Shown here: positions 1 through 32,000 of the stretch, in pieces
Position numbering within the stretch: the stretch's first letter is position 1
Layout of the letters: the number at the start of each line of letters is the position of its first letter
DNA from: Candidatus Korarchaeum cryptofilum OPF8
Lineage (GTDB): Archaea > Korarchaeota > Korarchaeia > Korarchaeales > Korarchaeaceae
Assembly (NCBI RefSeq): GCF_000019605.1
Contig: NC_010482.1
Coordinates: forward strand, 570,001 to 602,000
DNA length: 32,000 nucleotides
Direction: 5' to 3'
The notes under the pieces: generated by a model
What the model was told of the DNA's origin: nothing
The model's database searches: none
What the model saw: the letters and a program-made list of their open reading frames with translations, nothing else
Made by a program: the position numbers and the translations under genes

Positions 1-473
1 TCGAGATCCCTAGCCCCTCCTCCGAGTCTAGTCAGTAGGGGATCCATCTCATTAGCAGCTGCTATCAGCTTGTCCTTCTCGGCCATTATCCTCCTGATCG
101 CCTCCTCGAGATCGGGGACCTTGACTACCTGTATCTGAGATATCATTATTGAATCAGTGGCCTCCGCTTCGAATCCCCCGGAATCCCTGGCCATCTTAGC
201 TGCATTACTAGCGGCAGCTACTACACTGGGCTCCTCTATTACCATGGGGATCAAGTAATCCTTCCCGTTTATCAGGAAGTTAGTAGCTATAGCGAAGGGG
301 AGGGAGTAAAGGCCTATGACGTTCTCTATCATGTGATCAGCGACTTCCCTGGGGAGCTTACCCTCTCTCAGTACCTCAACTTCTTCATCGGTCAGGCCAG
401 CGAATTCCCTAACTATCTTTAGCCTCTCATCCATCGGGAGATTGTAGAACCCGGATATCCTGGAAGTTCGCAT
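1..473 (-). CDS. hmgA: 3-hydroxy-3-methylglutaryl-CoA reductase, class II type (N-terminal part; gene runs off the left window edge)
   Basis: Not in the ORF track; I translated the reverse strand by hand from the ATG (cat at 471-473). It reads MRTSRISGFYNLPMDERLKIVREFAGLTDEEVEVLREGKLPREVADHMIENVIGLYSLPFAIATNFLINGKDYLIPMVIEEPSVVAAASNAAKMARDS... The ENVIG..LP.A.A.NF.ING......EEPS.VAAAS pattern is the class II (Pseudomonas mevalonii/Archaeoglobus-type) HMGR signature, not the class I one. Confidence 0.8.
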   Translation of the reverse strand, partial: MRTSRISGFYNLPMDERLKIVREFAGLTDEEVEVLREGKLPREVADHMIENVIGLYSLPFAIATNFLINGKDYLIPMVIEEPSVVAAASNAAKMARDSGGFEAEATDSIMISQIQVVKVPDLEEAIRRIMAEKDKLIAAANEMDPLLTRLGGGARDL

Positions 474-520
474 AGCTCATTCACCATTTATTTAATATTA
501 CCATTACGCCCGGGGATGTC

Positions 521-1336
521 TTGCTAGCGTTAGCTGCGGCTATATTCGCGGGGTGCGTCTGGGGCATAACCCCCAGCTTGTACGCTCAAGCATCTAGAGA
601 AGGCGGATCTGCTAGGGCTAATTTCTGGAAGTCCTTAGGAGCCCTATCAGTACTCCTCCTCCTTTATCTAAGTAACTTCGAGCTGCCCTCGCGAGTAGCG
701 ATGATTTACATAATCCTGAACGCAGCTCTCGGCACTGGAATAGCCGATTACTCATTCCTGAAGTCTATAGCCATTATAGGGCCGAGCAGAGCGACGCCCA
801 TAGGATTCACTTACCTAATATGGACGGCCATACTCCCCAGCATAATGATAGGGGAACCATTCTCAGCCTTCGTTCTTTTAGGGGCTGCTCTCGCTTTCCT
901 CGGGATATGGCTCATCTCGAGGGGCTCAGGGGAGTGGAAGATGAGAGGGATAGTCTTGAGCCTAATAGCATCCATAGGGTGGACCCTCAGCCCTATAGCG
1001 GCTAAACAAGCCCTGAATTATGTCAGCGAGGTGACCTTAGCCACTTGGAACTCGATAATAGTGGCTTCCCTCTACCTCATGCTCTCCCTCCCGAGCCCTA
1101 GGGTGAGGGGTCAGGGGAAAGCAGCTCTAGGGGGGATGATAGGGGTGGGCATATCCCTACCGCTCTACTTCTACGCTGTCAGGGAGCTAGGTGTGGCTCT
1201 AGCTTCACTGACGACAGCACTCGCTCCCCCAGTCTCCCAGATAGCCTCTGCCCTTAGTGGAAATAAATTGAATAGAAATGAAGTTATTGGTACAATATTA
1301 ATAACAGCTGGGATAATAATAGCTATATCAATTTAG
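521..1336 (+). CDS. EamA/DMT-superfamily membrane transporter
   Basis: 271-aa ORF, hydrophobic throughout, with about 9-10 predicted TM segments in two similar halves, as is typical of EamA-domain permeases. The start is TTG at 521 with no upstream in-frame ATG, so the start is uncertain. A TATA-like TTTATTTAATATTA lies at 486-499. Confidence 0.6.
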   Translation: MLALAAAIFAGCVWGITPSLYAQASREGGSARANFWKSLGALSVLLLLYLSNFELPSRVAMIYIILNAALGTGIADYSFLKSIAIIGPSRATPIGFTYLIWTAILPSIMIGEPFSAFVLLGAALAFLGIWLISRGSGEWKMRGIVLSLIASIGWTLSPIAAKQALNYVSEVTLATWNSIIVASLYLMLSLPSPRVRGQGKAALGGMIGVGISLPLYFYAVRELGVALASLTTALAPPVSQIASALSGNKLNRNEVIGTILITAGIIIAISI

Positions 1337-1398
1337 ATCTCTTCGAGATACCTTATGAAGCTCTCGGAGGTGAAAAGACGCTCCTTTCACTCGTAACC

Positions 1399-1409
1399 TT
1401 TATTTGAAA
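1399..1409 (+). promoter_or_regulatory. TATA-like box for the Zn-ribbon/GT2 operon (leaderless start at 1429)
   Basis: TTTATTTGAAA is centred about 26 nt upstream of ATG 1429. No Shine-Dalgarno-like element lies between them. Confidence 0.4.
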
Positions 1410-1428
1410 TTGAGGTAGCATAATCTGG

Positions 1429-2385
1429 ATGGTATCGAAGTTCGCGGATATGCTGATAGACCTGCTCCTAAAGAAGGGAGTGAAGGAGATAGAGCCTAAG
1501 CTCGATTATGATTATGGGGTAAGTTATTATGAATCTTTAGGTATTTCTCGTGATGATTTCCCGAATTTAAATGATATTCTGATCGAGCTTGAGAGGAAGG
1601 GGATATTGAAAGGGACTAAAGTGGGGACCATACCCACCTGCCCGAATTGCGGCTCCCACAAGCTGATATTGAGGCTTCTCTGCCCGATCTGCGACTCGCC
1701 GAATATAAGGAGGGTGGAGGCTATCCATCACATATCTTGCAATTTCACCGCTCCCTCGGACATGTTCTCATCGGGGGAGATCCTGAGGTGCCCGAATTGC
1801 GGTAAGCCGTTGAGGGCAATAGGAGTCGATTACAATAAGTATCAGAACGTGATATATTGTGAGAATTGCAAGAGAGTATCTATCTCCCCCAAGCTAATCT
1901 TCATCTGTTCCGATTGCGGGGAGTCCATGAGTGAGGGCGAGTTAGATCTGAAGCCCCTATTGAGGTATGAGGTCATCGAGGAGAGGTTGCTCAAGCCCTC
2001 GCTCGAGAGAGCTATATCCGAGGGGCTCGAGAGGAGGGGGGTGGAAGTCAAGCATCCCAGTGAAGCCATAGGTGCCTCAGGCCTGACTCAGAGGTTCTCG
2101 CTCTCAGTTAAGGGAGGGGATTCGGAAAGATTCATAGACATCGTTGAATCTAGCGAGGGCGTGGGGGAGGAGAAAGTCCTAGCTCTATTCGGGAAGCTCT
2201 TCGATATATCAGCAAAGGGAGGCGTGCTAGTAGCGATACCCAGAGCTACTCAAGAGGCGAAAACCCTAGCTAAGAGCTTAAACATAGAGATAGTTGAGGC
2301 ATCGAACTTGGATGAGGCATTGACGAAGCTCCATTCCCTGATAAAGGAGGAGAAGGGGAAGGATCGCCGAGAGGTGGTAGGGTGA
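1429..2385 (+). CDS. Multi-zinc-ribbon protein, paralogue 1 (wHTH-like N-terminus, five CxxC pairs, alpha/beta C-terminal domain; TackOD1-like?)
   Basis: 318 aa. Cys motifs are C71PNC, C85PIC, HHISC104, C121PNC, C144ENC and C160SDC. The N-terminus has LIELERKGIL (wHTH-wing-like). It is collinear with the next ORF, including GVDY and the C-terminal G.SG...F..V...D.V...AK...LV pattern. Confidence 0.55.
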   Translation: MVSKFADMLIDLLLKKGVKEIEPKLDYDYGVSYYESLGISRDDFPNLNDILIELERKGILKGTKVGTIPTCPNCGSHKLILRLLCPICDSPNIRRVEAIHHISCNFTAPSDMFSSGEILRCPNCGKPLRAIGVDYNKYQNVIYCENCKRVSISPKLIFICSDCGESMSEGELDLKPLLRYEVIEERLLKPSLERAISEGLERRGVEVKHPSEAIGASGLTQRFSLSVKGGDSERFIDIVESSEGVGEEKVLALFGKLFDISAKGGVLVAIPRATQEAKTLAKSLNIEIVEASNLDEALTKLHSLIKEEKGKDRREVVG

Positions 2386-2389
2386 TCCC

Positions 2390-3331
2390 ATGCACGAGAG
2401 GGCCCTGAGGCTCATCGACCTGATAATAAGCGAGGCCTTAGATGAGATAAGGCCGAGTTTCGATCCCCTGAAGGGTTACGAGTACTGCTTGAGGGGGGAG
2501 TGCGAGGGAGTAGGGGAGGCCCTAGAGTATCTATACGAGAGAGGGTATCTCAGGAAGGAGTTGCATGATAGAGTTGCTAGCTGCCCGAATTGCGGATCCG
2601 AGGTATTCCTTCTGAGGGCTAAATGCCCTTACTGCGGTTCATTGAACTTCTCTAAGGGCATAGTAATAGAGCACTTGAGCTGCGGTTACTCAGGGCTCGA
2701 GGAGGAGTTCATGAGTCCTGATGGGAGGAGGATATGCCCGAAGTGCGGGAAGGAACTGAAGGCTCCTGGGGTAGATTACATCAGAGTAGCTGACATTTAC
2801 AGATGTGCATCTTGCAAGGAGGCCTTCTCAGTTCCCTTATATTCTTATAGATGTCTGAATTGCGGTCATGAGGGCCCAATGATAGAGCTGGTCCCCAAGG
2901 AGGTCTACAAGTATCTGGTCGTCAGGGAGGCCTTTGAGAGCGATCCTATTAGCAGGAAGATCCTCGATATCGTGAGGAAGCTTGCTGATATAGGATATAG
3001 GGTAGAGGGCCCTAGAGCTAGAGTTAAGGGGAGATCCGGCGCAGAATACGATTTCACGATAGCTGTATGGTTAGAGGGATCTGATGAGCCCATAGCAGTA
3101 CTGGATTTCGTCAGAGGTCCTATTGATGATGAGAGACTCCTCTCATTCTTCGCCAAGTCCCTCGATGTCATGGCGAAGGAGAGGATATTAGTTACGCAAG
3201 CGAAGGACAGCTTAATGGAAGCGAAAGCGAGTAGGTTGGGCATAAGGGTCTTCGAGCTGGAGGATGAGGATCTCGTAGGGAAGATAGGGGAAGTGCTGCT
3301 TTCCCTGCATGTAAAAGGGAGTGAAACTTGA
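2390..3331 (+). CDS. Multi-zinc-ribbon protein, paralogue 2 (same architecture as 1429-2385)
   Basis: 313 aa with CPNC, CPYC, EHLSC, CPKC, CASC and CLNC at positions equivalent to paralogue 1. GAGGTGGT lies upstream of ATG 2390, which is only 4 nt after the previous stop. Its own stop overlaps the GT2 start. Confidence 0.55.
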   Translation: MHERALRLIDLIISEALDEIRPSFDPLKGYEYCLRGECEGVGEALEYLYERGYLRKELHDRVASCPNCGSEVFLLRAKCPYCGSLNFSKGIVIEHLSCGYSGLEEEFMSPDGRRICPKCGKELKAPGVDYIRVADIYRCASCKEAFSVPLYSYRCLNCGHEGPMIELVPKEVYKYLVVREAFESDPISRKILDIVRKLADIGYRVEGPRARVKGRSGAEYDFTIAVWLEGSDEPIAVLDFVRGPIDDERLLSFFAKSLDVMAKERILVTQAKDSLMEAKASRLGIRVFELEDEDLVGKIGEVLLSLHVKGSET

Positions 3332-4797
3332 GGAGGATATATCTCACCCTCTTCCTGATCTTCCTCAATATCTCAGTGATGCCCTTCTTCATAGGTGGGA
3401 CGCACACATTCCTCGCTTACGCTTTCGCTCTGATATTCGCTATCTATTTCTCAGCTCAAGCTTTCATATCGATGGATAGCAAGCTGCTAGGAGGGGCCGC
3501 TCTCTTCTCCCTCCTCATAATAGTCCCCATCTCCTTAGCTTTAGTAGCCTCCCTGGAGAGCCTCAGCACCTTCGAGACGATCCTCTATGGGATAATATCA
3601 TTCGGCTTCACTTTGATATCTTGGCATTACCTCCTCTTGGTGCCCCTAGCTGCCTACTATAAGAGGATGGAGGAGATAGAAGCGAGGAAGCCCCTGCTCT
3701 ACAGGCCTCTGGTGAGCGTGATAATCCCAGCTAGGAATGAGGAGAAGGTAATAGGATCCACGATAAGATCAGTTCTGGAGTCCGATTATGAGCCCAAGGA
3801 GGTAGTGGTCGTCGATGATGGATCTACGGATAGGACATTCGAGATAGCATCAATTTACCAGGGGCCCAAGGTCAAGGTCCTCAGGAGGGAGCTAGGAGGC
3901 AGGGGGAAGGCCAGAGCCCTCAACTTCGGCCTGAGATTCGCGAGAGGCGAAGTCATAGTTCTAATGGATGCTGACACTATAATAAGCAGGGATGCTATAA
4001 AAGAGCTAGTTAGAAAGCTTCAGGACCCCAGGGTATCTGCCGTAGCTGGTAATGTCATGGTGAGGAATAAAGTGAACTTATTGACGAAACTGCAGGCGAT
4101 AGAATACATAGCAACTTTCCACCTATTCAGGAAGGGATTGAGCGTATTGGGGGCTGTTCCAATAATATCTGGAGCTCTTGGGGCATTCAGGAGAAACGTT
4201 TTAGAAAGCAGTGGTCTCTACGATGCAGATACTTTAACAGAGGATTTCGACGTGACATTGAAGGCCCTCAAGTCCGGAAAGATCGTTCAAGCGAGTTCAT
4301 ATGCTCTAGCTTTCACAGAAGCCCCTGAGAAGCTGAAGAGCTTGTATAGGCAGAGGTTGAGGTGGTATAGAGGGGCTTATGAAGTTCTAATAAAACATAG
4401 GGATGCATTCTCGCTCTCAGGCTTGACTATGCTTGACTTCTCACTGATCCTGATGAACAACTTAATAATACCTCTGATAGACTTCCTATCCATAATATCG
4501 ATAATCATAGCAATATTGAGGGGCCTCATATGGCCCTTGATCATCCAGATAATCCTCTTCTCCACCCTACAGATATTAATAAATCTCTTCATATTGCAAT
4601 TGGCTGAGGAGAGAGATATCTCACTAGTATTTCTCCCGCTATTCGCAATAGGCTACAAGCAGTTCCACGAGATCTTAATGCTGAAGTGCTTCTTCGACGT
4701 TATAATAGCTAGGATGAGGGGGAAGAGCTTCTCATGGACTTTCATAGAGAGGAGGGGTCTAGAGGAGCCTAAGTTGAGAGCTGGCCCCCAATTTTAA
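3328..4797 (+). CDS. Processive family-2 glycosyltransferase (cellulose/chitin/PNAG-synthase-like membrane polysaccharide synthase)
   Basis: 489 aa with N-terminal TM helices and a GT-A core: VSVIIPARNEE, VVVVDDGSTD, LMDADT (DxD), LTEDFD (TED) and QRLRWYRG (Q(Q/R)xRW). A C-terminal block of TM helices follows. The TTG start at 3328 overlaps the upstream TGA (3329-3331). Confidence 0.8.
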   Translation: MRRIYLTLFLIFLNISVMPFFIGGTHTFLAYAFALIFAIYFSAQAFISMDSKLLGGAALFSLLIIVPISLALVASLESLSTFETILYGIISFGFTLISWHYLLLVPLAAYYKRMEEIEARKPLLYRPLVSVIIPARNEEKVIGSTIRSVLESDYEPKEVVVVDDGSTDRTFEIASIYQGPKVKVLRRELGGRGKARALNFGLRFARGEVIVLMDADTIISRDAIKELVRKLQDPRVSAVAGNVMVRNKVNLLTKLQAIEYIATFHLFRKGLSVLGAVPIISGALGAFRRNVLESSGLYDADTLTEDFDVTLKALKSGKIVQASSYALAFTEAPEKLKSLYRQRLRWYRGAYEVLIKHRDAFSLSGLTMLDFSLILMNNLIIPLIDFLSIISIIIAILRGLIWPLIIQIILFSTLQILINLFILQLAEERDISLVFLPLFAIGYKQFHEILMLKCFFDVIIARMRGKSFSWTFIERRGLEEPKLRAGPQF

Positions 4798-4830
4798 GAA
4801 GATTTTTTAACGCTGCATTCATGCAAGCTC

Positions 4831-5694
4831 ATGCTCAGAGGATTAGGCGATGGCATTCAAGTGCTCCCGGGGAGCCCCTCAACTCTCTTCATCCCTTCAT
4901 CGGATGGCTACTACATAATAGATCCGGGATCTTCCGAGGAGAGGAGAGCTGATATAGAGGCTCAGGGGAAGATAAAAGCTGTTCTGATAACTCACTCCCA
5001 CTCAGATCATATATTAGCCGCTAGGGATTTGAGATCCGAACTAGGCGTTTTCGCTCCCCTCTCCGAGACCCCCTTCATAGAGTCCCCGGAGCTCAGGGAG
5101 GCCACTACGTTCGGGGGTTACGCTCCCTGGAACTTGATATTCCACGTAGAGGCAGTTCCCCTGAAAGTGGATAATCCATTCAAGCTGCCCTTCAATTTAG
5201 ATGGGATAGAGGCGATTCCCCTACCCGGCCATACATTCGGGCAAGTGGGTTATGTAGCCAGAGGGATTTTGTACGCTGCCGATTCCTTCTTCGGAGATAA
5301 ACTCCTGAAGAACGTTGTGATCCCTTACTTCTTGGATTTCGAGACCGCTATGAGTACTATAGAGTTCTTGAGGGATAATGCGAGGGAATTCGAGAAGATA
5401 GTCCCCTCACACGGGCCTATAGTCGAGGGGAAGAGGGCTATAGAGCTCCTAGAGATGAACATGAGGGCGATGGAATCGATAAGGGAGAAGGTGATATCGA
5501 TCCTCAGGGGGAGGAAGATGTGCGTCGAAGCTCTATCAGCTAGGATATTGAGGGAGGGAGGTGCTGAACTGACCCCGGGATCTGTAATACTCTCCTCAGT
5601 GACTATAAGGTCCCTGCTCTCCAGGCTCTATGAGAGGGGCATAGTGGATGCTGAAGCTAGTGAGGAAGGCATACTCTGGAAGCTCAACGATTGA
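4831..5694 (+). CDS. Metallo-beta-lactamase-fold hydrolase with C-terminal wHTH-like tail
   Basis: 287 aa with VLITHSHSDH (HxHxDH), PLPGHTFGQ and VPSHGP. The C-terminus has LLSRLYERGIV...GILWKL (winged-helix-like). It starts 34 nt after the GT2 stop on the same strand. Confidence 0.75.
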   Translation: MLRGLGDGIQVLPGSPSTLFIPSSDGYYIIDPGSSEERRADIEAQGKIKAVLITHSHSDHILAARDLRSELGVFAPLSETPFIESPELREATTFGGYAPWNLIFHVEAVPLKVDNPFKLPFNLDGIEAIPLPGHTFGQVGYVARGILYAADSFFGDKLLKNVVIPYFLDFETAMSTIEFLRDNAREFEKIVPSHGPIVEGKRAIELLEMNMRAMESIREKVISILRGRKMCVEALSARILREGGAELTPGSVILSSVTIRSLLSRLYERGIVDAEASEEGILWKLND

Positions 5695-7423
5695 GGAAGC
5701 CCATCAGACGGTCCAGGATACCGGCTCTAGCCTTCATCTCCACTAGAGCTGGATGAATCGGATCCCTGAGATCGAACTTGAGGTCAATAAGTTGCTTTTC
5801 ATCCTTAACAGTGACCTGAAGCAGCGGATGTTCATATCTATAGCTCATCACCCTCACCTCTCCCCCTACCGCTCCCCTAACTATCCTCTCAACGGTCTCC
5901 TTCAGGATCCTGGGCTCTACCTCCATTGAACCATCCTCAAAGGAGTAGCGAACCACGAAGAGGAACATCCCCATCCGGTCCATGCCATTCAAATGGAGGA
6001 AAGCATTCACTCTCCCCCTCCTTCCCTTGAAGAGCGACTCAGGTTTTATCTTCCATAAGATCTCACTGGGGTTCCTCTCAAAATCCAGTCTTAGGCTCAC
6101 TCCCAAGTTGTATTTCGAGGATAGCTCCATCTCAGCCTCCCTTATTATATCTTCCAGGCATCCCTTTCCCAGGAGGATCCCCTCATCCCCCTTCAGGAGG
6201 AAGGAGAGGCAAGCATCACTACCCTCGAACTTACAGAAGAGCAGATATCCAGAGCTCTTCGGATCGTAAGCTGCTCTCTCAACTAGCAGCGACATATCCG
6301 GGGATCCCCTGAGATCGTTCAGTTTGAAGACCGAGAACTTCCATGAGCTCCCTCTCCTCGATTTGACGTAGAGCAGGGAGTCATCCACATCATAATCGAG
6401 CTCATCTGCATTCAATATGCGCTTCAATGCGCCTTCATCAACTTTCTTACTCAGGATATGCACTTCACCGCTGGAAGCATCGTAAGAGACGTTCAATACC
6501 ACGAAATTTATGGTCAGGGTCATGATGAAGCTCACGCGAGTCTCACCATCCCTCTCCACCACTCTGTAAGATCTAGCGATATCCTCCATGGATAGCTCGA
6601 TCATGGAGGGATCTACGGAGGTTATCCTCGAGATCTCCCTTATGACGTTCCTCCTCATTTCCTCTAATCCCGGGAGCTTCACCCTATTCATCGCTCCAGA
6701 GTACCTGTTGACCCTGATGAGCTCCAACTCATCGCCCATCTTCACTATGAAGTTAGCGTAGCCATCATCTGATCCCCTCGCTAGGATCTCGATTCCTACA
6801 GATGCCTTCTTTTTATCGAACAGGGCATCCCATGACCTCGTTATAATCCTCCTCCCGGCCCCTTGATCCGAATTCTTGAGGGACTCCAAAACAGTGGCTT
6901 CTAGTTCATCCAGCGGTATTGGCTTCAATGAGACTCTCCTTCCCCTTTCACTCAGCTCCGCCTCTCCGATCTCCCTGTCTCCTAACTTCAGGGAGTACTT
7001 GAGCTTCCTCGCTATGAGGACGGTTTCAGCATTCAATACTTTAACTGAACTCTTGGGGACCCTCAGGGACTCCGAGAGGGCTTCTAATAAAAATTCTCTA
7101 GCTTCTCCCCTGGATATCTCGCTATTAACCTCTAACTCGATCTCCCCACCTAATTCGAAGCTGAGGTAGTCCGAAGCCCTGAAATCGGTCAATTTGGGTT
7201 TTGGGGAGTTCAAGACGAGGATCTTACCGCTCTTATACAGATATGGGACGAAATCCTTCCTCCCGGATCTATTCGTATAACTCACTTGCCAGTTAATGAG
7301 GACTCCGTAATCGACTGAAGCCCATTTGAGCTCAAATTTGACCTCAGAGGGATCTATTCCGCTCTTCATAACCTCAGAATCTAAGGAAATGCTCAAGTTC
7401 TTGGGTATCAGGACGATCTCCAT
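5684..7423 (-). CDS. Uncharacterised cytoplasmic protein made of about 6-7 PepSY-like helix+beta modules (partner of the BrxL-like ATPase)
   Basis: The ORF track gives 5684-7480. I prefer ATG 7423-7421 (MEIVLIPKNL...) because GGTGGAG sits 6 nt upstream and the longer version overlaps the upstream gene by 73 nt. There is no signal peptide or TM segment. Repeated modules open with amphipathic helices: ISRGEAREFLLEAL, LDELEATVLESL, LEEMRRNVIREI, LEDIIREAEMEL and LKETVERIVRGA. Confidence 0.5.
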   Translation of the reverse strand: MEIVLIPKNLSISLDSEVMKSGIDPSEVKFELKWASVDYGVLINWQVSYTNRSGRKDFVPYLYKSGKILVLNSPKPKLTDFRASDYLSFELGGEIELEVNSEISRGEAREFLLEALSESLRVPKSSVKVLNAETVLIARKLKYSLKLGDREIGEAELSERGRRVSLKPIPLDELEATVLESLKNSDQGAGRRIITRSWDALFDKKKASVGIEILARGSDDGYANFIVKMGDELELIRVNRYSGAMNRVKLPGLEEMRRNVIREISRITSVDPSMIELSMEDIARSYRVVERDGETRVSFIMTLTINFVVLNVSYDASSGEVHILSKKVDEGALKRILNADELDYDVDDSLLYVKSRRGSSWKFSVFKLNDLRGSPDMSLLVERAAYDPKSSGYLLFCKFEGSDACLSFLLKGDEGILLGKGCLEDIIREAEMELSSKYNLGVSLRLDFERNPSEILWKIKPESLFKGRRGRVNAFLHLNGMDRMGMFLFVVRYSFEDGSMEVEPRILKETVERIVRGAVGGEVRVMSYRYEHPLLQVTVKDEKQLIDLKFDLRDPIHPALVEMKARAGILDRLMGFLNR

Positions 7424-8877
7424 CTGAACTCCACCTCGAGCTCGTTGGAATATTCGTGAGGAAGCTTCAGCCTCAACCAATCCCTCACTAGCTTCCTCAT
7501 CTCTATCGCGATATTCACTATCCTCTCCATGGTCTCCCTATCCCTGACCTTGAGGTCGGGGTAGATCAGCTTTATAGCCCCGGAGACGAGCCTTATCAGG
7601 GCCCTCTCATCCCTTATACTGACGTTCCCGAACTTCATGAAGCTCCTCGCGATTGTTGAGGCATCGAACTTCCTCATCTCATGCAGCCAGTATGATATGA
7701 GATCCAAGGAGAGGCCCTTCCCTCTCGCTATATGCTCCTGCGAGCTCCTTATCTTCGGGAGCTTCCAGCCAGGTAATATGCCATGTATCCTGTCCATCAA
7801 GGCTGTGTCCCTGGCGAACTCCGGAAGGAAGCTATCGATGTCGCGGGGCGAGCTGGGTATACTCTCAACGTTTCCGATGAAGACGAGGGAACAATCGCTC
7901 GATACAAGCTTCCCTCCCCTCTCGTAATTCCCGCTCTCCATATAGTCCTTGAGCTTCCCTATCATCTCCTCAGTCCCGCTCAAGCTCAAGTAATTGATCT
8001 CATCGAATACTACGGCATCCATAAGGCCTATGAGCCCTATTGTCTTCGTCAGCTTATTGTAGAAGAGTTCGCTGGGGGAGGCCCTCCCTCCCGATATTAC
8101 CCTGACCATGTGGGAGATGTTCTTGTAGAGATAGCTCTTCCCCGAAGCCCTGGGCCCGAACTCCATCATATTCACGTTGCACTCTATGAGGGGGACCAGC
8201 CTCATCAGATAGAGGATCTTCTGCTCGAAATCATAAGAGCTGGGATTGAGACCCAAACTCTGTATTAGGATATCCATCCACTCCTCATCAGTGAAATGGG
8301 GCCTCGCCCCTCGGAAGTATTCGATATCGAAGCTGCTTATCTCATATGGATAGAACTCCACCATCAGTACGGGCTCTGATCTCTTATCCCCATATCTTCT
8401 CTCATCATCGAAGATCAGCTTCCCTATCCCCCAGACACCGTTCCTAAGCAGGTTCTCATGCTCCTCCAGTATCTTGGGATCTATCATAGCGTTCTTGAGG
8501 TTCAGGACGGGTATCTCGAGCCTATGGACCCCTGACTTTATATCAGTCACTACTTTGAAATCGTCCAGTATGAACTGCTCCCCCTCACTCATGAGCTTAT
8601 TCAATACGACGTCTTTCTCCTCGGGCTCCGGCCTCAGCTCCCTCAAGCGCTCGTGAATTTGGGAGGAGCATTGGGATAGAGGTTTATCGCTGCATTCCTT
8701 CAGGATCAGATACTCCTCTATATAACGCGGGATCTTATAAGCGGAGAGGTTCAAGTGGAATCCCTTCTCAACCACGCAGCTGGAATCGAAGAATATCAAA
8801 AGCTTTCTCTCCAGATCCCTCGATAATGTCGATTCTGAGATGAACTCCCTATCCTGTTCCTTCATCAGATCGAACAC
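7408..8877 (-). CDS. BrxL-type (TIGR02688/Lon_2-like) AAA+ ATPase without a Lon protease domain
   Basis: 489 aa. N-terminal region: KIPRYIEEYLI. ATPase region: FTDEEWMDILIQSLGL, Walker A FGPRASGKSY (nt 8134-8157), ISGGRASPSELFYN, Walker B AVVFDEINYL, KDYMESGNYERGG, LVFIGN and MDRIHGILPGWKLPK. All are collinear with BREX BrxL as I remember it. The track start is GTG 8877. The TATA-like CAATTTTTATAAG (rc of 8888-8900) fits a leaderless ATG at 8865 (MKEQDREF) better. Confidence 0.75.
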   Translation of the reverse strand: MFDLMKEQDREFISESTLSRDLERKLLIFFDSSCVVEKGFHLNLSAYKIPRYIEEYLILKECSDKPLSQCSSQIHERLRELRPEPEEKDVVLNKLMSEGEQFILDDFKVVTDIKSGVHRLEIPVLNLKNAMIDPKILEEHENLLRNGVWGIGKLIFDDERRYGDKRSEPVLMVEFYPYEISSFDIEYFRGARPHFTDEEWMDILIQSLGLNPSSYDFEQKILYLMRLVPLIECNVNMMEFGPRASGKSYLYKNISHMVRVISGGRASPSELFYNKLTKTIGLIGLMDAVVFDEINYLSLSGTEEMIGKLKDYMESGNYERGGKLVSSDCSLVFIGNVESIPSSPRDIDSFLPEFARDTALMDRIHGILPGWKLPKIRSSQEHIARGKGLSLDLISYWLHEMRKFDASTIARSFMKFGNVSIRDERALIRLVSGAIKLIYPDLKVRDRETMERIVNIAIEMRKLVRDWLRLKLPHEYSNELEVEFRWRSS

Positions 8878-8932
8878 TACTCGATTTCTTATAAAAATTG
8901 ATCCTGTCTTAACTTAATAGGGACCAAAGGGC

Positions 8933-9934
8933 TCATGATCTCGATCTTATAACTCTCACGAGGACCTCAGCCGGATCCTCGCATCCCCTCAAGAACTCCC
9001 TAGCCCTCTCCCTGAGCCTCTCGCTCTCCCACTCCTTCCTGAGCTCATCGTAAACCGAGGGGAGATCGCTAGCTTTCATATCAGTAACCTTCCTCATGAG
9101 CCCCTCGCTCAATAGTATCTTGCTCACGCAGGGATCCTCGCCCGGGAAGAGGGAGATGGAAGGTACTCCCAGCAGAGCCGCTTCCCTGGCCATAGTCCCC
9201 CCTCCGGATATCACGCCAGCTGATCTGGAGATGAGGGAGATGCCATCTATACTCGCACTCACCCTCTCCCCGGATGGCAGCTCTATGATCCCCTCCCTCA
9301 TTATCTTGACAGCTCGAATCCCCTTCTCCCTCAGGAACTTCTCCACGATACTCTCGAAGGGGCCGCCCTCCTTCAGATAATGGGATGCCACTGGCGGGTA
9401 CCTGACCACGATGTAATCCCCCTCATCTAGCCCTAGATCGGATTTCACGAACTCCCCATCCTCCATGAAATCCAAAACGTGTGAGACCTCGAACAGCCCC
9501 CTGAACCTCATAGTCTCGCTGTAAGTGGGGCCTGAGAAACACTCGGGGACTATGGATAGGGTTGAGAGTGGGAAGGTGAGCTTCGTCACTATATGAGGAG
9601 GGATGTCGTTATCGTTCATAGCTATATAAGGTATCCCCAGGCCGAAGGCCACTCTAGCCTGCTCAACTGATGCCTTAGATACCGCAAGATCAACCTCCCT
9701 ATCAGCTATAAGCAACGCGAGCTCCTTTACCCTCTCAGCGAATGATATTAGCTTCTCATAATCGCTAGCTCCCCATTCCCCAACTACTTCAGCCTCTATC
9801 GGTATCATGGCCCTCAGGAGCTCAACTAAAGAGCCCTTCCTCCTCGTCGTCAGGAAAACTTGGCCTCCGAACTTCTTCAGGAACCTCCTCCAGAACCTGA
9901 CGTTGGCTTCATTCACTATATCGATCCAGATCAA
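8933..9934 (-). CDS. DUF354-family protein (GT-B/epimerase-like fold, function unknown)
   Basis: 333 aa with MIWIDIVNEANVRFWRRF..., AVSKASVEQARVAFGLGIPYI and ISGGGTMAREAALLGVPSIS. These match the DUF354 consensus as I recall it (MKIWIDI...; GGGTM.REAA.LG.P). Confidence 0.65.
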   Translation of the reverse strand: MIWIDIVNEANVRFWRRFLKKFGGQVFLTTRRKGSLVELLRAMIPIEAEVVGEWGASDYEKLISFAERVKELALLIADREVDLAVSKASVEQARVAFGLGIPYIAMNDNDIPPHIVTKLTFPLSTLSIVPECFSGPTYSETMRFRGLFEVSHVLDFMEDGEFVKSDLGLDEGDYIVVRYPPVASHYLKEGGPFESIVEKFLREKGIRAVKIMREGIIELPSGERVSASIDGISLISRSAGVISGGGTMAREAALLGVPSISLFPGEDPCVSKILLSEGLMRKVTDMKASDLPSVYDELRKEWESERLRERAREFLRGCEDPAEVLVRVIRSRS

Positions 9935-11154
9935 GCTATCGACCCCAGTAAGGATAGGAGAAATGTGAGCACCAGGCTTATGACCACTGCCGGCACTAAG
10001 TACTTGTAAACTCCAGAGTACCTCGCCTTATAATACTCCAGGGTCAGGACGAGGCACAAGTGAACCGGTGATAGCATTACTCCAAGGTAACCGCCGGTGT
10101 AACTCATCAGAAGGAAGATATCCTTTATGTTTGAGGAAGTCCCTATTATCTCGCTGAGCAATGGGAAAGCAGTCCCCGTGTAAACGTACTCCCCCGCCGT
10201 AGTCACTCCTATTATGAAAGTTATGAGGAAGCAGAGGGGGAGGGCCGGTATGTTCCTAGCTAGCATGAAGTTGTAGAGGGCCAGGGCAGCTTTACTATCG
10301 TAGACGTACTGAGTGAACATAGTGACCGCTATGACTACTGCAAGTATCTTGAATGAGAGGGCGAACTTCAACCCCTCCCTCACCTCCTTCCTCGAGGGCC
10401 TAGTGTAAATAGTCACTAATATCGCTGAGATCAGGAGGGAGATGTCCACTGGAAGCTTAATCAAGAATATGAGCGCTATTATGAGTAAGAAGGGCCAAAG
10501 ATTGACTAAAGCCCTGTAACTCGCATTGCCTCTCTCGAACGAGTTCTCATATTTCCTGATGCCAAGGGCGAATATGAGGAAGCCAGCGACGTAAGAAGCT
10601 ATTGCAGCTGGATATGTGGCCTCTATTATCCTGACCACCGATGTCTTGAGTATGACGGACGCTATTATTATCGATTGGAAGACGGGCCATACTGGAATTG
10701 TAACGTGCCTGAACCAGTAATTTATGAAAGTAGCGAAGTCGCTATCCAGCTTCTGCCTCTCCATGTAATGCTCCTTCATCATCATAGCTGAGACCAGAGC
10801 CCCTCCGGGCATGGGTATCAAGCCTATTAGAATGGGGATGAATATGGATGCGAATCTGGGGCCCAGGCTGACGGCAAAGTCAGTGATCCTATCCAGGATC
10901 CCGCTGACTTTCATCATATAGGAGAGGAAGAGGGCGGATGAGAAAGCTGTTACTAAGGAGAGAGTGCTCCTCGAGAATATCCCCTTGAAAGTCGATTCTA
11001 GGAAGGATATTCCGAGTGTAAGGATCCCAAAAGATATTGTTGAGGCTAAAACAGCTATATGAACTTCTTGCTTCATGACGAGGAGTCCTATGAGCAGAGC
11101 TATTGATATAGCGAAGCTTAGGACTGGATCTACCATCGGGGTGAGCTCCCCCAT
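9931..11154 (-). CDS. Polytopic membrane protein, putative transporter (DUF401-like?)
   Basis: 407 aa, hydrophobic throughout with at least 10 TM segments. Its stop overlaps the DUF354 start by 4 nt (9931-9934). The family assignment is from memory only. Confidence 0.45.
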   Translation of the reverse strand: MGELTPMVDPVLSFAISIALLIGLLVMKQEVHIAVLASTISFGILTLGISFLESTFKGIFSRSTLSLVTAFSSALFLSYMMKVSGILDRITDFAVSLGPRFASIFIPILIGLIPMPGGALVSAMMMKEHYMERQKLDSDFATFINYWFRHVTIPVWPVFQSIIIASVILKTSVVRIIEATYPAAIASYVAGFLIFALGIRKYENSFERGNASYRALVNLWPFLLIIALIFLIKLPVDISLLISAILVTIYTRPSRKEVREGLKFALSFKILAVVIAVTMFTQYVYDSKAALALYNFMLARNIPALPLCFLITFIIGVTTAGEYVYTGTAFPLLSEIIGTSSNIKDIFLLMSYTGGYLGVMLSPVHLCLVLTLEYYKARYSGVYKYLVPAVVISLVLTFLLSLLGSIA

Positions 11155-11262
11155 TTCCTTAAAAATATTTTACATGAAGGGCGCGGGAAAATTCAGCGAG
11201 TATTGAGAAAATTATTTTCTCTATTTCCAAGTATTTATTAATATTTTTGTGTTTATAAAATA

Positions 11263-11688
11263 TTAGAGCTTTATTATTCTCCTCAATGCTCTGGATATCT
11301 CCTCGGATGGCTCCCTGAAGGGCTCCGCATCCCCCTCCTCATCCCACTTTATACCGGGGCATGAGATGGATGCGAGTATGAAATCCTCCCCCACTATGAA
11401 GGGATACCTCCTGCAAGTATCGGGCCTGTATTCGTATGCTATGCACCTATCATCCTTGAGGAAGATGCATTCACCGTTCTCCTTCAGCTTCATCCTGTAC
11501 TTAGCTCCAGTTAAGTATAGCTCCAGCTCACTGGCTTCCTCATAGAAATCGGAGAATCCCGCTTCTGATAATCTTTCAATATCTCTATCGTAGAGTACCA
11601 CTATCCTATCCCTGCAGCACTGAGCGCAGAGCTTGCATGAGAAGCCAGGCATCCTCTCCACTCTTATGAAGTCGGATATCACGAACAT
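11263..11688 (-). CDS. YkgJ/UPF0153-family cysteine-cluster (putative Fe-S/Zn) protein
   Basis: 141 aa with FSCKLCAQCCRD (CxxCxxCC) and ...CIFLKDDRCIAYEYRPDTCRRYPF, the second conserved Cys block of this family. Confidence 0.75.
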   Translation of the reverse strand: MFVISDFIRVERMPGFSCKLCAQCCRDRIVVLYDRDIERLSEAGFSDFYEEASELELYLTGAKYRMKLKENGECIFLKDDRCIAYEYRPDTCRRYPFIVGEDFILASISCPGIKWDEEGDAEPFREPSEEISRALRRIIKL

Positions 11689-11761
11689 CTGATAACTGGA
11701 GATTACTGCCTTATTACATATGATGCGAAGGGGTCATTAACCCCTCCGTCCTTATGTCGCG

Positions 11762-14248
11762 ATGAGACGCTCACTACTGCTGATACTGCTCTTCCCCCTC
11801 CTGCTCGCTAGTTGCTATCAGGACTCATACTATCAGGGACTTGGGGGAATGAGGGGAGGGGCTAAAGTGCTGCTGTTCAAGCAGGGGCTTCCCGGGGATC
11901 CAGTAGCTATAGTGCCCGTGGGGAGCCTCATAGTCGCAGCGTCATCTGACGGGACCATCACGTACATGGACTCTAAGGCGGCCCTGAGGACGCTCAGCAT
12001 ATGCTCCGGCAGATTGGTCAAGATGGCCCACGGGACAACATCGAGGGGAGGAGCTATATATGCTATCTGCTACAGCAGGGAGAAGCAAGTGGCTTCGCTA
12101 GCGATAATAATGGATAGCGGGAGCTTCAGGTTCTACGAGCAGCCAGTTCCATCCAGGTTCAATTCCTCCGGGACGGGCTTCATCTACTCCAGCATGAAGA
12201 GGGACTTCCCAGCCGCAGTAGAGCCTCCGGCACCTCTGGTAGCTGATATCAATGGGGATGGGTACGATGAAGCTCTCGCATACTTAGATGGCCACCTCCT
12301 CTACTTCGAATCCTCCCTGTCGGATCCGAAGCAGTATCAAGTGGATGCCGTGCTGGGCCTCTCCGTGGAGGGAAGGAGCGTATTCGTATCCACAGCTTCC
12401 GGCATATTCATATGGGGGCCCGATGGCCTCAAGCCCTACTCAAACATAGGGTGCTCCTCCCTCCCCATACCTGTGGACTTCGATGGTGATGGGAAGCTGG
12501 AAGTGGCCTGCAGGCGCGGGGACATCGTCCAAGTGGTGAAAGGGGACTCAATCATATTCAGGGCTGAGGGAGGTGCCACGGATCCAGCTGTATATGATCT
12601 CAACGGAGATAAGAGGCCAGAGCTCATCTACATACTCAACGATGGGACATTAGTGGCTAGGTCCCCCAGCCTATCCTGGAGGGCCAAAGTAGAGGCTCCT
12701 TACAACAGGCCCGTAGTGGCGGATGTGGATGGGGACCTCAGGCCCGAAGTTATAGTAGCGGCTGGCCAATACGTCTACTGTTTCTCCAACGATGGAAAGG
12801 AGAAGTGGAGAGTGAGCCTCAGGGAGTTCAGCGGATGGGTATCAGGAGGGGAAGTAGACTTCCAGAGGTACATGAGGTTCGAGGCGAAGACGCAGCCAAT
12901 ATTACTTGATTACGATGGGGACGGGCTCCTCGAGATCTTAGTGGGGATAGGGGCTTATTTGGAGCAGGGAAGAGTGGCTCTTTTGGATGAGATGGGTAAG
13001 AATGAGGCCCCTAAGGTGGAGATAATCTCCCCATCGAACTACACGAAGGTGGGGAAGTACGTCAAGATAACTTTCAAGGTGACTGATGAATCGAGCCGGC
13101 TGAGGGCTAGGATCCTATCATCGACTGAGCTTTGGAGCGGCACTGTGGAATCAGGAAGTATTACGAGCGTGGAAGTCCCTTCCTTCGAAAATATCGTTAT
13201 TGAGGCATCCGATGGTATCCTGACGACTAGCTCGAAGCTATACCTGAAGGTGGATACGCAGCCACCCAAGATGGTGATAGAGCCCTCTAACATGTCGAAG
13301 ATAACTGAGGGCACCAACATAACGGTCAGGATAATAGCTCCGATAGATGAGTACGCATTCCTAACTGTCTACCATGGGACTCCTGGGAACTGGATAAAGA
13401 TAATAGAGAGGAGGGTGTGGAAGACATCTGTAGTGAGCATAAACGTCACTCCTATAGTTGAGATGGTCAGCGGATACAGGCTCTTCAAGTTCCATCTAGT
13501 CGATAAGTACGGGAACGTCGAGGACGTCGTGATGAGGTACAGGATCGAGAGGAGTAAAGAGGAAAGAGTTAATTCCAGCGTTTCGCTGATCTTGAGCGTG
13601 AACAACCTGATCTCTAAGGAAGCCAGGGTGAATTGCACTCTAATCGGGCTGGATAGAGCTTCACTCTATTACGGGGATGGAGCGGATTGGAAGTTGATAA
13701 AGGAAGTGAGTGGGAATGAGAGCATCCTTTGGGATGTATCGGGCCTGAAGGATGGGAAGTACATATTGAAGCTAGAATCGGGGAGTGTTAGCTCCCTGAA
13801 GGAGGTCACTATAGATAACACACCGCCCTCCATCAAGATAGAGGCCGATAAGAGAATTCCAGTGGGGGGGACTGCCATCGTGAGGGTTGAGGGGGACTTC
13901 GAGAGGCTGTACTGGGACTTGGATGGCGATGGTATCTTCGAGACAGCGGGCCCCCCGCTAGCTAGGATAGAGGGGAAGGAGCCGGGGAGGATCAGGATAA
14001 ATGTGATGGGAGTGGATGGAGCTAATAACAGCGCTACGGCTGGAGTTGAGATAGAGGTCTTCGAGGCAAATGAAAAGATTGAGGCAACTGAAGTGGAGAG
14101 CTCTAATGCATCGATAAGCAATCCTCAGATCTCATATGCTTCTATAATCAGGCCCGAGTTACTAGCATTGGCCCTCCTTTTAGTAGCTATAGTGATGATG
14201 AAGAGCTCGAGGAGGAAGAAGTCATCTAACCCGTGGAAGAAACGTTAA
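11762..14248 (+). CDS. Cell-surface protein: lipobox signal peptide, FG-GAP/VCBS beta-propeller repeats, Ig-like domains, C-terminal TM anchor
   Basis: 828 aa. The N-terminus is MRRSLLLILLFPLLLASC (L-A-S-C lipobox-like). There are six Ca-binding-like D.(D/N)GD motifs: DINGDGYDE, DFDGDGKLE, DLNGDKRPE, DVDGDLRPE, DYDGDGLLE and DLDGDGIFE. The C-terminus is LLALALLLVAIVMM followed by KSSRRKKSSNPWKKR. Confidence 0.7.
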   Translation: MRRSLLLILLFPLLLASCYQDSYYQGLGGMRGGAKVLLFKQGLPGDPVAIVPVGSLIVAASSDGTITYMDSKAALRTLSICSGRLVKMAHGTTSRGGAIYAICYSREKQVASLAIIMDSGSFRFYEQPVPSRFNSSGTGFIYSSMKRDFPAAVEPPAPLVADINGDGYDEALAYLDGHLLYFESSLSDPKQYQVDAVLGLSVEGRSVFVSTASGIFIWGPDGLKPYSNIGCSSLPIPVDFDGDGKLEVACRRGDIVQVVKGDSIIFRAEGGATDPAVYDLNGDKRPELIYILNDGTLVARSPSLSWRAKVEAPYNRPVVADVDGDLRPEVIVAAGQYVYCFSNDGKEKWRVSLREFSGWVSGGEVDFQRYMRFEAKTQPILLDYDGDGLLEILVGIGAYLEQGRVALLDEMGKNEAPKVEIISPSNYTKVGKYVKITFKVTDESSRLRARILSSTELWSGTVESGSITSVEVPSFENIVIEASDGILTTSSKLYLKVDTQPPKMVIEPSNMSKITEGTNITVRIIAPIDEYAFLTVYHGTPGNWIKIIERRVWKTSVVSINVTPIVEMVSGYRLFKFHLVDKYGNVEDVVMRYRIERSKEERVNSSVSLILSVNNLISKEARVNCTLIGLDRASLYYGDGADWKLIKEVSGNESILWDVSGLKDGKYILKLESGSVSSLKEVTIDNTPPSIKIEADKRIPVGGTAIVRVEGDFERLYWDLDGDGIFETAGPPLARIEGKEPGRIRINVMGVDGANNSATAGVEIEVFEANEKIEATEVESSNASISNPQISYASIIRPELLALALLLVAIVMMKSSRRKKSSNPWKKR

Positions 14249-14389
14249 GCTCTTAAATTTCTTTTTTTACTTCGCTAAGTTTTCAAGGGAGGAGATAATG
14301 AATTGGAGAGATCCTGCCTCAGAGGAGCTCCGGGTCACTTGGCTCACTGAAGCCATCACAATATTAAGCTCCGCCTCCCCCCATGTCTT

Positions 14390-15598
14390 ATGATAGATGA
14401 GATATCGAGGAGGATAGATGAACTGAGGGAAGATATGGTATCCTCTATGATTGAGATGATCCCTCTAGGAGGTATAGGGCCTGAGAACGGGGGAGATGGT
14501 GAGATAAGGAAGGCTGAGTTCATAGAGAGGCTAGCGAGGGGCATGGGGCTTCATGTGGAGAGAGTCGATGCTGAGGATAGCAGAGTCCCCTCCAGGATCA
14601 GGCCGAACATAATAGTGAGGTATGAGGGGAGGAGCGGGAGGAACATATGGATAGTCAGCCACATGGACGTAGTCCCCCCTGGGGAGGGCTGGAGCTCCGA
14701 TCCCTTCAAGCCCATAATCAAGGAAGGGAAGATATATGGGAGAGGGACTGAGGACGATGGGCAGGCCATAATATCCTCTCTTTACGCTGTGAAGGCTTTA
14801 GCGGATCTCAAGGTAAGGGCGGATTACGGCCTGAACCTGGCTATAGTATCGGATGAGGAGACTGGGAGTAGGTACGGGATATTGCACTTGATATCCGAGG
14901 GGATATTCTCCAAGGAAGATCTCATACTAGTCCCCGACGCCGGCAATAAGGACGGGACTATGATAGAGGTAGCTGAGAAAGGCATACTCTGGATCAGGGT
15001 GACTGTGAGGGGGAAGCAGGCTCACGCGAGCACTCCGGAGAAGGGATTGAATGCCCATAGGATAGGGATGAGGCTCGCTCTAGCTATAGATGATGCCCTC
15101 CACTCTAAGTTCAATGAGGTAGATGAGCTCTTCGACCCCCCTGTGAGCACATTCGAGCCCACGAAGAGGGAAGGGGGCGTGGAGAACGTGAACACGGTTC
15201 CCGGGACCGATATAGTATACTTCGATTGCAGGATCCTCCCTAGATACGATATAGATGAAGTCCTGGAGACTGTTAAGAAAATAGCGAAGGCTTTCGAGGT
15301 TTACGGAGCTGATATAACTGTGGAGGAAGTTGAGAGGAGCGAGCCCTCATTCACGGACCCGGAATCGGAGATAGTCAGGAGGATAAAGAGAGCAGTGAAA
15401 CTATTGAGGGGGAAGGAAGCCAAGCCGATGGGAATAGGAGGAGGTACATGTGCTGCTTATCTTAGGAGAGCCGGTCTCCAAGCTGTTGTCTGGATGACGA
15501 CCGAGGAGACAGCTCATCAACCCGATGAGTATTGCGTAATAAATAATATGGTCGAGGACGCTAAGGTGATGGCATCCCTGGTCCTCGATGAGCTATGA
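14390..15598 (+). CDS. M20-family metallohydrolase (ArgE/DapE/ACY1-like deacylase)
   Basis: 402 aa with SHMDVVPPGEGWSSDPF, GRGTEDDGQ and VSDEETGS, which are metal-ligand motifs of peptidase family M20. Confidence 0.8.
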   Translation: MIDEISRRIDELREDMVSSMIEMIPLGGIGPENGGDGEIRKAEFIERLARGMGLHVERVDAEDSRVPSRIRPNIIVRYEGRSGRNIWIVSHMDVVPPGEGWSSDPFKPIIKEGKIYGRGTEDDGQAIISSLYAVKALADLKVRADYGLNLAIVSDEETGSRYGILHLISEGIFSKEDLILVPDAGNKDGTMIEVAEKGILWIRVTVRGKQAHASTPEKGLNAHRIGMRLALAIDDALHSKFNEVDELFDPPVSTFEPTKREGGVENVNTVPGTDIVYFDCRILPRYDIDEVLETVKKIAKAFEVYGADITVEEVERSEPSFTDPESEIVRRIKRAVKLLRGKEAKPMGIGGGTCAAYLRRAGLQAVVWMTTEETAHQPDEYCVINNMVEDAKVMASLVLDEL

Positions 15599-16074
15599 TC
15601 GAGCTCCCTCAAATGAGACCTTTCAATGCTCAACTTTTTATTGAGGAATCCCTGAGTAAAGGTATGTCAGAGGTGAGGCGTTCCAGGAGTAAGGGCTTCG
15701 TGGGTTTCCTGTTCGTAGCTTTCATGTTCCTCGGGTTGGGAGTGGGAATCCTAATAGGCGAAGTCGCCCCCGCGTTATTCGTTGGTATGGGGCTCGGTTT
15801 CTTGAGCATGGCTATCCTAGATGCTATTATCAAGGAGCCCGCGGAGGAAGAATCTGAGTATGAGAGAGCTGTAGAATCTTATGTGGGGAAAGGTGGATTC
15901 TTAGGGAATATAATCCTGGCCCTGCTCGGTATAGGTTTCATCCTAGGGGGATTATCCATCCTCACAGGCTTCGAGATAGAATGGAGAATCCTCGGTGGAG
16001 CCCTCATAATATTGCTCGGTATCTGGTTCATAATATTGGCTATGAGAGCTATTGCGAGCTCGAAGTCTAGTTGA
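15595..16074 (+). CDS. Small membrane protein (about 4 TM), unknown function
   Basis: 159 aa. Its ATG overlaps the M20 stop (ATGA at 15595-15598). It has two hydrophobic hairpins separated by an acidic linker (EPAEEESEYE). Confidence 0.5.
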   Translation: MIELPQMRPFNAQLFIEESLSKGMSEVRRSRSKGFVGFLFVAFMFLGLGVGILIGEVAPALFVGMGLGFLSMAILDAIIKEPAEEESEYERAVESYVGKGGFLGNIILALLGIGFILGGLSILTGFEIEWRILGGALIILLGIWFIILAMRAIASSKSS

Positions 16075-16234
16075 TCTCATCGAACTTCATGCTAAGCTTT
16101 TAGATTCGTCGGCGATAGCTCGAGATTTGATCATCGAGATTCGCTGAGAGGTCATATTGGTGGCATGCACTGGATGACCTGCTCAACGATCTAGCGAAAG
16201 ATCCTAAAAATTATCGGGGAGTGAGGGATAAAAC

Positions 16235-16248
16235 TTTATTATATTTTA
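16235..16248 (+). promoter_or_regulatory. TATA-like box for the 16263 gene
   Basis: CTTTATTATATTTT is centred about 22 nt upstream of ATG 16263. This argues against the GTG 16221 start in the ORF track. Confidence 0.4.
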
Positions 16249-16262
16249 CCTCTTCAGTCCAT

Positions 16263-17492
16263 ATGCCCATCAAGGATATAGTGGGTGGTAAGCTCCCGAA
16301 GGGCTCTCAGGTGGAGCTGGAGGGTACGATAACTGAGCTTTTACCGATATTCCTGATGGGAGGATCCTCCTATGAGAGGTTCTCGCTGGAGGATGGTACT
16401 GCGAGAATAACGGTAATCATGCCATCATCCGATATCTACCTCCTCCCGGGTGATAGGGTCAGAGTGGTTGGGAGAGTCAGGCCGTGCCCTTACGCTCCAG
16501 CTGTGGATTGCATCGAGACCGAGAGCGAGTACGTGGAGATAAAGGAGTGGAAGTGGATAGAGCCGAGTAGGAGGAGGAGTGAGAACAGGAAAGGCCCCTT
16601 CAATATGAGCGTGCTCCTCCACATGACTAGGCTGGATGAGGAAGTGATAAGGGGGATAGTTGAGACAGATCTAGATCCCGTTAGGATAAGGGAGAGGTTT
16701 GAAAGCTGTATAAATTCAGGAGAGAGTTGCGATCACTTGCTAGATATGCTCTCCGCTATGACGATGTACTCCATATTCCTGAGGGATTTGGATGCAGCTA
16801 GCTCAGTTAGAATGACCCTGAAATTATTGGAAACTCTACCTATCGGTAAAATACTGAACTTGCTGTCCGATATGGTGGAGACTCTAGTGAGTAGGGAGGG
16901 CCTGGCCCCCTATCTATCTGGAGAGGGTAAGGGGATCGTCGAGAGGTATCCTGTGGCCGATGAGTCGAGCTTGAAGGAAGTAGTTGAGCTCAGAGGCCTG
17001 GCTGATCGCCTAATAAATGATTTAAGGGAGGGTAAGAAGGAATTCATAATTCTTGAATTCTCGAGGGGCGAGGAACTGGAGAAGATAAGGAAGGTCGTTG
17101 AGATAGTCGCTGGGATAACTGGATCCAAATTGCTCCTACTATATGCATCCTCAGTGGCTGAGGATACCCATAATATCCTCTCCGAGATAAAGGAGACTTC
17201 TAAAAACTTGAAGGAGGATGAGAGAGCTATCCTGTACTTAGAAGCCCCTGAGCTCCTATTTCCGAATGAGAAGATGCTTGGTCTGCTGAAATTACCCGAT
17301 GAGGCTCTTGAAGGAGTATCTGATCTCAAATCGGAGTTCTCTAAGGTATTCAGGGAGCTCTCCAGCAAGATATTGATAGTGGCCGCTACTGTCTCCAGCT
17401 CTATGGTGGATGGGAACTCCATAGGGAGGCCCGTGGTAATACCGCTTGAGACCGGCGTTGAGATCGCTAGCGATATGGAGTACAGCATCTAA
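16263..17492 (+). CDS. OB-fold protein with a C-terminal degenerate (P-loop-less) classical AAA domain
   Basis: The N-terminus, GSQVELEGTITEL...FSLEDGTARITVIM...LLPGDRVRVVGRV, is an OB/tRNA_anti-like pattern. The C-terminus has AAA spacing: FIILEFSRGEELEKI in place of Walker A, then AILYLEAPELLF 60 aa later in place of hhhhDE, then ILIVAATVSSSMVDGNSIGRPVVIPLE 47 aa later, resembling VIAATNRPD.LD.A..RPGR. Confidence 0.45.
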   Translation: MPIKDIVGGKLPKGSQVELEGTITELLPIFLMGGSSYERFSLEDGTARITVIMPSSDIYLLPGDRVRVVGRVRPCPYAPAVDCIETESEYVEIKEWKWIEPSRRRSENRKGPFNMSVLLHMTRLDEEVIRGIVETDLDPVRIRERFESCINSGESCDHLLDMLSAMTMYSIFLRDLDAASSVRMTLKLLETLPIGKILNLLSDMVETLVSREGLAPYLSGEGKGIVERYPVADESSLKEVVELRGLADRLINDLREGKKEFIILEFSRGEELEKIRKVVEIVAGITGSKLLLLYASSVAEDTHNILSEIKETSKNLKEDERAILYLEAPELLFPNEKMLGLLKLPDEALEGVSDLKSEFSKVFRELSSKILIVAATVSSSMVDGNSIGRPVVIPLETGVEIASDMEYSI

Positions 17493-17574
17493 AAAATGTT
17501 TGTCCCTCTCAATAACGGGGCTCATATTAGTATCCCTGGAGCTCATCCCTACGCTGGGCGCTCCTTTAAGAGTA

Positions 17575-17607
17575 AGTTACCCCCCTAAGTTAGTTAGGGG
17601 GGTAACT
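17575..17607 (+). promoter_or_regulatory. Perfect 11-bp GC-rich inverted repeat (hairpin) immediately 5' of an ATG
   Basis: AGTTACCCCCC (17575-17585), an 11-nt loop TAAGTTAGTTA, then GGGGGGTAACT (17597-17607). The 3' arm contains the only SD-like G-run before ATG 17610. Confidence 0.6.
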
Positions 17608-17655
17608 AGATGTACTTCGACCGAGCCTAAGACCAAGAGGGAAGACCTCTTCGAT

Positions 17656-18648
17656 ATGGAGGCGGAGCTAAGGGAACTCTCAGATGGCCTCAAGTGGGAG
17701 AAGCTTGTTATAGTGACTGGTTTAAGGAGATATGGGAAGACATCGCTCATATTGACATATCTGAATGAGGAGAAGCTCGACAACATCTTCCTCGACTGCA
17801 GGCTCCTCCCTCCAGGGATGATAAGCATGGGCTCCTTCCTCGAACTATTGGAAGCTGAGCTCACCAGGAAGTCATGGGCTAGAAGGATATTGAGCAGAGT
17901 TGAGGGCATAAGCATATCCGAAATAGGGATAAGATTCAAGGAGAGGGATCTCAACTCCCTAATAAGTGCCTTACATGCATTGGAGGGGAAGATCTTAGTT
18001 ATAGACGAAGCTCAGGAGCTGAGGAGATCGAGGCATAGGTTCGATTCTATAATAGCTTACGCTTACGATCACCTCGACCTCAAGATAATCTTATCGGGCT
18101 CTCAAGTCGGCTTATTATATAGGTTCCTCAGGGTGGACGATCCCGAAGCCCCTCTTTACGGCAGACCCTTCAAGGAGGTGAGGATGAGGAAGCTGAGCGA
18201 TGAAGAAGCCATGGATTTCCTGAGGAAGGGATTTGAGCAGGCTGGAATGAAAGTAAGTGATGATATACTGGAGGAAGCCAGGAGGTTCGATGGGATAATA
18301 GGATGGCTCACTTACTTCGGCTTCTCGATGATCAGCAACAGGGAGTCCGTGGAGATTATAGAGAGGAGGGCCTCTAAGCTCGCCATAAGCGAGCTCGAGC
18401 ATGCCCTGAGGATATACGGGTTGGCTGAGGCAAGGTACAGGGAAGCGCTGAAAGTGATAGCTACTTTAGAGCGTGCGAGGTGGACCCGGATAAAGAGGGG
18501 GATTGAGGCGAGGATCGGTAAGATACCCAGCAATACGCTATCCTCCATCTTGAGCAACTTAGTGGATTCCGGATTCCTGGAGAAGACGGAGGAAGGATAC
18601 AAGATAGCTGATCCAGTTTTGAGGAGCGGAATTTTGAGATATTGGTGA
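17656..18648 (+). CDS. Archaeal ATPase family protein (Arch_ATPase/ATPase_2 + C-terminal DUF234 wHTH)
   Basis: Walker A is TGLRRYGKTSL and Walker B is LVIDEAQEL. The C-terminus has LSSILSNLVDSGFLEKTEEGYKIADPVL (DUF234-like). The ORF track starts at 17446, but that extension overlaps the upstream gene and crosses the hairpin. ATG 17656 is the first in-frame ATG. The ancestral start may be ATG 17610, which is out of frame (see findings). Confidence 0.75.
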   Translation: MEAELRELSDGLKWEKLVIVTGLRRYGKTSLILTYLNEEKLDNIFLDCRLLPPGMISMGSFLELLEAELTRKSWARRILSRVEGISISEIGIRFKERDLNSLISALHALEGKILVIDEAQELRRSRHRFDSIIAYAYDHLDLKIILSGSQVGLLYRFLRVDDPEAPLYGRPFKEVRMRKLSDEEAMDFLRKGFEQAGMKVSDDILEEARRFDGIIGWLTYFGFSMISNRESVEIIERRASKLAISELEHALRIYGLAEARYREALKVIATLERARWTRIKRGIEARIGKIPSNTLSSILSNLVDSGFLEKTEEGYKIADPVLRSGILRYW

Positions 18649-18702
18649 ATTCAGCCCTCCAATAACTGTTGCTTCCAATACCCGGGCTACTGAAATAAAA
18701 AA

Positions 18703-19689
18703 TTAAGTTGTGCTGCCCCTCCTTATCTTCATGAAGATTAGTAAGAGCACCACTATCACTAAAATCAATGCGATAGCTCCTAAGGCGAGCAGGATAGTCG
18801 ATACTCCTGTGGTCTCGATGACAGTGACTGTCTGCGTCGTGACCGTCTGAGTCTCAGTCTTGAGAGTCGTTGTCCTCTCCTCCGTCGTCTGCGTTGTTGG
18901 GCTGGTTTCAGTAGCAGTCCGAGTTTCAGTAGCAGTCCGAGTCGAAGTAGTATACGTTGGAGTCTGAGGAGCCGGAAGCACTGTTATTAGCGGGCGATTA
19001 AGAGGATCGCTCTCCGAGAGCTTGTAATTTTTCTTCCATATCTCGAATGATAGATGATAGGTCCCGGGCCTCATGTTCTTAGGTATATCCATGTAGAACT
19101 TCGTCTCCCTGTTCGGGTATAAATTGAGCTCGATCACCTGGATCTTCGTGGGCGGTTCTGCATCGGTGCTCAGAAATGCTACCGCATTATAAATAGAATT
19201 GACGGCATCCTCAGATGCTTTAATGCCGACGAGCAATTTCCCTCCAGCTTCAACAGTGTTATTGAAGGTCCTAACGAATATACTGAATTCGGGGAAGACC
19301 AATACGCTCAGCTTGGGGAGCTCGATCACGGGAGTGTAAGCGCTCCCCACCATCTGATAGATGACGACGTAGAATTGGAGTGTCTTATTCCCATAATAGG
19401 AGGGAACTGATATCCTCATCCTGGCGATCTTCCCATCGCCCGGGTTCAGGTATACGGGGGTCTCAAAATCGTTCCCGGGATCACCATCGAGTGTGATCAC
19501 TTTGGCGATCAGATTGACGGGATATGAGCAATAATTAATCAAATTAACATCTAGGAGACCGGATTCGCCGGGCCTTATCCTCTCGGTGTATGAAACGTAG
19601 GATGCCGCGATGCATGAGCTCTGCCCGAGGGAGGGGGTCAGCAGGATGACCACTAGCATCAGGATAGCGATCCACCTGAGGGAATTCAT
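18703..19689 (-). CDS. Secreted/anchored surface protein with CARDB/NEW3-like beta domains, Thr-rich stalk and C-terminal TM anchor
   Basis: 328 aa. The signal peptide is MNSLRWIAILMLVVILLTPSLG. Beta-rich domains include PGESGLLDVNLIN and MRPGTYHLSFEIW. The stalk is TPTYTTSTRTATETRTATETSPTTQTTEERTTTLKTETQTVTTQTVTV. The anchor is ILLALGAIALILVIVVLLLIF plus MKIRRG. Confidence 0.65.
   Translation of the reverse strand: MNSLRWIAILMLVVILLTPSLGQSSCIAASYVSYTERIRPGESGLLDVNLINYCSYPVNLIAKVITLDGDPGNDFETPVYLNPGDGKIARMRISVPSYYGNKTLQFYVVIYQMVGSAYTPVIELPKLSVLVFPEFSIFVRTFNNTVEAGGKLLVGIKASEDAVNSIYNAVAFLSTDAEPPTKIQVIELNLYPNRETKFYMDIPKNMRPGTYHLSFEIWKKNYKLSESDPLNRPLITVLPAPQTPTYTTSTRTATETRTATETSPTTQTTEERTTTLKTETQTVTTQTVTVIETTGVSTILLALGAIALILVIVVLLLIFMKIRRGSTT
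18905..18940 (-). repeat. Exact 18-nt tandem duplication inside the Thr-rich stalk
   Basis: GTTTCAGTAGCAGTCCGA occurs twice in tandem (18905-18922 and 18923-18940). It encodes TRTATE twice on the minus strand. Confidence 0.85.
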
Positions 19690-19802
19690 GATATTTTTCT
19701 AGCAGTATAAAATATAAGCTTTTCCCAACGATCGGTCGGCCTAATAAAATTGAACATTTTTTAGATCCTTCTAGAATCAAGTGATGCTTCGCATCTGTAT
19801 CC

Positions 19803-20063
19803 CTAAGATCCCGCGACATCCCATATAGCGTCTATTATATCATCCTCGGTTATCCCGACTAGCTCGGCCTTCCTCAGGACTTCCCTAACTACTCCTTCGT
19901 GCTCCCCTAAGGCCCTACCTTTCAGCTTCCTCTCAAGTTCCTCGATTGCATCGCTCGGGAAAACCATGAAATCTCCCGAGATCTCCACCTCCTTTATCAA
20001 ATTCCCATCTAGCTCCAGCCTTATCTCAAGCGTTTTTCCAGCCTTGGATCTGATCACTTTCAT
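19803..20063 (-). CDS. lplB: Lipoate-protein ligase C-terminal domain protein (split LplA system, LplB)
   Basis: 86 aa with LIKEVEISGDFMVFP...LERKLKG...LVGIT, which matches the Lip_prot_lig_C domain pattern. It lies 4 nt downstream of lplA. Confidence 0.7.
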   Translation of the reverse strand: MKVIRSKAGKTLEIRLELDGNLIKEVEISGDFMVFPSDAIEELERKLKGRALGEHEGVVREVLRKAELVGITEDDIIDAIWDVAGS

Positions 20064-20067
20064 AAGA

Positions 20068-20799
20068 TCACCTCCTGAAGTTCCAGGAATCGCTCGAGTA
20101 CTTCTCGACCAGCATATCGACGAGCTTCCACTCCTCCTCGCTCAGCTCACCCTCCTGAAATTCCCCTAAGAATGAGAAGCCCTCTATAGCTGCGTTCAAG
20201 ACTTCATCGAAGCTCAAATCCCTGTTCACCTCCCTGGAGATCGTAGTAACCCTCTCAAGGATGCTCTTCAGGCCTTTATCCTCTAACTTCTCCCTCGGGA
20301 CCCATAGGAGGGAAGCGAGCCTCTCCAGATCTGTCGCATACATTATAGTCCCATGCTGCAGCAAGTTTCCGCCCTCCCTGGCTTGAGCGCTCCCAGATAC
20401 CTTCTTATTGGATATTAAGACATCGTTTACCCCCGAGAATTCAGCATCAGCTCCCAGAATCCTTATAGTCCTCACTACCCCCTCGCATATGTACTTCATG
20501 CTCTCCAGAACCCCCCTGGGGAAGAGGGCTTCCCCTCCAGCTACTGAGTAAGTCAGCTCGCCATTCTCATCGTGATATACTGAGCCCCCGCCAGTTATCC
20601 TCCTAACCACTCTCACATTAGCCCTCCTCACTTCCTCCAAGTTCACCGATGAACTGATCCTCTGGAAGTAACCTATAGTTATAGCACTGGGGGAGAACCT
20701 GTAGAACCTGACAGTCGGTATTCCGAACCTCATTAGAGCTTCATCTATCGCCATATTCAACGCAGCGTCCCCGCTCTCAAGCAGGAGCCTCCACCTCAT
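20068..20799 (-). CDS. lplA: Lipoate-protein ligase A, catalytic domain
   Basis: 243 aa with NMAIDEALM, PTVRFYRFSPSAITIGYFQ, RRITGGGSVYHD and NKKVSGSAQ (lipoyl-AMP-binding Lys). Confidence 0.85.
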   Translation of the reverse strand: MRWRLLLESGDAALNMAIDEALMRFGIPTVRFYRFSPSAITIGYFQRISSSVNLEEVRRANVRVVRRITGGGSVYHDENGELTYSVAGGEALFPRGVLESMKYICEGVVRTIRILGADAEFSGVNDVLISNKKVSGSAQAREGGNLLQHGTIMYATDLERLASLLWVPREKLEDKGLKSILERVTTISREVNRDLSFDEVLNAAIEGFSFLGEFQEGELSEEEWKLVDMLVEKYSSDSWNFRR

Positions 20800-20803
20800 C
20801 CCC

Positions 20804-21532
20804 TCACCTCCTCATCAAGTGCCACCCCATGTACCTTATCCTCCTCAGCTCACCCTCTATTAGCCTCATGAAGAACTCGTGCTGGCTCACCCCGCTTATC
20901 GACCCCAGATCGCCCTCGGTTATGAGTTCCTCTATAGTGGGGGACGAGGCAAGTAGCCCTAGCATCAAGATTATAGCCTCCCCCGGCTCCAGGACGAAGA
21001 GCCTCCCCCATATCCTACCCCAGAGTCCCGATATTCCGCCCTTAAGTCCGGCCAGCTCGAGCCACCTCTCGGAGAGGAGGTAGCCGCTATCCGGGAACTC
21101 CCCCATCCCTGAGTAGTAAATCCCCTCCCTGAGCACGTTCTCAGCTACTATTAGGTAGCCATCCTTAACCCTCTCGATCGGAGTTATCCCTCTCCTCCCT
21201 ATTATTCCCTTCACCTCCTCATCTATCCCCCTCACTTCATCGTAGCTCAGCGGGCTGTAGGAGGAGTAAGCATCGCTCAGCGTCGTGGCTGTAGCCATGA
21301 CCCTGCCTATGGAGACCAATCTAGCTAGTCCTCCCCTAGTGGGAGCTAATATAGCTAATATAGATCCTCTAGGAACTTCGAAGACTCCCGCTCTCTTCAG
21401 CCTCCTGTCGCATGCCACTAACTCATCTTGATTCAATCCCAATAGAGCTATGGATCCCAATATCAGGGGATCAAGCCTCTCCCTATCCCCCTCTCTCTGA
21501 GCCTCGGGGAGGAGCGAGCTCAATATAACCAT
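20804..21532 (-). CDS. Hypothetical protein, first gene of the lplA-lplB operon
   Basis: 242-aa ORF that ends 4 nt before lplA. It has no motif I recognise and no TM segments. Confidence 0.4.
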   Translation of the reverse strand: MVILSSLLPEAQREGDRERLDPLILGSIALLGLNQDELVACDRRLKRAGVFEVPRGSILAILAPTRGGLARLVSIGRVMATATTLSDAYSSYSPLSYDEVRGIDEEVKGIIGRRGITPIERVKDGYLIVAENVLREGIYYSGMGEFPDSGYLLSERWLELAGLKGGISGLWGRIWGRLFVLEPGEAIILMLGLLASSPTIEELITEGDLGSISGVSQHEFFMRLIEGELRRIRYMGWHLMRR

Positions 21533-21588
21533 CTGATCGATGATCCGACCTCCACCTATTGTCCCAAGGTAGTAATAAACCCTTTCCT

Positions 21589-21613
21589 TATGCGTGGACG
21601 ACGTCCGTATGCG
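21589..21613. promoter_or_regulatory. Composite symmetric motif upstream of the bacterioferritin-like gene (candidate operator)
   Basis: The motif reads TATGCG-T-GGACG-A-CGTCC-G-TATGCG. It is an 11-bp palindrome (21596-21606) flanked by two direct TATGCG copies. It ends 4 nt before the TATA-like TTTATATT (21618-21625), which is centred about 24 nt upstream of ATG 21645. Confidence 0.35.
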
Positions 21614-21644
21614 AAAGTTTATATTCCTATAGTTTTATGTTTCC

Positions 21645-22097
21645 ATGGTGTACCATATGGTTATGGCCGGGAAAGCTAGTGAGAGGCTCAAGTCCCTGTT
21701 GAATCAAGCTATAGCTAGGGAGATACAGGTCTCGATTCAGTACATGTGGCAGCATGTCCAGACAGTGGGCCCTGTGCATGTGCTCCTATCCGGGGAGCTC
21801 AAGAAAATAGCGATAGAGGAGATGAAGCACGCCGAGGAGATAGCTGAGAGGCTCTGGTATCTGGGAGGCACCCCCACGACAGTACCGGATCCGATAAAAG
21901 TTGGGAAGGATTTGAGGGAGATGATAGAGCAGGATGTTAAGGATGAGGAGAAGGCGATAACTCTATACAAGCAGATAATAGAAGTAGCGAATGAGGAAGG
22001 CGATGTCACCACAGCTGAGATATTCAAAAAGATCCTGAAAGATGAGGAGGAGCATCATGACTTTTTCACGACAGTGCTCGAGGGATTGCCTTCTTGA
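21645..22097 (+). CDS. Bacterioferritin/ferritin-like di-iron protein
   Basis: 150 aa with LNQAIAREIQVSIQYMWQHV, EEMKHAEEIAERLWYLGGTP, DEEKAITLYKQ and DEEEHHDFF. These are the four-helix-bundle E/ExxH ligand motifs of Bfr-like proteins. Confidence 0.75.
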   Translation: MVYHMVMAGKASERLKSLLNQAIAREIQVSIQYMWQHVQTVGPVHVLLSGELKKIAIEEMKHAEEIAERLWYLGGTPTTVPDPIKVGKDLREMIEQDVKDEEKAITLYKQIIEVANEEGDVTTAEIFKKILKDEEEHHDFFTTVLEGLPS

Positions 22098-22140
22098 GCT
22101 TTTCATCACGATTATCTTTCCTCATACATGGGAAACTTTT

Positions 22141-22148
22141 TTTTATAA
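22141..22148 (+). promoter_or_regulatory. TATA-like box for the Lrp/AsnC gene
   Basis: TTTTATAA is preceded by a T-run and centred about 22 nt upstream of ATG 22167. Confidence 0.4.
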
Positions 22149-22166
22149 GAGGGTGGTGCATGCCTT

Positions 22167-22613
22167 ATGATGGAAAGGGCCGTGAAAGTACTCGATGAGA
22201 GGGATAGGAAGATCCTGGAGATGATCTCCAGGGACGGCAGGGTCTCCTTCAGGAGGATAGCCGATGAGCTGAAGATAAGCGATGTAGCTGTTAGGAAGAG
22301 GATAAGAAGGCTGGAGAGGATGGGGATAATAGAGGGATTCACGGCCAGGATAAACCCAGCCTCCCTGGGCTACTCCATAATCTCCCTGACGGGCATAGAT
22401 GTACTCCCGGGCGATATAGTTAGAGTAGCAAAGGAAATAGCTGAAAAGGAGTACGCTAGATCTGTCTACATAACTGCGGGGGATCATTCGATAATGGCCG
22501 AGATATGGGCTAGGAATGAGGAGGAGTTCGGGAGGATATTGAAGGAGATAGAGGGGATGGGAGGAATTACTAAGATCTGCCCTGCTATAGTGACTCAGAG
22601 GATCAAATCATGA
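22167..22613 (+). CDS. Lrp/AsnC-family transcriptional regulator
   Basis: 148 aa. LDERDRKILEMISRDGRVSFRRIADELKISDVAVRKRIRRLERMGIIEGFTARINP is the HTH_AsnC part. A C-terminal RAM/AsnC_trans_reg-like domain follows. Confidence 0.9.
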   Translation: MMERAVKVLDERDRKILEMISRDGRVSFRRIADELKISDVAVRKRIRRLERMGIIEGFTARINPASLGYSIISLTGIDVLPGDIVRVAKEIAEKEYARSVYITAGDHSIMAEIWARNEEEFGRILKEIEGMGGITKICPAIVTQRIKS

Positions 22614-23465
22614 AGATATTTTCACCTCAACGGATTGGTTGAGCGAGCTCAGATCTATGTGATCCTCCATCTTGAGGCCCTGGCTCCTGAAATGGGCCTC
22701 AACCAACTTTGCAACATTGATCCCCTTCTTTGTGAGTCTGTAAGCGACTCCCCTCTTGCTCTCAGGATCCCTCTCCTTCTGAAGTAGCCCTTCCCTCTCC
22801 AAGTACTTCCTTATGTGATAATCGAGGCTGACCACTTTGGATCTGACATCCCTCCTCTCCCCCTTCTCCTTCAGCTTCACGTACCTCGCTAAGGAGTGGG
22901 GCGTGACCCTCTCACCCATGGCCTCGAGTTTCATAGCCACGTAGAGTATTGAGAGCGATACCTCATTCAGCTTCCACGTCGGATAGCTTATCAACTCCCT
23001 GAATCCATCCTCGGTCAGCTCTATAGCTCTAGCATCCAGATAGAGGGAGAGGTGAAAGAGATCAAGTTTGTAAGGGCCTGAGCACACTATTAGAGCTCTC
23101 AATCCGAGCTCTCCACCCTTGTACTCTCTTATCAAATTAGATAGCTCTGAGAATCTCGATATTATCTCTATTTGGTCTATCCTCTCGAAGATCTCCTCCA
23201 CCACATGATCCTTTCCGTATATGAATGCTAATCTATCCCTGAACTCCCTGAATCCATCCCCCTCGCTGCCGTCATTTATGAAGATCGAGGAGATTATCAT
23301 CCTCACTTCGCTCGACAATATTCTAGAAAATAAATGGAAATTGAGGGAGGTCGGGGCTATTAAGATGTACCAGGAATCTGATAGATCCAGAACTTTCTCG
23401 TATTGCGTTAGAGCTCTCTCTATTCCCTTGAGAGTTACCCCGACCCCCCTCGCTGACATCATCAA
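22608..23465 (-). CDS. Csa3-like regulator: divergent CARF-like Rossmann domain + C-terminal winged helix
   Basis: 285 aa. WYILIAPTSLNFHLFSRIL resembles the first CARF strand motif (..V.T.GF). ALIVCSGPYKL resembles the second (D.T.G.R). The C-terminus, LSILYVAMKLEAMGERVTPHSLARYV...IRKYLEREGLLQKERDPESKRGVAYRLTKKGINVAKLV, is collinear with the wHTH of Sulfolobus Csa3 as I recall it. The similarity is weak and judged by eye. Confidence 0.4.
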   Translation of the reverse strand: MMMSARGVGVTLKGIERALTQYEKVLDLSDSWYILIAPTSLNFHLFSRILSSEVRMIISSIFINDGSEGDGFREFRDRLAFIYGKDHVVEEIFERIDQIEIISRFSELSNLIREYKGGELGLRALIVCSGPYKLDLFHLSLYLDARAIELTEDGFRELISYPTWKLNEVSLSILYVAMKLEAMGERVTPHSLARYVKLKEKGERRDVRSKVVSLDYHIRKYLEREGLLQKERDPESKRGVAYRLTKKGINVAKLVEAHFRSQGLKMEDHIDLSSLNQSVEVKISS

Positions 23466-23637
23466 AATGTATTTTGACTAGCTTATAATCTTTTTGATCA
23501 GCCTAATTGCCTTTGATCCTCTGATATCTTTCTTCACATATGAAGGAATTTTTATTATCAAAAAGGTTAATTACCCGACTTGAATATGACATCATCACCT
23601 TTTATTAAGCAATAAATATGTAAGTATTGGGAAACTT

Positions 23638-24699
23638 ATGAAAAAGAGAGATGAGGGGATCAATGATGCGGATCTCGCTAAGCTCTCTCCCCGCATAATA
23701 CCTTACGGTAAATACAATGAAGTCTTAGAGGGACTCTCCAGGGACCTATTTTCAAATATAATAGAGCTCGTGGAGAGGGCTGAGCTCTACATCCCCAAGC
23801 TGAGGGAGATATTACCGATAACTCAGCTGAATAATGAGCTGATAAGCCTTAGGGTCGCCGCCGTCGATGCAGGATCCAACGGGAAGGATCTAATAATAGG
23901 CTATCAGCCGATAAGCATAGCTGTAGGAGCTGCCTTCAAGGACGGGATCAAGATATGCGATCCCCTCCTAGCTACTCTGAAGCCCCCATCATCCAGCCTA
24001 GATGATGAGGAAGGCGTTAAGCTCTCATCCATAATAGGCTACTATTTGATGTACAACTTAGCATCCGTTCTCCTAGATAAGAGCGATCTAATATTGATAG
24101 ATGGGCCCCTCTTCCTGCCCAGATCATACTACGCGCCCAGGGGCAGGAGCTACTCCAACTCCTACTTGGAGGTGTATGAAGCTACTCTGCGAACCCTCTC
24201 ATCCCTTCTCAGGGAAGCCGAAGCATCGGGCAAATACATTTTGGGCGTTGTGAAGAGGATAAGGAGCCATTACATTTCCCAATGGCTCGGGATAGATGGC
24301 CTCTCGGATTCCCTGATATCCTCGCTCTCAATAAAGGAGGGAGAGGCTTTAGGCCCTATACCGATCAGCGGCGGATGGGAGGAGGTCGCCAGTTATCTGG
24401 GAGATGCCAGGAGCTTCAGGCCCTGGGCCATATTCTTGAGGAGGGGGAGAGCCCCTATAAGGCTAGATCTCCCCGAATATTCTGTAGATAAAGCTTACGC
24501 TCTAGCTTCCTACATATATTCAATATCGGAGCCGAGCACAGGGCTTCCGATGCCCATATTGGCCGTGGATAGGCTCTCCAAGGTCACGGATAAGCAGAGC
24601 TCCCTCATATACAGGATGATTTTGAGGGAGGCTAGGAAGAGAGGAATTAACTCCGAGAAATTGGCTCTATTCTCGATTCAGAGGGGTGAAATTGATTGA
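23638..24699 (+). CDS. nurA: NurA-domain nuclease-like protein
   Basis: 353 aa with LRVAAVDAGSNG (first catalytic Asp strand), DLILIDGPLFLP (second Asp) and the C-terminal GLPMPILAVDRLSKV (NurA-type P..L..AD/H motif). Its stop overlaps the start of the HerA-like gene. Confidence 0.6.
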   Translation: MKKRDEGINDADLAKLSPRIIPYGKYNEVLEGLSRDLFSNIIELVERAELYIPKLREILPITQLNNELISLRVAAVDAGSNGKDLIIGYQPISIAVGAAFKDGIKICDPLLATLKPPSSSLDDEEGVKLSSIIGYYLMYNLASVLLDKSDLILIDGPLFLPRSYYAPRGRSYSNSYLEVYEATLRTLSSLLREAEASGKYILGVVKRIRSHYISQWLGIDGLSDSLISSLSIKEGEALGPIPISGGWEEVASYLGDARSFRPWAIFLRRGRAPIRLDLPEYSVDKAYALASYIYSISEPSTGLPMPILAVDRLSKVTDKQSSLIYRMILREARKRGINSEKLALFSIQRGEID

Positions 24700-27188
24700 G
24701 AGAAATTGTGGGGCACGTGATATCAAGATCAACCCCCAAAAAGATATTATTCGTGGTTCTGAAGAACGCTAAAGTATCCCTGGGAGATTTCTACGTCATA
24801 GATCATCCCTGGGAGGGAGTTCCGGTCTTCATAAGGGTTAGGGATATTCAAACAATAAATGAGGAAGTCGATCTAGGGAAAGCCGGTCTTCTTGCGAGCA
24901 GCTCAGGCTTGATCTCAGATTACAGTAGCGATCTTGAGTACATGATAGCTGAATGCGAGGTATTGGGCTATAGGTCGGAATCCGGGATAAGGGGACTGGA
25001 AGCCCCACCCTCGACTCTCTCCCCGGTTATGAGGCCTGATCCGAGGGAATTGAGCTCCTTCCTAACCCCCAGATTCTCCCAGGGGCTCCCCCTCACGATA
25101 GGCAGGATAAAGGGGACTAGGGTTCCGTTCTCCATAGATATAGCTGCGATAGCGAGGGGCCATATGTTCGTCACCGGGATGACCAGGAGCGGGAAGAGCG
25201 TCACAGGAGACACTATAATAATAATATATGATTCCTTGAGGAGGAGGTATTTCATAGGCCCGGTGGAAAGGTTCTTCGATAGCCTGCTACCGAGAGAGGC
25301 CCCAGATGAAGTTCTCCTGGATCTCAGGGAGTTAGGGTATGAGACCCTCTCTCTCTGGCCCGATTTCATTCCCAGATGGTCCAAAGTAGCTGGGATATAC
25401 AGGCACAAGCTGGATAAGGATATTTACGAGATTGAGACATCCACCGGGAGGAAGGTAAGGGTAACGGAGGATCACAGCCTCTTGGTCTCCGATGGGACTA
25501 ATTTGCTCAAGGTCACACCCAAGAAACTAGCTGGGATGAGCGAGAGTTATTTGATAGTCCCTAGAGGAGCTTCCTTAAGGCCAGCTGGCTATCAAGCGCA
25601 TCTAGATAGGCTCCTGGGCATTAGCTTAGCTTCAGGAGTTGCTTTGAAGGATGGAGTCCTCATAATGGATCCCGATATAGCTGAAGTGAAGTTAGCTTGC
25701 CTCGAAGCTGGAGTGGATTTCATCACATTGAAGAACAGGGGCATCTTCGTGAGATCTCCCGAATTAGCTAAGATAGTTTCCTCAGGCCTCAGCTCCCTCC
25801 TGAATCTCCCCGAGGAGGTCGAAGAACTTGGGGTGAGGTTTTATCCTCTAGCTAGGGCCCTCAGGGAGCTCCTCCTCAGGACGGCAATTCACGAGAAGGG
25901 CAACCTATCCCTCCTCATGCTGGAGGAACAGAGAGCCCTAATCCTATCGACGATACTATCTATTCTGGGCGTATCCACGGTTAAATTCTGCCCAAAAGGC
26001 TTCCTAGTGGATTCCATCTCATTCAGGATGCTCATGGATCGGCTGGAGAATTGGAAGAAGCTCGGGATGGACGGAGGAACGCTGCTCAAGGAAGTCAGGA
26101 AAGTGGAGGGGCTCATCTACAGGGCATCCGTCAACCTGGAGAGAGTGGTGAGCGTCAGGAAGGTATATACGAATGCGAAATATGTTTACGATCTCGACGT
26201 GCCCGATACTCAGAGCTTCCTAGCTAATGGAGCATTCGTCCACAACAGCAGCTTCGTCTCGAGCTTGATAGCGAAGTCCTCTGACCTCAAGCCCAGGCCC
26301 AGGTTCCTCATCCTCGATAGGAGAGGGGAATATGAGAGGCTCTCGAGCAAGGGGGGAGCGATATACGATTACTCAGCATTCCTGCCGAGGAGCATGAGCC
26401 CCGGAGCTCTTGCCAAGAGGTTAGGGTATAAGCCCGGGACCCTCTCCCATCAGCTCCTGCTCCTGGCGTTGAGGGATGCCGATGGAGATGCCTCGGAAGC
26501 TCTGAGGAAGCTCAGGCAGGTGGCTAGGGAGATGAGGGTGAGGCCCTCCTTGGTCGGGGAGATAGAATCCAGGCTGAAGAGGGAGATACCGAAGCTCGGG
26601 AATGGAAAGGAGCTCAGCATCGTCGATGAGGTTAGGAAGAACCCCATAGTAATAGTGGACCTCTCATCGGACAGGAGGTATGAGGATCAGTTCCTAGCCA
26701 TAAGGAACATAGTTGAGGAACTATCGAATTACGCCGTATCGAGGAGGAGGGAGGGGGACTTCGCCCTGATAGTTGTCGTTGAAGAAGCTCAGTACGTGAT
26801 CCCGGAGAGGGGCTTCTCCATAGTCGGGGATCCCTACGATTCCGGGGTAGCTCAATCTTTGATAGAGGCGATAAGTCAGGCCGGGGGCTACAACTTGGGA
26901 TTCGTGATCGTGACGCAGAGACCGGCCTACGTCAGCAAGAGTGTCATAAGCCAGGCGAATACCGTAGTAGCGTTCAGATTGAGGAACGGGAACGATCAGG
27001 AGGCTATATCTAAGTACACGGAGGTGGAGGAGGTATCATCCTACCTCCCCACGCTCTCGGATCACGAAGCCCTCATATGGGGGATGGGGAGCTGCGTCCC
27101 CTTCCCCGTTCAGGTGGAGGTGGAAGTAGTTGCCTTACCATCGAAGTCATCGAGCTCACCCGAGAGGGCCTGGGAGAAGATGTTATAA
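24696..27188 (+). CDS. herA: HerA/DUF87-family (FtsK-HerA superfamily) ATPase precursor, interrupted by an intein in the Walker A loop
   Basis: 830-aa precursor with a HAS-barrel-like N-terminus (ILFVVLKNAKVSLGDFYVIDHP...VFIRVRDI). The Walker A motif is split as GMTRSGK|...|SSF. After removing residues 168-517, GMTRSGKSSFVSSLI is restored. Walker B is ALIVVVEEAQYVIP. FVIVTQRPAYVSKSVISQANTVVAFRLRNGNDQEAI is HerA-type. The TTG start at 24696 has GGGGTGA 5-6 nt upstream. Confidence 0.8.
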   Translation: MREIVGHVISRSTPKKILFVVLKNAKVSLGDFYVIDHPWEGVPVFIRVRDIQTINEEVDLGKAGLLASSSGLISDYSSDLEYMIAECEVLGYRSESGIRGLEAPPSTLSPVMRPDPRELSSFLTPRFSQGLPLTIGRIKGTRVPFSIDIAAIARGHMFVTGMTRSGKSVTGDTIIIIYDSLRRRYFIGPVERFFDSLLPREAPDEVLLDLRELGYETLSLWPDFIPRWSKVAGIYRHKLDKDIYEIETSTGRKVRVTEDHSLLVSDGTNLLKVTPKKLAGMSESYLIVPRGASLRPAGYQAHLDRLLGISLASGVALKDGVLIMDPDIAEVKLACLEAGVDFITLKNRGIFVRSPELAKIVSSGLSSLLNLPEEVEELGVRFYPLARALRELLLRTAIHEKGNLSLLMLEEQRALILSTILSILGVSTVKFCPKGFLVDSISFRMLMDRLENWKKLGMDGGTLLKEVRKVEGLIYRASVNLERVVSVRKVYTNAKYVYDLDVPDTQSFLANGAFVHNSSFVSSLIAKSSDLKPRPRFLILDRRGEYERLSSKGGAIYDYSAFLPRSMSPGALAKRLGYKPGTLSHQLLLLALRDADGDASEALRKLRQVAREMRVRPSLVGEIESRLKREIPKLGNGKELSIVDEVRKNPIVIVDLSSDRRYEDQFLAIRNIVEELSNYAVSRRREGDFALIVVVEEAQYVIPERGFSIVGDPYDSGVAQSLIEAISQAGGYNLGFVIVTQRPAYVSKSVISQANTVVAFRLRNGNDQEAISKYTEVEEVSSYLPTLSDHEALIWGMGSCVPFPVQVEVEVVALPSKSSSSPERAWEKML
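25197..26246 (+). mobile_element. Intein (350 aa, Ser1 ... His-Asn / Ser+1) with a degenerate LAGLIDADG-type endonuclease insert
   Basis: Block A is SVTGDTIIII, starting at AGC 25197. Block B is KVRVTEDHSLLV (TxxH). Blocks F/G are YVYDLDVPDTQSFLANGAFVHN, ending at AAC 26244-26246, followed by Ser. The central LDRLLGISLASGV looks like a LAGLIDADG helix in which both acidic residues are lost. Confidence 0.85.
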
Positions 27189-27209
27189 GCTCAGCGAGCA
27201 GCTAACCGT

Positions 27210-28697
27210 ATGATAAGGATATTCGATTCCACCCTCACCCTGGGTGAGATGGTACCCGGCGTCTCCTTCGGCCTAGAGGGGAAGCTCGAGATAGCCTCGC
27301 ATCTCGATACCCTCGGCGTGGATGTCATCGAAGCAGGCTTCCCCGCATCCTCCGAGGGTGAGAAGAGGGTAGTCAGGGAAGTAGTGAGGAACGTGAAGAG
27401 GTTATCGAGATCGGGCCTCTCCCCCGAGGTATGCGCATTAGCTAGAGCTATAAGGGAGGATGTGAAGGCCGCTGTAGAGACTGGAGTCGATAGCGTGAAC
27501 ATATTCATACCGGCCAGCAGGTTGCTGTTGGAGAGAGCTTACGGGATGAGAGAGGAGGAGGCGAGGGAGAGGGTCAGGGAAGCGGTGAGCTTAGCTAAAT
27601 CGCATGACCTCACTGTTGAATTCACGGCTGAGGATGCTGGAAGGTCCGATGATCTCCTCTGGGATCTCTGCAGGATAGCTGAGGAGTCCGGGGCGGATAG
27701 GATAAATTTGAGCGATCCAGTCGGAGCCATGCTCCCTGATGATGCTAAGAAAATCGTTTTAGAGGCGAAGAAGAGGATAAGGAAGCCGATAAGTGTGACA
27801 TTCTCCAACGACTTGGGGATGGCTACGGCTAATTCTCTATCAGCAGCTATAGCTGGAGCGGATCAGATACACGTATCGGTCAACGGCCTCGGTCCTAAAG
27901 CTGGTATAGCGCCTCTAGAACAGGTAGTAGTCGGGTTGAAGAAGTTAGCTGGCCTCGATACCAATGTGAAGATGGAACTCCTGCCCAGCGTGAGCGAAGC
28001 TGTAGAGAGGATAAGCGGTATCCCGATCAGCGAGATATCCCCTATAGTAGGTCCCTTAGTCTTCACTTATGAAGCCGGTGTTCACGTCAGCGCTATATCT
28101 AATGAGCTCTCCAGCTATGAGATAGTGAGCCCCGGGGAAGTTGGAAGGGTCAGGAGATTCTGGGTCGGGACTCACTCAGGGAGGAAGGCAGTTAAAGAAG
28201 TGCTCAAGGAGATGGGATATTCAGCGAGCGATTCAGATGTGGAGAGGATATTGGCTAGGGTGAAGGAGCTCTCTCAAGAGGGAATCAGAATTACTGAAGC
28301 TATATTCAGATCAGTAGTGGAGGAGGTGCTGGGGGAGAGGCCGAGGCTCTTCAAGGTGAAGGAGTGGGTGGCCGTGACCGGGAGCGGGATAACTCCCACA
28401 GCAACAATAAGGGCATTGATCGGTGGGAGGGAAGTGATATCATCCTCGAGCGGAGTTGGTCCGGTGGACGCTATAACTAAGGCCATAAGATCGATACAGG
28501 GCATACCGAGTTTCAACTTGAGGAGGTTCAGGCTAATAGCTGTCTCATCTGGATCTGAGGCGATAGCTGAGCTTAAGATAAGGGTTGTAGGACCTAAGGG
28601 GGAGGTTGAAGCTGCAGGGACCAGCAGGGATATAGTGGATGCTTCACTGAAGGCCATTGAGGAAGCAGTAAATAAGATCATTCCCAGGGAAAGCTGA
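27210..28697 (+). CDS. Citramalate/2-isopropylmalate synthase homologue (DRE-TIM + LeuA_dimer domains) with substituted catalytic residues
   Basis: 495 aa, collinear with M. jannaschii CimA as I recall it (GVDVIEAGF, VEFTAEDAGRSD, NDLGMATAN, THSGRKA, GVGPVDA). However DTTLRDGEQ is DSTLTLGEM, HCHND is TFSND, DTVG is DPVG, GIGERAGNA is GLGPKAGIA, and FAHEAGIH is FTYEAGVH. Confidence 0.75.
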   Translation: MIRIFDSTLTLGEMVPGVSFGLEGKLEIASHLDTLGVDVIEAGFPASSEGEKRVVREVVRNVKRLSRSGLSPEVCALARAIREDVKAAVETGVDSVNIFIPASRLLLERAYGMREEEARERVREAVSLAKSHDLTVEFTAEDAGRSDDLLWDLCRIAEESGADRINLSDPVGAMLPDDAKKIVLEAKKRIRKPISVTFSNDLGMATANSLSAAIAGADQIHVSVNGLGPKAGIAPLEQVVVGLKKLAGLDTNVKMELLPSVSEAVERISGIPISEISPIVGPLVFTYEAGVHVSAISNELSSYEIVSPGEVGRVRRFWVGTHSGRKAVKEVLKEMGYSASDSDVERILARVKELSQEGIRITEAIFRSVVEEVLGERPRLFKVKEWVAVTGSGITPTATIRALIGGREVISSSSGVGPVDAITKAIRSIQGIPSFNLRRFRLIAVSSGSEAIAELKIRVVGPKGEVEAAGTSRDIVDASLKAIEEAVNKIIPRES

Positions 28698-29799
28698 TCC
28701 CGAGCTCCATAGCTATATTTCTCATCTCCTCGAACACCTTCTTATATATCGGTACCCCCTCCTTCATCCTCTTCATGGAGGTCAGGTAGCTCTTCTCACC
28801 GTGCACCCATATCCTATCGAACTGAGGGTGCAGCGGAGCGTTCTTGAGCTCAGCCCTGAGCTTCTCAATCCTATCCTTGAACTCGTCCAGAGGCATGAAC
28901 CTCGATACATCTATCGCCATGAAGAAGTGGCCCACATTAGCTGGTTTAGGTGCCTCTGTCTGGCCCACATCCCTCAGCATAGCTGCTCCGCTCAGCACAC
29001 TGGTGAAGAGCTCCACGAGTAAAGCTAAACCGTATCCCTTATGCCCTCCCATTAACTCACCTAATCCTCCAAGTGGAAGAAGGGCGCCTTCCTTCATTAT
29101 CTTGTCTGGATCATCGCATAAATTCCCTTCAGAATCTATCCCCCAGCCCAGCGGGGCTTTCTTCCCCAGCCTGGAGTACTCCTCCATCTTCCCTATCGGG
29201 GCTACGCTAGTTGCCATATCTATGACTAATGGCGGAGGCACCTTCGTGGGGGCGGCTAGAGCTATCGGATTCGTTCCCAGCCACTTCCCCAGAGCCCCGG
29301 TATGGGCGACTAGGGGCCTAGAGTTCGTCATGGAGACCCCTATCATATCGTGCTCTAAAGCCATCATAGCGTAGTAACCGGCTATCCCGTAATGGTTGCT
29401 CATTCTAGTTGTGACGAAGCCTATCCCGCTCTCCTTAGCCTTCCTTATCGCTAATTTCATCGAGAAGTTCCCCACTACTTGTCCAAGCCCTGAGTCACCG
29501 TCCACTAGGGCGAAGGAAGGTCCTTCACTCACTACCCTTATGTTGGGCCTCGCCTTCACAGCTCCCTTCCTCAGCCCATCCACGTACCTCCTCAGCCTCG
29601 CGACGCCGTGGGAGTCTATTCCTCTCAAGTCAGCTGTGACTAGATTATCTGCTACTATGAAAGCATCTTCCTCGGGCACCCCGAGCTTGACGAAGATAGA
29701 TTTAACGAACGATAGTAGCTCCTCATACTTCAATATCTTGAAATCCTCGGGCGGTTGAGGCGGGGACTTATCGTAAAGCATAAGCTGGTTTGATTGCAC
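28678..29799 (-). CDS. Ldh_2-family (malate/L-lactate/sulfolactate type 2) NAD(P)H-dependent 2-hydroxyacid dehydrogenase
   Basis: 373 aa with VTADLRGIDSHGVARLRRY, MSNHYGIAGYYA, IDMATSVAPIGK and GHKGYGLALLVE. The TATA-like GCTTAAAATCGG on the minus strand fits a leaderless ATG at 29781 (MLYDK) better than 29799. Confidence 0.8.
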   Translation of the reverse strand: MQSNQLMLYDKSPPQPPEDFKILKYEELLSFVKSIFVKLGVPEEDAFIVADNLVTADLRGIDSHGVARLRRYVDGLRKGAVKARPNIRVVSEGPSFALVDGDSGLGQVVGNFSMKLAIRKAKESGIGFVTTRMSNHYGIAGYYAMMALEHDMIGVSMTNSRPLVAHTGALGKWLGTNPIALAAPTKVPPPLVIDMATSVAPIGKMEEYSRLGKKAPLGWGIDSEGNLCDDPDKIMKEGALLPLGGLGELMGGHKGYGLALLVELFTSVLSGAAMLRDVGQTEAPKPANVGHFFMAIDVSRFMPLDEFKDRIEKLRAELKNAPLHPQFDRIWVHGEKSYLTSMKRMKEGVPIYKKVFEEMRNIAMELGISFPWE

Positions 29800-29862
29800 C
29801 GATTTTAAGCTTTGCCATCCGCCGCCACTGCATCATTTTAATTAGCCCCCCCATTTAACCTT

Positions 29863-30219
29863 ATGAGAGTCGATGGGACGGGCTTCGGTTACATAATAGT
29901 TGATGGCGTCAGGTACGATTACGATGTGGTAATAACTGACCGTGTCATGAATAGGAAGAAGGAGCTATCGGCTGTGGAGAGTGGGCATACCCCTCTCACG
30001 GGGGAGGAGGTGCTTCACTACTTCTCCGAGAGGCCTCCAGAGGTGCTAGTAGTTGGCACTGGGCAGAGCGGCCTCATGCCCCTGTCCGGCGTTGAGGAAG
30101 CTTGTGAGAAGCTGAATATAGAGCTAATAGTTGAGAGGACTCCGGATGCCGTGAGGACTTTCAATAAATTGAGGGAGAGCGGTAGGAGGGTTAACGCGAT
30201 ATTTCACGTCACATGCTGA
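29863..30219 (+). CDS. MTH938-like (DUF498) domain protein
   Basis: 118 aa with VDG..Y..DVVI, PEVLVVGTGQSGLMPL and the C-terminal NAIFHVTC, nearly identical to the IIHVTC end of MTH938 as I recall it. A TATA-like CATTTTAATTA lies about 25 nt upstream. Confidence 0.75.
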   Translation: MRVDGTGFGYIIVDGVRYDYDVVITDRVMNRKKELSAVESGHTPLTGEEVLHYFSERPPEVLVVGTGQSGLMPLSGVEEACEKLNIELIVERTPDAVRTFNKLRESGRRVNAIFHVTC

Positions 30220-31010
30220 CCGAACTTCCTCGCTAGCAAGTAGGAGAGGTAGTAGAGTATTAAGAAAGGTACTGAGAGGGCTATCATGGAGACCGGAGTT
30301 GGATCCGGAGTAACGATAGCTAGTATGACGAGGACTATGAAGAAGATGTAACCGAACTTCTCCCTGAGGGTCTCGGGCCTCAGGATGTCCAAGTAAGATA
30401 GTACCGCTATTATCAATGGGAAGGTGAAGAAGAGTCCCACGATGACCAAGCCCGTTATTATGAATGAGAAGAACTGCTCAATAGAGAATATCAGCTTTAT
30501 GCCGCTCGCTATATATATCAGCGAGAGGAAGAATATGGTCAGGGGCATGACGACGAAATAAGCGTAAATCACGCCTGATGAGAAGAGAATGGAAAATCCT
30601 AGGACGAATGGAATTATTATCCTCTTCTCCCTCTCCTCCAAACCGGGCTCAACGAAATCGTAGATCTGCTTCGCTATATAGGGAGAGGATATGACCAAGC
30701 CGAAGAGGAGGGAGAGCATCAAAATTACTTCTATAGAATCTATCCAGCTGTAAGCTATGAGATCTATATTTACCTCCTTTATCCCGAAGATATTGGCTAG
30801 GGGCCTCAGGATCGGGTTATTCAAGTCAGTCATATCCCTCCTCACTCTATCCATTATCGAGAAGATGAGGGGCCTGTAACTATGAGATGAGGGATCTGGG
30901 AAAATGGAGACAGCTATCGACGATATTATTACTGAGATCAATGCTCTCCTCAGCCTCTCCAAGAGCTCTATTATATGATCCTGAACTGGGAGCTCTTTAT
31001 CCTTGCTCAT
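30204..31010 (-). CDS. tatC: Twin-arginine translocase subunit TatC
   Basis: 268 aa. HIIELLERLRRALISVI matches the H..ELR.RL opening of TatC. Six TM segments follow, with the characteristic PGL.E.E loop (FVEPGLEEREKR). Confidence 0.85.
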   Translation of the reverse strand: MSKDKELPVQDHIIELLERLRRALISVIISSIAVSIFPDPSSHSYRPLIFSIMDRVRRDMTDLNNPILRPLANIFGIKEVNIDLIAYSWIDSIEVILMLSLLFGLVISSPYIAKQIYDFVEPGLEEREKRIIIPFVLGFSILFSSGVIYAYFVVMPLTIFFLSLIYIASGIKLIFSIEQFFSFIITGLVIVGLFFTFPLIIAVLSYLDILRPETLREKFGYIFFIVLVILAIVTPDPTPVSMIALSVPFLILYYLSYLLARKFGQHVT

Positions 31011-31785
31011 ATTCTCCCATCAACTCCTCATGCGAAGCTTTAGCTACTACTACCATCTCGGGGCTGCTCCCTGAGAAGGGAACTATCTCATAGTCCGGGT
31101 AGATCTCGCATACTGAGAAGCTGCGGCTTCTCAGTATATACCTTATCTCCCTAGGGGTGAAGAGTCTCAGCCTTATCTTATGATCCATGATATCCACGCT
31201 CCCCCTCGATAGATCTATTATAGACCAGCCTATATCGAGAGCAGCTATCTGATCCTTGAGATCTATCTTCCATGAGCTCTCCTTTATAGCTAGAGAGTTC
31301 CCGGATTTCCTGAGCTCGGGGATCGGCATCTCATAGTAGACCCTCTTCTCTATCACTCCCAAGATATTCCAGGTGTCGAATATGAAGAGACCTCCGTCCA
31401 CTAAGCTCCTCCTCGCAGCTTCTAGGAACTTCACGAGCGATTCATCCTCAGTGAAGTAACTTATCACACCGTACATAGCTATCGCTACATCGAACCCTCT
31501 CAATTCCATGTTAGAGGCATCTCCTACTAAGAATTTTACGTTCTCCATCCCCTTAGCTTTTTCCCTCGCTCTATTAATCATATCCTCAGATACATCTATG
31601 CCTACTACTTCATATCCCCTCCTACCGAACTCTATGCTGTGCATCCCAGTCCCGCATCCCACATCTAGGACTCTCCTCGCCCTCCCCTTGTAAAATTTTT
31701 TAATCACTTCCTCCAAAAAGTCGACCTCTTCACTCACGTTTCTATTCGCATAAAGCAGATCGTAGTATTGAGCGTAACGATCCAT
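30997..31785 (-). CDS. Class I SAM-dependent methyltransferase
   Basis: 262 aa with RVLDVGCGTGMHS (motif I), VVGIDVS, FLVGDA and GGLFIFD. Its stop overlaps the tatC start by 14 nt. Confidence 0.85.
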   Translation of the reverse strand: MDRYAQYYDLLYANRNVSEEVDFLEEVIKKFYKGRARRVLDVGCGTGMHSIEFGRRGYEVVGIDVSEDMINRAREKAKGMENVKFLVGDASNMELRGFDVAIAMYGVISYFTEDESLVKFLEAARRSLVDGGLFIFDTWNILGVIEKRVYYEMPIPELRKSGNSLAIKESSWKIDLKDQIAALDIGWSIIDLSRGSVDIMDHKIRLRLFTPREIRYILRSRSFSVCEIYPDYEIVPFSGSSPEMVVVAKASHEELMGEYEQG

Positions 31786-31836
31786 AAGAGGTCTCGGACT
31801 CGCTGAATCTATCCTTAAAAAATTTTTTGATACATC

Positions 31837-32000
31837 TCAGCCCACCATCATATCGGCTAGCGGATCGTCCCCCCTCAGCATGGTCCTAACGATATCCATG
31901 AAGTCCTCGCTCAGATCAATATTATCTTCCTTGAGCACATCCACTATAGTGGAAGCGACTAGGAGAAGGGCCAGCATTATCCTATGGAGTGGTTGCGATT
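31837..32000 (-). CDS. C-terminal fragment of an unidentified protein (gene continues beyond the right edge)
   Basis: Hand translation of the reverse strand gives ...SQPLHRIMLALLLVASTIVDVLKEDNIDLSEDFMDIVRTMLRGDDPLADMMVG, with the stop TGA at 31839-31837. It is not in the ORF track because it is under 60 aa within the window. Coding status is inferred only from the open frame and codon style. Confidence 0.35.
   Translation of the reverse strand, partial: SQPLHRIMLALLLVASTIVDVLKEDNIDLSEDFMDIVRTMLRGDDPLADMMVG

Follow-up and report, generated by a model that had tools for sequence, protein, structure and literature searches.

PilZ and MshEN domains are c-di-GMP receptors which serve type IV pilus ATPases as well as GT2 synthases (BcsA, NfrB). 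Archaea are not known to have an established c-di-GMP signalling, and very little is known about how they regulate matrix production. In other exopolysaccharide systems, the c-di-GMP receptors are the degenerate GGDEF proteins PelD, BcsE and PssE (PMC8461298, PMC4125290), and the PNAG synthases PgaC and IcaA are paired with the small obligatory partners PgaD and IcaD, respectively (PMC8461298). TackOD1 (PF18551; arCOG06883), the "Thaumarchaeal output domain 1" (PMC5847659; PMC4858521), is a domain with eleven conserved Cys residues, five CxxC motifs and one HxxC motif as its hallmark (PMC5847659). Its published contexts are response regulators and, in thaumarchaea, loci for type IV pili, and its function was called "obscure" in 2018; stand-alone, REC-fused and bacterial forms have already been noted (PMC5847659; PMC4858521).

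In this study, two tandem TackOD1 proteins, designated P1 and P2, were found directly upstream of a processive GT2 synthase in a 32-kb window, that is, the whole stretch of DNA analyzed. The features are as follows.

1398-1406, + strand: TATA-box-like element CTTTATTTG, read off the sequence, about 27 nt 5' of the P1 ATG
1429-2385, + strand: P1, ORF of 318 aa
1639-1652, + strand: 14-mer TGCCCGAATTGCGG, encoding CPNCG in the first zinc ribbon of P1
2390-3331, + strand: P2, ORF of 313 aa
3328-4797, + strand: GT2 synthase, ORF with TTG start, 489 aa
4831-5694, + strand: MBL-fold hydrolase, glyoxalase-II-like, ORF of 287 aa, last gene of the apparent operon

P1 and P2 are spaced by 4 nt, and the TGA stop of P2 (3329-3331) overlaps the TTG start of GT2 (3328-3330), giving an ORF overlap of 4 nt. 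The preliminary description had these coordinates, the start codon and the P1-P2 gap exactly, and placed the MBL gene 34 nt after GT2, a spacer that measures 33 nt. The P1-P2-GT2(-MBL) genes appear to form one operon, which belongs to Candidatus Korarchaeum cryptofilum or a near relative. Within Korarchaeia the gene coupling and the identical 4-nt overlap are kept down to 47-50% identity. Judged by standard archaeal promoter architecture, CTTTATTTG is a putative promoter for a leaderless or short-leader P1-P2-GT2-MBL transcript; the box is unchanged in the related locus L001, and L003 has an AT-rich equivalent there.

The resemblance to TackOD1, suggested in the preliminary description, proved correct. 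Against a gathering threshold of 32 bits, PF18551 matches P1 with 122.1 bits (residues 5-182, E=2.6e-35) and P2 with 116.5 bits (residues 7-176, E=1.3e-33), and almost all of the 188 model positions are covered by both. No well-characterised unrelated family took in either protein in the Pfam/NCBIfam and PADLOC searches. The two are full-length paralogues with 31% identity (E=1e-36) and a shared architecture, as had been suggested. In P1, the module consists of an acidic winged-helix-like start and three predicted Cys4/Cys3His zinc sites, with ligands C71/C74, C85/C88, H101/C104, C121/C124, C144/C147 and C160/C163; the equivalents are present in P2, and the Cys/His count of both proteins fits three tetrahedral zinc sites. 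The five CxxC pairs and the HxxC do occupy matching positions, and C71, C74, C85, C88, H101, C104, C121, C124, C144, C147 and C160 show no variation, or conservation of at least 90%, among 44 relatives. The AF2 model of P1 has a pLDDT of 94.9. Foldseek with the TackOD1-only model returned no meaningful PDB neighbour, and comparison of the P1 sequence to PDB chains yielded weak zinc-finger noise and nothing else. Neither REC nor GGDEF nor any other recognisable sensor domain was found by Pfam in P1 or P2. Both proteins are under purifying selection, with dN/dS of 0.118 for P1 (vs L001) and 0.169 for P2. The domain is widespread, as P1 was matched by 2,056 clusters at 50% identity; such proteins are currently annotated in public databases as "RpoP", "Elf1" or "hypothetical".

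The GT2 protein carries the motifs DDGSTD163, DAD214, TED304 and QRLRW342. Alignment to BcsA (PDB 4hg6/4p00) puts DDG, DxD, TED and QxxRW in register, with TED, QRLRW and GALGAFRR of GT2 facing TED, QRGRW and FFCGSAAVLRR of BcsA. Hydropathy peaks at residues 4-22, 29-47, 58-76 and 85-103 on the N-terminal side and at 369-397 and 404-422 on the C-terminal side predict about four TM helices, followed by a GT-A domain and at least two further TM helices. Pfam GT2 families, motifs and hydropathy hence agree with the processive-synthase type with TM helices on both sides that had been described, and a PilZ domain is absent from GT2. The best NCBIfam match is PgaC_IcaA (TIGR03937), whose 193.6 bits stay under the equivalog cutoff of 422.3. 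GT2 is thus by sequence a membrane-embedded, PgaC/NodC/cellulose-synthase-like processive synthase and not a PgaC orthologue. Equivalents of PgaA or PgaB were not found within the 32-kb window. CE4 deacetylase and GH18 genes are neighbours within the related loci L008 and L026, hinting at a GlcNAc polymer.

The genomic context of TackOD1 was surveyed in GTDB species representatives by a 102-nt degenerate pattern for C..C-x10-CP.C.S-x10-H..C, validated on known loci, and was read in 8-kb tiles. Among the matches listed, a PgaC-like GT2 gene lies directly downstream on the same strand of 50 of the 110 verified TackOD1 genes, a proportion that is not an unbiased estimate, as are none of those below, the pattern having a sensitivity of 64%. 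The pairing occurs in both Bacteria and Archaea, where it covers 12 or more lineages at class level, and in Bacteroidota it holds for 29 of 32 TackOD1 genes, again among the matches listed. It was also found in Alpha-, Gamma- and Zetaproteobacteria, Lentisphaerae-type bacteria and Balneolaceae, as well as in the archaeal Nitrososphaeria, Bathyarchaeia, Hecatella and Wolframiiraptor. Among the matches listed, 52 of the 57 GT2 matches in the tiles adjoin TackOD1; GT2 is present in 0 of 11 control tiles. All TackOD1-linked GT2s fall in one PgaC-like group. The TackOD1-GT2 pair in Thermovibrio has a 4-nt overlap, and the pair is also present in L009 and L132; the order is reversed in L008, and in a Planctomycetota locus the adjacent GT2 gene lies upstream on the opposite strand. 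TackOD1-GT2 fusion proteins were not seen in limited samples. Linkage of the homologues to GT2 genes, on which the preliminary description had staked its claim, therefore extends over both domains of life, and the pairing it called archaeal is seen in bacteria at least as often. A second context is formed by type IV pilus-like loci (T2SSE/T2SSF), which dominate the class with the P1/P2 architecture (TackOD1 plus a restriction endonuclease-like, or REase-like, domain) among the matches listed; the GT2 link was found in 3 of 21 informative species-representative loci of this class among the same matches.

Three architectures are linked to GT2: (pseudo)REC-TackOD1-degenerate GGDEF in bacteria, REC-TackOD1 in Nitrososphaeria and TackOD1-REase-like in Korarchaeia. 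Since the pairing persists across all three, TackOD1 is the constant element. The profile of the bacterial architecture, A3, matches PDB diguanylate cyclases with E=1.4e-11; GG(D/E)EF is present in 0 of 34 A3 members and the RxxD I-site in about a third. We considered the bacterial N-terminal extensions as membrane anchors and rejected this, as the segments are soluble and of REC or pseudo-receiver-like type, and L048, which is GT2-linked, is the only member with TM helices (three predicted).

Residues 183-318 of P1 adopt a PD-(D/E)xK fold in the AF2 model, with alpha-beta-beta-beta-alpha-beta topology, and Foldseek matched this domain to 1y88 (AF1548, E=1.4e-6) and also to Can2, Cdn1, MspJI and EcoT38I. 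This agrees with the REase-like fold lacking a full PD-(D/E)xK motif that had been noticed earlier, as the catalytic residues are missing in the alignment. In place of the strand-2 Asp, P1 has Ser and P2 has Thr; strand 3 of P1 runs D-I-V and lacks a Lys (family consensus VIDxx), and P1, P2 and most relatives are without the canonical D...(D/E)xK. The domain is thus predicted to be nuclease-dead in both proteins. The conserved C-terminal G.SG...K..D stretch, also pointed out before, was found as G215, S217, G218, K256 and D259; the family keeps GxSG together with an acidic position in strand 3 and, in the helix after it, K256...D259, and this conserved pocket suggests that the domain may bind a ligand.

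The 14-mer TGCCCGAATTGCGG had been reported in three copies at about 1639, 1790 and 2582 and taken as compatible with recent duplication or gene conversion. The three copies are exact, with the additional ones at 1789-1802 (the middle start being 1789) and 2582-2595, and a fourth with one mismatch was added at 2735-2748; no copies are expected by chance. The suggested origin did not hold and was dropped. With flanks that have diverged to 22-48% identity, the copies are explained by motif conservation and codon bias, not by a conversion tract. Furthermore, P1-type and P2-type orthologues are each present in the Korarchaeum locus L003 at 47-50% identity, and also in L001, P2 being an ancient paralogue of P1.

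The MBL gene encodes a Lactamase_B protein (E=2.7e-15; PDB 7l0b, E=5.6e-9). It stands beside GT2 solely in L001-L003 of Korarchaeia, which does not make it a conserved member of the system. Its C-terminal tail had been likened to the winged-helix-like start of TackOD1; the similarity is not significant, with an hhalign probability of 2.3%, and gives homology no support. A role as second-messenger phosphodiesterase likewise finds no support in the family and PDB matches.

Domain identities, synthase motifs, the layout of the operon and the conserved pairing of the genes were observed directly; we infer that P1/P2 interact physically with GT2, as we do the polymer, a ligand and the direction in which regulation runs. 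We propose, at a probability of about one half, that P1 and P2 serve the GT2 synthase in the cytoplasm as accessory or regulatory subunits. GT2 would polymerise and export a beta-linked polysaccharide across the membrane, most likely one rich in GlcNAc. Both P1 and P2 would be soluble in the cytoplasm, with translational coupling matching their production to that of the synthase, and would probably form a hetero-oligomer of dedicated accessory or regulatory subunits. The zinc-ribbon TackOD1 module may couple to the membrane machine, and the variable flanking domain may serve as input, namely the dead REase fold here and REC and/or degenerate GGDEF elsewhere. In at least 23 bacterial loci the gene is flanked by an MFP-like gene and GT2 in the middle of the operon, a position that is subunit-like and less typical of transcription factors. 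The degenerate GGDEF argues in the same direction, since it is the domain type of the post-translational exopolysaccharide receptors PelD, BcsE and PssE. The occurrence of TackOD1 beside type IV pilus-like machinery weakens the subunit reading, as switching between operons is more readily explained by a DNA-binding regulator. The low share of GT2-linked loci in the P1/P2 architecture class (3 of 21 among the matches listed) and the want of TackOD1-GT2 fusions in limited samples count against it too. We also note, as a further point counting against it, that nucleic acids are commonly bound by modules such as winged helices, zinc ribbons and the REase fold, and that one relative has a TrmB HTH in addition.

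P1 and P2 might instead be transcription factors that auto-regulate the synthase operon, with relatives regulating pilus operons, the winged-helix-like start and zinc ribbons binding DNA, and REC, degenerate GGDEF or REase-like domains acting as signal inputs. This main rival is conceivable, though we consider it on the unlikely side. TackOD1 was defined as a response-regulator output domain (PMC5847659), and a change of the regulated operon alone would account for its two unrelated neighbours, GT2 and T2SSE/T2SSF. The N-terminal segment is winged-helix-like in topology in the AF2 model and has weak GntR-type structural matches (TM 0.22), L060 has a weak DeoR-HTH match, and the zinc-ribbon core carries a mildly basic mean net charge of +3.2. 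However, no HTH Pfam family matches P1 or P2 at E<=0.1, and the winged-helix-like segment (net charge -2 in P1, -6 in P2, family mean -2.8) is net acidic family-wide together with the C-domain, the would-be recognition helix included. The direct coupling of the gene before an enzyme, its mid-operon place in bacteria and the predicted membrane anchor of one member also speak against DNA binding, and the separate HTH in some relatives (TrmB in one; REC-wHTH-TackOD1, PMC5847659) would be redundant if TackOD1 bound DNA. In the three sequences compared, no convincing conserved operator or palindrome is evident 5' of P1 besides the TATA-like box.

A bolder form of the subunit reading is that TackOD1 is a fold-novel coupling or receptor module of Bacteria and Archaea, docking on PgaC-like synthases and on pilus platforms or ATPases as an on/off switch, and that the REase-like domain of P1/P2 senses a small molecule or nucleotide. 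In this full form we regard it as doubtful. It appears more improbable still that P1 and P2 have no regulatory part and help in assembly, localisation or chaperoning, for example as zinc-dependent scaffolds that place the synthase (or pilus platforms elsewhere) in the membrane and sense no signal. The conserved TackOD1-GT2 linkage, the want of a recognisable sensor domain in the korarchaeal proteins and the long retention of two paralogues together would all suit such a role, but the fusion of the module to REC or degenerate GGDEF in most lineages points to regulation, and the conserved GxSG...K..D pocket suggests ligand binding. That P1 and P2 are Mrr-like nucleases of defence or mobile elements, functionally unlinked to a glycosyltransferase beside them by chance, is very improbable: the borderline Mrr_cat match of P1 (21.2 bits vs a cutoff of 21; none for P2), the REase fold and a BrxL-like gene 2 kb downstream stand against missing catalytic residues, a relative matching a family named "inactive REase", adjacency kept across phyla and both domains, purifying selection on all genes with stable synteny, and L003, which keeps the operon and lacks the BrxL-like module. 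The PADLOC defence-system search gave no match, and a defence-system reading of the locus was rejected.

The TackOD1 family most likely controls or assists the adjoining synthase. The pairing gives the domain a concrete and testable role in surface polysaccharide or biofilm production, and it spans Korarchaeia, ammonia-oxidising archaea, marine Proteobacteria, Aquificota and gut Bacteroidota such as Segatella copri. Response regulators with TackOD1 output thereby gain a plausible target, and archaea a first candidate system dedicated to controlling an exopolysaccharide synthase. If the docking-module reading is true, it would be the first described post-translational control of such an archaeal synthase and a counterpart of PilZ and MshEN. 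The pilus context of TackOD1 was already known; the GT2 link appears to be new, as no description was found in the literature covered, which leaves out most subscription journals.

P1 and P2 resemble published TackOD1 proteins in passing the HMM, in the five CxxC and HxxC motifs and in a domain of about 180-190 aa. They differ in lacking REC, in a 32-kb window without pilus genes (relatives show both contexts), in the coupling to a processive GT2, in the tandem paralogues and in the REase-fold C-domain. This domain shares the fold of Mrr_cat and other PD-(D/E)xK proteins (AF1548 and the nuclease domains of Can2 and Cdn1), but D...(D/E)xK is not conserved and GxSG and K256...D259 are kept instead. 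Similar to PelD, BcsE and PssE, P1 and P2 are encoded in the synthase operon and predicted to be cytoplasmic, and the bacterial TackOD1 partners carry a dead GGDEF fold beside GT2 just as PssE does with PssC. Unlike these receptors, P1 and P2 have a dead REase fold in place of GGDEF, and the known receptors of that type in turn lack TackOD1. As with PgaC, GT2 is co-encoded with a partner lacking a catalytic signature; the known partners in this place, PgaD and IcaD, are small proteins integral to the membrane, and P1 and P2, in contrast, are soluble, about 315 aa long, predicted to bind zinc and encoded upstream. TackOD1 shares with PilZ and MshEN an association with both processive GT2 synthases and type IV pilus machinery, in its case by genomic context, although it has no sequence or fold similarity to either. 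The logic of P1 and P2 would then be functionally the same as that of PilZ in BcsA, PgaD with PgaC, BcsE, PelD and PssE.

The two tandem paralogous TackOD1 zinc-ribbon genes (P1 and P2), the processive membrane glycosyltransferase gene (GT2) and the metallo-beta-lactamase-fold gene (MBL) follow one another on the same strand, and our reading of the ORFs agrees with the placing of all four in the preliminary description:

1429-2385, + strand, P1, 318 aa
2390-3331, + strand, P2, 313 aa
3328-4797, + strand, GT2 with TTG start, 489 aa
4831-5694, + strand, MBL-fold protein, 287 aa

P1 and P2 are spaced by 4 nt, and the TGA stop of P2 and the TTG start of GT2 overlap as TTGA; a ribosome-binding motif of the GGAG type precedes the GT2 start by a few bases. 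A TATA-like element, CTTTATTTG, is located about 27 nt upstream of the P1 ATG and is kept in the closest relative. Because of the tight spacing, the P2-GT2 overlap and this element, the four genes look like a single operon. Compared with L001, the closest related Korarchaeia locus, all of them have dN/dS of 0.07-0.17, the mark of purifying selection. The order EamA-TackOD1-TackOD1-GT2-MBL is kept across Korarchaeia to 47-50% protein identity, together with the 4-nt overlap. MBL, EamA, a 598-aa protein, a BrxL-like ATPase and DUF354 accompany TackOD1 and GT2 within Korarchaeia only. The MBL protein is glyoxalase-II-like, and the proposed likeness of its winged-helix-like tail to the TackOD1 N-terminus did not reach significance (2.3% probability in hhalign).

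The full-length alignment of P1 with P2 has 31% identity (E=1e-36), as expected for the proposed paralogues, and the suggested likeness to TackOD1 was borne out by Pfam PF18551, which matches P1 with 122 bits and P2 with 116 bits (cutoff 32). An alignment of 44 diverse TackOD1 relatives reveals the invariant ligands C71, C74, C85, C88, H101, C121, C124, C144 and C147, besides the almost invariant C104 and C160. The published description of TackOD1 has five CxxC motifs and an HxxC (PMC5847659). The ligand set agrees with it and would suffice for three zinc sites, the approximate number predicted earlier from five CxxC pairs and one H..SC.

The AlphaFold2 model of P1 (pLDDT 94.9) begins with a short alpha/beta segment of winged-helix-like topology, continues as a beta-rich body of zinc ribbons and closes with an alpha/beta domain at the C-terminus. 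Foldseek placed the C-terminal domain alone, in the restriction-endonuclease fold, with AF1548 as the best match (PDB 1y88, E=1.4e-6) and further matches to the nuclease domains of Cdn1 and Can2, MspJI and EcoT38I. The catalytic D...(D/E)xK is not conserved in the C-domain of this family, which keeps GxSG, a strand-3 acidic residue and K256...D259 instead; the suggested REase-like domain without a complete PD-(D/E)xK motif thus holds. One relative matches an 'inactive REase' family. The TackOD1 module modelled alone (pLDDT 96.2) has no significant neighbour among solved structures in Foldseek (best E=0.26, TM at most 0.23), and NCBIfam holds no curated family for P1 or P2, with weak zinc-ribbon matches far below threshold. 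The 90% cluster of P2 includes RSN68762.1 / WP_125741840.1 from Candidatus Korarchaeum cryptofilum. P2 orthologues are labelled 'DNA-directed RNA polymerase subunit RPC12/RpoP', 'transcription elongation factor Elf1' or 'hypothetical protein' in public records, and the RpoP and Elf1 labels look like mis-annotations from zinc-ribbon matches.

The 14-mer TGCCCGAATTGCGG, noticed earlier at about 1639, 1790 and 2582, was found at 1639, 1789 and 2582, and again with one mismatch at 2735; chance would give none. A recent duplication or gene conversion had been considered compatible with it. In the neighbour-joining tree, however, P1-type and P2-type proteins each have their own orthologues in L001 and in L003, a distant Korarchaeum locus, and the flanks of the 14-mer are only 22-48% identical, so the duplication is old. 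The repeat is the product of the conserved CP(N/K)CG motif and codon usage, with TGC making up 82% of Cys codons, rather than of a recent duplication or gene conversion. All four CP(N/K)CG copies (1639, 1789, 2582 and 2735) use the CCG proline codon, which represents 23% of Pro codons in the long ORFs of the window, and this choice is kept in the L001 orthologues.

Pfam GT2 families match the window GT2, in which the processive-synthase motifs DDGSTD163, DAD214, TED304 and QRLRW342 are present as first read, and from hydropathy the catalytic domain is predicted to be preceded by about four TM helices and followed by two or more, likewise in line with the first reading. Its TED, QRLRW and GALGAFRR align with TED, QRGRW and FFCGSAAVLRR of the solved cellulose synthase BcsA. 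The nearest curated NCBI family is the PNAG synthase PgaC/IcaA, for which GT2 scores 193.6 bits where the cutoff is 422.3; it is therefore no PgaC/IcaA orthologue. PgaC/IcaA is also the best match, below cutoff, of every TackOD1-linked GT2, and the window GT2 shares 36-42% identity with those of other archaea and 30-40% with bacterial ones. No PilZ or other recognised receptor domain was found in the window GT2.

The remaining window encodes ordinary chromosomal functions, and no kinase, REC or pilus genes were found in it. At 5684-8877 (- strand), the 598-aa protein, which matches no family significantly, overlaps a BrxL-like Lon ATPase (TIGR02688, 413 bits; PADLOC BrxL, E=9.5e-99) that stands alone, its surroundings containing no further BREX genes. 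This pair looks like an inserted two-gene module, since it is found in L001 and missing from L003, where DUF354 directly follows MBL. A few kb downstream of the synthase operon, 11762-14248 (+ strand) encodes an 828-aa FG-GAP-repeat protein, syntenic in L001 and possibly a surface or adhesion protein. At 16221-18648 (+ strand), a 423-aa protein that matches no family overlaps an ATPase_2/AAA protein, which has a C-terminal winged helix of MCM type and weakly matches PDC-S27 and PDC-S01, two candidate systems of PADLOC. A NurA gene and then a HerA helicase gene (HAS-barrel and DUF87) occupy 23638-27188 (+ strand); an intein splits HerA (Intein_splicing, E=6.7e-16, residues ~229-517).

Conserved linkage of TackOD1 to GT2, which the preliminary description had put up for testing, was found by synteny and genome scan in Korarchaeia, other archaea and bacteria. 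In Thermovibrio guaymasensis (Aquificota) the TackOD1 gene overlaps the downstream GT2 by 4 nt, and two metagenomic bacterial loci (L009 and L132) are arranged alike. The archaeal-type locus L008 has the order GT2 then TackOD1, flanked by CE4 deacetylase and GH18 enzyme genes. The scan used a degenerate DNA pattern made from the invariant Cys/His scaffold, validated on known loci with 64% sensitivity on known members, against one genome per GTDB species. Among the matches listed, 109 of 120 tiles (8-kb genome pieces) contain a genuine TackOD1 gene by HMM. A PgaC-like GT2 lies directly downstream on the same strand, mostly overlapping, for 50 of the 110 TackOD1 genes among these matches; it adjoins on the opposite strand for 2 and lies at 1.6-3.3 kb for 4, while 14 lack GT2 in tiles that show 1.5 kb or more on each side and 40 are too near a tile edge for judging. 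Conversely, 52 of the 57 GT2 matches in all tiles listed adjoin TackOD1, and none occurs in the 11 listed tiles of chance pattern matches; biased by the pattern and the 8-kb tiles, these counts denote recurrence, not true frequencies. Among the same listed matches, Bacteroidota have GT2-linked TackOD1 in 29/32, Segatella copri included, and the other linked lineages are Alpha-, Gamma- and Zetaproteobacteria, Lentisphaerae-type bacteria and Balneolaceae, with Nitrososphaeria, Bathyarchaeia, Hecatella and Wolframiiraptor among archaea. In a Planctomycetota locus GT2 adjoins TackOD1 on the opposite strand.

A large CE4 polysaccharide deacetylase accompanies the TackOD1-linked GT2 in the archaeal-type loci L008 (287-11191) and L026 (327-5321), and L008 also has a GH18 chitinase-family enzyme; these neighbours hint at a GlcNAc-based polymer, possibly partly deacetylated. 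A widespread bacterial locus, represented by L109 of Segatella copri (4683-7666) and found in L016, L022, L094, L067, L088, L084, L132 and others, encodes two unknown proteins (472 aa and 686 aa), an MFP-like protein of 380 aa, a (pseudo)REC-TackOD1-degenerate-GGDEF protein and a PgaC-like GT2; a UDP-sugar dehydrogenase is often encoded as well. Its TackOD1 partner has no NCBIfam model.

Three architectures were distinguished:

Class A: TackOD1 plus REase-like domain (as in the window); mainly Korarchaeia, Hecatella, Wolframiiraptor, some Bathyarchaeia; GT2 adjacent in 3/21 informative loci listed
Class B: REC or pseudo-receiver, TackOD1, ~150-aa C-domain; mainly Bacteria; GT2 adjacent in 46/52 informative loci listed
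Class C: REC-TackOD1 only; mainly Nitrososphaeria; GT2 adjacent in 3/9 informative loci listed, plus 3 nearby

The C-domain of class B adopts the GGDEF fold (profile against PDB diguanylate cyclases, E=1.4e-11), and Pfam GGDEF matches 10/34 of these domains singly. It is catalytically degenerate in 34/34, and an RxxD-like I-site is left in about one third. As all three classes adjoin GT2, what stays constant beside the synthase is TackOD1, and its flanking domains vary. TackOD1 loci without GT2 bear genes for a T2SSE ATPase and T2SSF platform; they are mostly class A, from Bathyarchaeia, Thermoprotei, Methanomethylicia and Chloroflexota. An association of arCOG06883 with type IV pilus loci of archaea had already been described (PMC4858521), in agreement with this context. 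The pilus-like context is the majority for class A and tempers the GT2 claim for the window's own subfamily.

The TackOD1 domain and its association with pilus loci are already published. The searchable literature and the curated NCBI families yielded no instance of the GT2 pairing, of the bacterial (pseudo)REC-TackOD1-degenerate-GGDEF architecture or of the Korarchaeal tandem pair. We class the TackOD1 pair as a putative partner, encoded in the same operon, of a processive exopolysaccharide synthase; its core is an uncharacterised domain of apparently novel fold.

The conserved and translationally coupled TackOD1-GT2 pair very probably denotes a functional link. We favour P1 and P2 as dedicated cytoplasmic accessory or regulatory subunits of the GT2 synthase, at a probability of about 0.5 for an inferred mechanism. 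The main rival, in which they would be DNA-binding regulators, is rather unlikely; it would give a simpler account of one domain beside two different machines, and the building blocks of P1 and P2 are typical for nucleic-acid binders. A purely structural assembly factor is less likely still, and a coincidental nuclease or defence gene is highly improbable, the defence-family search having given no match for P1 or P2. The favoured role as synthase subunits is suggested by the TackOD1 gene directly preceding GT2, and in bacteria standing mid-operon between the MFP-like gene and GT2, by the fusion of TackOD1 to receiver and degenerate GGDEF domains, by the acidic winged-helix-like segment and C-domain, and by one GT2-linked member predicted to be membrane-anchored. 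PelD, BcsE and PssE employ degenerate GGDEF domains for post-translational control of EPS synthesis (PMC8461298, PMC4125290), and the bacterial TackOD1 partners resemble them in this degenerate GGDEF device.

Follow-up and report, generated by a model that had tools for sequence, protein, structure and literature searches.

The stretch of DNA analysed here (the window) comprises 32,000 nucleotides of the Candidatus Korarchaeum cryptofilum OPF8 genome and carries two overlapping minus-strand genes, A and B, which ORF analysis confirms as real and whose features are collected in Table 1. The maximal gene A reading frame opens with a GTG codon and spans 7408-8877 (489 aa), as an earlier, model-made reading of the sequence (the initial annotation) had it; the gene itself, however, likely starts at ATG 8865-8863, giving a 485-aa product whose length matches that of the NCBI K. 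cryptofilum 'BrxL' protein P0004 (100% identity, 100% coverage). The TATA-like element that the pair had been said to possess is present as TTTTTATAA, centred about 28 nt (span about 25-30 nt) 5' of this ATG, as would suit an archaeal TATA box preceding a leaderless gene A mRNA. At the junction, the 16-nt overlap and the GGTGGAG element noted earlier both stand, but the spacing to the gene B start is 5 nt rather than 6. None of the ORFs of at least 110 aa scanned against Pfam or PADLOC over the 32 kb matched brxA, brxB, brxC, pglX or pglZ, in agreement with the claim that BREX genes are absent, and the K. cryptofilum pair includes no recognisable nuclease, methyltransferase or other self/non-self marker.

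Table 1. Features of the two-gene locus (positions in the window).
Feature	Position	Strand	Basis and remarks
Gene A, short-form BrxL-family AAA+ ATPase, 485 aa	7408..8865	-	ORF, homology
BrxL_N domain	8413..8781	-	Residues 33-155 of the 489-aa ORF; Pfam PF20442, E 1.2e-28
BrxL_ATPase (MCM-like AAA+) domain	7441..8367	-	Pfam PF13337, E 1.3e-108, profile positions 2-310 of 313
TATA-like element TTTTTATAA	8889..8897	-	Upstream of gene A; read from sequence; predicted
Shine-Dalgarno-like GGTGGAG	7429..7435	-	5 nt before gene B ATG; read from sequence
Gene A/gene B overlap, 16 nt	7408..7423	-	Stop TGA 7410-7408 (A), start ATG 7423-7421 (B)
Gene B, orphan-family partner, 579 aa	5684..7423	-	ORF; cytoplasmic
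Partner N-terminal conserved core, residues 1-252	6668..7423	-	Common to all members including short forms; alignment A2
R-S-W-D-x-x-F motif, residues 196-202	6818..6838	-	Invariant in A2
Partner repeat unit A, residues 253-372	6308..6667	-	Helix, 4 strands, helix, 3 strands; AF2
Four-stranded beta insert between repeat units, residues 373-422	6158..6307	-	AF2, pLDDT 85-91
Partner repeat unit B, residues 423-556	5756..6157	-	hhalign, family alignment
Basic amphipathic C-terminal tail, residues 557-579, ...GILDRLMGFLNR	5687..5755	-	Character kept across family

On sequence grounds, gene A encodes a genuine short-family BrxL (TIGR02688) of full length with intact ATPase motifs. Beyond the two Pfam domains, its product scores 413.4 bits against the TIGR02688 model (cut-off 329.3), covering positions 9-445 of 449, is matched by five PADLOC BrxL models and is homologous to residues 7-456 of 679 of the BrxL structure PDB 8emc (E 3e-62), all of which upholds the family assignment first made from the translation. 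All of the motifs quoted at that time are found in the translation, and Walker A (GPRASGKS), Walker B (VVFDE), VFIGN (putative sensor 1) and the conserved DRIHG are invariant in our alignments A1 and A5 and align to Acinetobacter BrxL. The suggestion that a protease domain is missing by truncation is not sustained, given the coverage of the TIGR02688 model and the fact that the short architecture is the rule among about 100 archaeal homologues of 450-500 aa; short BrxL proteins without the C-terminal extension are also known from type-4 BREX (PMC12839542). In characterised BrxL, the BrxL_N region consists of HTH-like and OB-fold elements and binds DNA (PMC12839542, PMC10164562), and the AAA+ and OB regions are MCM-like in structure (PMC10164562). 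The sole characterised BrxL is a DNA-encircling ATPase, and phage restriction requires its ATPase activity (PMC10164562).

The gene B product is equal in length to the deposited K. cryptofilum OPF8 hypothetical protein ACB07322.1 (579 aa), matches nothing above threshold in Pfam, NCBIfam or PADLOC and has no conserved catalytic constellation. As initially described, it possesses neither a signal peptide nor a transmembrane-grade hydrophobic segment (19-residue Kyte-Doolittle maximum 1.37), and is therefore cytoplasmic. Its N-terminal core, poorly modelled by AF2 (pLDDT below 50), carries an N-R-Y-S-G motif along with R-S-W-D-x-x-F, the latter found in 12 of the 13 sequences of the wider family alignment, and the profile matches of short members span query positions 2-275. 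The remainder carries two copies of an alpha/beta unit of about 125 aa, units A and B aligning to each other over 117 columns (hhalign probability 90%, E 1.6e-6), with a mean AF2 pLDDT of 83 over residues 421-558 and with the last ~36 residues of unit B (Y530, P533, D551) aligning throughout the family, even in its short forms. Six to seven tandem modules had been proposed, and the helix/beta-meander rhythm behind that count is visible in the AF2 secondary structure, but this single duplication alone is statistically supported. Across the family, whole units come and go (one or two copies), and length ranges from 370 to 655 aa accordingly. The C-terminal tail, predicted helical by AF2 with low confidence, has a net charge of 0 to +8 (+2 to +8 in 12 of 13 sequences) and a best 11-residue hydrophobic moment of 0.42-0.76 across members. 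The proposed likeness to PepSY proteins, which are normally extracytoplasmic, unlike this cytoplasmic protein, is not supported: isolated modules gave no PepSY match even at E<=1, and no PepSY structure appeared among the 50 best-scoring Foldseek matches listed, none of them significant. Foldseek searches with the repeat unit likewise returned nothing significant, the best weak matches being to PCNA (E of at least 0.03, TM about 0.25), and no sequence match to sliding clamps was found.

The pair is conserved and translationally coupled. In every readable context (the window, L001, L002, L084/L085, L086, L087, L088, L091, L092/L093, where the upstream BrxL is a C-terminal fragment, L094-L099 and L102), the partner homologue lies directly downstream of a short BrxL gene and never inside a BREX or PglZ locus, and junctions of homologous pairs comprise overlaps of 16 and 22 nt, a 4-nt overlap in three cases and a 2-nt gap in one. 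This gene order is repeated in at least seven distinct lineages and contexts spanning Korarchaeia, Bathyarchaeia and Thermofilum, with flanking genes unrelated between lineages; within the genus Korarchaeum, synteny around the pair is conserved and the neighbours are housekeeping genes (DUF354, DUF401, GT2, MBL-fold). Two contexts are defence-rich (Csx1 CARF-HEPN at L084; PIN/MazE and HEPN-MNT at L086) and two are metabolic (L087 and L088). None of the outcomes named by the initial annotation as speaking against it was found, namely an ATPase without BrxL matches, a partner without internal repeats or of well-known fold and function, genes that do not co-occur in other genomes, or homologous pairs always embedded in BREX/PglZ loci.

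In a neighbour-joining tree, the partner-linked ATPases form one clade (200/200 bootstraps) together with the ATPase of L103, which has no adjacent partner gene; one BrxL of the clade bears an N-terminal extension with weak, sub-threshold matches to HSDR_N_2 / PD-(D/E)XK and TPR. Divergence of the two proteins is correlated and faster in the partner, with ATPase/partner identities to the window proteins of 88/74, 71/36, 60/26, 55/25 and 46/27% over the aligned segment. The dN/dS values against orthologues, 0.10-0.16 in the ATPase gene and 0.21-0.31 in gene B, point to purifying selection on both and give no hint of diversifying selection; those of gene B mark it as a real, constrained coding gene.

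The claim that no described system has this composition holds for the pair as far as searched, but short BrxL itself is a modular ATPase with several partner sets in archaea, and the pair is one variant of this broader theme. Other short archaeal BrxLs, of the same ATPase family at 38-44% identity, occupy the final or penultimate position in a compact operon, accompanied by a 1212-1279-aa Eco57I/MmeI-type (PglX-like) methyltransferase (Saccharolobus shibatae L089, Infirmifilum lucidum L090, L008 and L011), by DUF1156, DUF499 and a 254-328-aa protein (L010, L012 and about 24 metagenome loci), or by DUF6079 and PglZ (L004); L067 also adjoins PglZ, a neighbourhood that the initial annotation had mentioned for this family. 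The korarchaeal partner family is present in none of the methyltransferase, DUF1156/DUF499 or DUF6079/PglZ operons. Type-4 BREX BrxL has the same make-up as gene A, with BrxL_N (HTH-like and OB) and an MCM-like AAA+ module and no C-terminal extension, but it shares its operon with PglZ, BrxC and PAPS reductase, all absent from the window, whereas the window ATPase has an obligatory downstream partner of no recognised family and belongs to the separate clade of partner-linked ATPases. The type-1 BrxL of Acinetobacter (PDB 8EMC/8EMH), in which Walker A, Walker B and the flanking AAA+ motifs are conserved, provides the mechanistic model of an ATP-dependent ring on dsDNA; unlike the window protein, which with 290 bits stays under the TIGR02653 cut-off of 628, it has BREX partners and a Lon-like C-terminal domain for tail-to-tail ring dimerisation (PMC10164562). 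A parallel can also be drawn with MCM helicase and PCNA-type clamps through the MCM-like AAA+/OB regions of BrxL and the helix-4 strands-helix-3 strands order of the partner unit, but the clamps give no significant structural match, and helicase activity is not demonstrated even for characterised BrxL.

The locus is best read as a self-contained, co-transcribed and translationally coupled cassette in a few Thermoproteota lineages (Korarchaeia, Bathyarchaeia, Thermofilum). Tentatively, we favour a BREX-independent ATPase-plus-adaptor function acting on DNA, most likely in the restriction of viruses or plasmids. It builds on the intact short BrxL, the constant position of the partner gene, the single ATPase clade, the correlated divergence with a faster partner and the smallness of the partner family. 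The homology and domain make-up of the proteins, the coupling and joint inheritance of the genes and their relative rates of evolution are shown directly; ring formation, DNA binding, physical contact between the two proteins and the defence role are inferred. Judged by its Acinetobacter homologue, the gene A product would assemble into a hexameric or heptameric ring that holds dsDNA in its pore and hydrolyses ATP. The gene B product would bind the ATPase as a non-enzymatic adaptor, sensor or scaffold, and may replace, as a separate protein, the ring-joining C-terminal domain of type-1 BrxL. The pair would act on DNA without PglZ, BrxC or PglX. Pointers to DNA and defence are the restriction-modification-like operons of other short archaeal BrxLs (PglX-like Eco57I methyltransferase, DUF1156 with DUF499, PglZ), the phage role of the sole characterised BrxL, the L084 and L086 contexts and the weak nuclease-like N-terminal extension. 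Against defence we count the lack of a nuclease or methyltransferase, the Korarchaeum housekeeping synteny, the metabolic contexts of L087 and L088, purifying selection on both genes, the lack of a PADLOC match for the partner, the partnerless L103 and the sub-threshold matches on which the nuclease-fusion proposal rests.

The same synteny, metabolic neighbours, purifying selection and lack of nuclease or methyltransferase would also suit a housekeeping module, in which an MCM-like ring ATPase and a scaffold serve chromosome replication, repair or segregation rather than defence; the structural kinship of BrxL with MCM (PMC10164562) and the weak matches of the partner unit to PCNA clamps, although not significant, point the same way. 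We consider such a role rather unlikely, as the partner family is tiny and patchy (9 clusters at 50% identity among 1.84 billion proteins), changes length by whole units and varies in genomic position between lineages, and sister short BrxLs reside in restriction-modification-like operons. The partner moreover evolves much faster than the ATPase: where the ATPases are 55% identical, the partners share about 25%, a pattern that is unusual for core replication factors. An abortive-infection or membrane-acting variant of defence, where the ATPase would sense foreign DNA and free or activate a partner targeted to the membrane by its basic amphipathic C-terminal helix, appears improbable. The character of the tail across the family, its presumed resemblance to MinD/FtsA-type membrane-targeting helices and the missing catalytic motif agree with it, but the hydrophobic moment is moderate in several members, the most amphipathic window of 11 residues does not always coincide with the C-terminal stretch, AF2 models the tail with low confidence, and the terminal helix may just as well serve for docking to the ATPase.

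Decay of a full BREX locus after loss of pglZ, brxC and pglX, which the PglZ neighbours of L004 and L067 might suggest, is effectively refuted by the repeated occurrence of the arrangement away from BREX genes, the separate clade of the linked ATPases, purifying selection on both genes with intact motifs, and a partner unrelated to any BREX protein in Pfam, NCBIfam or PADLOC. It is also extremely improbable that the pair is a protein-quality-control machine made of a Lon-like unfoldase (gene A) and a substrate adaptor (gene B): homologues are listed in databases under 'ATP-dependent Lon protease' and similar names, but these are legacy automatic annotation, gene A has no Lon protease domain, and characterised BrxL binds DNA in its MCM-like AAA+ pore and has a Lon-like domain without the catalytic dyad (PMC10164562, PMC12839542). 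With the DNA-acting ATPase-plus-adaptor cassette as the preferred reading, the BrxL family, otherwise known only from BREX, is found here in a small, undescribed cassette that may constitute a defence system.

Gene A, the ATPase gene of the pair, encodes a 485-residue product when read from ATG 8865, the length used in databases (its maximal ORF begins at GTG 8877), and the distance of about 28 nt between this ATG and a TATA-like element, TTTTTATAA, fits the expectation for a leaderless archaeal mRNA. Along its whole length the product shows 100% identity to the K. cryptofilum protein named 'BREX system Lon protease-like protein BrxL' at NCBI. Its membership of the BrxL family, proposed in the initial annotation, was upheld by searches with Pfam BrxL_N (100.2 bits, cut-off 28.2, E 1.2e-28), Pfam BrxL_ATPase (363 bits, cut-off 25, E 1.3e-108) and TIGR02688 (413.4 bits, cut-off 329.3, residues 35-469 aligned to model positions 9-445 of 449), all above cut-off, and five of the five PADLOC BrxL models match it. 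The AAA+ motifs GPRASGKS (Walker A), VVFDE (Walker B), VFIGN and DRIHG are intact, and the key AAA+ residues, aligned to 8emc, are invariant in both ATPase alignments (A1 and A5). The C-terminal Lon-protease-like (or HKD) domain is indeed absent, with the protein ending about 20 residues past its AAA+ domain, but the accompanying idea of a truncated protein does not hold: as TIGR02688 is covered in full and archaeal proteins of 450-500 residues make up about 100 of the 120 best homologues, this absence is an already known architecture, and gene A is a complete short-form BrxL. Type-1 BrxLs (TIGR02653, about 680 residues) differ in possessing the Lon-like domain, and against this long-form model of 675 positions gene A reaches 289.9 bits, under the cut-off of 628.25, with only the first 452 positions matched.

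The closest solved structure is that of Acinetobacter BrxL (8EMC/8EMH; E 3e-62), with residues 7-456 of the 679-residue chain aligned. The Acinetobacter ring, formed by the N-terminal and AAA+ domains, is heptameric without DNA and hexameric with DNA in the pore, the sole job of the Lon-like C-terminal domain is the tail-to-tail joining of two rings, and phage restriction needs the ATPase activity; the hexameric or heptameric ring, the pore DNA and the DNA-dependent ATPase are known only for Acinetobacter BrxL (PMC10164562).

The TGA stop of gene A (7410-7408) lies inside gene B, the gene directly downstream, whose ATG (7423-7421) creates a 16-nt overlap. The GGTGGAG previously noted before this start is present, although it ends 5 nt and not 6 nt upstream. 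We scanned window ORFs of at least 110 residues against Pfam, and the unannotated ones also against PADLOC, and found no PglZ, BrxC, PglX, BrxA or BrxB among them, nor any BrxC_BrxD or DUF6079 match indicative of BrxC/PglY, in agreement with the claim that the 32 kb hold no BREX partner genes. No PglX, PAPS reductase or DNA methyltransferase adjoins the pair, the sole methyltransferase of the window lying 22 kb away and being a small enzyme of the generic SAM-dependent type, and no called gene in L001, L002, L084, L086, L087, L088 or L091, the contigs carrying related pairs, has a Pfam match to PglZ. The GC content of the window is unremarkable, and tRNA and Rfam scans over its whole length found no element. 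Its other genes encode an EamA transporter, two TackOD1 zinc-ribbon proteins, a GT2 glycosyltransferase, an MBL-fold hydrolase, DUF354 and DUF401 proteins, an FG-GAP surface protein, an M20 peptidase, an archaeal ATPase, a lipoate ligase, a ferritin, NurA, an intein-containing HerA, LeuA-like and Ldh_2 proteins, TatC and the small methyltransferase. The Intein_splicing match in HerA spans residues 229-517 of the 830-aa product. The first TackOD1 paralogue has a borderline Mrr_cat restriction-endonuclease-like match (E 3e-4), and neither paralogue matches any PADLOC model. The archaeal ATPase_2 protein, which also bears an MCM_C winged helix, has weak PADLOC matches to the candidate systems PDC-S27 and PDC-S01, and it and the two Pfam-less ORFs before it could be a separate small conflict-type module.

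Coordinates and composition of the pair, of other features of the window and of related loci (L-numbers, contigs with BrxL or partner homologues; percentages are ATPase identity to the window unless stated otherwise).
Feature or locus	Coordinates	Strand	Description
Gene A and gene B ORFs	5684-8877	-	Two ORFs filling the interval
Gene A	7408-8865	-	Short-form BrxL ATPase
Gene B	5684-7423	-	Partner, 579 aa
TATA-like element	8897-8889	-	Centre ~28 nt upstream of ATG 8865
TackOD1 genes	1429-3331	+	Two tandem paralogues with TackOD1 (Thaumarchaeal output domain 1) and zinc ribbons
ATPase_2/MCM_C group	15595-18648	+	Pfam-less ORFs of 159 and 423 aa, then archaeal ATPase_2 with MCM_C winged helix
NurA, HerA	23638-27188	+	NurA, then HerA (HAS-barrel and DUF87), intein-interrupted
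Methyltransferase	30997-31785		Small generic SAM-dependent enzyme
L001			88%; partner 581 aa; 16-nt overlap; synteny as in window
L002			Partner 579 aa, 98% identical to window's; 16-nt overlap
L084/L085 (Korarchaeum sp.)			71%; partner 611 aa; 22-nt overlap; Csx1 CARF-HEPN gene ~1 kb upstream
L086	8001-10130 (ATPase)		60%, ~220-aa N-terminal extension; partner 655 aa; 4-nt overlap; amid PIN/MazE and HEPN-MNT genes
L087 (Korarchaeota)			55%; partner 401 aa; 4-nt overlap; metabolic neighbours
L088 (Thermofilum)			46%; partner 370 aa; 4-nt overlap; metabolic neighbours
L091 (Bathyarchaeota)	2895-6188 (ATPase)		60%, 1097 aa; partner 454 aa; 2-nt gap
L092/L093			Partner 423 aa; overlap; on short contigs, with a BrxL C-terminal fragment upstream
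L097	6229-7975		Partner split in two ORFs
L103	2009-6069		Clade ATPase; convergent partner homologue
L089 (Saccharolobus shibatae B12)	4268-9419		PglX-like set
L090 (Infirmifilum lucidum)	4363-9434		PglX-like set
L011	6240-11857		PglX-like set
L008 (ANME-1)	2060-11440		PglX-like set; methyltransferase ~4 kb upstream of BrxL, same operon
L010	3730-12231		DUF499 set
L012	1467-10051		DUF499 set
L022 (Calidithermus roseus)	3285-11353		Short BrxL last in operon

We examined the contigs that carry partner homologues or the nearest ATPase relatives. Wherever the context is readable, the gene that follows a short BrxL gene has no Pfam match and either overlaps it or almost does. The downstream proteins are homologous by BLASTP, with the K. 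cryptofilum partner matching those of L084 (36%, E 2e-115), L086 (26%, E 5e-48) and L087 (E 6e-6), and that of L087 matching that of L088 (E 3e-15). Scanning metagenomes with an alignment of the ATPase clade brought in L094-L099 and L102, each of which has the partner, as well as L107, where the ATPase stands at 43% and the downstream gene matches the partner profile (E 1.6e-10). Co-occurrence of the two genes in other genomes, as the initial annotation anticipated, is seen in every readable context with the sole exception of L103, which carries a clade ATPase (49% identity) with no adjacent partner. On that contig a partner homologue with the ARSWD motif lies 1.5 kb off on the opposite strand, convergent and running off the contig end; it may belong to a second cassette in convergent orientation. 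The partner-linked ATPases and that of L103 form one clade in 200 of 200 bootstraps of a neighbour-joining tree of 31 BrxLs. Large N-terminal extensions can occur within this clade: the one in L086 has neither a Pfam nor a PDB match, and the one in L091, of about 610 residues, has weak HSDR_N_2/PDDEXK_9 and TPR matches. In L097, a Korarchaeum-type metagenome contig, the partner is split in two overlapping ORFs of 248 and 350 aa, which points to a pseudogene by frameshift or to faulty assembly.

Identities of related ATPases and partners to the window pair over the aligned segments are 88/74, 71/36, 60/26, 55/25 and 46/27%, respectively. Both genes are under purifying selection, with dN/dS values against L001 and L084 of 0.10 and 0.16 for the ATPase and of 0.21 and 0.31 for the partner, which at non-synonymous sites evolves two to three times faster than the ATPase.

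The gene B product corresponds to the 579-aa hypothetical protein ACB07322.1 of strain OPF8 and has no Pfam, NCBIfam or PADLOC match above threshold and no PDB sequence match. Publicly it is named 'hypothetical protein' or, in several JGI/IMG records, 'septum formation topological specificity factor MinE', an identity we rejected, TIGR01215 giving just 14 bits where the cut-off is 49 (E 0.038); as this far-sub-threshold match is the sole basis found for the name, the name is spurious. A weak match to DUF167, far under cut-off, was likewise discarded. A word-indexed search of 5.8 billion proteins returned three relatives, the same kind of search with a 7-sequence partner alignment again gave just three close homologues, and when 1.84 billion cluster representatives were searched exhaustively with a four-sequence HMMER profile, a family of nine clusters emerged. 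Across 13 aligned family sequences, the positions that 11 or more of them conserve (Y49, G66, K124, V135, G148, G153, P168, R196-S197-W198-D199, F202, N239, G243, Y530, P533, L535, L548, D551, L552, P558, K564 and L573) contain no recognisable catalytic constellation. The partner alignment prepared for a locus search has no conserved stretch of 7-10 residues. An AF2 model from four sequences is confident over residues 210-556 (pLDDT 70-91) and poor at the N terminus, and its secondary structure alternates one helix with three or four antiparallel strands, the rhythm that had been read from the sequence. The six to seven tandem repeats proposed with it were not recovered: only one significant pair emerged when eight modules were compared pairwise with hhalign, and the partner contains a collinear duplication of residues 253-372 and 423-556 (probability 90%, E 1.6e-6, 117 columns), the two blocks being divided by a four-stranded insert. 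This two-fold duplication of a larger unit accounts for the module-level repeat pattern, and with the short family members (370-454 aa) consisting of one such unit, single versus double units explain the length variation of the partner.

The proposed PepSY-like nature of gene B found no support in sequence searches, in the Foldseek listing or in its predicted location. PepSY was not matched by the whole protein at E<=0.1, nor at E<=1 by three homologues or by six modules taken singly, it is absent from the 50 best-scoring PDB matches listed by Foldseek for the repeat-unit model, and the extracytoplasmic location typical of PepSY proteins is unsupported, gene B having no hydrophobic segment to serve as signal peptide or membrane anchor. 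Beta-propeller matches to the full-length model (Foldseek TM ~0.1, rmsd 22-31 A) were dismissed as beta-meander noise. A separate model of the second duplicated block, residues 423-556 (pLDDT 83), matched nothing in the PDB at E<=0.001 with Foldseek; its best 29 PDB matches are all PCNA and weak (E 0.03-0.1, probability up to 0.90, TM 0.20-0.26, rmsd 10-17 A), and viral PCNAs recur among equally weak BFVD matches. A clamp domain runs strand-helix-five strands-helix-three strands, and the helix-four strands-helix-three strands order of a partner unit resembles it. Searching all PDB sequences for clamps with the partner profiles A2 (E<=1) and A4 (E<=10) yielded noise only. The possible PCNA-like resemblance is a lead and not a finding, and the partner constitutes a new protein family without a known fold.

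For comparison, we inspected the operons of archaeal short BrxLs with 38-44% identity to gene A. In a PglX-like set, a 1212-1279-aa Eco57I/MmeI-type methyltransferase lies directly upstream of the short BrxL, an arrangement also found in many of about 16 metagenome loci of that cluster (e.g., L119, L128); no PglZ or BrxC was recognised near this methyltransferase-BrxL pair, which looks like another minimal BrxL-based system. In a second set, to which L010, L012 and some 24 metagenome loci belong (L112 and L160 among them), the short BrxL is preceded by a DUF499-family ATPase (~1085-1148 aa), with a DUF1156 methylase in L010, and followed by a protein of 254-328 aa that bears a (T/G)DHGY motif, lacks a Pfam match and may be a minimal PglZ-like phosphatase. 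These operons resemble the DUF499-centred BREX-related systems (PMC12839542), to which they add BrxL. PglZ itself occurs together with DUF6079 in L004, and PglZ occurs in L067 too. The proximity of TIGR02688 proteins to PglZ stated in the initial annotation applies to some members but not to the Korarchaeal clade. In Calidithermus roseus, a 486-aa short BrxL closes an operon encoding a VWA protein, a 921-aa Tubulin_2-like protein and a 707-aa protein. The partner profile has no match in the PglX-like, DUF499, PglZ or Tubulin-like operons, and the proteins of 254-328 aa encoded after other short BrxLs were rejected as partner relatives for want of profile similarity. Overall, the short BrxL is a reusable archaeal module with at least four different partner sets, and the Korarchaeal clade has swapped all such company for one protein.

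Gene A is thus homologous to a DNA-ring ATPase, is strictly coupled to and co-inherited with gene B, with which its divergence is correlated, and stands apart from BREX genes. We propose a model where the two products would form a complex, with the gene A product ringing DNA and the gene B product acting as an adaptor, sensor or scaffold that might possibly substitute for the ring-joining C-terminal domain. We tentatively read the pair as a defence or surveillance cassette, a real possibility suggested by the sole known role of BrxL, the restriction-modification-like company of sister short BrxLs, the weak PD-(D/E)XK/HSDR_N_2 and TPR matches in the L091 extension, two defence-rich contexts (L084 with Csx1; L086 with PIN/MazE and HEPN-MNT), and the partner's rapid evolution in a tiny, patchy family. 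Counting against a defensive role, the K. cryptofilum pair is without a nuclease or modification enzyme, its synteny within the genus is kept among housekeeping genes, and selection on both genes is purifying; a housekeeping role in DNA metabolism is a less likely but not negligible alternative.

The last ~20 residues of the partner are basic and amphipathic family-wide, its pI is 6.1 and no segment of it is hydrophobic to TM grade (maximum 19-residue Kyte-Doolittle value 1.37). A membrane-acting abortive variant of the cassette appears improbable. A decayed BREX remnant and a proteolytic role are each very remote prospects. It is a long shot that the partner is a clamp-like, multi-domain DNA-tracking scaffold of repeated PCNA-like helix-plus-sheet units that is loaded, driven or sensed by an MCM-like BrxL ring.

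In a search covering mainly the openly accessible literature, we found no paper on a BrxL outside BREX with such a partner; 'BrxL-like' had no full-text match, and TIGR02688, PF13337 and COG4930 received incidental mentions only. A 2026 BREX survey, being anchored on BrxC, would miss the pair. The ATPase is of a known kind, and the partner and the two-gene composition are new. BrxL is needed for restriction in several BREX systems, and its role is obscure because it has been studied only within six-gene complexes; a natural cassette of a short BrxL and one partner, without PglZ, BrxC or PglX, would offer the least complicated context for probing the BrxL ring on DNA. If the clamp-like reading were true, the pair would be a minimal DNA-surveillance machine without methylation or PglZ and would show the stand-alone action of BrxL, the least understood BREX step. 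Furthermore, the partner sets of short BrxLs broaden BREX-related systems past those found by anchoring on BrxC or PglZ.

Follow-up and report, generated by a model that had tools for sequence, protein, structure and literature searches.

The locus is best explained as a chromosomal cassette of three genes, inherited vertically within the class Korarchaeia, in which a divergently transcribed Csa3-like regulator (REG) probably controls a coupled nurA-herA operon, a reading to which we give a probability of roughly 0.6. The ORF listing of the window, the whole 32-kb stretch of DNA that was analysed, contains REG, nurA, herA and a leuA-like gene where the earlier note had placed them, together with every peptide string quoted there (Table 1). 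As that note had also claimed, the reading frames of nurA and herA share 4 nt (TTGA, 24696-24699), and an AT-rich spacer of 172 nt (28% G+C) separates REG from nurA. GAGGGGTGA, directly 5' of the overlap, is read as a ribosome-binding site, and the nurA-herA operon is translationally coupled; the gap between herA and the leuA-like gene is 21 nt. Profile searches of the window found no mre11 or rad50, and cas genes and CRISPR arrays are missing from the window, as stated earlier, and from every flank examined; the window likewise holds no tRNA or Rfam RNA. Translation of REG probably starts at one of two ATG codons, 23462 or 23459, and gene calls in identical contigs give 283-284 aa.

Table 1. 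Features of the REG/nurA-herA locus (positions in the window).
Feature	Position	Strand	Basis or remark
REG, 285-aa Csa3-like regulator	22608-23465	-	ORF, HTH_27, Foldseek, remote homology
O1 palindrome TCAAAAT-GT-ATTTTGA	23462-23477		between REG TATA-like box and start codon
TTATAA, TATA-like box of REG	23483-23488	-	about 22-26 nt upstream of REG ATG codons
Two direct TTTGAT half-sites	23493-23498, 23512-23517		spaced about two helical turns from O1 right arm
O2-like everted repeat TTTTTAT-TATCAAAAA	23549-23564		upstream of nurA promoter
GA(C/G)(C/T)TGAA block (23577-23584) and TATA-like TTTTATTAA (23600-23608)	23577-23608	+	by eye
NurA-domain nuclease, 353 aa	23638-24699	+	PF09376
HerA-clade ATPase precursor, 830 aa	24696-27188	+	DUF87, HAS-barrel, motifs
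HerA N-extein	24696-25196	+	HAS-barrel, Walker A as far as GMTRSGK
Intein, 350 aa, in Walker A loop	25197-26246	+	TIGR01445, TIGR01443, PF14890
HerA C-extein	26247-27185	+	Ser+1, Walker B VVVEEAQ, TQRP
TTATAA before leuA-like gene	27183-27188		sequence; ATG of the gene follows after about 24 nt
LeuA/CimA/HCS-fold pseudoenzyme, 495 aa	27210-28697	+	HMGL-like, HCS_D2, LeuA_dimer

The earlier note had made conservation in relatives a check on its proposal, and the arrangement passes it. REG on the minus strand, facing nurA and an intein-bearing herA on the plus strand, is present in 20 of the 20 Korarchaeia species genomes recovered by a NurA-anchored scan and in 8 of 8 informative metagenome loci, and searches anchored on REG led to a divergent nurA at every locus with enough upstream DNA. 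The neighbours of the cassette are housekeeping genes. No viral relatives and no signs of a mobile defence island at the locus were found and, given also the synteny among sequenced members of the class, the cassette is not mobile.

The 353-aa protein matches PF09376 over model positions 2-254 of 254 (E 3e-10, 40.4 bits against a cut-off of 21), and an alignment of relatives shows D77, D155 and D311 to be invariant and E124/E125 nearly so, which bears out its assignment as a NurA-domain protein. Assignment of its partner as a HerA/DUF87 ATPase holds as well (Pfam DUF87, E 1.7e-8); the HAS-barrel, at 25.1 bits, falls just short of its cut-off of 25.2. The intein is inserted at GMTRSGK/S and has Ser1, block B TEDH and a C-terminal His-Asn followed by Ser+1. 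TIGR01445 and TIGR01443 are above cut-off, PF14890 (Intein_splicing) matches with E 7e-16, and the middle part gave no match to LAGLIDADG or any other endonuclease family. Its boundaries yield the spliced ATPase of 480 aa given in the earlier note, with Walker A restored and Walker B and TQRP present. The insertion site in HerA is identical across Korarchaeia and, since it splits the Walker A loop, the precursor would become an ATPase only after splicing.

Like the herA-mre11-rad50-nurA resection operon, the locus combines the NurA acidic residues with a HAS-barrel and HerA domain in adjacent, coupled genes, but it has no mre11 or rad50 nearby, runs in the order nurA-herA, and carries a P-loop intein and an apparently dedicated divergent regulator. 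The canonical HerA scores are also low (approximately 45-51 bits with the NCBI equivalog models, against cut-offs of 800-970 bits). Outside Korarchaeia, the nearest HerA homologues belong to nurA-herA pairs of Bathyarchaeia, which show 40-46% identity over 99% of the spliced protein and the same gene order. Unlike the korarchaeal genes, these pairs are without REG and without an intein, and another herA-nurA pair lies next to them, as does a small metallophosphatase.

The layout proposed earlier for the 285-aa protein, a Rossmann-like N-domain followed by a wHTH, agrees with our models: a Rossmann/CARF-like N-domain spans approximately residues 24-166, and a wHTH that is MarR-like by sequence approximately residues 167-260. 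The AF2 model has a pLDDT of 83 over the full length and 89 for the N-domain, and its top Foldseek matches are Csm6, Csa3, Cam1, Card1 and Can2. With the full-length model Csm6 ranks first, and Csa3 chains account for four of the five matches with E <= 0.001 (Csa3 E 2.0e-4 to 3.5e-4, probability 1.00, 236-244 columns aligned). The N-domain alone retrieves mainly CARF proteins (TMq 0.43-0.54), with ordinary Rossmann proteins scoring almost as high. At the sequence level, REG has no significant match to CARF/Csa3 models. Its sole Pfam match is HTH_27 (residues 217-248), PDB profile searches returned MarR-type wHTH domains only, and the Csa3 models of PADLOC stay sub-threshold (E 2.7e-4 and 7e-3), mostly over the wHTH. 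The narrow family is small: 1.84 billion proteins yielded just 8 representatives at E <= 1e-3. The window REG falls below both the PF19810 and PF22665 models. A REG sub-family member (P0044/L007) matches them with E 1.4e-6 and 6e-5, respectively, and hhalign relates the window family to this PF19810-matching regulator with 93.5% probability. The N-domain is CARF-like solely on the grounds of predicted structure and of remote homology to the DUF6293/HFX_2341 family, itself reported as Csa3a-like (PMC11434293); the resemblance to Csa3 proposed earlier is upheld by AF2/Foldseek and the weak-homology chain, but not by a significant sequence match.

Csa3a of Sulfolobus/Saccharolobus (PDB codes 2WTE, 6W11, 6WXQ) is among the closest known systems. 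REG has the same combination of a Rossmann/CARF domain and a MarR-like wHTH, nurA/herA would be the same class of target, and the Csa3a sites are palindromes adjoining BRE/TATA, as the palindrome of the REG locus lies near a TATA-like box. In contrast, REG has no significant sequence similarity to Csa3a, the Csa3 ligand motifs are not conserved, and REG is not beside cas genes or CRISPR arrays but linked in cis to nurA-herA across the whole class. The operator sequences are also unrelated (CAAAAT-N2-ATTTTG predicted for REG, TCCC-N8-GGGA for Csa3a).

The Csa3 ligand motifs T-h-G-F-[ND]-E-x4-R and L-x2-G-h-R have loose echoes in REG, APTS-x-[ND]-F and VCSG-x-x-K, but several members lack the basic residue (Arg/Lys) of motif 2, and none of the N-domain positions stays the same in all four REG sub-families. 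These observations, and the finding that S. solfataricus Csa3a binds DNA in vitro independently of cA4, would fit a degenerate dimerisation scaffold without a ligand, REG then acting as a constitutive repressor or activator. We regard this as unlikely, since the N-domain is kept in every member, and within the Korarchaeum-type group the loops following strands 1 and 4 (LSDS..APTS..F and VCSG) rank with the best-conserved stretches of REG. On the preferred reading, DNA binding by REG would respond to a small N-domain ligand, either a cyclic oligoadenylate or some other nucleotide-like signal.

The candidate operator is the palindrome O1, the sole match in the window (0.06 expected, with at most one mismatch). 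Each of 29 loci has a single copy of CAAAAT-N2-ATTTTG, in every case at the 5' end of REG; we read it as a predicted operator through which REG would regulate itself. The palindrome diverges in that REG sub-family that is itself the most divergent. Among 13 lineage spacers, the 7-mer ATTTTGA is found in 11 (null mean 1.3) and TTATAA in 10, adjoining O1 in most lineages. TTATAA at 23483-23488 is the putative REG promoter, and its distance from the REG ATG codons implies a leaderless mRNA. A REG dimer bound between TATA box and start codon would thus repress its own transcript. On the nurA side, the direct TTTGAT half-sites are kept in Korarchaeum-type spacers (window, L021-L023), and the everted repeat takes the form TTTTGA-N2-TCAAAA in other lineages (TTTTGAAATCAAAA in L028/L004, TTTTGATATCAAAA in L024, TTTTGAATACAAAA in L026, TTTTGATCACAAAA in L029). 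Both are putative sites: REG may also bind the TTTGA(T) half-sites and the everted repeat, and so set nurA-herA expression. The nurA ATG is preceded, at approximately 34 nt, by the TATA-like TTTTATTAA, and a block similar to GA(C/G)(C/T)TGAA, followed by a TATA-like box, was found by eye in all REG sub-families.

O1 is on REG's own promoter, approximately 160 nt from the nurA ATG, and could for this reason serve REG alone. REG might then be a general or solely autoregulated factor like HFX_2341 of Haloferax mediterranei (PF19810 and PF22665), with its place next to nurA-herA a matter of inherited gene order. HFX_2341 is, like REG, an archaeal Csa3-like regulator without a CRISPR link; its deletion changes many unrelated genes, and it is described as a global repressor, with no NurA/HerA neighbour reported (PMC11434293), whereas REG lies beside nurA-herA. 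Much of the surrounding synteny is also kept in Korarchaeum-like genomes. However, the surroundings vary among sub-lineages, and the pairing persists where all other neighbours have changed (L007, L016, L018, L036). This, together with a linkage of 100% in both search directions and the related half-sites and everted repeat on the nurA side, makes such a general role rather improbable.

An antiviral module, in which REG senses cyclic oligoadenylate (cOA) from a type III CRISPR-Cas system encoded elsewhere in the genome and turns on NurA-HerA as DNA degrader or supplier of spacer fragments, we consider quite improbable. The proteins that REG matches best in structure are sensors of cOA. In Thermoproteales, NurA/HerA families and type III systems co-evolve, and Pyrobaculum has nurA-csm6-herA clusters, which likewise join a HerA ATPase, a nuclease and a CARF protein. 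Here, however, the CARF-like protein is a predicted transcription factor, not a Csm6 RNase. The PADLOC 'Type III coevolved' models match weakly (NurA E 1.2e-5, HerA E 2.9e-5). HerA is paired with a nuclease in the bacterial defence systems SIR2-HerA and DUF4297-HerA, and scores are similar with anti-phage and with repair HerA models, but all reach only approximately 50-63 bits against cut-offs of at least 800, and the partner here is NurA. Moreover, neither CRISPR-cas genes nor a cyclase adjoin the cassette, the cOA-contacting motifs are poorly conserved in REG, and class-wide synteny without viral or mobile relatives is unlike patchy defence islands.

The leuA-like product has the full domain set of LeuA/CimA/homocitrate synthase (DRE-TIM metallolyases; E 1e-61 to 1e-140), including the LeuA_dimer regulatory domain, but scores under every NCBIfam equivalog cut-off. 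The loss of key active-site residues claimed earlier is evident in alignments to 6ktq and 6e1j, where the canonical RE/DGEQ has become TLGEM and HxH has become TFS. The Arg and all three metal ligands are gone (Arg, Asp/Glu and both His replaced by T/S, L/Q, T/A and S/F), a loss shared by two other korarchaeal lineages, at 62-63% identity across lineages. The gene is confined to the sub-clade whose NurA identity is at least 51%, there directly downstream of herA, and absent from the REG-nurA-herA cassettes of L007, L018 and L032-L039. In other lineages the herA/leuA-like gap contains a T-run and a conserved TTTTTATAGAA box approximately 25 nt before the ATG; this box, and TTATAA in the window, make an own promoter probable. 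Of the two roles left open earlier, accessory or neighbour, the restricted occurrence and apparent TATA box favour the second, a probably independently transcribed neighbour that does not belong to the conserved module. That the protein is a co-transcribed amino-acid- or keto-acid-sensing subunit of a NurA-HerA machine, as its strand, its close position after herA, its retained regulatory domain and its conserved dead active site might suggest, is highly improbable in view of its absence from the cassettes just named and its probable promoter.

In the cassette as we understand it, spliced HerA would assemble into a hexameric translocase and pass DNA on to the NurA nuclease, which would resect ends or degrade the DNA. 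The favoured role by analogy is DNA repair or recombination, already known for NurA/HerA in archaea, and a further part in CRISPR adaptation or in defence, of the kind proposed for Sulfolobus Csa3a, is possible. Csa3a control of nurA/herA is itself known: as the earlier note had correctly stated, Csa3a of S. islandicus activates nurA/herA and binds their promoters, its targets comprising nurA-mre11-rad50-herA and a stand-alone nurA-herA operon (PMC5587795). The variant here is a predicted regulator linked in cis, with its own palindromic site, so that a regulatory link which is known from Sulfolobus, and there only in trans, would in Korarchaeia be hard-wired into one locus.

The genes of the cassette, a regulator (REG) divergent from a nurA-herA pair, and the LeuA-like gene following herA coincide exactly, in an ORF check, with the four coordinates of the earlier note. 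The nurA and herA frames overlap by the tetranucleotide TTGA, with GAGGGGTGA a short way 5' of it, and the spacer between REG and nurA measures 172 nt with a G+C content of 28%. All named homologues of the window proteins come from Candidatus Korarchaeum or Korarchaeota. The 32-kb window contains neither mre11 nor rad50, and no cas genes, CRISPR arrays, tRNAs or Rfam RNAs, so that the earlier remark on the absence of mre11/rad50 and of CRISPR-cas components holds for the window. The flanks with listed genes likewise contain no cas genes or CRISPR arrays, and no mre11 or rad50, and the locus is consequently not a canonical herA-mre11-rad50-nurA operon. A gene for an Lrp/AsnC-family regulator, 22167-22613 (+), runs toward REG, the two 3' ends sharing 6 nt; its counterpart in other Korarchaeia is several kb distant, beyond a Na+/H+ exchanger gene and one for an amino-acid permease.

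Coordinates of the cassette genes, the HerA intein and the adjoining LeuA-like gene (window positions)
Feature	Position	Strand	Description
REG	22608-23465	-	ORF, 285 aa
NurA	23638-24699	+	ORF
HerA	24696-27188	+	ORF
Intein	25197-26246	+ (within herA)	350 aa, GMTRSGK/S...HN/S
LeuA-like	27210-28697	+	ORF

The NurA-like assignment of the 353-aa protein is borne out by a match to the whole of PF09376 (40.4 bits, cut-off 21; E 3e-10) and by retained acidic residues; a phmmer search of the PDB with the same protein returned no match. Asp77, Asp155 and Asp311 are invariant in the alignment and Glu124/Glu125 nearly so, and, judged by motif position, these are probably the catalytic residues published for the RNase H-like site. 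As for HerA, the ATPase assignment holds as well: the protein combines a HAS-barrel (25.1 bits, cut-off 25.2), a DUF87/HerA ATPase domain (PF01935, 35.3 bits, cut-off 23.2) and an intein, and the spliced 480-aa form restores the Walker A sequence GMTRSGK/S and carries the Walker B motif VVVEEAQ and the TQRP sensor, with PDB matches down to E 3.6e-13. HerA scores only 51.4 and 44.8 bits against the canonical repair equivalogs NF040937 and NF040819 (cut-offs 800 and 970), and 63.4 and 55.5 bits against the anti-phage models NF042943 and NF042944 (SIR2-HerA and DUF4297-HerA; cut-offs 800 and 850). Judged by these profiles, it belongs neither to the canonical repair equivalogs nor to the two anti-phage types, its partner here being NurA, and is equally far from both groups.

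The intein interrupts HerA within its Walker A loop, and occupies the same site in all Korarchaeia orthologues (27–90% identity), whereas the closest Bathyarchaeia homologues have none. Its N-terminal nucleophile (Ser1), block B TxxH motif (TEDH), C-terminal HN and +1 nucleophile (Ser) mark it as a class 1 intein, and it is recognized by TIGR01445 (30.1 versus 24.5) and TIGR01443 (32.8 versus 15.6). Its middle part of about 200 residues matched no homing-endonuclease family, and the inteins of some relatives show an HTH_3 match instead of an endonuclease. The HerA intein could serve as a conditional-splicing switch.

The only domain that REG displays by sequence is a winged helix of the MarR type (HTH_27, residues 217–248, in Pfam, and in PDB profile searches). 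Pfam, NCBIfam and PDB profiles, used with two alignments, detect this domain alone and no CARF domain, and do not reach Csa3. The PADLOC Csa3 models match below threshold, at E 2.7e-4, over residues 213–259 only, and 7e-3, with no stretch passing alone. REG can thus not be assigned to the Csa3 family from its sequence. An AlphaFold2 model of full-length REG, built with 20 family members in the alignment (pLDDT 83), has Csm6 as its best Foldseek match in the PDB, followed by the Csa3 entries 2wte, 6w11 and 6wxq, which align over 236–244 columns (E 2.0e-4 to 3.5e-4, probability 1.00). For the N-domain modelled alone (pLDDT 89), the top seven matches and most of the top 25 are CARF proteins (Csm6, Cam1, Card1 and Can2), with Csa3 at ranks 29 and 37; TMq values against CARF proteins, Csa3 and Cad1 included, are 0.43–0.54, with ordinary Rossmann enzymes scoring barely below. 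The N-domain is accordingly predicted to adopt a Rossmann-like α/β fold of the CARF type, and the modelled protein has the architecture of Csa3, an N-terminal CARF domain followed by a C-terminal MarR-like wHTH. Csa3 ligand motifs follow strand 1 (T-h-G-F-[ND]-E-x4-R) and strand 4 (L-x2-G-h-R), and are loosely echoed in the Korarchaeum-type REG group by the conserved sequences APTS-x-[ND]-F and VCSG-x-x-K. This conservation does not extend to all sub-families, and the basic residue is absent in several family members.

The REG family is narrow: a HMMER profile search of 1.84 billion representatives yielded eight proteins at E <= 1e-3 and no bridge to large families. One of the eight, the 613-aa protein P0043, was taken as spurious on account of its repetitive sequence and five matched stretches. 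A distant relative, P0044, encoded in locus L007, matches HFX_2341_N (E 1.4e-6) and DUF6293_C (6e-5) in Pfam, its score against PF19810 being 29.2 bits for a cut-off of 30. Three of 20 REG family members match DUF6293_C at about 0.01, and hhalign pairs the family alignment around the window protein with the L007 regulator over 127 columns (93.5% probability, E 2.3e-7), the latter showing profile-level homology of REG to a protein resembling members of the DUF6293/HFX_2341 group. HFX_2341 of Haloferax mediterranei is reported to be a repressor without a CRISPR link and to resemble Csa3a with an HHpred probability of 99.7% (PMC11434293). The window protein itself gives no match to PF19810 or PF22665. 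Because the REG model matches CARF proteins and Csa3, and because of the homology link through P0044 to HFX_2341, a Csa3-like CARF/wHTH architecture is the best reading of the protein. The resemblance to Csa3 that the earlier note had proposed stands on predicted structure, and is not recovered by Csa3 sequence models.

A predicted operator is located at the 5' end of REG. The palindrome CAAAAT-N2-ATTTTG (O1; 23463-23476) is the sole match in the window, where 0.06 are expected with up to one mismatch, and each of the 29 loci retrieved has a single copy, at the REG 5' end every time. It is kept although REG proteins are only about 20–50% identical across lineages and the spacers are otherwise unalignable. 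Of 13 lineage-representative spacers, 11 contain the sequence ATTTTGA (null mean 1.3); in 200 shuffles the count of any 7-mer never rose above 8 of 13. O1 of the window is flanked by a TTATAA box (23483-23488) on one side and by the REG ATG codons on the other, a position that would be expected for autorepression of a leaderless REG transcript. Additional TTTGAT half-sites and an everted repeat are found toward the nurA promoter, the latter being TTTTGA-N2-TCAAAA in several lineages and TTTTTATTATCAAAAA in the window. The most divergent REG sub-family has GTAAAATTTTCTTTGA-like sequences in place of O1, a replacement compatible with co-variation of factor and site.

Conservation of the arrangement in related genomes, the absence of which the earlier note would have counted against its reading, is complete in the material covered. 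A NurA-anchored scan, in which each GTDB species was represented by a single genome, found 20 genomes, whose labels read Korarchaeum, Methanodesulfokora, or Thermoproteota, Crenarchaeota or Nitrososphaerota archaeon, all of which were counted as Korarchaeia on cassette similarity and not on taxonomy. In all 20, REG stands on the opposite strand directly 5' of nurA; herA comes next and has its intein at the same position in each. REG-anchored searches place nurA divergently at every locus with enough upstream DNA, 8 of 8 informative metagenome loci among them. In lineages of the Methanodesulfokora type and of two further types (P0045 and P0042) the cassette has completely different surroundings, and the linkage of REG to nurA-herA is therefore more than residual synteny. 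NurA matches in Caldivirga and Thermocladium (L040 and L041) were left out, as they cover only about 90 residues in another herA-nurA context without REG. At locus L020, REG apparently lies downstream of herA, in a single ORF (L020:1587-3203) made up of the N-extein of HerA, a portion of the intein and the last 208 residues of REG; because an N-terminal REG fragment also stands at the expected divergent position upstream of nurA, this ORF is probably an assembly chimera. The metagenome-assembled genome INS_M22_B125 contains two complete, different REG-nurA-herA-leuA-like cassettes on two contigs (L028 and L031), each with a NurA about 53–54% identical to the window protein and with REGs of different sub-families, which would mean that the bin is mixed or that the cassette is truly duplicated.

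Outside Korarchaeia, the closest HerA homologues are found in Bathyarchaeia, with 40–46% identity over the full spliced protein. Unlike the korarchaeal cassette, the bathyarchaeal nurA-herA has neither REG nor an intein and adjoins a second herA-nurA pair. Homologue comparison thus points to a nurA-herA clade common to Korarchaeia and Bathyarchaeia, to which REG and the intein appear to be korarchaeal additions. At both bathyarchaeal loci (L043:2515-9300 and L044:2416-9292) the order is herA-nurA, a nitroreductase gene and nurA-herA, i.e., two pairs of opposite gene order, followed by a small metallophosphatase of 225–232 aa, and the neighbourhood is of housekeeping character (aCPSF1, SepF and ribosomal protein genes).

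Pfam assigns HMGL-like, HCS_D2 and LeuA_dimer domains to the LeuA-like protein. Alignment to solved homocitrate and isopropylmalate synthases confirms that catalytic residues have been lost, as the earlier note had stated for this LeuA/CimA homologue: the RE/DGEQ motif is replaced by TLGEM and HxH by TFS, which removes the substrate arginine and all three metal ligands (Asp/Glu-His-His), while the fold and LeuA_dimer are kept. In two further lineages of Korarchaeia these positions read SQGEL and AFF, at an overall identity of 62–63%, and the protein is a conserved pseudoenzyme with its regulatory domain retained. Other copies are located at L001:4629-6149 and L004:4623-6167. Placement after herA is confined to the sub-clade of 51% or more NurA identity, other cassettes being without the gene. 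About 25 nt before its ATG, other lineages have a T-run and a conserved TTTTTATAGAA box, and TTATAA occupies the corresponding position in the window (27183-27188). Co-transcription with herA was set aside as the default in view of these TATA-like boxes in the herA/leuA-like gaps. Because of its restriction to one sub-clade and the boxes before its ATG, the gene is most probably an independently transcribed neighbour, the alternative that the earlier note had set beside a co-transcribed accessory. It is convergent with an Ldh_2-family dehydrogenase gene, the 3' ends overlapping by 20 nt.

Other parts of the window contain genes of separate interest. A small variable island lies about 5 kb from the cassette, upstream of lipoate-ligase genes (16221-18648); among otherwise near-identical Korarchaeum contigs (the window compared with L012/L015 and L013/L014, locus positions ~2000-5000), some have ATPase_2 and MCM_C-wHTH genes in this segment and others different small ORFs. 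The gene of a BrxL-like Lon-related ATPase (7408-8877, minus strand; BrxL_N and BrxL_ATPase, E 1e-108) shares sequence with the ORF downstream of it, which encodes 598 aa and has no Pfam match (5684-7480, minus strand), and no other BREX genes were found among the scanned window ORFs. Tandem paralogues with a TackOD1 domain (E 1e-33 to 1e-35) are encoded at 1429-2385 and 2390-3331 on the plus strand, the second with zinc-ribbon matches too.

Taken as a whole, the cassette is best supported as a regulated core chromosomal module for DNA-end processing. The Csa3-like REG would autoregulate through O1 and control the divergent nurA-herA operon, possibly in response to a nucleotide-like ligand, and HerA activity would additionally depend on protein splicing. 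Under this model, REG would be transcribed without a leader from near 23459-23462, nurA from about 10 nt upstream of 23638, and the LeuA-like gene separately from about 27210. The cassette could also be read as a defence module, in view of the known NurA/HerA of type III association and the nurA-csm6-herA clusters of Pyrobaculum, but it shows no cas linkage, patchy distribution or mobility, viral-contig scans for NurA and REG relatives returned none, and the defence reading has no positive support. Returning to the end-processing module, its proposed regulation has a precedent: Csa3a of S. islandicus binds promoters of both the nurA-mre11-rad50-herA operon and a stand-alone nurA-herA operon (PMC5587795), in agreement with the earlier note, and the predicted REG circuit would mirror in cis what Csa3a does in trans. 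The interpretation proposed in the earlier note was largely right; the cassette is real, and is a variation on the already known Csa3a-nurA/herA theme.

A more far-reaching version, which we regard as unlikely, is a circuit independent of CRISPR: a sensor of the CARF type would respond to a nucleotide second messenger, either cOA or a signal derived from damage or stress, and directly set the level of NurA-HerA, the P-loop intein being a second, post-translational gate. If true, REG would be a dedicated archaeal regulator of the response to DNA damage or infection, and CARF signalling would have been exapted for, or be ancestral to, genome maintenance rather than CRISPR immunity. The regulation of double-strand-break processing in archaea is little understood, and to our knowledge the binding of Csa3a to nurA/herA promoters in Sulfolobus is the sole direct regulatory link. 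A class-wide Csa3-like factor with a conserved predicted operator next to nurA-herA offers a compact experimental system, and the locus also highlights a conserved LeuA-fold pseudoenzyme. It raises the questions of whether sensors of the CARF type govern DNA repair away from CRISPR loci, which ligand the orphan DUF6293/HFX_2341-type regulators bind, and whether P-loop inteins may act as gates of repair ATPases.
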